Of a stretch of DNA of 64,000 bases, positions 1 through 64,000 are shown piece after piece. The notes beneath the pieces are model-generated. The model did not search any database. It was not told where the DNA came from and was given only the letters and a program-made list of their open reading frames with translations. The stretch's first letter is position 1. Every line of letters begins with the position of its first letter. Source of the DNA: Welwitschia mirabilis (Eukaryota); the NCBI GenBank assembly GCA_051453625.1, contig JBOZIK010000001.1, positions 10,422,550 to 10,486,549 on the forward strand. The letters are read 5' to 3'. The translations under genes were made by a program, and so were the position numbers.

Positions 1-756
1 TTCTAAAACTTTCATGAACACATGAAAACCTGCAAGGATGCATGCTTGCATCTTCTTCAACATGTGGAACTCTCTAGTAATCAAAATATATCATATGTCC
101 ACCATGTTTATCATTTAGCTTTCATCACTCACTTGTATTTTCCACCTTTTAATAGCCTAATCTTGCTTTACCTTGTTACAAATCATCACCTTAAATTCAT
201 CTACTTCTTTTTATTGCATAACTTTTGGATACCTCTTTATAATGAGTTAACTTCTAAGTGGCTAAGTCTTCATCTTATATAGAAGTGCATTTTGAATGAC
301 TTCATTGAGATTCTTAATTTAAATGCTATGGAAGACTTAGGGTTAACGGACAATAGTTGTGACTATGTTAGTTGATGACCGATATGATCTTAACATGATA
401 AAAGAAATTGAGTAGGAAGGTCATCTTAATTGGGAGATGTGTCCTCCATTCACCTTTAGCAAAATGACTCCTTAGCATGTTTTTTTGGTTAAGATCATTT
501 CTTTGTTTGATCGTCTATTCATTTGGTCCTATGTTAAACTGCATTTGAGTTTTCATTAAAGTAGTTTTCGACTTTTGGGCATTTATGCTGATGAGATTAG
601 ATTTCACTTAATCTTAAGAAATTCTCATGTCAATGACCTTAAGTGTCTTATGTTATTGTGTATTAGCATCAACCATATCAAATTTGATGCTTATCCTCAG
701 CTATGAGTTTTACAATTTATCATTCCAATTATCAATCAATGNNNNNNNNNNNNNNN

Positions 757-792
<36 letters not shown>

Positions 793-2736
793 AGCCAATT
801 GATTAGAAGAAAAAGAAAAAGATTTTAAAAAAAGGGGAAAAGGAGGGAAAAAGAAAAAAAAGGGAAAAAAATCATGATGTCCTACTACAAGTGCATCAGA
901 GCAAATATTCTTGAAAAAGGCCTTTAGCAGTGTAATATGGTAGCCATGGGAACTCCACCAGGTGTTAGTTGGTCACAATCTAGCTTCAGTTTATGGATCC
1001 TTANNNNNNNNNNNNNNNNNNNNNNNNNNNNNNNNNNNNNNNNNNNNNNNNNNNNNNNNNNNNNNNNNNNNNNNNNNNNNNNNNNNNNNNNNNNNNNNNN
1101 NNNNNNNNNNNNNNNNNNNNNNNNNNNNNNNNNNNNNNNNNNNNNNNNNNNNNNNNNNNNNNNNNNNNNNNNNNNNNNNNNNNNNNNNNNNNNNNNNNNN
1201 NNNNNNNNNNNNNNNNNNNNNNNNNNNNNNNNNNNNNNNNNNNNNNNNNNNNNNNNNNNNNNNNNNNNNNNNNNNNNNNNNNNNNNNNNNNNNNNNNNNN
1301 NNNNNNNNNNNNNNNNNNNNNNNNNNNNNNNNNNNNNNNNNNNNNNNNNNNNNNNNNNNNNNNNNNNNNNNNNNNNNNNNNNNNNNNNNNNNNNNNNNNN
1401 NNNNNNNNNNNNNNNNNNNNNNNNNNNNNNNNNNNNNNNNNNNNNNNNNNNNNNNNNNNNNNNNNNNNNNNNNNNNNNNNNNNNNNNNNNNNNNNNNNNN
1501 NNNNNNNNNNNNNNNNNNNNNNNNNNNNNNNNNNNNNNNNNNNNNNNNNNNNNNNNNNNNNNNNNNNNNNNNNNNNNNNNNNNNNNNNNNNNNNNNNNNN
1601 NNNNNNNNNNNNNNNNNNNNNNNNNNNNNNNNNNNNNNNNNNNNNNNNNNNNNNNNNNNNNNNNNNNNNNNNNNNNNNNNNNNNNNNNNNNNNNNNNNNN
1701 NNNNNNNNNNNNNNNNNNNNNNNNNNNNNNNNNNNNNNNNNNNNNNNNNNNNNNNNNNNNNNNNNNNNNNNNNNNNNNNNNNNNNNNNNNNNNNNNNNNN
1801 NNNNNNNNNNNNNNNNNNNNNNNNNNNNNNNNNNNNNNNNNNNNNNNNNNNNNNNNNNNNNNNNNNNNNNNNNNNNNNNNNNNNNNNNNNNNNNNNNNNN
1901 CTTTAGCAGTGTGATCTGGTAGCCATGGGAACTCCACTAGGGTGTTAGTTGGTCACAATCTAGCTTTGGTTTGTGGATCCTTATGCTCTTGGCAGTGGTT
2001 ACACTTCCCTCATCATGATGGATGGTGTTCTCTAAACATTCCATTGGCTTGATTTTCCCATGATTCTGAAGCTAAGACTTCGTGAGCATTTAGAAAATAT
2101 TGGTCATTGAATGACAAGTTAGTAAGAACTCACTTGTTATTGTAGTCGAGAATTGGATTAAGTTATCGTTCAAATACTATATTAATACTTTACAAAATAA
2201 CCATAGGCATTGTCGTAATCACTGCCCATATTTCATGATACTCTATGCTATTTAGCATTAAACCACATATTAACAGCGTTGAACAACATTATGATCTATA
2301 CCAATGGACTTTGCTAGATTGGCATTTAGAGGTGTATAAATCAATGTTCTTTATGCCTTATTTGTTCATTTTTACCTAATATTTTCTTAGTATTCACATC
2401 TAATTACCTTAAAGTCATTATTGCATCTACTCTTACTTAATTGAGACTAATTTCACTTTTTAGTTAGCTTGTTATCTTTTAATATCTATCCCTTTTCACC
2501 TTCTATTTGACACCTTGCAATGTCGTGATCATCTATTTTGCATTGTCATCACCTCTTATCCCTTTTGCTTTACCTACCACTCTCTTATACTCTAAATACG
2601 TCCTTCTCCATTTTCATAATTATTGTAAGATGTCATTTACCCTTCTTGTTTCTAACTTGGGCATGTGTCTAAATGTTCACATGTTGTTTTGATATGGAGC
2701 TTCATTCCACTCACCTCCACATAAAAAGGGGACAAC
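1..2736 (+). mobile_element. Decayed 3' non-coding internal region of a Gypsy LTR retrotransposon, ending in a polypurine-tract-like run
   Basis: The block at 873-1003/1901-1983 resembles the reverse complement of ~60040-60150, which lies downstream of integrase in the minus-strand Gypsy element. The region ends in AAAAAGGGGACAAC followed by TATAATAG at 2737, a possible decayed TGT LTR start. No coding remnants recognised. Confidence 0.4.
757..787. repeat. (AG)n microsatellite next to an assembly gap
   Basis: Perfect AG dinucleotide run. Confidence 0.95.
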
Positions 2737-4419
2737 TATAATAGTGGTGTTCTTTCCATTAGAACTTACTCCTAGACGATAACCATAACAAAGTAAAATG
2801 CATAGAAAAATAGCCAACAATACTTAACGAAGGTTCTTGAAATAAAGTGAGGTAGCAATAGAAAGCAAAAAGCCAAGGGAAGTCATTCAAAAAGAAATAG
2901 AAAACAACGTGAATTATAAAACGGAGATCACAGAGGAAAGAAGGGAGATCAAAGAACGACATTTCAGGAGGCGAGCACACAGCTAAGAGAGAAGAACGAG
3001 AAGTGAGAGAGGACAAGTGCTTACATAGGAATGTTAAAGAGGATCAAAACGCAAAGGGGAGGCAAATGCAAATAGATTAGAGCAGAAAATGCATTAAGAG
3101 ACAAGCCAGAGGAAAAGAAGGAAGATAAAAGGGAATTATTTCAGGAAGTATCCAAATCCAACGAAAGCATAGGCACAGAAAGGAGCATTAAGAAAAGAAG
3201 GAACACCATTGTAATTATGAGACAGTGGGGAACAACGTCAACATCACAGAAGGCTAATTCAATATAACAGGGTAGATAGAAGGGCTGAGCCAACGCTAAT
3301 TTAATATAGAGAACGACAAAAAGAAACAACATCAAGAGGAGGACACGATCTGAAAATAGGGGAGTCTAAGAAGAATCAAGATGCTTAGATACAAGAAGAA
3401 GAGGATTAGAATTGAATGGGCCATGAAGGATTAGCGAATGCTACTATAAATGTTGCAACAGCAACAACAATATGCGTTTTCTAGATATGAAGTGCTTATT
3501 GCTTATACTATGAAGATGTTGGATTTTTTCTAAATTAGACTTTGCATAATCATTACTAATTCCCATTAAGAGTGAGGATGTAATTACCAAAGAAATGAAA
3601 AGATACTTAGCCCGTGGGCTACCACATGTTAGAAAGGTCCCTCGATTTGTTAGAGATCTATGTGCATAAGGGTTTTTATTCTAAGTTCCAAGTCTGTCAT
3701 TTTTACTAGTGCAAACTAACTATGTGGTAATAGGGATGAAAGTTTCGGATTTTGGGTGTTAGATAGAGACTCATCTATTTTCATCTAAGAGAAATACAAA
3801 TATGCAATAGTTAGAAAGACAAAGAGAACATTTAATAGCACTTGAAGAAGGGGTTCTTCAAAGAATAGAGGAGGATAGCAAACACAAGAGAGAGGAGGAA
3901 GGAACTCTAAAAACAGGAATAGGGGAGGCGGCCTAGGTCATCTCATCTCTTATTTTACCAAGTTTTTAATGTTTTAATGATTTCATATTTTGTGAGACCA
4001 CATTTAAATTGAGTTTATTTTAATTGGAATTTATCTTAAACTAATATTACTTTCATCAAAAAAAAAAAATCAAAAAGATACTCAAAACTTTTACCTTAGT
4101 TCTTATTTGAATGCTTCTAAATGAATTAGCTAAATTGGAGCTAAGTTAGTTTTACTTTTGTTCTATACACAAATCCTCTAAGGAGCCTTAAGTCTTAACC
4201 TTCGAATCCAAAAATAATATTATCGTTCAAAGTTCATTTGCTGTGTAGCAATTCAATAAAGTATAACTAGATCACGTATGAAACTTTAGAAACATTTTAG
4301 TACTAGGTCATAAGACAACATTAATTAGATCAAAAGAGACTTTACCTTGCCAATAATTCTCACAATGATTATGAATTAGGAGGACGGTATCAAACTTAGC
4401 CAGAAAAACACAATTATCA

Positions 4420-5660
4420 AGTCCAGTGAAAAATTATCAAATTTAGTCAAATAGTTAAATCCAATCAACCATCAAAGCTCATCAAACGCAGTCAAAATTG
4501 GTCAAACCTACTCGAACTGTCAAAGCACAATTAAATTCTGTCAAAATATAACATTCAAACCTAAAATAAAATAGTCAAGCTTTGTCAAACAGTTAAATTT
4601 AGCCAACAACATCCATTTTTACAAGACTCGGACTTGTGACTCAACTCGGCTGAGAGAAAAAACTCGTGACTCGGCCCGACTCAGAAGCCGACTCGGCGCA
4701 GACTCGGAAGTTAAAAAGAATCACTAAAGAGTCTCATTTTTTTTGCATTTTAAATACAATTTCTAGTATTTCAATGACATTTTTAGAATTCCTATACTAC
4801 ATTAAAACATTTAAACGTAAAATACATGATGCATTAACATGTGTTATAGCATAATTTTGTTCAAGATGGAAAAATAAAGTGTAAAATAAAAGTTCCAACA
4901 TCCATATTCCATATAGCCTCGCACTTGAAAAATTTTCTCCCTAAAAGAAGTGCAATTGTTGTTAGATTAGGGTAGGAAGGTGTTTTTATAAGGCAAAAGG
5001 TGANNNNNNNNNNNNNNNNNNNNNNNNNNNNNNNNNNNNNNNNNNNNNNNNNNNNNNNNNNNNNNNNNNNNNNNNNNNNNNNNNNNNNNNNNNNNNNNNN
5101 NNNTTTAAATGTAAAATACATGATGCATTAACATGTGTTATAGCATAATTTTGTTCAAGATGGAAAAATAAAGTGCAAAATAAAAGTTCCAACCTCTATA
5201 TACCATATAGCCTCGCACTTGAAAAATCTTTTCCCTCAATTGAAAAGAAGTGCAATTGTTGTTAGATTAGGGTAGGAAGATGTTTTTATAAGGCACAAGG
5301 TGGTGGGCCCACTGTTAATCAATTAAAAAAGCAATTTTTTTAAAAGAAACATTTTTTCTGCCTCAAACCCGTGTTGACTCGCACTGACTCGGGAGACACC
5401 GAGCAAGTCAGGCGAGACTCGCGAGTTTTTGATGCAAACTCGCACTCGGCGAGTTTGCACTCACCCGACTTGTGAGCCTCGAAATACTCGCGACTCGGCG
5501 AGTACTCACTTGAGACTCGGCGAGTCTTGCAACACTGACAACATCAACATCAGTGCCAAGTTCTCAAACTCAATCAAACCAAGTCAATTCAGTCAAAGTT
5601 AGTTAACAACAGTCAAACCCAATCAAACTTGGTCAAGCTTAGTTAAACTAATCAAATTAC
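4420..5660. repeat. Array of GTCAAA/ATCAAA-type motifs, probably subterminal repeats of an older DNA transposon, split by the hAT insertion
   Basis: Many gtcaaa/atcaaa/gtcaag motifs at ~4420-4605 and ~5546-5660, on both sides of the hAT element. Confidence 0.5.
4614..5537. mobile_element. Non-autonomous hAT DNA transposon
   Basis: Imperfect 17-bp TIRs (CATTTTTACAAGACTCG at 4614; CGAGTCTTGCAACACTG ending 5537; 14/17 match). Perfect 8-bp TSD ACAACATC at 4606-4613 and 5538-5545. Dense GACTCG/CGAGT subterminal motifs at both ends. No ORF. Confidence 0.92.
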
Positions 5661-7611
5661 TCATTATCGCATGACATTTGAACTAACCCACCATTTACGA
5701 AAAGAAAAATCTTGTAAACATTAAACGTTTGCCAATGCATTGTATCATTAAAAATATGATCTTCTATATATTAAATTGCTGAGATTCATATATCAACAAT
5801 GTTTGAAAGTAGGTCTGACGAATCATATAAAAACTTGATATGAAACAAACAAAAAGAATATGGCCGAAGCATTACCACAAGATTAACTGAGTCTACCACT
5901 AGAAAGGCATGTACTTCTTACCGTGCCTGTCATGAAAGTCATGGCTATGGTGAAATCATTGCCCCCTTCTCCACCTGGAACAACTCCAGATGCGAAATAC
6001 TGTTCCAAACATTATGCTTTACTTANNNNNNNNNNNNNNNNNNNNNNNNNNNNNNNNNNNNNNNNNNNNNNNNNNNNNNNNNNNNNNNNNNNNNNNNNNN
6101 NNNNNNNNNNNNNNNNNNNNNNNNNNNNNNNNNNNNNNNNNNNNNNNNNNNNNNNNNNNNNNNNNNNNNNNNNNNNNNNNNNNNNNNNNNNNNNNNNNNN
6201 NNNNNNNNNNNNNNNNNNNNNNNNNNNNNNNNNNNNNNNNNNNNNNNNNNNNNNNNNNNNNNNNNNNNNNNNNNNNNNNNNNNNNNNNNNNNNNNNNNNN
6301 NNNNNNNNNNNNNNNNNNNNNNNNNNNNNNNNNNNNNNNNNNNNNNNNNNNNNNNNNNNNNNNNNNNNNNNNNNNNNNNNNNNNNNNNNNNNNNNNNNNN
6401 NNNNNNNNNNNNNNNNNNNNNNNNNNNNNNNNNNNNNNNNNNNNNNNNNNNNNNNNNNNNNNNNNNNNNNNNNNNNNNNNNNNNNNNNNNNNNNNNNNNN
6501 NNNNNNNNNNNNNNNNNNNNNNNNNNNNNNNNNNNNNNNNNNNNNNNNNNNNNNNNNNNNNNNNNNNNNNNNNNNNNNNNNNNNNNNNNNNNNNNNNNNN
6601 NNNNNNNNNNNNNNNNNNNNNNNNNNNNNNNNNNNNNNNNNNNNNNNNNNNNNNNNNNNNNNNNNNNNNNNNNNNNNNNNNNNNNNNNNNNNNNNNNNNN
6701 NNNNNNNNNNNNNNNGCTGGGTTCCCCTCCTAAAATTGACACAGTCGAATACAACTACTGAGCATCAAAAGAAACAAATCTGTTACGGAAAGAAGTGTGC
6801 TATCTGCGTCCGGTCAACTGCATCTGCTATGGAATGAAGAGAAAGCAGATACAGTAAAGTACTCCCTCTGTTGATTTCTATAGTAGTCTGCAGCATCCTT
6901 CACAGCATTTGCTACAGGTTGTTAACACTCCCTCGGCACTGCGCTATCAGTTTCNNNNNNNNNNNNNNNNNNNNNNNNNNNNNNNNNNNNNNNNNNNNNN
7001 NNNNNNNNNNNNNNNNNNNNNNNNNNNNNNNNNNNNNNNNNNNNNNNNNNNNNNNNNNNNNNNNNNNNNNNNNNNNNNNNNNNNNNNNNNNNNNNNNNNN
7101 NNNNNNNNNNNNNNNNNNNNNNNNNNNNNNNNNNNNNNNNNNNNNNNNNNNNNNNNNNNNNNNNNNNNNNNNNNNNNNNNNNNNNNNNNNNNNNNNNNNN
7201 NNNNNNNNNNNNNNNNNNNNNNNNNNNNNNNNNNNNNNNNNNNNNNNNNNNNNNNNNNNNNNNNNNNNNNNNNNNNNNNNNNNNNNNNNNNNNNNNNNNN
7301 NNNNNNNNNNNNNNNNNNNNNNNNNNNNNNNNNNNNNNNNNNNNNNNNNNNNNNNNNNNNNNNNNNNNNNNNNNNNNNNNNNNNNNNNNNNNNNNNNNNN
7401 NNNNNNNNNNNNNNNNNNNNNNNNNNNNNNNNNNNNNNNNNNNNNNNNNNNNNNNNNNNNNNNNNNNNNNNNNNNNNNNNNNNNNNNNNNNNNNNNNNNN
7501 NNNNNNNNNNNNNNNNNNNNNNNNNNNNNNNNNNNNNNNNNNNNNNNNNNNNNNNNNNNNNNNNNNNNNNNNNNNNNNNNNNNNNNNNNNNNNNNNNNNN
7601 NNNNNNNNNNN

Positions 7612-8075
7612 AAACATTATGCTTTACTTAGCAAAGGGAACAAATTTGAACACAGTATAATGCACAAAAGTACACAGTTCATAGTTTGAGCGCTGGGTTC
7701 CCCTCCTAAAATTGTCACAGTCGAATACAACTACTGAGCATCAAAAGAAACAAATCTGTTAGGGAAAGAAATGTGCTATCTGCGTCCGGCCAACTGCATC
7801 TGCTATGGAGTGAAGAGAAAGCAGATACAGTAAATTACTCCCTCTGTTGATTTCTATAGAAGTCTACAGCATCCTTCACAGCATTCGCTACAGGTTGTTA
7901 ACACTCCCTCGGCACTGCGCCATTAGTTTCTTGTAGCCAATTCACATGATCTTCAGCAGTCAGCCAGTGCACACTCAGAGCGGCTCAAATCAAGGACTAC
8001 GTGGTCGCATTTACAAGATGCAGGGAATAGTTGTGCATATAAAAAGAAGCCAACGGTGCTTATAAAAAGAGACAT
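7612..8075 (-). other. Probable 3' UTR of the IF1-like gene
   Basis: Directly follows the TGA at 8078-8076. Retains CG/CAG sites, unlike flanking TE DNA. The polyadenylation site is not determined. Confidence 0.55.
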
Positions 8076-8093
8076 TCAGAAAGAGGAGGACTT
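8076..8093 (-). CDS. IF1-like protein, exon 2 (KSSSF-stop)
   Basis: Pyrimidine-rich acceptor ctttctcttcgctgtgtttctatgcag, then AAG TCC TCC TCT TTC TGA. In phase 0 with exon 1, giving 88 aa, a typical IF1 size. The splice is inferred; there is no transcript evidence. Confidence 0.7.
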   Translation of the reverse strand, partial: KSSSF

Positions 8094-11000
8094 CTGCATA
8101 GAAACACAGCGAAGAGAAAGTTGGTGGTATTCAAGCGTCGACACCAGGTCAATGAGAGGTTTTCATCATTCTTTATTTTTTTTAGTTTGGCTGTTGTAAT
8201 ATGAGCTTGTCTTAATTCAAAAGAATGTAGTTAAAAAAAAAAAAGGAAAAATGATTTTTTGTTTGTAAATTCCCTTTACAAAAATCTTTTTCAATAGTAA
8301 TTTTGATTTTAATATCATCAAAATCCTTTTAAAAAAAAGTCTAAGTACCTTTTTTCATCTATATTAAGAATGAAAATCTTAGTTTGAAAAAATTTAGTTG
8401 AAATTGACCTACAAGGTTTACTTTAGTTTAACAAAATAACTAGGCTTTTTGCCTTAGAAAAAAAAAAGGAAAACAAGAGTTTGTTGTTTTAGGTTAAGAA
8501 AGGCATTTTTCACATTCATTATTCTCTTAGTAAAATTTATTTTACAAAATTCTCATGTGTCATTAAATTTTAGCTATTTCACAAAGTAGACTTAGATGAG
8601 ACATTGATTTTAAAGTGCATTTCAGAAAAGAAAATAATTTACAAATATAAGGTTGTGAAAACATGGTCATAGCTGTTTGGCGCTAGAAGGAGGGCCTTAG
8701 GCAAAACACCACACAAAAAAAATCAAACATCAATTTAACGTTGTGAAATTCAGTCATAATAGTACATACTTTACTCTTTTTCAGCTTTGATCACTAAACT
8801 CGAAACTAAGGAGAAATCAACCAAAAACTACTTTCCAACTAACATTTGGTTAGTTGTATTCCTAGTGAATAATATGGTATCATCTACAAATAATACATGA
8901 CTATATTGTTTACACCCATAAACAAAGCGAATACCATGGATCTTTTTTTGATGGTGAAGATGCTTAATGTAGGCTAACAACCCTTCCATTACTAAGATAA
9001 AAAGGTAGGGAAAGTTTGGATTCCCTTGTTGTAAGCCATTGATGGTATGAAATCCTTTTGTTCGGAAACCATTAATGAGCAGGAATATAATCATTTCTAA
9101 AAAAGAAGACTTTAATTTCACTATCTAATGATCTAGGAGCTAAAAGTTTTTCAATACTTCCTTCATGCATGACTATAATATCCTATCATAAGCCTTACTA
9201 ATATCCAATTTTAGGGTTAAGGTACTTTATTTTTTTCCTATAATGGATGATTTGCTTAATTAGGAGAAATTAATCTAAAATATGTTTACTCTCCATAAAT
9301 CTAGCTCTTTCGTCAGTATTAAGGGGAGACAAATCTTTTTAACTCTTAAAGATAATACTTGAGATAAAATTGTATATAAAGAAGTTCATAGACTAATGGG
9401 TTTATACTCCTAATAGTTTGAGCATTTTAGGCTTTTGGAAGAATAATGGTTCATGTGAAATTAAACTGAAGCAAGAGTTTTTTCCTATACCAAGATTCAT
9501 TCACCATTCTAAACACATTTTCCTTGATCATGTCCCAATAATGTTTCAGAAACGTAGTTGGAACACAATCTGCTCTTGGTGCTTTATACTTTGACATGAA
9601 GAAGATCACATGTATGCTTTCCTGAATAGTTGAATGTTTATTCAAGATACAAAGATCCCATCTTATAACCTCAAAGTTATATTATTCAGTCATAAAAGTT
9701 TTCATGGTCAATGCTTTTGTTGTCACCAAGGAAATCCTTAAAAAATTTCATTGCAATTCTTTCAACATTTTTGTAATCTGTAAACTAGTTACCATTGTCA
9801 TCTCTCAGTCCAACAACCCTATTATGGTTATGCTTAACAAAGGCATAAGTGTGAAAGAAATTGGTTTATTCAAACGAAGCCTCAGGTGTGTATCCAAAGT
9901 TCATGTTGTTATTCCAGGTCGTTTCGCCATGCAAGAGTGGTTTATCTCTAAAGGCATGCCAATTAATGGAGGATCTTTGTCCCCGTTAGCTTTGTTCTTA
10001 TTTCTAAAGATAATAATACCCATTCAATGCACCCCATCCCAAATCTCTACTCTTTCGTTCAATCTACAACCTTGATATCTTTTTGAACTATGTGAATTTG
10101 ACTCACTAGTTCTCTTTTCTTTTGCTTCAAGTGGGATTAGCTTTGTTCTAGCAAATGAAGGCCTCTTTCCTTAAATAAAATGTTTCCATGTTTTATGTCC
10201 ATGACTGTCATGGATCCTAAAAAATCAACCCTTGGTAACTAGCATTTCCTATTCTTTGTGCTCTTACATGAACCATTTCGACTTTAAGATCTTAGGGGCA
10301 TAGGTATTTGTTGGACCAACATCCATGAGTATCGGTCAATGATCTAATCCAATACATTTTAGGGTCTTAGACTTCATTGTTTCAAAGGTTGAAAACCAAT
10401 CATTATCAATCATTACCCTATTACAACNNNNNNNNNNNNNNNNNNNNNNNNNNNNNNNNNNNNNNNNNNNNNNNNNNNNNNNNNNNNNNNNNNNNNNNNN
10501 NNNNNNNNNNNNNNNNNNNNNNNNNNNNNNNNNNNNNNNNNNNNNNNNNNNNNNNNNNNNNNNNNNNNNNNNNNNNNNNNNNNNNNNNNNNNNNNNNNNN
10601 NNNNNNNNNNNNNNNNNNNNNNNNNNNNNNNNNNNNNNNNNNNNNNNNNNNNNNNNNNNNNNNNNNNNNNNNNNNNNNNNNNNNNNNNNNNNNNNNNNNN
10701 NNNNNNNNNNNNNNNNNNNNNNNNNNNNNNNNNNNNNNNNNNNNNNNNNNNNNNNNNNNNNNNNNNNNNNNNNNNNNNNNNNNNNNNNNNNNNNNNNNNN
10801 NNNNNNNNNNNNNNNNNNNNNNNNNNNNNNNNNNNNNNNNNNNNNNNNNNNNNNNNNNNNNNNNNNNNNNNNNNNNNNNNNNNNNNNNNNNNNNNNNNNN
10901 NNNNNNNNNNNNNNNNNNNNNNNNNNNNNNNNNNNNNNNNNNNNNNNNNNNNNNNNNNNNNNNNNNNNNNNNNNNNNNNNNNNNNNNNNNNNNNNNNNNN

Positions 11001-13610
11001 NNNNNNNNNNNNNNNNNNNNNNNNNNNNNNNNNNNNNNNNNNNNNNNNNNNNNNNNNNNNNNNNNNNNNNNNNNNNNNNNNNNNNNNNNNNNNNTCGTTA
11101 TCAATCATTACCCTATTACAACAAACGTTTTAGAATCTATTTGCCTATTATCCCATGTGTATGTGCCTCCTTCTATACAAACATCTAACAATCCAATAAG
11201 AGACTGCATTCAAAACTTTTAAAGTTCCTTGATGCCATCAATTATTACTACCCAATTTCTCGTCGTTGCTTATAACATTGTTAAGGTGTCCTATAAATGG
11301 TGTAGGTTTACCCCATCTAATGACTCTATGTGGAATGTCTTATCAAAAGGAGATCTTATCTTTGAACCATATAGGCCTATATATATTTACCAAAAGGCAA
11401 CTATTATTCATAATGACAGTAAAAAATTCGATATCAAGTTCTAAAAATCTACCTTTCACTCTTTTTTTTTTTTTTGAAGTGTCCCTAATATATTAGAATG
11501 ACCATTTGCCTCCTCACATACAAATCCAAAAACTTTCAAGTGTTTTGTATACTATTGCAATCATTAATTTGAGTTTTCTGCAAACACAAAAATATAGATC
11601 ATGATACATACATCGGTCCTTCATGGTTCCTTAACATGGGAGGTTATTACAACCTTTCCTGTTACATGACTGGATCCTCATTTTCTTGAGGAAGATGAGG
11701 TTCCTCCTCAACCATTTTGTAGCTCATATAGTGGTGGGTTAATTGATATTGCAAGCTTTTTAATGTTGCGATCCAAAATTTATAGTCCTTCAGGAAAATT
11801 GCTAAGCCTGAATAACAATTTTATCCTTCCATATATCAAAATATTAAGACAGTATTCAAGTTTTCTACATCTCTATTACTGTCAACATCCTCTACCATCC
11901 CCTTAAGTTGTCTCTTTTCCTCAATCCACCACACCACAAGCTTTTTTTCAATTGCATTCGAATGTTCTTCTTTAGCAGAATTTTCATCATTAAAACTCGT
12001 TATTACTTTGAAACAGCTTTATTTTGGTTACGATGATGTCCTATTTAGTAACAAATCATCATCATTATTATTATGTTAGGTTATACTATCTTTACACCCT
12101 TCTCATAGACTTCTTAATTTTGTACGTACTTAGGTACGCTAAATGTTTTTAAAGGTTAATATTAAATCTCTATTTAGGTTTAAACACCCTTTCCAAAACA
12201 TTTAGTGACTATAACCCTTTAAATATAGATATTAAACTCAAAACTTTTAATGACCATACTTGCCTTAAAAGCACAACCACCATGGTTCCTAAACAAATAA
12301 TTGAACTATGAATGCTGAAATCAGAACTCTATCGGACCTCCTCTCTAAGGTTTACTTGCCTTAAAAGCATAACTACCATGATTGCTCAAAAAAATAATTT
12401 TAATTAAACCCATGGCTTTATAATATGCCCATTAAGTCATTTAAAGGTTCAAACCTGTTCCCTCTTGAATGAAGAATGAATATCCCATTAATTAGACTAT
12501 CATACCCAACCCTTAAAGATATGACTTCTAGCTCTCTTTAATGTATGAAAAGATGCATAATGTATTTCTATAGACATTTTTCTTTTTGCAATCATATGAT
12601 TTTTACTTTCCAATATTATTTTCCCCTTCAAAAAATACAACTCATGTTATGAAACAAAACATTAAAGCCTTTCAATTTCTTTTTTACGTTAAAAGGTAAA
12701 ATTCATATTATGAAACAAAAAGGACATAATAAAATGAAGATTTTACTCTTGCCATGTTACATGTTTACTTCTCATTTGATTCTTGATTCTTATGTAGTTG
12801 AAATTTTGAATAACTCCTATAGTAAAACGAAGCTTTTACATTTTCACATCTTATATGTTTAATTCTCGTTTGATTTGATTCTTGTCTAATTGAAATTCTA
12901 AAATTATTCTTCTTTAATTCTTGTTTTGAGTAACTTTCATGATATTTACTGTCTCGCTAATTTGATGACAGATTGAGCATATAATCATTCGTATAATGTT
13001 TTGTTAAGGAATGAGCATATAAGTTTTGTCCTGCCTTATAATTATGAAGGAAACATACCGCTTCGACATACAACTTACAATATGAATTGTAGTTTAAACC
13101 ATACTTCAAACAACACACCATGCCTTATCCTAGATTTGGATAGGTTATTTGATCCTCATGTATAAGTCCTCAAGCTTATGAGGCACCCTTTTTAGCCCCC
13201 CAATATTCACATTCAAGAAATTGCCCAGCAATGCCAAAGTATATTTCAATATAGATTTTTGTCTTTATTTTTACTATACATACAACCACATACGATCTTC
13301 ATAAACCACAACTTGAGTGTATACAAGACGGTGGCTTTAACCCCGCAAAAAACCCCAAAGACACAAAACAACGAAAACCTATATTTACAGTTATATAACA
13401 GTGAGAATCGTCTCTCAATACCGAAGAGAGTTTTTAGAACTCAAAGGCGGTTTCATGACGAAGCTTAAATCCCTTTCAAAGGATTCTCAGATGGCGCTCC
13501 TCCGCTTCTCTGCAAAAATTAAAAATAATAAGTCTCAAATTCTCAGTGAAATTCACTCGCAGAAGTCTGTTTTGCGTCGAGGAATCGAAGAAACGGCAAA
13601 AGAACCAAAC
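8094..13610 (-). other. 5.5-kb GT-AG intron of the IF1-like gene
   Basis: Donor CAG|GTTTGG at 13610 and acceptor TGCAG| at 8094. Contains a decayed LINE. Confidence 0.65.
8828..12560 (-). mobile_element. Decayed L1-clade LINE (ORF1 remnants, APE endonuclease, RT), 3'-truncated, inside the intron
   Basis: Minus-strand peptides: MRIQSCNRKG (APE start, ~11681), KAPRADCVPTTFLKHYWDMIK (KAPGPDG-like), GLQQGNPNFPYLFILVMEGL (GLRQGDPLSPYLF-like) and HVLFVDDTILF (FADD-like). Weak ORF1-like EPWW near 12280. Many stops and frameshifts. Confidence 0.88.
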
Positions 13611-13859
13611 CTGCGCAGGCGCCGGAGGCTTCTGGGCGCGGAAAAGGTTTGAAAGATCTCCGTATTTCTTTCTGAGTTTCTCGAGCTTTTGTCTCTCCCA
13701 TTTCTGAATGAAAGCGCATTCTGAAGCTCTCTCTTTGTCATCGAAGAGTCTTCCTTTGTCATACGTGAAGAATCCCTTTCCTTTCCGCGGAATGCGTCCC
13801 CATTTCGCCAGATCTGGACCGATCATGCATCTTCTTGAAACAGGTGTTGCCAACGGCAT
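13611..13859 (-). CDS. Mitochondrial F1Fo-ATPase inhibitor (IF1)-like protein, exon 1
   Basis: Arg/Lys-rich, acid-poor N-terminus resembling a presequence, then DKGRLFDDKERASECAFIQKWERQKLEKLRKK. This matches the plant IF1 core (DKGRVLSEEERAKE..YIQKMERERLEKL, recalled from memory) and the F-x2-K/R-E-x-A-x-E-x2-Y/F pattern. CpG-rich context, upstream TATA, phase-0 donor after codon 83. Confidence 0.88.
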
Positions 13860-13929
13860 TCTTACCTTTTGAAACCCTTGCTTCTCCTCTCAAACTGTAG
13901 TTTTGCTTCGCTCAAAGATGTGTCTACTG

Positions 13930-14210
13930 CCCATTGTTAGGGTTAATAATAATTTATAGGATAATATTTAGGACTCTGGATCACGGAGAATCAGCGACGC
14001 TTCACAGTGCTTTGCACTGCTTTGGTTTTGCAGGAAAGAGAGCAGATAAGTATCGCGTCAGTGTCCATCACACGTCATCAGCTCGTCCACTGCGGGTCTA
14101 TAGCTACCGCTGCGTCCTGCATCGAGCCTGCACAGTCGAAAACATTTTCTTAGACAACATCTGCGTCAGTCTCGGTTTTTTTGTTATTTTAATTATTTTT
14201 CGTCGTTGAT
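13930..14210 (-). promoter_or_regulatory. Promoter of the IF1-like gene
   Basis: Minus-strand CCTATAAATT (TATA box) at 13960-13951, ~95 bp above the ATG. ACGT-core motif ACACGTCA at 14070-14077. Locally CpG-rich in CpG-depleted surroundings. Confidence 0.6.
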
Positions 14211-15599
14211 ATTTGGGTTTTCAGTTTTCAGTAAGTTTAAAGTAGGTGGAGCCATCGCCTTTTTCTTGAAAAGAAATTTCTTCATGTTGGCGAGCCTTAC
14301 GTTATAGGTGCATAAGGAATAGGGCAATGGCTACGGTTGCCAAAAAGCAAATACAGTGGAGATGACAGTAAAGGAGGAAAGTGACTGATTTTATTAGCTA
14401 CTATGGATGCCTTCTTTAGCGGGTTCAAGTTGTGCAAGACGAATCTAGGGTTATAAATAGTTCATTTTCATCTCATATTACACAAGAAAGATTTTCTGTA
14501 TATTTGGTGAGTAACAAAAAGAAATGCGTATGTCATTTATATGAGTTAATCTGGGGCCTCAAACATTATTTTAAAAAAAGGTTTAGTACAGTGTCAAGCT
14601 ACAACAAAATGACAAAAGTTTAGAAGTACAAAGTCAAAAAAAGAAAAGAAATGAGAGTATTAAAGAAGCTCATTCAGAATGAAAATGAAATAGAAGACTT
14701 TATTGGTTTTTGGCAGTATTTCTTGAATTATTCAAAGGTACTCTGATTGTTTTGTGTCTTGTTGCGACTATCAACAGACGGACTGCACCAACACTTGTGG
14801 TTATTTCTACTATCCATGTGATGTGGAGGATCTGTTAATGGAGGTCCATGAGGGACCTAGGGAAATGAAGAGGATTGTTCAAACCAATGCTTAATAAGCT
14901 ACAAAAGTAAGTCACCTCTAACTGCATTTTATCTAAAGACACAAGAAATTTTTAAGCTCACATTAAGCATATAAAGTTTGAAATGAAAACGATAAATGCA
15001 GTAAAGCATGCATAGGCATGAATGTTTCCATAGAAAGTGCTTGTAAATAGAAAGCCTTAGGTTATCTCCCAGAATGACTTGCTTTCACATAAGAAAAAAG
15101 TGATGAAGGATTTTACAGCTCCATGTCCATTCACTTTGAGTATACCTACAATTATAAAAAGTGTGAATGAAATTTTCTTTGTTTTTGCATAGAGGGCTTT
15201 AAATATCATAGATACGCAAATTTCGAAACCTCTTTCTAAGTGGCAATCCTTGTTGTAAAAGATATCACCTAAAGTGTTGGTATTTAAAGAGAGCGAGTCT
15301 TCTATAGATTGTTAAATCTAAGAAGCCATTGGTGTTCTATGTCCTCGATGCCCTATTTCTTATTACATGATTGATAGATATCAATTTATGACTGAAGAAG
15401 GTCATAAGCTATCTTTATCTTATAAAGGACTAGATTTGGTCATCCTTTCACCAAAGACTTCCATTAGATGTTGTACATCACTCAAGATCCTGATTGACTA
15501 CTATAACACATTCTTACAAACTTGATGCATTCTAGGGGCTAATCCATATAAAGCATTAAAATCTTTCTAGCTAACCCTATTTTTTTGCAGTCTGATGCA

Positions 15600-16300
15600 A
15601 GCTCAAAAGATTAAGTCCATTAGCAAATCATATTTTAGATTACCAAGGAGTTTGCATTAGGAAAGGTGTTAGAGACATTAGAAACCACCAAGAACTGATG
15701 AATCATAAGTATTCTTTTGAAGTAGTGATTGTATCCTATTGAAACATTGAGAAATATTCTTCCAAGTCCTCCATATGCTCTGGAAAACATGCGTTCGAAA
15801 AATGTTAACAAAGTTTGGAGATCAAATCCATTTAATAGGATGAATACCTTGCCAATATGGCACTAATGTTTAGGAGAAATAGTTTAAGACATTGAAATAA
15901 GATGTTAATAATCCATTTTACACACGTAGCCTAAGCCTAATTATAGATGTCAAATAGCCAAACCATTATTTTGTTTGGGTAAACAACAATATTGCCAAAA
16001 AACTAAATCCTTTATTTTCAGCTGGCTACATAAAATTCCAAAAAATAGCTTTAAGCTTTTGACAATCATATTTAAAGGAAACCCAATAAGAAGATAGTAC
16101 ACATGAATTGTAGCTATGATGTTCTTGCAAACTAAAATTTGTTTGTAAAGGAGAGCTTTTTAGCCTTCCACTTACAACTTTTTTTAAATTTTGTTGATGG
16201 TCTCCCTTCAAAGATTGGAGCTTGTTGCCCTAGAAGAATTATGTATTCATAAAACTTATAAAATATCATTTTCAGATAGGATTTTCCAAGGTTTGTTAGA
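15600..16300 (-). mobile_element. Decayed L1 LINE ORF2 fragment (post-RT region)
   Basis: Minus-strand KWKAKKLSF, SSYWVSFKYDCQKLKAIFWNFM and CCLPKQNNGLAI match the WK..LS / RNFLW / C.PK..GGLG motifs of plant LINEs. Confidence 0.75.
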
Positions 16301-16827
16301 AAGCCAAGCTAAGTTTTGCTTTCTATTAAAAAAAAACTAGAGATTTATCCTAATTGATGTTAGAGCCTAAAAGAGCATAGTATTTTGAAATTTAAGTAAT
16401 AATTTACTAATAAAATTTCATTGATTCCTAATGAAGAAAAAAGAATCATCTACAAAGTGCATATTAATAAGCTAGTTTTGGTTCTGTTAAACATGAGAAT
16501 TTTGAATCAGATCATCAGCTTCATCTTTCCTACTATGTTGCAAGCCAAATTGGCTATATTTATATTTAACATCATGTTTGAAGTGTGTTTTCAGGTTCTT
16601 TTTCAAGGTTTAATGCTTATATGGACCAATTTTGATGACAAAGATCAAAGATGAAGAATTAATAATAATTTGAATCAAAATGGAGTAATTATGAAGCATT
16701 TGAGAAAGACATGCCAAGAAGATGTTATGTAGAGAAGATGTTACATCAAAAAGACATTCCAAAAGACATCAAGAAGATGTCACATCAAGAAGACCTTCCA
16801 CATAATCAAAAAGATGTTACACCAAAA

Positions 16828-17035
16828 AAGCATGTGGAATATAAGAAGCCATGAGAAGATGAAAGATCAACGCTCATGGAAGATGAAAATTCAATAGTCA
16901 CCAAGAAAGCATGTGGAAGACTAGAAGCCATGAGAAGATGGAATGTCAATGGTCATGGAAGATGAAAAGTCAATAGTCACTAAGAACATACTTGGAAGAC
17001 AAGAAGCCACAAAAAGATGAAAGATCAATGATCAT
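16828..17035 (+). repeat. Degenerate tandem repeat, ~79-bp unit, ~2.6 copies
   Basis: aagcatgtggaa..aagaagccatgagaagatg..tcaa..tcatggaagatgaaaa.tcaatagtcac recurs at 16828, 16907 and ~16985. Confidence 0.85.
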
Positions 17036-17569
17036 CCACCTAGTCAACTGGAAGACAAAAAGGCATGTAGAAGACATGAAGAATATGAAACAAACTCCAT
17101 CATTTATGTAATCATTGAAATGATGGCCTTTGGTTTATTACGACTCTTCGNNNNNNNNNNNNNNNNNNNNNNNNNNNNNNNNNNNNNNNNNNNNNNNNNN
17201 NNNNNNNNNNNNNNNNNNNNNNNNNNNNNNNNNNNNNNNNNNNNNNNNNNAGACATGAAGAATATGACACAAACTCCATCATTTATGTAATCATTGAAAT
17301 GATGGCCTTTGGTTTATTATGACTCTTATAGTGATCCAATAGTCATCCTAAATACTATCCTCCATTTACTTATCTCGGCTACATCGATTGTTCTTGTGAC
17401 GTTTGAAGAGCGATTGAGCAAGGGATCCATTTATTAGTTGCATATTCACTTTCTTAGTTTAGATTGCCTTTTCAATTTCTGTAATTTTGTACTCTTTGTA
17501 ATTTTTCTCTCCTACATTATCGTTATTTTTATTTTCTAGTCTTGTTTGGATTTCAATTAGATTTCTGAT

Positions 17570-17881
17570 TTTCACTTTACTTTTTAATTTCTGTAATTTT
17601 TTAGATTTCTATAATTTTTTACTTTCTATAAGTTTTCGTCTTTATGTTATTGTTAATTTTGTTTTTGCTTTCACTTTCTAATTTCTATAAGTTTTTATAT
17701 TTCTATACTTTTTGACTTTCTATAAGTTTTTGTCTTACTTTACTGTTAGTTTTGTTTTTGCTTTCACTTTTTAATTTTTGTATTTTTTTACTTTCTGTAA
17801 GCTTTTGTCTTTATATTATTGTTAGTTTTGTTTTTGTTTTACTTTTTAATTTCTGTAAGTTTTTAATTTTTATCATTTTTT
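17570..17881 (+). repeat. T-rich degenerate tandem array (~75-95-bp units); continues at 19615-19790 beyond the LINE
   Basis: Recurrent actttctataagtttt.gtctttat.ttattgtta.ttttgttt..gctttcact on both sides of the insertion. Confidence 0.85.
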
Positions 17882-19614
17882 GAATGAAATTATAGAATTT
17901 TCATTGCTGTAAAAGATGAGAAACAACTCATATAAGAAAAAAAAAAGGATCTCTCTTGGTCCCTATCAGACATTTGAAATAGAGGAGGAAATGATAATCT
18001 GAGCATTAACCACTTGGGGAGAGTTGCTTAGGCTAGGAAACAGGGGAAGAGATTGCTGTTTGCTATCTCATGGGAGCAGGGGAAGAAAAGAATTGATAAC
18101 AGGGAAATGAGCTANNNNNNNNNNNNNNNNNNNNNNNNNNNNNNNNNNNNNNNNNNNNNNNNNNNNNNNNNNNNNNNNNNNNNNNNNNNNNNNNNNNNNN
18201 NNNNNNNNNNNNNNNNNNNNNNNNNNNNNNNNNNNNNNNNNNNNNNNNNNNNNNNNNNNNNNNNNNNNNNNNNNNNNNNNNNNNNNNNNNNNNNNNNNNN
18301 NNNNNNNNNNNNNNNNNNNNNNNNNNNNNNNNNNNNNNNNNNNNNNNNNNNNNNNNNNNNNNNNNNNNNNNNNNNNNNNNNNNNNNNNNNNNNNNNNNNN
18401 NNNNNNNNNNNNNNNNNNNNNNNNNNNNNNNNNNNNNNNNNNNNNNNNNNNNNNNNNNNNNNNNNNNNNNNNNNNNNNNNNNNNNNNNNNNNNNNNNNNN
18501 NNNNNNNNNNNNNNNNNNNNNNNNNNNNNNNNNNNNNNNNNNNNNNNNNNNNNNNNNNNNNNNNNNNNNNNNNNNNNNNNNNNNNNNNNNNNNNNNNNNN
18601 NNNNNNNNNNNNNNNNNNNNNNNNNNNNNNNNNNNNNNNNNNNNNNNNNNNNNNNNNNNNNAAGTGGCATGATTGGAAATAAAGCAGTGCATCATGAGGC
18701 TTAGGAGCTGAGCTTCTTTTCTGATGAAGATTCCAAATAGAGCTCTTGGATTGAAGGAGGATGAGAGTGAGGGGACTATCCGATGCTAAATACTTGATGA
18801 TCACCTGCAGCACCAATCCACAGGTCCAGTACTAAGGAACTCTGTCACTTGATTTGCATAAGTACTCGAAGATACAGAGTAAAAGGTACTCTTTGTTTTG
18901 ATTGCTGGATAGTGAAAGCCTATAAGATTATCTTGTTATGAATTGGGCGTAGATGCCTATGAGATGATACCAGTTTCGATTTTTATAGAAGTATTTCATC
19001 TTTTGAATATCTGAAAGCTTAAACTTCAGATGAGTTTTGATCTCGTTGGCTCTGCGTTGGAGCCTGAACCCTGTCTATTTGAAAAGCTTCTCATTTCTTC
19101 CTTGCCAGATATGGTATATATAGGCAGTGATCAGGGAGAAGGTGATATTGTTTTGAGTAGTTTTAGATCTGAATCTGTGTTTAAGCCACTATAACAGGTT
19201 AGTCCAAAATGCTATAGGGGGTTAAAGGAACACCAGGCTTAGGGTAAACTGGAGTAAATCATAGCAAGGAGGATATTCGAAAAAGAGATGATCTCTAGTC
19301 TCTTCAGCCAGACCACATAGACTGCAAGTGGGATTAATCTGGAATCTAAATTTAAGCAATCTTGACTTAGTGTTTAATTTATTATTGCACACTAGCCATG
19401 AAATAAAGGAGTGCTTTAGTAAGGCATACCTGTTCTAGACAATTGAAAACCACTCAGCTTTGGGAGCCTGTCCACTCAGCTGAGCATACATGGAGGAGGT
19501 GGAGAAAGGCTTTCTAGGTTCCTTTCAAACTAAACCATGACCTGTAAGATCTATGCACTATCCTGCTTGGCTTCCAAGCTTTAGTAATTTTTTGATAATC
19601 TAGGATGTGCTCTG
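17882..19614 (-). mobile_element. 5'-truncated L1 LINE (zf-RVT-like 3' end) with 13-bp TSD
   Basis: Minus-strand KHSFISWLVCNNKLNTKSRLLKFRFQINPTCSLCGLAEETRDHLFFE. TSD TTTATCATTTTTT at 17869-17881 and 19615-19627. The 3' end aatttcattc runs into the A-run of the TSD. Confidence 0.9.
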
Positions 19615-20217
19615 TTTATCATTTTTTACTTTCTATAAGTTTTCATCTTTATGGTATTGTCAGTGTTGTCAGTTTTGTTTAAGCTTTCACTTTTTAATTT
19701 TTGTTAAGTCTTTAATTTCTATAATTTTTTAGATTTCTATAATTTTTTACTATCTATAAGTTTTCGTCTTTATGTTATTATTAGTTTTATGTGTAAACTT
19801 GAGGACTATCAGTCTTTGTATCTAATTCGATCTTGGAGATTACCAGTTACTCCTTGTGCTTTGAGAGATTCTAGTGAGTATCCTTGCTTACCATCCAAAT
19901 TATTTCTTCTTGTTTCATCCTTCTCATTTATGTATAGTAATAAAAGGACCCTTCAAGAAATATAATTTGAAAAGATAGAAACTTGAGGTCTGTGGATAAT
20001 GATAAAAGAACATTATAAGAAATATTTACAAAAAGATGGTAAACAATAAAAACTGATTTTGAAACTAGAAATTGAAACCCTTTCTCTTTTCAACCTCCCT
20101 ATTTTTTCCCTCTTCTTTTTAGCATTGATATAGGAATGACAATGAGGATTTTCAACATTTTAGGAACTCACACCTCATTTAGAGAAGCATTCTACAATCA
20201 TTTTAGTAAACCCCAAC

Positions 20218-20308
20218 CATCTTTCATGAATTACTATGAAAAAGATACATCTCCCATGAATTACTATGAAGAAGATCCATCTCTCATGAGTTACTATGAA
20301 GAAGAAGA
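20218..20308 (+). repeat. 30-bp tandem repeat x3 within a short ORF (20136-20378), probably retroelement-derived
   Basis: catct..catga.ttactatgaa.aaga three times, translating S.M(N/S)YYE(E/K). Confidence 0.8.
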
Positions 20309-21945
20309 TAACTCATTTCATGAGTCAATGAAAAAAATGATGGAAGAAATAAAAAAGATGCAAGAAAATACCAATTAAAACTTAGAAAATCAAAACAAGA
20401 ACCTAGCAAATCTAATTGGGATCCTTAACAAACAATGTTACAAAGTCAACTATTTCAAGGTTCTTTTACAATGCAATGTTCTCAAAACTATCCTACTCTT
20501 TCTACTACATTCTTCTTTGAGGAGATGGGAAAGACACAAGTAGCAGCAATTCTTACTTTAAAATAAAAAAAGATATTTTGGATCAATTTCCAGCATCCCA
20601 CTATTAGAAGATGGTCAAAATGAGGACAATGATGATCCAACTCAATTATTAAACAACAAGGATGAGGATGACTATCAGTTAAACTTAATAGACTTATTCC
20701 TTCTAATACAACAATCCAACTTAAATAGTCTACCCATATTTCTCCATCCCTTTCACTTGTGTTTTAATGTAATACCCAAAGTAACATACTTTCCTTTCCT
20801 ACTAATCCCACTTTACTTTATGCCTTTAATGAAAAATCTTTTCAAAAGTACGACTTGGGATATCTTAGAATTTTAAATTAGGAAAAGCTTTATCTTCTTG
20901 ATGAAAATCCATGTCTTGAATTGGATGTTAAGAAGTTTCTTAGTTTTACTAAACATTCTAATAAGCCTTCAAAAATTTCTTAGATCCATTCTTTAAGTCG
21001 TACCTTGAATGAATTATGTAATGATAATCATGATTTACATCAATTTGATTAAAGATTATTTTTCAATGAAATTTATCAATTCTTCATCTTTTATTTAGTT
21101 TCTGAAATTTGTGCTATCAAGGTTTTAGCCTTTTATTTTCTTTACCTCTAATTGATTTTACTCAAAAATGATTGTATACCTTGTATGTTTTATCAATTGG
21201 TTTCTATTTGATTTGGTCCTTATTTTTTTCAAAAAGTAGAATACATACAATCACAACCTTACAAAAATAAAATTAATATTTCTTTTTCTTAAAATAAAGT
21301 GCTAGATAGGATTTAAGATCTAAATAATACTTGTTTTCCTCATGAGCACTTAATTTCATATTATATAATCAATACTTAAAAGTTAGTAGAAAATGAAGAT
21401 CCTTTTTTGTACAAAATTTATAGGATTTCTAAAGAGTCATTAATTACTTATAAATTTAAAGAAATTTAAGAGTTATGACCTTTTTAGTATAGTATAGTAA
21501 CATAACAACTTTAAGAAAATTAAAGCAATTTTTACACTTAAAATATGATCATAGATAATATATAGATATAAATGTAAACTGATAAAGTTAATTTATAAAA
21601 ACCATGTTACAAGTCTAATTTCAGAAAAATTAATATAATTTATTTTTTATAAACCTATAGTTAATAATTTTTAGTTACAAGACCTATTAAAAGACTAAAA
21701 AATTCAATAATTAATGTCATTTTTCATAGAAAATTATCTAATAAAAGTATATTAATAATTTAAGAAAACAATTTCATTTTCATCATTTATATTTAAGAAT
21801 ATTTAGTAAATTATATTATTTTCCTTTCTTACAAAATCTTTATTTTTAAATGATTATTGCAATTCTTATTTACAATGTGTTAAGTTTAATTATTTAAATG
21901 ATTAAAAGATGATTAGTTTAATTTTATTTTAAATTTTTAATATTA

Positions 21946-22047
21946 CTCTCTCTCTCTTTCTCTCTCTCTCTCTCTTCTTCCTTTTCTTCCTCCCTCTCTC
22001 TCCCCCCTCTCTCTATATCTCTCTACATACACATATACACACACTCT
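21946..22047. repeat. Compound (CT)n/(CA)n microsatellite
   Basis: Interrupted CT runs followed by CA/TA repeats. Confidence 0.85.
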
Positions 22048-24820
22048 CTTTCACTTTAATAAGTTGGTTAACTTACTTAGTTTTTTCAATTTTGATCCTT
22101 TTTTATTTATGTTATAGTTACATGAATTTTAAGTAAGCTTATCTCTTGTTATTCATATTTAACTTTGCATTTACTCCCATTTCTCCTCATTAGTTAAATT
22201 AATTGAACATGGGAAAAGGAATTTTAAAGTTAACATGATTTCAATTAAGTAACATTCAAAAGTTAATTATTTAGTAAGAGATGACTTCTAACATTTTAGC
22301 TCCTTGCATTCATGGTAGTACAAATTGCTTAACCAATTAGAAGTAGCAATCACACTTACATGTTGGTGCATGTAGTGGAATCCAAACTAGGGATTTTCCT
22401 TTCGAAGAAAACACCTTCATGCAAAGTCAAGCAAGAAAAAATAAATTACATGTAGTAATCTAGGGGTAAGAATATAGAGGAAACTCAAAAAATAACCAAA
22501 ATCTATAGGCAGGGAGAATGCAAGGATCAAGTGAATAAGATTGAAATTATAGGAATAAAAGACCTCTAAAAGGGAATTTAGATAATTCTATAATGGAAGA
22601 TAAAGTAATTTGATAGTAAATGATAAAAATAATAAGTTACTCCTATGTACAAGTTATAAGCAAAAGATGAATGCAAACAATAGTAAAATGCAAATAGAGA
22701 ATTCAGATTTCAAGGCCTAAAATAAGTAAAATTCATATAAAATAAAATTTCCAGAATGAATATTGCAAGAACAACAACATCATGATAACTGTGATGCATT
22801 TGTCTTATCTTCAAATCAAAGTCGAAGCATATCTTATTTCAAGAAACGAATGTTTAAGAAATGATATGGTCTTTTTGTAGAAGCTTTTATTAAAGTTAAA
22901 AAAAAAAAAAGGAAAATTTACAGTTTGTTCTTTAGCATAAAGAATGAACAATAACTAGCCAAATGATGCTAATACTAAAATGAAAACTAGTAATTAGTAA
23001 ACTCATGCATTAGTATATGAATGTTAAAAGAGCACTTATCTAGTTAAAGCTTGTAGTTTTACCATTCAAATTTGAGCATAAACAAGTATTTGAAATTATA
23101 GCATTGATGTTAGGTACTCTTCATGATATCGATGAAAGAACTATGAATAAAAAAAATTCTCTCTAGTTCTAGACTTAAAATATGAATGAATCTAGATTAA
23201 GAGTACAAATTTAAAATTGCTCTCAGAAACCATTTGGGTGTTTTAAAAATAAAAGATGATCTATGAAAACATTCCAAATACTTCTAGAATATGTATATAA
23301 ATAAGACACATTATTAAAGATTTTCCAAACTTCACTTGGAGGAGGTCATATCAACAGAACCTATGACAACCTTATCCTTAAAAATAGAGATGCATTAATT
23401 TCCATTGTTTTTATTATTTCTTATTATTTTTCTAAGATCCAAAAAATAGAAAATTTTTTAAATTAAAATGTAAACAAATAAATAAGTGCCTTTTGAAGTC
23501 TCATTATCTAGGATCTCATTTCAAAGTAATACACCATTTGCAAACCTTACTAGGGCTTACTAGTAAAAGACCTAAAGTATTCACTTGTTTTTCTAGTTGG
23601 TAAGTCCATTTAGCACTGTTTAAAACTCCAATAGGAGTTATAAAAAACTAAGGCATTTTAAATTATTTTTATAGAAATATTATCAACTCTCTTCAACATC
23701 TCACATGGAACTAAATGTAGACCAAAGTACACAAAGTTAAAATTTGCAATATATTTTTATTAAGGACACATAATATCAAGTGTAATTGGATGAAATTTCT
23801 TAAAAGAACTAGTTAAAGGATTTAGCAGAGAATACCTTCTTTTAAAAATACCTATTAGAAGCACAATAATTAATGCAAAGTATCTTAAGCTCAAAGTAAG
23901 TCAGTTTTCATTCAAACCTAGGATAATAGGATAAAATTGTAATAAATTAAAGAGTTCATGTTTATACAGATAGGAATTATTCTTAAAACTAGTGGAAAAA
24001 TGAAGGGAGAAGAAAATGAATGGTAGCTGTATAGAAAAACAATAACAACTTCCATACAACTTAAAAAATATACATGACCAATGCCAATAGGATTAGCCTC
24101 CTCTAATTATGGTTTAATAGTTACAACTAATAAAACATGATAATACTTTATTGTAATTGTTCTAGATTGAATTCTGAAGAGATAATTATTATATTGAATA
24201 ATTTATTTTTTTAGCACTATGCCTGAAGAATGGTACTGTAACATCACAAGCAGTTACATTAGTAACTGCCTAATACTCTAAAATGTAATATGGCTTAATT
24301 AAATGGCTTATGGCTAATATTACATGAAAATATCACATTTATCCTAGAAATGAATAGATATGATAAGTTATAGCTCATAGAATTTAAATATCTAATGTTC
24401 TAATGTCTTGGTAGGTTTTGATATGCTCTAATGTCATGCATCTAGTGCCAAAATGAGTGATAATGAAAACATCAATAAGTGATTGAAATATAGTAAAGGA
24501 AAAAGAAGTATGAGTTATTTTTAGGAGTAAATAGATCCACATTTTTTTCCTTAGATCTCGACCTCCTAATCAGATCATCACAAATCACTTGAAAATGAAT
24601 TAAAATGTACTATTTTATGCTCATTAAATCTTTGATGCTTTTGTTTCTTGAAAAGCACAAAAATACCTCTAAGTGTAGTATTATTATTATAAAATAATGA
24701 TAAATTATGACTTTTAATTGAAGAAATCATGAAGATTTCATTTTATGTAGAAGATTCAAAACTAAGAGATAAAGAGACCTCTCAAGAAGCATGAATGTTT
24801 CATCTTGAAAATACCTCAAG

Positions 24821-25137
24821 GATTACATTGGTACTAATGGAACTTGTACAATTAAAGAAGCAAATAATAGGTATGGGTGAGGAAGGTGTATGAGGTAAAA
24901 TAAGGAAAAAGGAGAAAAACATGGGAGAAAAAAGGAAAGGGGATGAGGTTGATGAGAGGATTTAAAAGGTAAATAATAATAAACGTCCTCATGATATGTT
25001 AAATACGTATCATATTAGTAAATGGAAAAACAAGAATTTGAATGAGATTTTTCACATGTGGGCATATCCATTATGCCTTTTATTTAAAAATATTTCTAGG
25101 AATAAGGATATAAAATAAGTAACCAAGAGTTTATATC
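24821..25137 (+). repeat. Dispersed direct repeat (~315 bp), copy 1
   Basis: Colinear with 31791-32106 (aataataggtatgg, aaaaaggagaaaa, tatcatattagtaaat, aatgagattttt, gagtttatatc); clearly diverged. Confidence 0.85.
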
Positions 25138-26773
25138 AAAAATCCCTCCTTAATGTTAATTTTGTAAAATTGGGAAGAACTAACATTATAAAGAATTAAT
25201 ATTAGTTGACATGACTTGACAAGGGAACCACTGAAATTGATTGAAGCATCAAAACATAAAACCAAGAATAGAAGCACCAAAATCAGCAAAGTTACCAAAA
25301 TGTACAACTTTAATGAATATTTTCTCTGAATGATTTTCTTAGATGAATATGCATCCTTCATCCTATGCAACTTTAAAGAAGACATCTTTGAATAGTCTTT
25401 CTAACTAATATGCATACCTTGCTTGAAAACATGGGACATACCTAACATGGAACAAATCTAAAGAGAAATGAAACACATCCAATGAAAAATAAAAATTATA
25501 TATGTTGTTTAACCATAATCATTAGACTAATTGAATAATTTAATAAGGTATCTTCTTCTATTTTAATCCATCTTTTACAATAATAAGTTTCTTCATAATA
25601 ATTGGATGGCCTCCCTTGAACCAATAATCTTTAAAAAAGGTTTTCTCAGAAAAATTTAAAAAATTTTCATGCTAATATTCAAAATAATTGCAGGAATATT
25701 ACAATGCTCAAACCTAATTTAATAGCTCAGGGTAAGGCCTNNNNNNNNNNATTGGAGAAATAAGAGGAGGTAATCCCATCGCTGTAGAGGTTGGTATATA
25801 CAAAGGTGATATGTCTTGTGAATCACCATAAGACACTCCTTCATGCCACTGTGACCCCACATCATAGACAAATGGATCTTCGCTCCACTATAATCTATGT
25901 AGAAGACATATCTATAACCCTACCTCTTCATTTCTTCTTCTTCAAATTAGAAGAATCCTTTACTTTGATGTCTAGTATTGTGATACCATCAATGATTAAA
26001 TAGTCAACAAAAGTAAAAGTCAGCAATGTCAAAAAAAAAGTCAAGTTGTTGAGTCAGAGACTAGTAAAAAAAAAAAAAAAAAAAGTTGGCTTAAAAAGTC
26101 AGCTTTAAAATTTTTTAACGCCAACAAATTAAGACATTAGTGATCATGTTTTGGATATATGTAACTCTTTTCTGATGTAATTAGAAGTTCTAAATGAACA
26201 TTTTTTAAATGCATTGTAACTCTTGCCAATCCAATCATAAAGCATATAATTAAAAATTTGAAACCATAGTTGACAGGTGAATGATAAATTTAGAATTTAA
26301 ATAGGTTATACATCAAAAACATGTATTAAACCAATGGAAACATTAAAACAATAGAACAAAATAGTGCATGATATGTTATCCATACGTACGATGAGACATG
26401 AAACCATAATCCAATCATCCAAAATGTTTAGTACAAATTACAAAATCAACATCAAACAAAGGTTTTAATAGATCTAATCTAGTAATGTCATAAGGGTTTT
26501 NNNNNNNNNNNNNNNNNNNNNNNNNNNNNNNNNNNNNNNNNNNNNNNNNNNNNNNNNNNNNNNNNNNNNNNNNNNNNNNNNNNNNNNNNNNNNNNNNNNN
26601 AAAATAGTGCATGATATGTTATCCATACGTATGATGATACATGAAACCATAATCTAATCATCCAAAATGTTTAATACAAATTACAAAATCAACATCAAAC
26701 AAAGGTTTTAATAGATCTAATCTAGTAATGTCATAAGGGTTTTTAGAAGAACCCTCGCTAGCATTCCTATGCA

Positions 26774-29700
26774 CTAGTGTCTTTCTCCATGGTCAATACA
26801 CATTAGAAGCATGTGGAGGTTGTTCAGGTAGTGGATNNNNNNNNNNNNNNNNNNNNNNNNNNNNNNNNNNNNNNNNNNNNNNNNNNNNNNNNNNNNNNNN
26901 NNNNNNNNNNNNNNNNNNNNNNNNNNNNNNNNNNNNNNNNNNNNNNNNNNNNNNNNNNNNNNNNNNGTGAGGAGCATTAACAGGTGTATCATCATCATAA
27001 GAAGCATCATCTCCATCACCCTCTCTAATCCATGATGGATGAATATCATCTAGATCCATCACATCTGAAGTTGTTAATGCCAATTTCTTCAAATAAAATC
27101 TAAGGTTATGATGGATAAAAACTAAATTATTTAATCTCTAGGTTGTAAATAGATTATGCTTCTTTGAGTGTATGTGCTCAAAGATTCTTTAATCATGCTT
27201 ACACCCTATAAAATAAAAGGCAATAACCAATGTCAAAAAATAATAAATAAAATTTGCAAAAAGACACAATGAAAAAAAGAATCAGAAATGTTGAATTTCA
27301 AAGTTCAAACCAATACTAGTTGTATTACATAGCTGTGAAACAATACTAGTGGCTATTTCTTTCAAATTCTTAGTCTCCAAACCATATTCAGATAACCAAT
27401 CCTCTAAACAAATGAAAGAATACATCATTTAGATAATAATTTTAGTCAGAAAACAAGTTATTCATTCTTGAATACAATAAAAACAACTTATTTAACTTGG
27501 TTTCAGCTGAGATTTCAATGACTCAGCCACAACTGTAAATAATAACAAACCCATCCTTTTTGTATACATGATCAAGTATTTTATCACTTGGTATGTCTTA
27601 TCTAGATATGGTATGATTTAATTTAGCACATCATGAAGTCCCAATATCAATCATATTTCCTCTTCTATATGATTAAATTCCCTTACAAATCTAAATTATG
27701 GGTTTAATATGTGTGAAATAGTATGAAATCATTGTGCATTTGATTCTCCCATCTATTTCCAATATTAGAAATATAATCAAACTAGAAATTAAGAAGGCAC
27801 ATAAATAACATTGANNNNNNNNAATGAAAATATCAAACTTCAAGTATATGACTTATATGCTTTGTACCTCTCATATAGTCTTTTAGAAATGTTTGCAAAT
27901 TTATCAAGAATACCACTCTCTGTAAGATAGGAATGGATGCCCTCCTTTGCCTTGATACTGCTTCATAAACATATGCCAAAGGTGGTCTTTCCCTATCTAC
28001 CTTTTAAAGAACAAGCATTGATGGTTGGGTGACCTACAAATTGTAAAGATGTAGATAAGTGAACATGACATTTGAATTTATAAATCAAAAAAAATTAATG
28101 TTGATGTATTTCATTATTTTTAAATATCTGCCTGGATGATTAGTACAATTAAAAACAATGTATGTCATATGAGTAGCCTCAAAAGTATGATAAAGTAAAG
28201 CAAATCTCTCTCATCATAACTCCATGATGGATTATAAAACATCTTCATTAATGCTTGCTTCACCTCTTGCATGCTATCTAATAATAAGAATTTTGTCATA
28301 AACCTTATTTGGCTAGGCCTAAGAAGTTCCTTACCATTAGAGTGCTGACTAAAAAGATGATGAACATGGGAGTGGTTGCACATAAATTTTGATATAAATT
28401 TTATCCTTTGCATCACCCAAATAATAATAAATGATAATTTCTCAATCCTCAAGTCATATTTCACATTTTCATTATGAAATACATGAACAAACATCTAATG
28501 TATTACTAACACTACATTTAATATTACAAATATTTAGTTAATTATCCTTTTAATCCAAGGCAATTTTTTAAAGTCTTCAAGAAGAAGATCAATGCAGTGT
28601 GCTGCACAAGGATTTTAATATAAATGTGGATAATGATGCATCAGTAATCTACTTGCTACCTTATAGGAAGATCCATTATTTGTAACAACATACACAATAA
28701 AAAATAAAGAAGGCTAAGTACAAGAGTACAAGACTACATCTTTGTTTTCATAAGGAGATAATGAGTGTAATTGAATTAAATAGGAACTATTTACCTAAAA
28801 AACCTTGCTAGGTCCTACTTCTTCAATTACTTTTTTGAACTCTTCAAATAGAAACTCAACATTTCTTATGTTGTCCAATGCATCAACAAATTTCAAAAAC
28901 ATTATTCCTGAAGTTGATGCTACCAAAAAATTAATGAGATTTCTATCCCATCTATTACTTCCCATCTATTACTTTAATCATCTATGAGAATGCTACATCC
29001 AGATTTGTTTCAAACCTTCTTATATTGGATCATCATATCCTCAATATCATGTTTGACATCATCTAACATGGATTTCTACACCTTTGTGTAGGTGGGAGCT
29101 TTAAAATTATCTAGTCCACACTCACTAATAGCATCACAAATCCTCTGAAACATGGGACTTACAAATGCATGTAATGGTANNNNNNNNNNNNNNNNNNNNN
29201 NNNNNNNNNNNNNNNNNNCTCTCTTGACTACATCCTCCTTATCATGCATGCTCATCTCAATTGTCTGTTGAGTACCAAGATCATGACATAAAGGCATCAA
29301 ATCAATAAGCTTATCTCGAATGGTTGATAATAAGATTCTAATCCTTGAGAAGATGAGCCAACTATAGGGCTAGAAAGTGGAGGATGAATACCACTTTCAT
29401 GTTGGGCATTAGCAGCACTAACCACACTGGGAGGGGAAAAAGAAGTATGTACCCCTGAATCTTTAGTTATATGCTCCCAACCATAAACTATTCTCTTTCT
29501 AACTATGGACATAGACACTCTACCCTCAGTTGCAAAACTAGAGCATCTTTCTCCATTTTCCTTTGTGCTAGAAGATCTATAAGTCTTACCTTGTTTTTCT
29601 TTTGCTCCTCTCTATAGCTTAAATACATACGCATTTCTTTCATTTGGGTAAGTTGGGGCAAGACACAACGTCATGACCAAGTAGTTGAGTAATGTGATAC

Positions 29701-29807
29701 TTTATTCTGTTTACACCTCCATGAAATGTAACCTGATAATAATTGCATTTTAGCACATCTAAATTTCTAGGATCTAGTTGTGTATAATGTTGTCATGCTG
29801 GATCCAT
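26774..29807 (-). pseudogene. hAT transposase pseudogene (BED finger, DUF659-type core, C-terminal dimerisation domain), intron-containing
   Basis: Minus strand: MDPA*QH..KCNYYQVTFHGGVNRIKYHITQLLGHDVVSCP (BED), NLINFLVAS, VVTNNGSSYK, PCAAHCIDLLLED, GKELLRPSQIRFMTKFL, WLSEYGLETKNLKEIATSIVSQLC, CKHD*RIFEHIHSKKHN..RLNNLVFIHHNL. Multiple stops and frameshifts. Confidence 0.92.
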
Positions 29808-31790
29808 TTCAGCATGTTTAATTACTACAAACAAATATTAATTGCAAATTTTAAATCCGATACTTAGGTAGAAAAACACATGTAATTTAAAAATAATATC
29901 AAATTTAATTAAAAAGTAGAAAAATAAATGTAATTTAAATAACTAAGAAACACTCTTAACTGCAATTTTTTAAGGAATGAATAGGCAAAATTAGCAAAGA
30001 ATATTGAAAAATAAGGAATGAAAATGATTAGGCAAAGTGGTCCCAAGGTAGGGAAAGCATTTTCACTAAAGAGGTAGGAATATTAAAATTACAAGAAAAC
30101 TGATACAATGAAAAGATATGGGCAGAGCAACAGGCATACAGATTTAAAGGGAATTCTTAAATGAATAATCAAAATTTCTATTAAAGCTAAAGAAAAAATA
30201 CACAAATTAATAGTTTATTACTAATTCATAAAGCAAACATGTATAAACAACATTAAAAAAATGCTACCATACAAGTTAGAAGATATAGTTTATAGGCCAA
30301 AGAAGCTACTTAATAAAAAGAAAAATGTCAGAAGAACTTACAAGCCATCATTTTATCCTTCTCCATTTTTTTTACAAAATTGGATATTCATCAATGATTT
30401 AGTGTGCATATTTCAGTAAGAATATTTAATAAACCCAAGTTCATTAATCCTAGAAAAGTGCTTCCTCATGCATTGGTTTGTTATTGTCCACTATTGAAAA
30501 CCAAGAGTCTTAGGAAGCTTGTAATGTCTTTATAAGATAAAATGCATCACGCATTAAAAAAAATCAACATTATGAGAACATAAGCATAAGAAAGATTGTG
30601 AGATACATGTGGATCCAAATGCTTGCATTTTAAGGATAAAAATATCAAGTAATTAAAATCAATATATTTGTGCATTTCTAGCACATTTCCTAAGCCTGTT
30701 TCCCCTTATCACATGCCTTTATTTATTTGTGCCAATAAAGATTCTTTGATGAAGTGGCCTTTTTTCTAAATTGATGTGTGATGGATACTTCGAAATACTG
30801 ACCTAGTAAATTTATAGTGGAAATGACATCATGAATGTTTTCTTTGTGCTTGTATGATCATTAAAAAATCATTTTCTCTTACAGTTGCAAGTAAGTTAAC
30901 AAAAGGAAATGAGACTAAACTAACTTATCCTTTTTCTCTATGTCTAGATGGGTTTATGAAATGTTGGTCAAGAATTAGTTAAGAGTTCCCTAGAATTACA
31001 AGGATGGCACTGGAACCTAGAATGTAAAACACCAAGTCTAAAGTAGTAAACTAGACTCTCTAGCCTAGACCACTAGGTAAATATCATATACATTTCACAA
31101 TGGTACTATCTAAATCATAAGAAATTTGATATAGTATACTGGAGTAGGTTTTGAGTACCTAGCTAGTTTTCCTAACATGAAAATCTATATGGTTATCTTT
31201 AATCATTTGGATCAGGTTTTCCATCTTTAAACAGTGATTAAAATGCCTACTTATGTTTTGCTATTAATTAAGAACTTATAAGTCAGGCACTCAGGCCTTT
31301 GCGATTCACCTTCTTTCTTTGACTGTTCACATGTTCTTTGTGGCTTTGCACATCCTCAATGCCTCAATGCCTCAATCACTCACAAGTAGGCCTTCATGTT
31401 TTAGCTTATATCTTGCTTATTCTCTATTGTTTGCACTTCATCACGAGCTCTTGTTATAGTGACTTAGTGCCTTTTTTCATGCCAAACTTCTGTCTTTTTC
31501 CTCCTTTATTTGTGCCAAACTTCATGTTTTTACTCTGTCTTTGTGGACTCCAACCATACTTCACTTTTTCTTACCTTTTGAAGTAACTATTATGCAATTA
31601 TTTTTTGGCTCTTTGGAAATAGTCGGTAACTAAATGCTGCTTACTAGGTGGTGACTAGTTGCTCGTAAGCTCCGTGACTCTAATAGATAACTTAGTTTGA
31701 TTCATATTCATTTTCTTGTAGTGACTAGTTGCCTTGACGATGATTAGTTGCTGCCTAATGAAATACTTCATACCATTACCACATCATTTA

Positions 31791-32106
31791 GAATTACATT
31801 AGTCTTGATGAAATTTACATAACCAAAAGATAAAAATAATAGGTATGGATGAGGAAGACAAAAGAGATAAAATAGGGAAAAAGGAGAAAAATGTAGGAAA
31901 AAAATAAAATGGGATGACATTAATGAGAGGAACTAGAAGATAAATAATAATAAACCACCTCATAATACATTAAATTCATATCATATTAGTAAATAGAAAG
32001 ACAATAATTTAAATGAGATTTTTGGCATGTGAAAACACCCATTACGCCTTTTATTTAAAAAATTCTAGGAATAAGAATAGAAAATAAGCAGCCAGGAGTT
32101 TATATC
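31791..32106 (+). repeat. Dispersed direct repeat (~315 bp), copy 2
   Basis: Homologous to 24821-25137. Confidence 0.85.
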
Positions 32107-32599
32107 TATTATTAATACCTTATTTTATTAAAGTTTTAGGCTTCATCACCTTCCTTTGGAATGATATCAATTCATGCGAAGGAGATTATACATAGATAAA
32201 GAATGGAATACATCCAAAACATAGAGATGCCTAGTTAGTAATAAATGGTTTCATGTAATCTCTTGTGTTAAATTTATTAGTTAGAGTTTGTCCAACCATG
32301 CTAACACAATTCTTAAATATAAATATGATTTCATTACATCTTCTTTATTTTATCTTAAAAATACTTTATTAGAAGATGATGGTATTTTTGTTGATCCTAA
32401 TGATATATGATAGTAATATTTCCCCATCTCTTATAAGAGAAATAAATTGAAAAAAGGTTTAAAACAAAGCAAGTATTATTTCATTTAAATAAGAAAGAGA
32501 CTAAGGGATAGTCCTAATAAATTAAATCTTCTATAAGATAAGATAAACAGGTTGATGAATTAGTTAGTTGTGAATGAATGATGAGATAACTAAATTCAA

Positions 32600-34380
32600 G
32601 TGAAACATTAAGGAATTAGAAAGATATCAAGAAATATATTAGAAGAAAAGAAATAAAGACACATGAATTTAAAGAGGTGGCTATACTAAATAATGTGTTT
32701 CAAAGGCTAATCTCAATAATGCTAGAAATCTTATAGATCATTGAATTCTTAGGCTACATAAAGAGCCACTTCAGATATACATATTATTTAAACCAAATAG
32801 AAAACCTTAATATTACTTTCAATTTTGATGAGATCTTTAATTAGAAAAACAAAAATGTATTCTCCTTCCGTTAGCTAAGAGTTAAACCTTATTATTAAAT
32901 TCTTTCTAAGTAATAAATCTTCTAGTATAAATAAATGGAATGTAGGATTTTGTAAACATTACTACAACATCTTAGCCAATCATGTAGATGTTTCTATTCA
33001 AGATATCTGGAAAGCTAGATATTTCTCAATTCATTGGAATTCCATAGTTCTAGTTTTATTTCCTAGAAGATTACCTATCACTCATCATTTAAATCTTTCT
33101 TTCATTATATTATGTAATATTTTATGCAAAGATATCACACAAGTACTCTCAAACAGGCTTAAAATACTCCTACAAAAAAATCATTCTTATAGATCAATCT
33201 AGTTTTGTTTAGGATAGAAAGATTAAGAATAACATCATTCAGGTGCATGAATTCATTCACTTAACTCACTCTTAGAGATTTTCTTTTGATATTCTTAAGA
33301 TTGCTCTAGCTAAGACCTATGATAAAATTCAATATGACATAGTAGAAATCATCCTCCATAATAGAAATTTGACGAAACATTTTGATTGTTCTTGTTACAA
33401 ATAGAATTAAAATAATAAGATATGATACTCAGTCTAATGGTATTAGAGATTGCTTTTTAATCTAGAGTGCACCCTGAAATAAGGATGTTCCATGTCTTTC
33501 TATCTCTTTAATCTAGTGGAAGATCTTCTAGTTCACTACCTTTAGAAGCATCAACGATATCCCGTGTAGAGGAATTTTTTCCATGATAATAAACACGCTA
33601 ATGATATTATTATCTTTTTTTTAAACCATAGTTATAATCTTAAGGAAACTAAAATCCTCTCCAATAAACTTTTTTAGCATGATAGGTGTTGATGTTCACC
33701 AGAATAACAAAACCTATAATGTAATAAATTCTATTAATTAGATGGCTGATACTATTTCTTTCCTTTCATAGTGTAACATTAAAAATCTCTTAGAATTCTA
33801 CTTAGATGCTTCTATTTTCATAAGTCAGCACCTTAAATAGGTACAAAAACCTTTGATTAAAAATATATCAATAGCTTAGGATCCTAAAAATTATATTTTC
33901 TCTCATATGTATGTAGAGTTATTCTTATTAAAGATATGCTTAATGTCATTCTTAGATATTGACTAGACATCTTCAAGTTCTTTGAATGAGTCATTAAATA
34001 TCTTGATAATATTAATAGGAATTTCCTTTAAATAAGGGCCAATAACTGAAAAAAATTCATCTTTACCAATGGATTAAGATCTATAAATCAAGAAAAGTAG
34101 TTATTCTTGGAATCGTGTTAATCCATCATCAACTTTTTATAAATAAAAGTGAAATGATGTGAAAACTTTATATAGATGTTAATAAGCCTTGGGTTGTTAT
34201 TTATCTTAGGAATTATGGCAAGAAATTCATTCCTAATCATAATTGTTAATATTTTTAGGGTGATTTGTATGAGAGCTAGATTTTTATTAAAGGGATTGGT
34301 AGCTAATTGCCTAGAGGGAGTGTTGACACTTGAATTTCTACATGACTCTAAACTTTAATAAATTAATATATTTTCAAGGC
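32600..34380 (+). mobile_element. Very decayed Gypsy gag/protease remnant
   Basis: Weak motifs only: DMLNVILRY*L (~33933; DVILGMDWL-like) and LEGVLTLEFLHDSK (REVEFTIEL.PG-like). Boundaries are approximate. Confidence 0.35.
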
Positions 34381-35874
34381 TATAAATATCATATTTATGG
34401 TTAAATTATTAGTAATTATATTTTATCCATTAATTCTTAAAATTATCATTAATACTAACCAAATTTTAGAACTTTATTTATAGGTCATCATGAACTACAA
34501 GAACTTTGTTCAAGCTTAACCAATAAAAAGAATCAATGCCACTATTTGAACTACTTGCATTACTTACATTTTTGGGTTAAACAAGTACTACAAAGAATGG
34601 AATGTTAAATAGAGGATAAGTTGACAAATTAAACTCATCGATCACTACTAAACCAATCTATGAAGATTAAGGAATATGTATCCATGTCCTATCACCTAAG
34701 GAATTTTTTTACTATCCATCTATTAATAACAAGAACATTCTAATAAACATCTTTATCCCTAAGGATAGTAATAAAATCAAAGGTTCAAAATTATTTATCT
34801 CTTAATTAATCCATCATCTAACTTTAAATATGGCATCATCATAGTAATGTTCTTCATCCATCCATTAAAAACCTAGAATTCTAGATTCAAAATTCCTATG
34901 ACTATAATGAGGACTTGTCTCATCATAAGGTTTTAAGCCTATGATCTTCCTCCCTAAGTATGAAAGAATGATTGACTGATTGAGTAATGAGGCATTCATC
35001 TTATTAGGTCCTAGTACTTGATCTATGCTAATTTACAATTATTTATAGTGCTTGCATCATTGTTGAATGCACGTTGATTTATAACTGGATTATTCTTTAT
35101 TCTTTCATCATTAATTCAATTAAGATTAGTAGATATGAAATAGTTCCTAAATGTCTTTTTGGTATATCTCTCTTAGGTCTATAGTTTCACTAATTCATTC
35201 AGGTGTAGATGATTGATATGCTAGTTTGTAATATATTTTATGTATCTTGGTATTTCGTGCATTGCATTATAAAATATAAAATTTATAATACTTGTACTAT
35301 TGTTACATATAAAATCTCCAGTGAATAATGTATTTATAAATCTAAGTTATACTTAGTGAAATAGTTTTTACTTAATTAGGACTTGCTTTACAGATTACCT
35401 TATGAATAACTATTCTTGATTTCTAGAAGGAGATATTCATTTTATTGATTTACTACTCTTTTCAAATTCCATTTCTTCTTAGGCCTATAAAGTAAAACCA
35501 TTATTTAACTATTTTTATCTTTGAAGTATCTTTAAAATATCTATGAGAGAAAAATAATTAGGATTAACTATATTATAATATAATGCCCTTATTTCTTTAC
35601 TTTATTAACTATATCTTCATAACTAGGGCACATCATCTAATGATCACCAATTACTATAGAAGCTAAGCAATAATGAGTTCATGGTGTTACTGCTGGGGAT
35701 TAAAATTAGTATTCCTTCATGTACCAAGAATCATTTTTCTTTGTCAAAGTTTATTTATTTCTATTGTCTTGAACATGTTTTTATTTAAACTACAAAAATT
35801 TTCATATGTTGTGCAAGAGCTAGAAGCATTTCAAATACAGGAATGTGGATTTAGAGACATTAATCTTAGATTCA

Positions 35875-37783
35875 TATAACACCCAACTTTTACAATTGAA
35901 AAACATTACTTCCAAAATGTAACACCTAATTTTTTACAACTAAAAAATGTTACTTTCCTTATTATAAATTAAATCCCACATGGCCAATCCTCCTCAAGTA
36001 ATTCTAACTTTCCTTTTATAATAACTCTCTTTAGTATAACCCTCTCCTCCAAGATACATTAAATGTTTCATCTTTTCATAAATAACTAAAAATAACTTAT
36101 TGCAAGAAATGATGAAGTAGTAATTAATTCAATAATAATTAAAGTTATGGGATAATGATTATTTTAAAAGATTATATTAAAGATTCTATAATTTTGAGTA
36201 TAACAGTTTTTAATAAGAAAAACCACAATGAAAATATAGAGAATTTTTAATGAGAGAATCAGGATTTATCACATCTGCTATTACAAATTCAAGAAGGTAT
36301 GATCAAGAATATACATGATTTAGTTTAAAAGTGTTCTCAAGATCATAGTAATTACATCACTGAAATTTCAAGATTCACAAAACAACTAGAAGTTTCACTT
36401 CAAGATAATTTCAACATAAACTAGAATGATAATCTCTATTTCTTTATGCCTTCCTTAGCCTTAAGCTTTAGTTTTATCACTTGTTTACATAAGAAATATG
36501 GAGTGAGAACTATGAAAATTTCATAGATCCTAGTATGAGCTAGACAAGGTAAGATAAGATTGGGATTTTCAAGTACCAAGATAGACAAGGCAAAATCAAG
36601 AACTTTTGAGAAACATACATTATTACAAGGATGACGATATTATGGATATGATATAAAAATAACCAGTTTATAAATTTTGCACATATTTTGCTGTTCCCTT
36701 CACTACCTCATTCAGTGATCTGTGAAGCTCACTGCCTCATTTAGCAATATGTAGTTTAATTAATCAATCCCAATACCTCATTCAGTGATCCATGGATTCT
36801 CACATTCTACTACCTCATTCGACGATTTGTGGAATACTCATTCATAAGATAATAAGAATCTAAGATATTGAGAGAAGTATGAGCAAGTTATATCAACCAA
36901 ACATAAATCCTCCATAAGAATAACTTGGATTTAGATTCATAAACATTTCATCAAGCAGAAAATTGTGAAAGCTAAGATTTATATCTAGGAATGCATTTGT
37001 TCAGTATCAATAACACACACATCTAGCATCTTTACAATATTACAAGAAAGCAGATATACCAGAGAAGTGTAAAAGGATGCATACAAGGAAAGGACCTATT
37101 AAGGAAGCAAGAATTAAATGGAACCATATCCATATTTGGTTATAGTATCTGAATACTTTAAGGCTTTTTTAAGTTACCAAGTCTCTAAGATTTTCTAAGC
37201 TTCACGTTAAAATCATCAAGATTCAATTAAATGGACTTTCTCAAAGATATGTGAAATATGAGGAGAGGAAAGTTCTATTTATAACATGAGGATGTGGGGA
37301 TTTGAGAAGACTCAAGAATATGAAGAGACACCATCATGAGATGGAGGTGGTGAAGGTGGTAAGCATTTCATAATTCCTCATCATTACTTGCCTGGCCAGT
37401 GGGCACATAATAATTCATCATAATAAATAAAAATGCTTTTTATTATACCACATGTAATTATTAAAATAAATAAAAATAAGCCATCTCATAATGTTATTTT
37501 TTTCCATGTAAAAATCAAGAAAAGTGCAGTAACCACACAAGGAAAATAATATTAATGCAACCATAAATTTAGCCACTAAAGATCTTTCTTATTAAGGGTT
37601 ACAACAAAATGATATTAAGGCTATTACAAAATGCAAGAACTTAAAAGTCTAAAATTTTCCACAATATAATGTCATCTTAATAACATAATATCTATATTAG
37701 CCTAAGGACTCTATAATGATAAAATTATTTTAATTAAAATTTTAAGCTAAATCTTTGGACCTTAAAACAATCCGGACGTGACA
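35875..37783 (-). mobile_element. Solo LTR (1909 bp), Tekay/chromovirus-like termini
   Basis: Termini TATAACACCC...GGACGTGACA (TG mutated to TA at the left end). Perfect 5-bp TSD ATTCA at 35870-35874 and 37784-37788. Minus-strand TATAAATAG near 37274-37282. Four internal copies of a tacctcattc-type motif at ~36700-36835. Confidence 0.9.
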
Positions 37784-38479
37784 ATTCATTACATGGGAAT
37801 TCAATTCTATTTAGGTGTGTTGTAATCTTGTTTTTGAAATTTTAATTACATAAAGGATAGGTCTAAATATATTACAAAAATTTGTGAAACTTATCTGAGT
37901 GTCTTGTTATTGATAGGCACCTTTATATTGTGAACTCAGAATTTTGAAATTGGATTCTTTTTTTTGGTTAAATGCCTTATGTTAAATAGCATAGCAATGC
38001 ATTATTTTTTTAATTTGTGTTTTGCTTCATCAAATTTTTAACTCAATCAACTCCATCATCACTACCACTGACATTGCTATACATTTTTGAATTCCTTTAT
38101 TATTAAAAACTCAAACTTAATGTTTTATTAATTTCTATCAATTTATACTAGTAGTATATCATTAAAAATCTTAAAAATTATGATTTATAATGTATTACAT
38201 AGGTAAATAATAAAAACCTAAAATGCCAACCACTTCTAAATTACTTTGATGTTTAATTTGATTAAGAATGTTTAAAACCTACAATTTCAATTAGTGAAAA
38301 CTTAAAATAAAAACCCCATAGCCATCCATTTAGCTAAATTAGCCATTTATAAAACTAATAGAGGTAGTGTTCATTGAGGATCACCTACAAAGAATTGAAA
38401 GAATTATGACAACTTGAATGTTTAGATATATCTCATTATATGGTTACACTTAATTACATAAACCAAATTGGAATAAAAT

Positions 38480-41400
38480 TATCTATCATAAAATTATTTT
38501 TCAAATTTTATGGCCTAGATTTTGAAGATCCTTATGAACATTTTAGAGAATTTAAAGTCATAATTTCAACCATAGGAGATTAAGGTGAAGTATTTAGGAT
38601 GAAACTTTTCCCCTTTTCTTTGAAAGAGAAATTAAAATCTTGGCTAAAAAACTTGAAAACTTGTTCAATTAGGTTATGGAGAGATTTCATAGGTGAGTAC
38701 TTAAAAAAAATACTTCCTAGTACACAAAACTAATGAAACTAAATAAAATAATGGAATATTCAAAATAGAACAAAAAACCTATCTATAAGGGGTTTAAGTG
38801 CAGATCTACTAAAGAGATTCTCACAACATGATTTGGAGGCTTAGTGATTATTAAGATTTTTCTATAAAGAATTAACTACATAAAGTAGACAACCAATTGA
38901 GACGATAAGTGATGAAACATTCACATATAAAGAGCCATAGGGAGCATGGGATATGTTAAAAAACATAGTTGAAAGCTCTAAAAACTTGCAAAGAATCTTC
39001 AAAAATGAAAAAGTAAACAAAACGAAATCAACCTTATAAGGTTATAGGATATAAAATATATAAGTAGGATGAAGAAACAAACTTACATGAAACATTATAT
39101 TGCATCTTTAAGAGATTACATAGCCTTGAGACATCTAAACCTTGAATAGCTAGTTGTGGAGCTATATGTGTTGCATGTACCTTTCATGAACATGAAACAA
39201 GAGAATTCTCCTTTATTTCACTCTAGAAAGGGATAGCAAGGAATCATATGAACATGGTACAAGCTAAAAACCCTTTTAGATAATAACAATAGAAACCATA
39301 TTTCTTATACAAATTTTTATAGCTGAAATTAAAAAAAATTATCCTTGTTTCTCATGGAAAACGTAATAGAATGAAACATCTACCTTAAAAATCCTATTGC
39401 ATTTTAGAGTAGATCATTAGAAAAATTATTAAATAATTTACAAAATCCTAACTAGCCAACAATAAGAAATAAGATAAAATCAATAATCAAACTAATAAAT
39501 CTCTTTAACATTTAGATTAAGAAATGAACCAACTTTATTAAACTCTAACCTACTTTTTAATCTCACTTAACTAGCTTAAAAAGGATAAAATTCTAGAAAA
39601 CTTATTCCCAAGTTAAAGCGTTGCAATATGGTTGAAGAACAAGGAAAAGTTATTAGAATTAATATTATATCAATCAATAGTAATACCCAAATAAATGAAC
39701 ATATTCAACCACCTAAAGAAGATCCTTGTATAGCTAATCCTGAATCACAAATAACACTTGAAATTGAGAAAGTTGAATAAGATATCATGGATAGATTCAA
39801 ACATGAAGAACTAGAAAAGCTCCATTGCCCAAATGTCTTACATTAATAGAAAATAAATAACTTGAAGAAGAATACTCAAGAATTTTATGGAAGTGAAAAT
39901 AAACATCCCTCTTTTGGATTCTATCAATAAAGTACATTCGTATTATAAATTCCTTAAAGATATATGCATAGTAAAGAGAAAAATGAATGTCACAAAAATA
40001 CCTTTCTAGCCTAATAAGTGAGTGACTTAGTTTAAAATAAACTTCTGCTAGAGTTTAGAGATCCTAGTTCCTTAATAATCTCATATGTCATAGCCAAGAA
40101 AAACACAGATAAAACCTTAATACACTTGAGAGCTAGCGTGAACCTAATTCCTAATTCATTATGTAAAGAACTTGAATTGGAAAAACTAACAAAAATTAGA
40201 AGAACATTATAGCTTTCTGATTGCTTAAATAATATCCTCACAAGAATAGTAGAAGATAGTTTGGTATCAGTAGAAAAGTTTATTACCTAGTGAGCTTCAT
40301 AGGTTTAAGGATGGAAGATAACCCAATAGAATTTCCCCTTATCTTGAAAAAACCATTACTATGAACTTCTAACTCTCTAATCAATAGTAAAAATGGAATA
40401 GTAGAAATGTCCTTTAGAAAATGAATATAAAGTTGTAAGTCTTCAACATAATGAAGAAGAATCCTATGGATGATGTAAGGGAGTTAGATTTAGTTGAAAT
40501 GGATGAAGATGAAACACTTATATATTTATCCCTATTAGAAGATCACCCATTATATAAGCCTCATGGATAACTAGCACTTATCATCTAAAGAAACTCTAGC
40601 TTTGAAACATTTCATAAGAAGAATAAAATTTGAACATTTATTATGTGCACCATAAAGACAACCTTTAAGTGAAGAGTATGTCCATAATGTTAAACTTAAA
40701 TCTCTTCTAAAAGACCTAAAACATGTATTCCTAATTGAAAACTAACCTTACCTTATCATCTCCATAAAGATAGTTACTTCTTAAAAAGAATGCTTAGTTT
40801 CTTTGCTTAAACAACATAAGAAAACTATATGATGAATTATTTTTAACCTAAAAGAAATAAGTCTTATTATATCCATGCAAAAACTCCACTTGGAAGAAAA
40901 CATTAAGCTACAACACCCCAAATTTTTAATGTTGTATTGTTGAAGAAGCCTTTTGGGGGGAGGGGAGGGGGTGTCTTCTANNNNNNNNNNGTCAGACAAA
41001 TGGATTAGGTAAAGAACTTGAATTCAAAAAGCTATCAAAAATTAGGAGAACATTGTAACTTTCTGATTTCTTAAGCAAGATCTGCATAAGAATAATAGAA
41101 GATGGTTTGGTATAAGTAGAAAATTTTATTACCTAGTGAGCTTCATAGTTTTAAAAATGGAAAATAATCAAATATAAATTTTCCTTATCTTAGAGCAATC
41201 ATTCCTAGCAACCTCTAACTCTCTAATCAATAGTAAAAATGGACTAGCAAAAATGTCCTTTATGAAATAAATACAAATTTATAAGTCTTCAACATAATGA
41301 AAAATAATCCTATGGATGACGTAAGAGAGCTAGATTTAGTTAAAATGGATGAATATGAAACAATTATATATTTATCTTTGTTAGAAGATCATTCATTATA

Positions 41401-43436
41401 TAAGCCTGATAGAGAGCTAGCACTTATCATCTAAAGAAAGTCTAGCTTTGAAACATTTCCTAAGAAGAATAAATTTGAACATTTATTATGTGCACCATAA
41501 AGACAACCTTNNNNNNNNNNNNNNNNNNNNNNNNNNNNNNNNNNNNNNNNNNNNNNNNNNNNNNNNNNNNNNNNNNNNNNNNNNNNNNNNNNNNNNNNNN
41601 NNNNNNNNNNNNNNNNNNNNNNNNNNNNNNNNNNNNNNNNNNNNNNNNNNNNNNNNNNNNNNNNNNNNNNNNNNNNNNNNNNNNNNNNNNNNNNNNNNNN
41701 NNNNNNNNNNNNNNNNNNNNNNNNNNNNNNNNNNNNNNNNNNNNNNNNNNNNNNNNNNNNNNNNNNNNNNNNNNNNNNNNNNNNNNNNNNNNNNNNNNNN
41801 NAAACATTTCCTAAGAAGAATAAATTTGAACATTTATTATGTGCACAAAAGAAGAATAAATTTGAACATTTATTATGTGCACCATAAAGACAACCTTCAA
41901 GTGAAGAGTGTATCCAACTTAAACCTCTTCTAAAAGGTTTAAAAAATGCATTCCTAATTCAAAACTAACCTTATCTTATAATCTCCACAAAGGTAGTTAC
42001 TTCTTAAAAAGAATCCTTAGTTTCTATGCTTAAACAACAAAACAAGACTATAAGATGAATTATTTTTAACCTAAAAGAAATAAGTCTTATTATATGCATG
42101 CAAAAAATCCACTTGAAAGAAAACATTAATATTATATCAATCAATATAATAATTATAGTTGAAGAACAAGCAAAAGTTATTAGAATTAATATTATATCAA
42201 TTAATAGTAATATCCAAATAAATGAACATATTCAACCACCTAGAAAATATCCTTGTATAGCTAATACTGAACCATAAATAACACTTGAAATTGAGAAAGA
42301 TGAAGAAGATATCATGGATATATTCAAACACGAAGGACTAAGAAAAGCTCCATTGCCCAAATGTCTTACATTAATGGAAAATAAATAACTTGAAGAAGAA
42401 TACTTAAGAATTTTTATGGAAGTGAAAATAAACATTTCTCTTTTGGATTCCATCCATAAAGAACATTCTTATTCTAAATTCCTTAAATATATATTTATAG
42501 TAAAGATAAAAATGAATGTTACAAAAATACCTTTCTTGCCTAACAAGTGAGTGACTTAGTTTAAAATAAACTTCTACTAGAGTTTAAACATCCTGGTTTC
42601 TTAATAATCTCATATGTCATAGCCAAGAAAAAGATAGATAAAACCTTAATACACTTGAGAGCTAGTGTGAACCTGATTCCGAATTCATTATGTAAAGAAC
42701 TTGAATTGGAAAAACTAATAAAAATTAGAAGAACATTATAGCTTTCTGATTGCTTAAACAAGATCCCCATAAGAATAGTAGAAGATAGTTTGTTATAAGT
42801 AGAAAATTTTATTAGCTAGTGAGCTTCATAGTTTTAAAGATGTAAGATAACCCAATAGAATTTTCCCTTCTCTTTGAAAAAACATTCCTGTCAACTTCTA
42901 ACTCTCTAATCAATAGTAAAAATGGAATAGTAGAAATGTCCTTTAGAAAATGAATACAAAGTTGTAAGTCTTCAACATAATGAAGAAGAATCCTATGGAT
43001 GATGTAAGGGAGCTAGATTTGGTTGAAATGGATGAAGATGAAACACTTATATATTTATACCTATTAGAAGATCATCCATTATATAAGCCTCATGGAGAAC
43101 TAGCACTTATCATCTAAATAAAGTCTAGCTTCAAAACATTTCACAAGAAGAATAAATTTGCACATTTATTATGTGCACCATAAAGATAACCTTTAAGTGA
43201 AGAGTGTGTCCATAATGTTAAACTTAAGCCTCTTCTAAAAGACCTAAAACATGCGCTCCTAATTGAAAACTAACCTTACCTTATAATCTCCACAAAGATA
43301 GTTACTTCTTAAAAGAAATGCTTAGTTTGTATGCTTAAACAACACAGGAAGACTATACAATGAATTATTTTTTAACCTAAATAAATAAGTCTTATTATGT
43401 GCATGCAAAAAATCCACCTGGAAGAAAACATTAAAC
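38480..43436 (+). mobile_element. Decayed Athila-like Gypsy gag-protease region with an internal ~1.3-kb triplication
   Basis: FYGLDFEDPYEHFREF, MKLFPFS, EVKINIPLLDSINKV, KFLKDIC and TLIHLRASVNLIP (DLGASVNL protease-like). Copies at ~39630-40908, ~41010-42129 and ~42158-43436. Confidence 0.9.
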
Positions 43437-45934
43437 TGTAACACCCCAAATTTTTAAAGTTGTCTTGTTGAAGCCTTGGGTGGGGGTCTTCAAACTTCAA
43501 CCTCGAATTCTAAACAGCAATTGGGGTGGCATGCAGAGGTGGGAACAGTAGGAACCCAATTCAACTGCAACCAGGAAACCTTCATCACAGTTCATTCATC
43601 GCATTCTGTCTGGAAATCGAAACAGCATTTCGGCGCATTGGTTACTTTTTTGGATGATTATTTTCAGTTTGAGCTGCTAATGTTTTTCATGTCAATGCCT
43701 TCCGCAACAGCAGCAGCTACGTCCGCTGCTTGGAGCCAAACAAATCCCTTGCAGATTATATCAGGTAGAATCCTTAGTTGCAGCGTAAACCTTATCAAAA
43801 ACACAACTCGGAAATCTAAGAGATCAGAGAATATTATATGCGCTGTAACAGTGCCACTGCAACCGCAATAACGTTCTTCTGCTTCCCCTAGTTCTGTAAA
43901 GAAGGCACACAACATGTGACTGAAACCTGAAACGAAGCGGCACTAGAGTTCTGGAGAAGCAGAATGGCGATGATGGCCATACGCCTGCCCTGGCTACACA
44001 ACTTAGAACTCTGTCTCTTTAACTGAAAGGTCTGTGTCATGATGCATCGAGGAAGAAGCCATTCCAAGAGCGCGATTGCGAGGAAATAGGCATTCATAAT
44101 GCAATACTAAGTTTTAAGTTTTCTTTTCGGCTCCTCATTGCTTTTGTAGTTTAACCTAATTTCCATGTATTTTCTATTCTCTGTGTTTATATTGTAGCCT
44201 CTTGTGTCCTAGTTTCATTTTGGTATATCTACTTTTTCAGACCGTCCTTTTTTTTTAACTTTTTTTTAAATCTCTTTAGTTTGGGTGATTCTAGTATCTA
44301 CATGATAAGCCCTTTTATTTGTCAAAGCAGTTGAATGTTTACATTTTATTTCATGACAAGTACAATTGGTGAATAGAAATATGCCTACCTCAAAACCACT
44401 GCTACAATTCTAGTTGGGCCTTTCTACATCTTACAGTACATTTAAACATGCTACAAAAGGGACTTGAAGGTCTAACATTAGAAGATAGGACTTCTTTCAC
44501 AAATTTTTAGAAAATGATTAATGGTTATAGTAATAATTTCATACGGATAATGGCTTTGTCATCTATAAGCCTCAACAAGTGCAACGAATTTGATCACGTT
44601 TTCAACTCAAAATTACTTGGCTCGCATTATAGGGCTATGAAATGCCAACAAAGCTAACTACTCTTTGGAGATCCACCAGGAATAAAGAAAACAACAATTT
44701 GATAAATGAAATAATCTTAAAGATATTAGCTTTAGGTGACATTTTATTAAAGTCTTAAAAACTTTCAAGTTCTAAAGATGTTAAACCAAACTGCATCTAG
44801 GTTAGTGTGATGAGACTTGTCAAATCAATATTTAACCGTGTTAAGGGGATAAATTTTATAGGATAAGGCACTTGAGATGAATAACTAGCATCTTTGATTG
44901 TCTTTAAATTAAGCATCTCCCCATTTAAAGTGGGTTAACTTCATCATTTTCTCACATTTCCCCTCTTTAAGTTACAAATGTTATTTTAATAGTAGCTACT
45001 ATTGACTGCTTATGATGTATAAGTATTATGTCTTTTGAAAAGTAGACAACTAAATTCTTTACAAATATTTGATTTGTGCTTTGATAGTTTTGAGTAACAA
45101 ATTTTGAAGCCTTAAAATCTATAGAAATGCATTACCTTCAAAAGTCTAAGCTGCATCCTAACTAATTGCTACCACTACCATTCCTAAAATTTTATCCAAA
45201 TTAGAACTGAAGTAGATTTTATCAATTTATAATTTTCACTTCTAAATAACGTTTAGGTCCACAACTTGTGTTTTTAGTTTTAAAAATGTAGAAAGATCCT
45301 TATGCTTCAAGGAAAAATACCATTACAATGTTTCTTACTCTTCCCATCAAATAATACTATACATAGTATTAGTTAGTATTGACCTAAGCTATCTTGTAAA
45401 AAGTATGGAGCCTTACCAACTCATAAACATAATGGAGCTTGTATAATGTAAATCTTTATCCATATTCCTCTTAAGTATATTAATAACATGATCTCCCATT
45501 CCATAAGATCATGTACATGAATAAATTGCTATAAATAAATCTTTATAATAAAACACTAATCTTTAAGACAAACAGAAAATGATGCTTCATAGTCAAAAAG
45601 CCAACTTTAAAAGCAAAATTTTAGTGATGAAATAAGATAAGTTTAAAAGAGTCCCTTAAGATGTGATAAGGCATTCTACTACAAGAAGGAATACTTCATC
45701 TAATTTGTCATAGGTTCCTTATCTTCTCATAGAGTATCATGTCTTCCATAATGATGCTAAGGTATTTATCTTATAATCTGTTTAAGAATTGATATCATTT
45801 AATTGTCCTTTCATCTTAAAACATAGCAGTTTTAGTAATAGATCTCAGTCTTATTATTTTTATCTAGTTAGTATGAAACCATGCTTAAATTACATAGTAG
45901 TTAAATTGTTTATGTTATGCCTTTTTCTGTATCT

Positions 45935-46240
45935 ATTAATATTATATTATTATACTACATACATGACATACATATTATATTACATAATACATATGTATAA
46001 TATTACATATGTATTATACTATATTATATTATATGCATAATATTATATCATATTATGTTATGTTTTCCTATTATATCATATTAAATTAATGTTATATGCA
46101 TAATATTATATCATATTATATATTATACTATATTATATCATAATATTATATTATTATACTACATACATGACATACATATTATATTGCATAATATTATATT
46201 ACATACTACATATGCATAATATTACATATATATTATAAAG
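45935..46240. repeat. AT-only low-complexity (ATTAT-like) expansion inside the 5' LTR
   Basis: Repeated attat/tacata units; the matching tract in the 3' LTR (~51820-51940) is much shorter. Confidence 0.8.
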
Positions 46241-47615
46241 GGTAGACATGTTCAATTATTACCTTGAAATGTATTGATGGGTGAGAGGGATTTCAAACGC
46301 AACATTTTGGTAATTATACCTTCCCCTTAAAGTACAGTTACCATGACTTCCTAAATAAAGAATGAGCATCCATTAGCTAAACTATCACAATGTTCATGTT
46401 ATCGTGCTTAAACACATTTTAATTTTACGTTAAATGTATAATATATTATTCAAAGTAGGTTACACATGATATGCTTATGATATTATGCTTATGTTGGGAA
46501 AAATATGCATTATTAATGCTATATGATTTACATATGGAAATAAAATTATATGTAATGGAATAGTTTAAGGTATTAAGCTAGAAAACTAATAACTATAATT
46601 ACTATCTTTTGATATATATATATATATATATATATTAGTATTTTAATATGGGATATCTACTCTTAGGTTGAATAATTATAGTGTCATTGTCAATTTTTAT
46701 TAATAAGGACATCGGTCAAGAAAAAATGACTAGAAAACATTGATAATAGCAATTATAATGTTAAGGTGGAAAATACCTTGAACCCAATAGAAGAATTGGA
46801 TAGCTTAATAAATTCATTAGTCATGATGACCCTTAGAGGTAAATAAATATATACTTGTATATAGGAAATAACATGATTAAATTTCTTTTTATTATTTTAT
46901 TAGCATTATCAGTATTTTAATTTGTAGATTTAGTTTTATTATGTTATCATTATGAAAGAAGTAGTTATGGATTCCCCTATAATAATAGTGTGTGCTTTTG
47001 TGATTTAATGTAAGTATGTATGCATATTCTAGTTATACAATGATGAAAGATTAGCAAATTCCTCAATGATTACGATCACTTCTAGTAGGCCTAACACATT
47101 CCAAGTATGTATCCTTAATGTATTTTCTTATATGTTTATGCATATGAATTAAATTTCTTAAGTAGTTATTTCTTACCCTATATATAAAATGATATAATAT
47201 TAGTGATTTTTATATGATGCTTATTAAATTAGTTAAGCACTTTATTAGCTTTCATTATTCTTTAACTTTTATCAAGCTAGGTCTATTAATACTAGTGGTC
47301 TAATTAGTGGCATATAGGCTAGTTCCTTTTGGAATTTTATGTATTTATATATTATTAATTGATTATGTTATGTTATGTTATAAAAAGAACAACTATAAAG
47401 TACCCTACCAAAATGGCTTATGTGTGTGTATGTATGTGTGCAAGCTAGCTGCATTTTTGCATGGGTTTAGTATAATAAAATTCTATTATGATACTTTCCT
47501 TCCATTAGCTCTCACTGAGATGTAAGAGAATAGAGGGGTTTTTTATGCTTGGTGATTGAGGTACTAATGGATATTTTGGCCAAGTAATCAAGGGATTTAC
47601 TATCCTCTCTCTCTC

Positions 47616-47619
<4 letters not shown>

Positions 47620-47650
<31 letters not shown>
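47620..47650. repeat. (TG)n microsatellite next to a gap
   Basis: Perfect TG run. Confidence 0.95.
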
Positions 47651-48441
47651 NNNNNNNNNNNNNNNNNNNNNNNNNNNNNNNNNNNNNNNNNNNNNNNNNN
47701 NNNNNNNNNNNNNNNNNNNNNNNNNNNNNNNNNNNNNNNNNNNNNNNNNNNNNNNNNNNNNNNNNNNNNNNNNNNNNNNNNNNNNNNNNNNNNNNNNNNN
47801 NNNNNNNNNNNNNNNNNNNNNNNNNNNNNNNNNNNNNNNNNNNNNNNNNNNNNNNNNNNNNNNNNNNNNNNNNNNNNNNNNNNNNNNNNNNNNNNNNNNN
47901 NNNNNNNNNNNNNNNNNNNNNNNNNNNNNNNNNNNNNNNNNNNNNNNNNNNNNNNNNNNNNNNNNNNNNNNNNNNNNNNNNNNNNNNNNNNNNNNNNNNN
48001 NNNNNNNNNNNNNNNNNNNNNNNNNNNNNNNNNNNNNNNNNNNNNNNNNNNNNNNNNNNNNNNNNNNNNNNNNNNNNNNNNNNNNNNNNNNNNNNNNNNN
48101 NNNNNNNNNNNNNNNNNGCATAGCTGTTGATGTAACCAACCACTCAACTGCAACTTGCACACTTCTTTTATGTGTTCCTAATTGAGATCTTAGGAATTAG
48201 ATTTAAGTGAAATCTTCATGTGACTATTTAATAATTTTAATATTGGATGTGACATTAATAAGGTGAGCTATTATCATATAGATCTCCTAAGGTGTACCCT
48301 ATGGGTAACTAAGAGATAACTCTCTCAGTCATAAATTAATTGATTATCTTTGATAACTACTTATGTAATGTAATTTAATTGACTTATATAAAAAATAAAA
48401 TTATACTCCTTAAGCTTAGCCTTAGGCTAGGTTGTGATAGT

Positions 48442-48453
48442 TGGTATCAGATC
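48442..48453 (+). other. Primer-binding site for initiator tRNA-Met
   Basis: TGGTATCAGATC (canonical TGGTATCAGAGC), 2 nt after the LTR end. Confidence 0.9.
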
Positions 48454-48548
48454 TTAGGTTTAGATCCATTACTTAATTAATTTGTTAATGATCGTTATTA
48501 GTATAATAAATGGCTTCAGTGGTTTCTAGGGATTAAAAATTCTTAAGG

Positions 48549-51500
48549 GATAACACCCCAAATTTTTAATGTTGTATTGTTGAAGAAGCCTTGAATGGAG
48601 CTCTTCAATATTCATCATTAAATTTTGAGTAATAATTGGGATAGCATGCAGGGATCTGTATGCAATACAAATGGCTTATGGAGAGGATAGCTGGAAACAA
48701 TGGAAATTCAACTCAACTACAAGTAGAAAACCTTCATTGTAGATAACTCTTCACATTTTGTCTAAAAACTGAAATGGCATTTCTCTGCATTAGTTACTTT
48801 TATGGATTATTATTTTTAGTTTGAATTGCTAATGGTTTTTAATCAATTTCTTTTGCAATAGTAGCAAGTACTTCCCCTACTTGGAGCCAAACAAATCACT
48901 TATAGATTGTATCAGGAATAATCCTTAACTATAACATAAAGCCTATAAAAAAATACAACTCCAAAATGTAATAGATTAAGGAATATCATGCATGCTATAA
49001 TGGCACCACCACAACCCCAACACATTCTCCTGTGTCCACTAGTTCTATAAGAAGGCTCTACTAATAATAAAGAAGATCTTATTGAAAGCCTAGGGTAAAT
49101 CGTATTTGAGTTCCAATAAAAATGAAGGTTTTCAATAAGGTGCACAACATTTGATTAAAACCTAAAACAAACTATCATGACAGTTTTGAAGAAGCAAAAT
49201 GGTAATGATGATCATAAGCTTACTAGGCCATTAAAATTTACTAGCTACATGACTTAGAACTCCATTTATTCAATTTAAAGATTCATGTTATAATGCATTG
49301 GAAAAGAAGCCTTTTCAAGAGTGGGGTTCAGAGGAAGTTGATCTTTTGTTGCATTTTTATAATCCCCTATGATAGAGAAGTGATTACTTACAATCCTTCA
49401 ATCCAAGTTAAACATTCCAAAATTTAGTAGAAAAAGGTTGTAGGTTTGTGTTGCATGTGTAGGAGCACATTAAATTAATTTGATAGGATAAAATAAGGTA
49501 TTTTCTTGCATTTTGTGTTCATTGTTTATGCTCTAAGTAATGGCTTGATTCATCAGATGCGATTAGATTTGACTTGAAGCTAGTTTTAACACTTGTTACA
49601 GATACGTCTCCCCTTTTAGAGGGATTTTTCTCATGAGTTGATGTCTATATTTTTCAGTATGCTATTTTGTATTATGTTAAGAAAAGAACATTCAAAATTC
49701 CTATTTATCTTTTTGTTTATAGAGAAAATAAAAGTAAAGTAGAAATAAGTCTCATAATAGATTTCTATCTTAGCATAATAAGATTTTTTGATAAAGGGAC
49801 TTTTGATAGCTAAACTTTTGCTAAGTATGGTTAATAACAGAGGGATTAAATTTTCTTTTTTTGATTTCTATACGAGTAAGACATAGATGAAATCCTTTCT
49901 TAATGTCCTTATCCTTTTCATTTGTGCCTTATACAAGTCTAGTTTTTTGTTTCCCCAATGATGCATGCTAGATATTTGTAATGCAATAGTAAGTTTTAAG
50001 TTTTCTTTTGAGATCCTTATTACTTTTGTAGCTTAATCTACTTTCCATTTATTTTCTATTCTATGTGTTTATATTGTGGCCTATTATGTCTTGGTTTCAT
50101 CTTAGTATATCTACCTTTTTAGAATGTCTTTTTTTAATCTCTTAGGTTGTGTGATTTTAGTATCTTTATGATAATTCCTTTATTTGTTAATATGGCTAAA
50201 TGTTTACATTTTATTTGATGACATGTACAACTGATAAATAGAAATATGCCTAGTTAATAACCATTTCTACAATTCTAGTTAGGCCTTTCTACATCTTACA
50301 GTACATTTAAACATGATACAAAGGGATCTAAAAGTCTAATATTAGAAGGTAGGAATTCTTTCATAAATATTTAGAAAATGATCAAGGATCATATTAATAA
50401 TTTCATAAGGCTAATGTATTTGTTATATAGAAGCCTTAGACAAGCATAATGAATTTGAACATGCTTTTAACTCAAAATTACTTGGCTTTCATTGTAGGGC
50501 TACCAAATACCAAAAAAGTTAACTACTCTTCAGAAACCCACCAGGAATAAAGAAAACAATAATTTGATAAATCAAATAATCTTAAAGATGTTACCTTTAG
50601 ATGATAATGAAAAAATTTTATTAAAGTATTAAAAACTTTTAAGTTCTAAAGATGTTAAACTAAAACTACCTCTGAGTTAGTGTGACGAGACTTGTTAAAT
50701 TAGTATTTCACTATGTTGAGAGGATAAATGTTATATGATAAAGTGTTGGAGATGAATAAGGCTGACTTACATCTTTGATTTTTTTTTTTGTATGGAGTAT
50801 CTTCCCATTCAAAGTTAGTTAACTTCATCATTTTCTCACATTCCCCCTTTTTAAGTTACAAATGTTATTTTAATAGTAGATCTTATTAGTTTTTTATGAT
50901 GTTTAAGTATCATGTCTTTGGTAGAGAGCCAAGTTCTTGACAAATAATTGATTTGTGCTTTGATATTTACAAGTAAAAAATTTTGAAGCCTTAAAATCTC
51001 TAGAAATGAATTACCTTCAAATGTCTAAGTTGCATCTAGGTAATTGCTTCCACTGCCATTTATAAACATTCATTCAAATTAGAATGACAGTAGTTTTTAT
51101 CAATCTACAACTTTCACTTCTAAAATACATTTAGGTCCACAACTCATGCTTTTATATTTAAAAATATAGAAATATCATTAGGCTTTTAAGAAAAAATACC
51201 ATTACAAATTTCTTGGTTTTCCCATCAAATAACACTAGACATAGTAATAATTTTCTATTGATCTAAGCTATCTTGTAAAATGTATGAAGCATTATCAACT
51301 CGTAAACATAATGGACTTTACCTAATGTAAATACTTATCCACCTTCCTCTTAAGTATATTAATAACATGGATTGCACATTCCACAAGATTATGTACATGA
51401 ATAAATTACTATAAATAAATGTTTATGATAAAACACTAATTTTTAAGACAAAAATAAAATTATTCTTCATAGTCAAAAAGCCAACTTTAAAAGAAAAATT

Positions 51501-53830
51501 TTACTAAGGAAATAAGCTAATTTGAAAAATGTTTATTAAGATGTGACAAGGAATTATACTATAAGAAGGTATACTTTATCTAATTTATCATAGGTTCCCT
51601 ATCTCATCATGGAGTATCATGTCTTCCACAATGATGGTAAGGTATTTATCTCATACATTCATTTGAGAATTCATATCATCTAATTGTCCTTTCATCTTAA
51701 AACATGGTGGTTTTAGTAATAGATCTTAGTCTCATGTATATTTGTTCGGTTAGTATGAAACCATGCTTAAGTGACATAGTATTCCAATTATTTATTGTTA
51801 TGTCCTTTTATTTATTTATTAATAATATATTATTATACTACATACATAACATATGTATTATATTACATAATATATGCATAATATTATATTACATAATATT
51901 ATGTTATCTCATACGCATAATATTACATATATATTATAAATAGATAGACATACTTAATTATTACCTTAAATTGTATTGATGGGTGAGAGGGATGTCAAAC
52001 TCAACATTTTAGTAATTGTACCTTTCCCTTAAAGTACAACTATCATAACATCCTAAATAAAGAATGAGTACTCACTAGCTAGGCTACCATGATGTTCATG
52101 TTTTTGTGCTTAAAAATGTTTCATTTTTAAGAGTTAAATGTATGACATATTATACAAATTACATTACATATGATATGCTTATGATAGTATGCTTATGTTG
52201 GAAAAACAGTGCATTAGTAATGCTATATGGTTTACATATTAAAATATTATTATGTGTAATGGAATAGTTTAAGGTATTAAACCAAAAAATTAATAACTAT
52301 AATTAATAGCTTTTGATATACATATTAGTCTTTTCATGTGGGAGATCTACTCTTAGATTGAATGATTGTAGTGTCAATATAAAGTTTGATTAATAAGGAC
52401 ATCAATCAAGCAAAAATGGTTTAGAAAACATTGATAATAACAATCATGATGTTCAGGTGGAAAATACCCTAAACCTAACAAAAGACTTGGATAGCTTAAC
52501 AAATTCACTATTTATGATGGCCATTAAAGGTAAATAAATATATACATGTATATACAACATAATATGCTTGAATTTCTTTTTATTATTTTATTAGCATTAT
52601 AAATATTTTAATTTATAAACTTAGGTTTATTAATTTCGCATTATAAAAGTTGTCGCTATGGGTTGTCCTATTGTAATAATGTGTGTTTTTGTGATTCAAT
52701 GTAAGTATGTATGCATATTATAATTATATAATGATGCAGGATTAGACCATTTCTCAATGATTACTATTGCTTCAAGTAGGTCTAATGAATTCTAGATATG
52801 TATTCTTAATGTATTTTCTTATATGTTCATGCATATGAATTAAATGTCTTAAGTAGTCTTATCCCATACATAAAATGACATAATATTAGTGATTTTTCTA
52901 AGATGCTCATTGAAATAGTTAAGCATTTAATTAGCTTTCTTTATCATTTACATTCTATCTTGCTTAGTCTATTGAGACTCATGATTTAATCAGTTGCATA
53001 CGAGCTAGTTCCTTTTGCTGTTTTATATAATTATATATTATTAGATTGATTATGTTATTCTATAAAAGGAGCATCTATGAGGTACCTTGTCAAAATGGCT
53101 TTTATGTGTGTATGTATGTGTGTTTTAATCACATTTCTACATGAGTTTACTATAATGACATTCTCTTATGATATACTTTTCTCTCAATTGCTTTCACCAA
53201 GACATGGGGAGAATAGAGGGCTGTTTTATGCTCGATGATTGAGGTGCCAATGAATACTTTGGCCAAGTGACTAGGGGTTCACTATATATATACACATTTG
53301 GATAAACATATATTATTTATATTAATATACATATGTATTATCATCATTCATGCCTTAGAATTCCTTGTTAGAAATGGATGTTCTGACATTAAGAGTTTTT
53401 GACTAGCTATGTCCTATATTTTTATATAGTGTATGATATCTTTTGGTGTTGTTTTTATTTTGTTTGGAACCATACCATTTTCTAGTTGAGTTTCACATTG
53501 ATTTGTTGCATTAGTTCATACATATTTTTACCCACATGCCCACTAATATGAACCAACTTCATCTATCTTATGATCATGTGTATTGGTGGAGATGGAAATA
53601 AGACACAAGATAGAATTATGTGTAATTTGAACTTCTCTAGATAAGGAGACATAAACGTGGTTGCTTAACTATTAATGCAATCAATCACTTAACTACAACT
53701 TCCACACTTCTTTTGTGTGTTCCTAATTGGGAGATTAGGAATTAGATTTAAGTAAAATCTATCATGTAATCATTTAATAAATTTAAGATTAGATGTGATG
53801 TTGATTAGGTAAGCTATCGTCATATGGGTC
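48549..53830 (+). mobile_element. 3' LTR (~5.3 kb, last ~150 bp missing) of the same element
   Basis: Starts GATAACACCCCAAATTTTTAA after a decayed PPT region (tttctagggattaaaaattcttaaggg). Aligns with the 5' LTR up to aagctatcgtcatatgggtc. Confidence 0.88.
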
Positions 53831-53839
53831 ATGAGTCTT

Positions 53840-54520
53840 ACTATTCTCTAGATATATATTTAGGATATAAATAGATATCTATTGCCTTTAGAAACTACAA
53901 AAATACTACTTCACATGCTAATTTAAAACTTTTTCTTATGAGAGAATGCCCTTTGACCTTTATAATGCCTTAGTTATTTCCAATGGTGTAGGATGAGTAT
54001 CGTATTTGATATGATTAAGAAATTTGTTAAAGTTTTCATGGATTAGTTTTTGTTTTAGTAAAACTTTTAACTCTTAACTATGTCATTTATAACTTATTCT
54101 TACATGTAGCAAAGAGAAAAATTTTGTGCTTAATTAAAAAATGTAACTTCATAATTAAAAAGAATATAGTTTTAGGACATGTAATTTATAAGGGATAGAA
54201 ATAAACCCTGAAAACATTTAACTTATCACTTATCTTCCCCTTCTTAGAAGTGTTAAGGATGTTAGATATTTTCTTAGATATATTACTTATTACATAAGAT
54301 TTATTAAATACTCTTTAAACTCTCAAAACCCTTAATAAATCTTCTAATTAAAGATGTTTCTTTTAACTAAACCATCCCTACATGTAATAATTAATTTTAA
54401 AAATCAAAACATCTATTGGTTTCGTATCCTATCTTATAATCTCCTAATTATTCTTTTCCTTTTGAGGTTTTATGTGATGTAAGGAATTTTACAACATGAG
54501 CAGCCATAGGTGGATGAAAT
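53840..54520 (+). mobile_element. Decayed Athila-like RT / RNase H start, continuing the element interrupted at 43436
   Basis: LDIYLGYK*ISIA..NTTFTC*FKTFSYERMPFDLYNA, KVFMD*F, PFEVLCDVRNF. Confidence 0.88.
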
Positions 54521-56992
54521 GATGGGAATTGTTGTGATTCATATCTGTGCAAATGTTACTTCCTCAAATAGATCTTGTAAATCATAAATATATATAGATT
54601 TTAAATAACACAACATACTATTATAGATTAGAGTAACTCAAATGTAATATTTGAATTAAAGGCTTAGGGGAGAAGAAAGAAAATTAATTTTACAAATGAA
54701 ATACTATATTCTCAAAGTAAAATAAAATAACAATGTAAATAAAATGCAAGTCTAAAATAAATGTAACTTCTGTTCAATTACCAAATTAACCTGTCATAGA
54801 GATCGACTTTGTATAATCTAGATCAATCAAAAAAAGCTGTCATCGGATCAAAACCAACTTAAGATATTAAGTACATTTAATAGAATATGAAAATAATGAA
54901 AAGTTAATCTAGAAAATGAAATGCAATGNNNNNNNNNNNNNNNNNNNNNNNNNNNNNNNNNNNNNNNNNNNNNNNNNNNNNNNNNNNNNNNNNNNNNNNN
55001 NNNNNNNNNNNNNNNNNNNNNNNNNNNNAATCAAAACATCTATTGGTTTTGTATACTATCTTATAATCTCCTACTTAGTCTTTTCCTTTTGAGGTTTTAT
55101 GTGATGTAAGGAATTTTACAACACGAGCAGCCATAGGTGGATGAAATGATGGGAATTGTTGTGATGTATATCTGTGCAAATGTTACGTCCTCAAATTGAT
55201 CTTGTAAATCATAAATATATATAGATTTTACATAGCATAACATACTAATATAGATGAGAATAACTCAAATGTCATATTTTCATTAAAGGCTTAGGGGAGA
55301 AGAAAGAGAATTAATTTCACAAATGAAATACTATATTCTCAAAGTAAAATAAGATAACAATGCAAATAAAATGCAAGTCTAAACTAAATGTAACTTCTGT
55401 TCAATTACCAAATTAACCTGTCATAGAGATCGACTCTGTATAATCTAGATCAATCAAAAAAAGCTGTCATCAGATCAAAACCAACTTAAGATATTAAGTA
55501 CATTTAATAGAATACGAAAATAATGTAAAGTTAATTTAGGAAATGAAATGCAATGCACCTAAACTAACAATGTCAACCTTAACANNNNNNNNNNNNNNNN
55601 NNNNNNNNNNNNNNNNNNNNNNNNNNNNNNNNNNNNNNNNNNNNNNNNNNNNNNNNNNNNNNNNNNNNNNNNNNNNNNNNNNNNATCTATAAAATGAAAT
55701 GCAATGCACCTAAACTAACAATGTCAACCTTAACAAAGGTTTCCCTCATGATATATATCACTAAAGAAATTGTCACAGAATCAAAGACAACATAAACCAT
55801 AAGGGAGATGCATAAAATAAAACATATAAAAAGCAAAATAAAGTTCTAATTAAAAGTGATCCAGCATCTGTGTTACAAAGCAGCGGCATCTCAATGAAGG
55901 ATACACAGCCTGATACCAAGGAAGATGTCTCTCTCTAATAACAATGGATGAACCTACAACCCTTTAATCTCTTGTCATGAGAATTTCCAGTGCAAACGAA
56001 AAGATAAACAGAGTCGAAGACAAAGGAATTATTTATTACAAATAGATTCTAAAATCAGAAAAGGCTAATAGACATGTAAATAATCTTAACAACTATACAA
56101 GAAAGTTAAATGACCAGAGTTTAATGAAGTTTAGTTAATAATTTATCTCAGGTATCATTCTGTTGGTTATTTGAACATCATAGGAGATGATGCCACATCA
56201 TATAAGTTCCACATTAGCTAACAGATTTGGTCTAGTAAGCATCCCTCTTTACTTAAGTGTTTCTATTGTCTGTACCATTGTATGGATGATGAAGTGAATG
56301 ATAGGGTTTTTTGAACTATTCCATGTGTTGTATGGGTCCTTTTGTTTACAAGATTATTACTTCAAATAGGAAGTATTGTAAATTTAATGAAACACTATAA
56401 AATATAATGAAGATCGCATGTTTTCATGACATTCGCTTTAGTTCTCCATTATCATCAAAATTCAGAATAGACTTATCTAATATCCTACAAAACTACTTAA
56501 AATACCCTATCAAATACATATAGTTTGATAGTGCAACATAGCCATCCCCTTAGTATTATACTTTTCTAACAAAACTAGGTGAACCACCATGATTTTGAGC
56601 CAAATTGTCTAATAACAAATCAATTAAAGACTATTAAATAAACTCAGAAAGATTTTCGAAAATCTTAGAATATGAACACAAAACTCAAAAAATAGATAAT
56701 TGAATTTTTTTACTTGTGCAATTTAATTTGGTTGTACTATTATCCAAGAAGTAATTCAAACTATGTAGGGGATAATAGGCTAAAAAACTATTCTTAAAAG
56801 ATAGAAGCCTATGAAATTTTTTCCCAGAAAGGTAGGCATTATATATATATTATAGCCCTTCATTAAAATNNNNNNNNNNNNNNNNNNNNNNNNNNNNNNN
56901 NNNNNNNNNNNNNNNNNNNNNNNNNNNNNNNNNNNNNNNNNNNNNNNNNNNNNNNNNNNNNNNNNNNNNNNNNNNNNNNNNNNNNNNNNNNN

Positions 56993-57056
<64 letters not shown>

Positions 57057-57062
57057 ACACAC
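56993..57062. repeat. (AC)n microsatellite
   Basis: Long AC run next to a gap. Confidence 0.95.
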
Positions 57063-57639
57063 AAACACATGGAGGGAAAGGTACAAAAATACAATAATAA
57101 ATAGTCACTCCTCTTATTTGATTATAATAAATTCCCGATGAATGGTAGGCTCAAGTGTAGGAGGAGAAGAGGGAAAATGCTTAGAATCTATTAGGGAAAT
57201 GATGGTCAAGTGATATAATAATAGTCTACATCATCTCGTCTCCTTGTACTCGAACTATCTCTAGGAGATCCACCATCACACTCTACTCTATCTATAGGAT
57301 GTGCTATCACACATCTGCTAGTTACTTCTTAGTGTACTATACTTTCCTCTTAATCATATAGATCATATGCTTTAATGAAGAGATGTTTCGATCTATAGTT
57401 ACTTTGATAGTCTTAGTACTCTTCATCGAAAGGGTCTAAATCTATTTTAGTGAAGTGCAAACCATAAGTCTTTGAACCTGAGTACTCTTTACCTCTTCTA
57501 GTACCTAGATGCCCATGTGTTATAGGTCATAAGTTGAAGTCTATATGTGCATGAATTACTACTCACCTATAGGCTCTGATATACCAAAGCGTCTAAACAT
57601 GACTGAGAGGAGGTACAAATATCCTAAAGTCTGAAGTTG

Positions 57640-58100
57640 TCATGCCTCTACCATAGACTTAAATCTCCTCCATATGAATGTGGGTAAGTCCATCTGCTCA
57701 TCCTGCCTAAACACTATCAAAATTTGTAGATGTACCACCATGGCATAACTCTCATGAAAATATGGGATGATGTTGTGAATTAGCTCTCTATGCAAAATTT
57801 GATAAGTAAGAGTCAACTGTGTCACCAAAATGCCCCTTTTATCTAGAGTTAGATCTACTAGTATATCTAGTGCTGCATTGTATGTATGGCACTCCTCTGT
57901 CTCATTAGGTAAATATATATGAATGATCCCAATATGACCAAGATTAGTCACTGTCATAATGTAGCTTGGAAGGATGATGACCTCATGGCTCCAAATCGTA
58001 GCTATAATCATACCCATTAACTGGTCATAGGTATCAGGACAATGCTCTATATGTAACATGTCATAAAACTCCCTAGTCTCTAATACATAATATGCCTCCT
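57640..58100 (-). pseudogene. Remnant of the Athila-type extra ORF downstream of pol
   Basis: TREFYDML (LVREFY.N-like), YQILHRELIHNIIP and MDLPTFIWRRFK. Same strand as integrase and ~2.5 kb downstream of it. Confidence 0.65.
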
Positions 58101-60599
58101 ATGTGTCTAAGACTTACTGAAGCTATAAATCTATTAATTGTTGATTCACCTCATACTTAACATAGCTCATAAAATCATCAAATACCTCTTGACACAAATG
58201 CTCATGGTTTAGATAGTTAATTATCTAGCATGTTGAGGTGGATGATGGATTAGCTCTGCTTACTTAATCTCAGGTAATCCTAATGGACCCACTTTCTACT
58301 CAACAGCCCCAGCCTCAGCTTGACCTATCTAGCTCTACATGTGCATGGCCTACTCAATTATAAATACATAATACCACTTGAGATCAGGTAAATATAATAA
58401 AATACATTGGCGGATGCTCAAAACAATGTGTAAAAATTATGAAAATATGTCTTGTCCCACCCCCACTCCCTTTCTCAAAAGTATCAATATATCTTATATT
58501 GTCTAATTATGCAAAGAAAAACTCGAAATGATTGAAAAAGTTGAAACGTGTATTTTAGGTGGGCCTTACATAAAATGAAAAACGAAAGTACTTAAATAAA
58601 AAATATAGCTCACTAGAAATGTAGAGCACCTCATACTGATCAATTATCCCTAAAGGTTCACTATGTTTCAACTTACAGTTTATAGGAGAATGAAGTTTAA
58701 AGTGAAAAACCTAATTTTATCTTGTAAAACATACAATTCATTATAACTTTTAAAAGACACTGTGAAAATCATATCTATAAGTTCCTAATTGAAGAGCTCA
58801 AAAAACTAAACAACATATGTGAAAATTATACGTTGAAAGGCTATAAAATGAAAGAAAAAATTCAAAAAAAAAGAGGAAAAAAATACTTCATTTTAGAGAA
58901 TTTACTAAAATCTAAAAATATGAGGGATGACTTTGATTGGGGTAAGTTCTAGCATGTTGGTAGGAACTAGGGACATATCGTCTCTTAAGAGAATGCGAAA
59001 AACTTATAGAGAATAGAAGAAAAACAAGGAAAAAGAAGCTACACTATGATTTTATTGTACTATTGTCTGATCCCATTATCCAAACCATAGCCCTAGGATG
59101 ATTTTTAAAAAAAATACTAATGTTTTTCCTAGTGTTGTCTCGATGACTAGGTGGAAGATGGAATTTAAATAATTTCAAAAAATTTGAGATGTCAGCTAGA
59201 CAAGTTAGGCTCAAATATCATCATGAAGGTATCAAAATGTATTAGAAAGCTCAAAAAATTAGGAATGGTGAAAAGTCACAATAAATGCAAATGAGGAGGA
59301 AAATACAAAAGGATTGAAAGATAGGACAATGAAAAATGCACTAAGTAGGATGAAAACTTGTCAAAAAAAACTAAACAAATGTGTCCAAATCAAAAATAAT
59401 CTTAAAAACATATAGAACTCCAAAAGACTCAAATGAAAGTCATAAAAATTATGAATAATATGATATGATTGTCTAATAAAAATGCTAAAAGAAAAACAAC
59501 TAGTTAATAAAAGAAATGACATGAATAACAATAAGGAAAATACTAAACGATGAGATTCTAGATGTGGATAAAAAAGTATGAAAATGACTTTAAAATAACA
59601 AAATTAAAAAATGAAAGAAAAGCATCATGAAAATAGACATAAGGAACATAAAAGAGATAGCTTACCTATCCTAAATTCTAACCTAGCAGACTCCCTTGGA
59701 AGATATCATAAAGTCACCTGAGTAAAAATGCATGACAAAACATATTGACTTCATAAAGTTTTATTAGATAAGGGAATTATAATGATAATACCAAAGATCA
59801 AATGCTTAGAACAATGAATAATAAGATCAAAAGTTGCTCAGAAATAAATCTACCTACTCATACCTTAATACGAACACTAATCCTCAAAAGTGAAATGATC
59901 ATTTGGGAATAATAGAAGTCTAAGAAATAAGAAATGTGAAATGAGAAATGCCTTTGATGATACTAGGAACACCACTGATCCTATAGCAAAGCTTTATTAC
60001 TACTTTTCATGATAATAGAAGTGCAACCATAGTCAAAAAAGTAGGGACCCATGAAACATGGCCAACTAACCTCCTAGTGAAGTTCCCACAACTACCAACA
60101 CTGCCAAAGGTTTCTTTTAGAAAAATTTACCCTAGTGTGGTAGGACATCATAGTGATCATGTATTTTAGTATAGATACAATAGATCATGGTGATTATTCC
60201 TTTTTTTGTTTTGACATAAATAATTTCCACATGATCACACACTCAAAATGACGAAGGTGGATAAGTGAGATGAAAGACCAAAAAGAATACATCCAAACAA
60301 TCAAAGATCTTACACCATTAAAAAAAAGCAAAATAACAAAGGCATCTTCCTTTAAAATAAAGTTCATAGACATGTGAATGTATTAAGATTAGGTGAATCT
60401 AATCTTATCACTATAAAAATGCTCAAGTACAAATACTAGTCATGGAATCTTCATAAAGCAAATAAATAAGTCAAGTTTAAAAGATGATAAAGTGACATCA
60501 TAACATCCACTAAAGGAATAAGCTAAGAGAGCATTTAGATAATGATGGAGTGGAAGTTATCCTTATTAAGAGGAACCCATAAAATAATTACTTCTATCA

Positions 60600-63500
60600 T
60601 GTTCAAGGTTGCATCGAAATATTTTTCATATATTTTTAACATTTTTTCATTAACTTTCTGAATCTCTTTATTTTCTAAGTCATAAATCTTAATAGAGTCA
60701 TTAGAATGTACTTTCTCTATAAGATAAGGACCTAACCATTTAAAGGTTAACTTATTGTGTAAAAGATGTACTGTAGTATTATATAAAAGGAAAAGTTAAC
60801 CTGCTTCAAACTTTTTATGAAGTAACTTTCTATCATGTTTGAACTTAGCTTCAGATTTATAAATTAGTTGACAATGTATAGCATGAGTATGTTTTTCATC
60901 TAGATAACCAAGTTAGGGTAATATATATTTAATATTCTCATGAAGCTCTATAAGATTAATTTAATAAGAAAAATGATAAGAGTTATAACACACATGAACA
61001 GGTAAAACAAAAACTTTTTTGTATACAAGTTCATAAGGTGAAAAACTAAGAGAATTATGCTAGGTAGTACGATACCTGAAGAACATTATTAAGCTTATAA
61101 ATCCAAGAATTCTTTTAATATAGATAAGTTTTTATAGCATTTTCTTTATTTCTCNNNNNNNNNNNNNNNNNNNNNNNNNNNNNNNNNNNNNNNNNNNNNN
61201 NNNNNNNNNNNNNNNNNNNNNNNNNNNNNNNNNNNNNNNNNNNNNNNNNNNNNNAATCCAAGAATTCTTTTAATAGAGATAAGTTTTTGTAGCATTTTCT
61301 TTATTTCTCTATTTGCATTTTCTGCTTGACTATTGGTTCATGGATGATAAGGACAAGCTACTCTATGTTCAATGCCAATGGATAAAAGAAGTTTCCTAAA
61401 AGGTTTATTAATAAGATGGGTTTCTTAATAAATAATAGTAATCCTAAGAAAACCAAAACATTGAAAAATATAAGTTCTAAGAAAAGTAGAAATAGTTTTA
61501 TCATCATTCATGGAAGTCGAAATAGCATCACCTCATTTAGTAACATAATTAACAACCACTTAAATGTAATTCTTATCATTGGTAGGTTGTTTAATAGGGC
61601 TTATAAAATCAATTACCTAATCATCAAAAGGTTCATTTTCAAGAATAGGTTTAAGGAACATCTCCTGAGAATGAATAAGACTACCATAACGTTGATAGGT
61701 ATCACACCTTCTAGTAAAAGTAAAGGAGTCTTAAAAAAGACTAGGCTAAGAAAAATTAGAGTGAAATATTTTCATAGCTATTTTTTATCCACTAAAATGA
61801 GCTCCATAAACACCACCATGGAAAAGATATAGGATGTCAGATTTTTCCCATTTAGGCACATATTTTCTCATGATTTGGTCTTTGCACCTATGCTAAAGAC
61901 GTGGTTTTATCCATTCATAATCACCTATTCTATGGAGAAAGGATTTTCATTGATTATGAGTGTAATGTTATGGATTTTTTATGGTAACAAGATAATTAAC
62001 AATATCAGCATACCAAGGAGAAGGATGAGTAAAAGATACGGTAAAATGTTGTTTATCTAGAAAATAATCATTAATTATAAGATCATCAAGAGAAGAAAAC
62101 AGACATGAAAAATGATCTGCTATACTATGATGCTTTCCTACCTTATTACTGATATCCAACTTAAATTCTTGCATGAGGAGGATCCATCTAATAAGTCTAA
62201 CACTAGAATATTTCTTGGTCATGAGGTATCTAATTGCTACATAGTCAGTATGAGGAGGATCTATCTAATAAGTCTAACACTAGAATCTTTCTTGGTTACG
62301 AGGTATCTAATTGCTACATATTCAGTATAAACATTTGTATAAAAGCCTAAAAGATAATGTCTAAGCGTATCAAGGTATAATATTATTGCTAATATTTCTT
62401 TTTCAGTAGTAGTATGATTCATTTGAGCTTTAGATAAACTTTTACTATGATAAGATATAACCTTAAAATCATTTTCATGTTTTTATCTAAACATTCCACC
62501 TATGATAATCTTACTAGCATAACACATTAACTCAAGATATTTATTCCAATCGGTCATGTTNNNNNNNNNNNNNNNNNNNNNNNNNNNNNNNNNNNNNNNN
62601 NNNNNNNNNNNNNNNNNNNNNNNNNNNNNNNNNNNNNNNNNNNNNNNNNNNNNNNNNNNNTATGAGTCTAATGTTATGGAGTTTTTATGGTAACAAGATA
62701 ATTAACAATATCAACATACCAAGGAGAAGGATGAGTAAAAGATACAGCAAAATGTTGTTTATCTAGAAAAGAATCATTAATTATAAGATCATCAAGAGAA
62801 GAAAAAAGATATGAAAAATGATCTGCTATACTATTATGCTTTCCTACCTTATCAATGATATCCAACTTAAATTCTTGCATGAGGAGGATCCATCTAATAA
62901 GTCTAACACTAGAATCTTTCTTGGTCACAAGGTATCTAATTGCTACATAGTCAGTATGAGGAGGATCCATCTAATAAGTCTAACACTAGAATCTTTCTTG
63001 GTCACGAGGTATCTAATTACTACATATTCAGTATAAACATTTGTACAAAAGCCTAAAAGATAATGTCTAAGTGTATCAAGGTATAATATTATTGCTAATA
63101 TTTCTTTTTCAGTAGTAGTATGATTTATTTGAGCTTTAGACAAAGTTTTACTATGATAAGATATAACCTTAAAATCATTTTCATATTTTTATCTAAACAT
63201 TCCACCTATGATAATCTTACTAGTATAACACATTAACTCAAAATATTTATTCCAATTGGTCGTGTTACAATATATGAGGAAGAGATTTTATCTTTAAGTG
63301 TTTCAAAAGCAAGCTAACAAGATTTATTCTAATCAAATTTATCTTCTTTTTCAAGTAACAGGTAAAGGGGTTTATAAATTTTCACATAATCCTGAATAAA
63401 ATGATGATAAAAATCATAATAACTAAGGAAAGATTGAACTTGTTTTACATTTACTAGAGGAGTTAGGTTTTTAATGTTACTGACTTTTTCAGGGTTCATC

Positions 63501-64000
63501 CTAGTTCCTTTATTAAAAATATGGTGATCTAATACAATTCCATTATCAATTAAAATTAAAATCTTCTTCCAACTCAAATGTAGATCACTCTTGATATCTA
63601 TCAAGGACTTTCTCTAATCTTTCTAAGATTTGTTCAAAGTTTTCATCATAGATTGAGAAGTCATCTATAAAAATTTCAATTGAATCCTATAACATATCAA
63701 AAAAGATACCTATCATTTCATGTTAAAAAGTACCAAGAGAATTAAAAAGTCCAAAAAGCATGTGTCTAAAGGCAAAAGTTCTAAAAGGTGAAGTAAAAGT
63801 AGTATTAGCCTAATCCTTAATAGCAATACAAACCTAATTGTAACCACTATGTCCATCAAGAAAACCACTATGTCCATTAAGAAAATAATAAAAAGCCTAT
63901 CCTTGAATTATATTAAGTATTAGATTAAGAAAAGGTAAAGGATAATGGTCTTTCTTGGTTACTTTACTTACTTTTCAAAAATTGATACACATTCTTCATT
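60600..64000 (-). mobile_element. Decayed Athila-like Gypsy pol (RT-RNase H-integrase), running off the window end
   Basis: RMCIN, KKDHYPLPF, FLDGHSGYN, TTFTSPFRTFAFRHMLFGL, EIFIDDFS (RT). AQINHTTTEKEILAI and RLIRWILLMQEF (RNase H). PWYADIVNYL, VACPYHP*TNSQAE and KWLGPY (integrase). Gypsy domain order. Confidence 0.95.

Follow-up and report, generated by a model that had tools for sequence, protein, structure and literature searches.

Background

Silenced plant transposable elements (TEs) lose CpG and CHG sites through methylation-driven decay, and the divergence between the members of an LTR pair is used for dating. The locus described here lies in a 64,000-nucleotide stretch of Welwitschia mirabilis DNA (the window) and consists of two sister copies, A and B, of a long LTR-like repeat. 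Copy B and the distal part of copy A have decayed as expected for silenced elements. Unlike standard decay, however, the process was strongly heterogeneous along one LTR and differed between the sisters, in that a CpG-rich island stands near the 5' end of copy A and has only a decayed homolog in copy B.

The closest precedents for such a patch come from maize, where unmethylated regions have been described by Crisp et al. (bioRxiv 10.1101/2020.05.21.109744) and where TEs contain 19% of the distal accessible regions according to Noshay et al. (bioRxiv 10.1101/2020.05.20.107169). Like the maize regions, the island is a discrete sub-kilobase patch in an LTR-type element, unmethylated-like amid a silenced remainder. 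Unlike in those regions, its state is read from a mutation pattern built up over millions of years, its sister at a distance of 5 kb provides an internal control, and no expression of the locus was seen in two RNA-seq libraries.

A second precedent is the capture of gene fragments by plant LTR retrotransposons, treated in a review (PMC13317346) that refers to Jiang & Ramachandran 2013 on rice and sorghum. According to Muyle et al. (bioRxiv 10.1101/777037), CG methylation is slightly lower in TEs that have captured fragments than in others (95.5% vs 98.5%), a small average effect that is far exceeded by the difference between copies A and B. As in such transduplication cases, part of the TE here is homologous to a low-copy locus that is expressed. 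Unlike in those cases, the donor is known from reads alone, the coding status of the fragment is unproven, and the fragment lies within the LTR itself.

Organization of the repeat pair

Two long direct repeats lie in the same orientation in the window, 43439-48284 against 48551-53830, with 67-82% identity by block. Copy A (43437..48439, + strand, ~5 kb, start TGTAACACCCC) is homologous to B up to 48284 and is interrupted by a 467-N gap (47651-48117); its probable end at ~48439 is placed by the PBS-like word that comes next. Copy B (48551..53830, + strand, start ATAACACCCC) is without the last ~155 bp of A. The first letters of the copies are TGTAACACC in A and ATAACACC in B; the putative end of A, ...GGTTGTGATAGT, loosely mirrors its start, and the end of B is missing. 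The PBS-like word, TGGTATCAGATC (48442..48453, + strand), is the only such match; across both strands of the 64-kb window, 0.19 were expected. It agrees at 11 of 12 letters with what we take to be the primer binding site for the initiator tRNA-Met.

Copy B starts only ~110 bp past the putative end of A and has a weak purine run (TTAAGGG) ahead of it. A Pfam scan of the open frames found no gag or pol domain in these ~110 bp, and the nearest gag remnant lies at 38584-38730 (E=4.5e-4). No target-site duplication of the repeat pair was seen; B is truncated at 53830, and family-internal sequence precedes A. An earlier note on this DNA, made from the letters and their open reading frames, had taken the copies for the 5' and 3' LTRs of one element. 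The long direct repeats and the PBS-like word speak for this assignment, but the normal internal region of such an element is absent, and we refer to the repeats as a probable LTR pair.

Upstream of A, repeated non-coding units occupy 39627..43437 (+ strand), with 39627-40945 being ~91% like 42154-43473 and partial copies lying between; they are probably the 3' end of the family's internal region, which is rich in repeats. Within them a third repeat start, copy C (40910..40980, + strand), has an A-type upstream unit before it and is cut off by a 10-N gap. Complex or tandem arrangements of LTR retrotransposons with a shared middle LTR were reportedly described by Sabot and Schulman in 2007. Copy A resembles such a middle LTR in having family-internal sequence before it and a PBS-like word after it. 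Unlike in such an arrangement, however, the second internal domain would be only ~110 bp long and the window holds no third full LTR, and scaffold gaps make the layout uncertain. Copy B also contains a segment of ~630 bp with no counterpart in A (49337..49968, + strand), situated between the island homolog and the remainder of the repeat. Terminal (inverted) repeats and a target duplication are absent, as is a second copy in the window, and the segment may be either an insertion in B or a deletion in A.

A CpG-rich island in copy A

The island (43476..44100, unstranded, 625 bp) has 21 CpG and 36 CHG sites, a GC content of 0.45 and an observed/expected (o/e) CpG ratio of 0.66. Its decayed homolog in copy B (48589..49336, + strand, 748 bp) has 1 CpG and 9 CHG sites, GC 0.32 and o/e 0.05. 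These figures reproduce the counts in the earlier note, which had given 21 CG for 43501-44100 and 1 for the homologous stretch of B at ~48601-49336, and both pairs of C>T and G>A examples quoted there were found in the MAFFT alignment of the copies. In this alignment, B has kept the CpG state at 0/21 of the island CpG of A; 13 of these positions now read TG, CA or TA in B, and 8 have a transversion on one side. Downstream of the island, copy A has 13 CpG in 3550 bp (o/e 0.20) and copy B has 8 in 3307 bp (o/e 0.14), in keeping with the remark in the note that A past ~44300 is nearly as depleted as its partner.

The island is the sole CpG-rich stretch within 16000-64000, with CpG near expectation against a depleted background (0.66 vs 0.05-0.20). 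When 625-bp segments were slid across this range, at least 15 CpG were found in 19 of the 1550 segments, all 19 of which start at 43326-43776; outside the island segments the maximum count was 7.

Substitution pattern and age of the two copies

Copies A and B differ at 171 of the 623 aligned island sites, a mismatch rate of 27.4% vs 17.1% outside the island. The mismatches are strongly directional, with C or G in A and T or A in B at 99 sites vs 31 sites with the reverse (binomial p=1.8e-9). Because C>T and G>A are in balance (47 vs 52), the decay is of the double-strand type, and single-strand editing during reverse transcription was rejected as its source. A weaker excess of C/G kept in A extends into a right shoulder (44101..45100, unstranded; 69:38, p=0.0035), and from 45101 onward the asymmetry is absent (120:112, p=0.65); the island differs from this far remainder with a Fisher p of 4e-6. 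Taken as a whole, 44101-47650 shows a slight C/G excess in A (203:154). A left shoulder was found upstream of the repeat start (43201..43437, unstranded), where the flank of A has C/G and the flank of copy C has T/A at 15 sites, vs 3 with the reverse (p=0.0075); further upstream, the two flanks are symmetrical (18:22). Since the left-shoulder asymmetry crosses the repeat boundary, it is more in line with a chromatin domain than with a process limited by homology.

Transversions behave differently from transitions. They separate A from B at 41/623 sites in the island (6.6%), 57/977 in the next 1 kb (5.8%) and 145/2285 beyond (6.3%), and their divergence stays level, at 5.3-6.6%, over the length of the repeat. 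With flat transversions and a locally confined transition excess, A and B are therefore equally old and differ only in local C-to-T decay. The Kimura distance between them is ~0.20 by our own arithmetic on the alignment counts. Because decay in the island is heterogeneous with respect to the remainder (27% vs 17% mismatches), an LTR-based age estimate would be biased if the island were included.

The contrast between the copies also depends on sequence context. Among the island cytosines of A, those that are now T/A in B make up 53% at CHG (38/72), 38% at CG bases (16/42) and 27% at CHH (45/167). Where B has kept C/G, loss in A is ~0.17 (uncorrected) in the island and ~0.20 in the remainder, a small difference, and the protection of copy A thus appears to be visible mainly at CG and CHG.

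Copy A has therefore undergone a local, context- and lineage-specific slow-down of C>T, the most probable cause of which, judging from the mutation pattern, is absence of methylation. The earlier note had proposed that the segment had long been unmethylated in the germline. Escape from methylation-type C-to-T decay since the A/B split is upheld by the counts given above (99:31, 69:38 and 120:112), and the unmethylated state itself is suggested by mutation patterns only. The sister pair serves as an internal control of the same origin, age and neighbourhood, and would illustrate how the local methylation state shapes sequence decay.

An expressed paralog of the island

Reads and contigs revealed that the genome contains, at another place, an expressed low-copy paralog to which the island is homologous and which is CpG-richer than the island itself; this relationship is new with respect to the earlier note. 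RNA-seq reads from two libraries, X14 and X17, cover 43609..44113 (unstranded), and nearly all of them are <90% alike to the locus (242/250 in X14 and 347/350 in X17). None of 600 reads in these libraries was >=99% like the locus, and at each of 36 listed diagnostic sites at most one read was without the letter of the paralog. Given this low likeness and the fixed differences, the RNA derives from an expressed paralog and not from the locus; RNA-seq signal over a TE-borne island can thus come wholly from a paralog, which calls for caution. The reads match the locus within 43609-44113 alone and then continue into unlike sequence (share 0.72-0.78), and one DNA contig of single-copy depth (3.9-4.2) has the same letters as the RNA paralog. 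Homology to a low-copy expressed locus, limited to the segment and with unlike flanks, is the mark of a captured fragment.

Using the paralog as outgroup, we polarised the changes in a three-way count. Differences between RNA and locus were counted from the sites listed and are lower bounds, with fewer sites where read depth is low, and some changes assigned to B may belong to A or to the paralog; for this reason the main count was limited to the well-covered part, 43656-43906 (249 sites). In this stretch, 16 changes are private to A (8 C>T/G>A and 6 transversions) and 44 to B (31 and 8, respectively; p=4e-4), which makes private C>T ~4-fold lower in A, and 12 further changes relative to the paralog are common to both copies. 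Of 14 inferred ancestral CpG, 5 were lost in A and all 14 in B (Fisher p=6e-4), leaving 9/14 vs 0/14. Purifying selection behind the CpG retention was rejected, since the private transversions of A are not reduced. Over 382 sites, A differs from the paralog at a minimum of 36 of those listed (>=36). Among the listed sites, those at which A and B agree against the RNA number 12 in 43656-43817 and 1 in 43818-44054. An 84-bp piece, present in both the RNA paralog and copy B, has been deleted privately in copy A.

Origin of the island

The explanation that we favor, and regard as reasonably probable, is that the island is a captured transcript fragment that has been unmethylated in copy A only. 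The ~5 kb LTR-like repeat has this ~0.6 kb segment at its 5' end; the segment would be derived from, or share a common origin with, the low-copy expressed locus, and in the simplest form would be a captured transcript fragment; we infer that the element captured the segment and not the reverse. The segment would already have been in both sister copies at their origin. In copy B it would have been methylated like the remaining element, with deamination removing all of its CpG and most of its CHG. The segment of copy A and its shoulders (~0.25 kb upstream and 0.5-1 kb downstream) would have been largely free of cytosine methylation in the germline since the split, and most CpG and CHG would for this reason have been kept. 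In other respects the segment of A would have been in neutral drift, as suggested by its private stop, private deletions and normal transversion rate.

An extension of this explanation is possible but doubtful, namely that the fragment of A has been maintained for several million years as an unmethylated, stable epiallele with a silenced sister 5 kb away, the cause being either a distal regulatory role or moderated silencing of a donor-homologous fragment (an epigenetic conflict). If true, the locus would offer a natural experiment, within one locus, on how persistent plant DNA methylation is and what it costs in mutations.

The earlier note had instead proposed a candidate LTR-derived enhancer or promoter. 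We consider it unlikely that the patch was exapted as an enhancer or as an alternative promoter, with the ATPase-inhibitor gene ~30 kb away as one conceivable target. That gene, called IF1 in the note, is an open frame in a CpG-rich patch (13479..13889, - strand) with a weak match to IATP, the family of mitochondrial ATPase inhibitors (E=6.5e-4, below the curated cutoff). A putative unmethylated state with shoulders would resemble the unmethylated or accessible regions within maize TEs, and the CpG-rich state is also found in the allele of X5, a run with a second organism label (5 differences in 764 nt). The two RNA-seq libraries, however, gave no transcription of the locus, with at most one non-paralog read per listed diagnostic site (36) and 0/600 reads >=99% alike. 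RNA-seq had been suggested in the note as a check, and in both libraries the reads at 43609-44113 carry the letters of the paralog and not those of the locus. Nor is there a sign of constraint, since private transversions in the 249 sites are at a neutral level (6 in A vs 8 in B) and A has both a private stop and the private 84-bp deletion; likewise, no link was found between the patch and the gene at 13479-13889. The regulatory proposal is thus unsupported. Should methylomes confirm an unmethylated patch with shoulders, the locus would be a candidate TE-borne unmethylated region, a type of patch already known in plants.

Quite improbable is that gene conversion or replacement by a younger, less decayed copy, either the paralog or a family member, refreshed the island of A. 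The island core does fall where low-copy paralogs show homology (about 3 other contigs reach >=80% likeness), and the listed sites with one letter in both A and B and another in the RNA cluster in 43656-43817 and are rare in 43818-44054, so that an old tract is possible, although these counts are lower bounds. However, A differs from the paralog at >=36 listed sites in 382, has 12-13 changes in common with B, and carries 16-18 private changes with about neutral transversions, which together mean that copy A evolved independently for the full time. Furthermore, private letters of A, such as that at 43747, occur in none of the 3 other contigs, the asymmetry reaches flanks without homology to the paralog, and A-B transversion divergence is the same in the island as elsewhere. 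The earlier note had raised a near-identical young copy as a source of the island; no near-identical second copy was present among the run contigs.

It is very unlikely that A and B are not sisters and that A is simply a younger and hence less decayed insertion. The complex structure, with family-internal sequence before A and a PBS-like word after it, and the slight C/G excess in A over 44101-47650 would fit such a history, but the symmetry past 45101 (120:112), the flat transversions (5.3-6.6%) and the similar numbers of private island transversions (6 in A vs 8 in B) all argue against it.

An assembly artefact, in which CpG was restored by a chimeric join or by collapsing many copies into one consensus, is extremely improbable even in a gapped scaffold (5251 N in 21 runs in the window, with the third repeat start cut by a 10-N gap), since independent DNA contigs from two runs with different labels, ~99% identical to the locus and of single-copy depth (~5), bridge the island, and since the low depth over it (1.2-18) indicates no collapse. 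These are X1 contig record 1 (1177 nt, 43263-44446; 8 other letters and 7 gaps), X1 being perhaps the source sample of the assembly, and X5 contig record 8 (764 nt, another organism label, 43263-44026; 5 other letters). The assembly is sound at this locus, and the chimera that the earlier note had allowed for was not found.

Coding content and gained CpG sites

An open frame of 137 codons, stop to stop, overlaps the island (43458..43871, + strand), and its stop, TAA at 43869, occurs in A only, since copy B and the RNA paralog each have C at this position. Pfam scans of 49 frames of >=75 aa and 85 of 48-74 aa found no family for the island frames on either strand. The 137-aa frame had 0 matches at E<=1e-10 among 1.84 billion protein representatives; at E<=1e-3 there were 2 hits, both of them repetitive proteins and considered spurious. 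There is no codon-position signal in the frame, with 4/4/4 sites over positions 1/2/3 for 12 of the 13 listed, hand-assigned sites at which A and B agree against the RNA; the remaining one, 44022, falls past the stop. Since the open frame is without a protein relative, the "gene fragment" may be a non-coding or orphan transcript. In Rfam, 42500-45500 gave only two sub-threshold snoRNA-like matches (20 bits vs gathering thresholds of 40-50), both outside the island, and a tRNA scan of the whole window found none.

Additionally, at least 2 of the 21 island CpG of copy A are gains or polymorphisms and not simple retentions. The CpG at 43864 stems from a C>G change private to A, and for the CpG at 43809, position 43810 reads C and not G in the DNA contigs, among them the contig of the locus itself.

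Island composition and assembly

The CpG/CHG-rich 5' segment of copy A (the island, 43476-44100) contains 21 CpG and 36 CHG sites, with a GC content of 0.45 and a CpG observed/expected ratio of 0.66, versus 1 CpG, 9 CHG, 0.32 and 0.05, respectively, for its homolog in copy B (48589-49336), the second of the two LTR-like direct repeats. A MAFFT alignment of both copies, in which the two sequence pairs quoted in the earlier note were both found, confirmed the contrast: none of the 21 island CpG is preserved in copy B, 13 reading TG, CA or TA and 8 carrying a one-sided transversion. Two copy A CpG are not retentions: the one at 43864 stems from a C>G change private to A, and for the one at 43809 the contigs from the locus have C at position 43810. 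Among 1550 sliding 625-bp windows over 16000-64000, all 19 with at least 15 CpG overlap the island, and the highest count outside it is 7.

Logan contigs of two DNA runs and raw reads of two RNA-seq runs were matched to 42700-45700 at 80% likeness. An 1177-nt contig from DNA run X1, perhaps the assembly's own sample, spans 43263-44446 and differs there at 8 letters and by 7 gaps, and a 764-nt contig from X5, which has a different organism label, spans 43263-44026 and differs at 5 letters. Because these contigs, at a single-copy depth of ~5, bridge the left island boundary and, for X1, the right one too, a chimeric join or collapsed consensus was rejected for the island; the chimeric assembly that had been raised as an alternative was thus not borne out. 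At 43810, 43817, 43256, 44107, 44861 and 44871, all matched X1/X5 contigs, including those from the locus, differ from the window letter, which we read as strain differences or window assembly errors.

Asymmetric decay of copies of equal age

Transversions, which are independent of methylation, differentiate copies A and B at a flat rate: 6.6% (41/623) in the island, 5.8% (57/977) in the shoulder (44101-45100) and 6.3% (145/2285) in the far rest (45101-47600). Sites with C/G in A and T/A in B, set against the reverse, number 99:31 in the island (p=1.8e-9), 69:38 in the shoulder (p=0.0035) and 120:112 in the far rest (p=0.65). The two copies are therefore of the same age and, well away from the island, have decayed to the same extent, and the proposal that copy A is simply younger was rejected. 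This age argument requires only an identical origin of A and B, which holds for an LTR pair or a tandem duplication. The Kimura distance of ~0.20 (44101-47650; 357 transitions and 206 transversions over 3302 sites) would correspond to the order of 5-10 million years at the commonly used rice LTR rate. The asymmetry continues past the left boundary of the repeat: against the flank of copy C, a third repeat start, the ratio is 15:3 in 43201-43437 (p=0.0075), and it is 18:22 in 42154-43200.

Mismatches between A and B reach 27.4% in the island (171/623 aligned sites) versus 17.1% in the rest of the repeat. T/A stands in copy B at 53% of copy A island cytosines in CHG context, 38% of CG bases and 27% in CHH. 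C>T and G>A occur in similar numbers (47 and 52), so single-strand editing was rejected; both context pattern and strand balance are as expected from deamination of methylated double-stranded DNA.

An expressed paralog as outgroup

Within 42700-45700, reads from RNA-seq libraries X14 and X17 were confined to 43609-44113. Nearly all were less than 90% alike to the locus (242/250 in X14, 347/350 in X17), none of the placed reads from either library was at least 99% alike, and among the 36 diagnostic sites listed at most one read per site lacked the non-window letter; the reads therefore derive from an expressed paralog at another place in the genome. The same letters appear in a DNA contig at depth 3.9-4.2, and a loose-end consensus of the reads has more CpG than copy A. 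An 84-bp piece present in both this consensus and copy B is absent from copy A, so the deletion happened in A. An open frame of 137 codons ends in copy A at TAA 43869, where the RNA has CAA and B also has C. This frame matched no Pfam family, and a search of 1.84 billion representative proteins yielded no credible relative and none at E<=1e-10, the 2 weak matches both being repetitive proteins.

With the paralog letters as outgroup, among the differences listed for the well-covered stretch 43656-43906 (249 aligned sites), lineage A has 16 private changes (8 C>T/G>A, 2 T>C/A>G, 6 transversions) and lineage B has 44 (31, 5 and 8; binomial p=4e-4 for 16 versus 44), with 12 changes common to both and 4 three-state sites. 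Equal transversions beside a four-fold gap in C>T/G>A match the prediction from a methylation difference between the copies. The RNA-covered blocks have 14 inferred ancestral CpG; lineage A has lost 5 of them, each through a transition, and lineage B all 14 (Fisher p=6e-4). Across the full set of blocks (382 sites), the differences listed (40 rows, with 675 more outside them) give 18 changes for A, 84 for B and 13 common to both; the listing is incomplete where RNA depth is low, and the B count is probably inflated.

Interpretation

The best reading of these patterns is that a captured segment decayed in B and that copy A holds a largely unmethylated domain. A transcript-derived segment would already have been present at the repeat 5' end at the origin of the two copies. 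The B version would have been methylated and have decayed faster than the CG/CHG-poorer remainder of the repeat. The domain that would have stayed largely unmethylated in the germline in A covers ~43200-45100 and has 43476-44100 as its core. Refreshment of the island of A by gene conversion is less favoured than such a chromatin domain, since the asymmetry shoulders reach past the paralog homology as well as past the repeat boundary. The private changes of A and those common to A and B show that the paralog did not recently overwrite it. The earlier note's interpretation is partly supported: a long-unmethylated island fits the polarised changes, and its candidate promoter or enhancer, ~30 kb upstream of the only gene, is unsupported, because the island of copy A, with transversions at a neutral level, a stop of its own and private deletions, is free of sequence constraint and no transcription from it was found in X14 or X17, although it may yet act as an enhancer.

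Unmethylated or accessible patches within plant TEs are already documented: Noshay et al. (bioRxiv 10.1101/2020.05.20.107169) report 2,793 accessible regions, most of them inside TEs, and assign 19% of distal accessible regions to TEs. LTR retrotransposons are likewise documented to capture gene fragments, with epigenetic consequences, by Muyle et al. (bioRxiv 10.1101/777037), where TEs with captured fragments are slightly lower in CG methylation, and in the review PMC13317346. The present locus would be a fresh example of both, and its useful point is that the sister copy serves as an internal control.

Repeat anatomy and other window features

By self-comparison, 43439-48284 of copy A, interrupted by a 467-N gap, is homologous to copy B (48551-53830). 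The window has three occurrences of the repeat-start word AACACCCCAAATTTTTAA, at 40912, 43440 and 48552. The word TGGTATCAGATC at 48442-48453, PBS-like by comparison with the canonical motif, is the sole such match in the window (chance expectation 0.19). Because it lies ~158 bp past the end of A-B homology, copy A probably ends at ~48439 and copy B lacks the final ~155 bp; only ~110 bp separates A from B. Non-coding units upstream of copy A (39627-43437), ~91% alike, spaced ~2.5 kb and tandem or dispersed, also precede copy C (40910-40980, cut by a 10-N gap). Copy A may therefore be a middle LTR shared within a complex arrangement that has lost nearly all of its second internal domain, on a scaffold with 21 N runs (5251 N in total).

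DNA depth is 1.2-18 in island bins (43508-44113) and far higher, 122-362, in the upstream units (42801-43305); it steps from ~11 to 43-566 at 44619 (44619-45700), which we read as a distal repeat either common to a far more abundant family or holding a nested high-copy element in A and B. Several N runs have a length of exactly 100 N, the others ranging over 8-897 N, and repeat structure beside them needs caution. Two 199-bp stretches, 54402-54600 and 55029-55227, 95% alike on either side of a 100-N gap (54929-55028), may be redundant contig ends or a local duplication. Dinucleotide-type simple repeats (47616-47650, 56993-57080) adjoin gaps at 47651 and 56870-56992, which are probably unassembled microsatellites.

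Another CpG-rich patch (4101-5700), which lies outside the annotated gene, has up to 24 CpG per 625 bp, and open frames of at least 75 aa near it matched no Pfam family. Remains of other mobile elements are zf-RVT (19225-19434, E=1.9e-14), DUF659 (28798-28965, E=6.9e-13), RVT_1 (8831-9124, E=6.7e-7) and RT_RNaseH (62946-63188, E=5.7e-17), all on the minus strand, and a weak Retrotrans_gag on the plus strand (38584-38730, E=4.5e-4).
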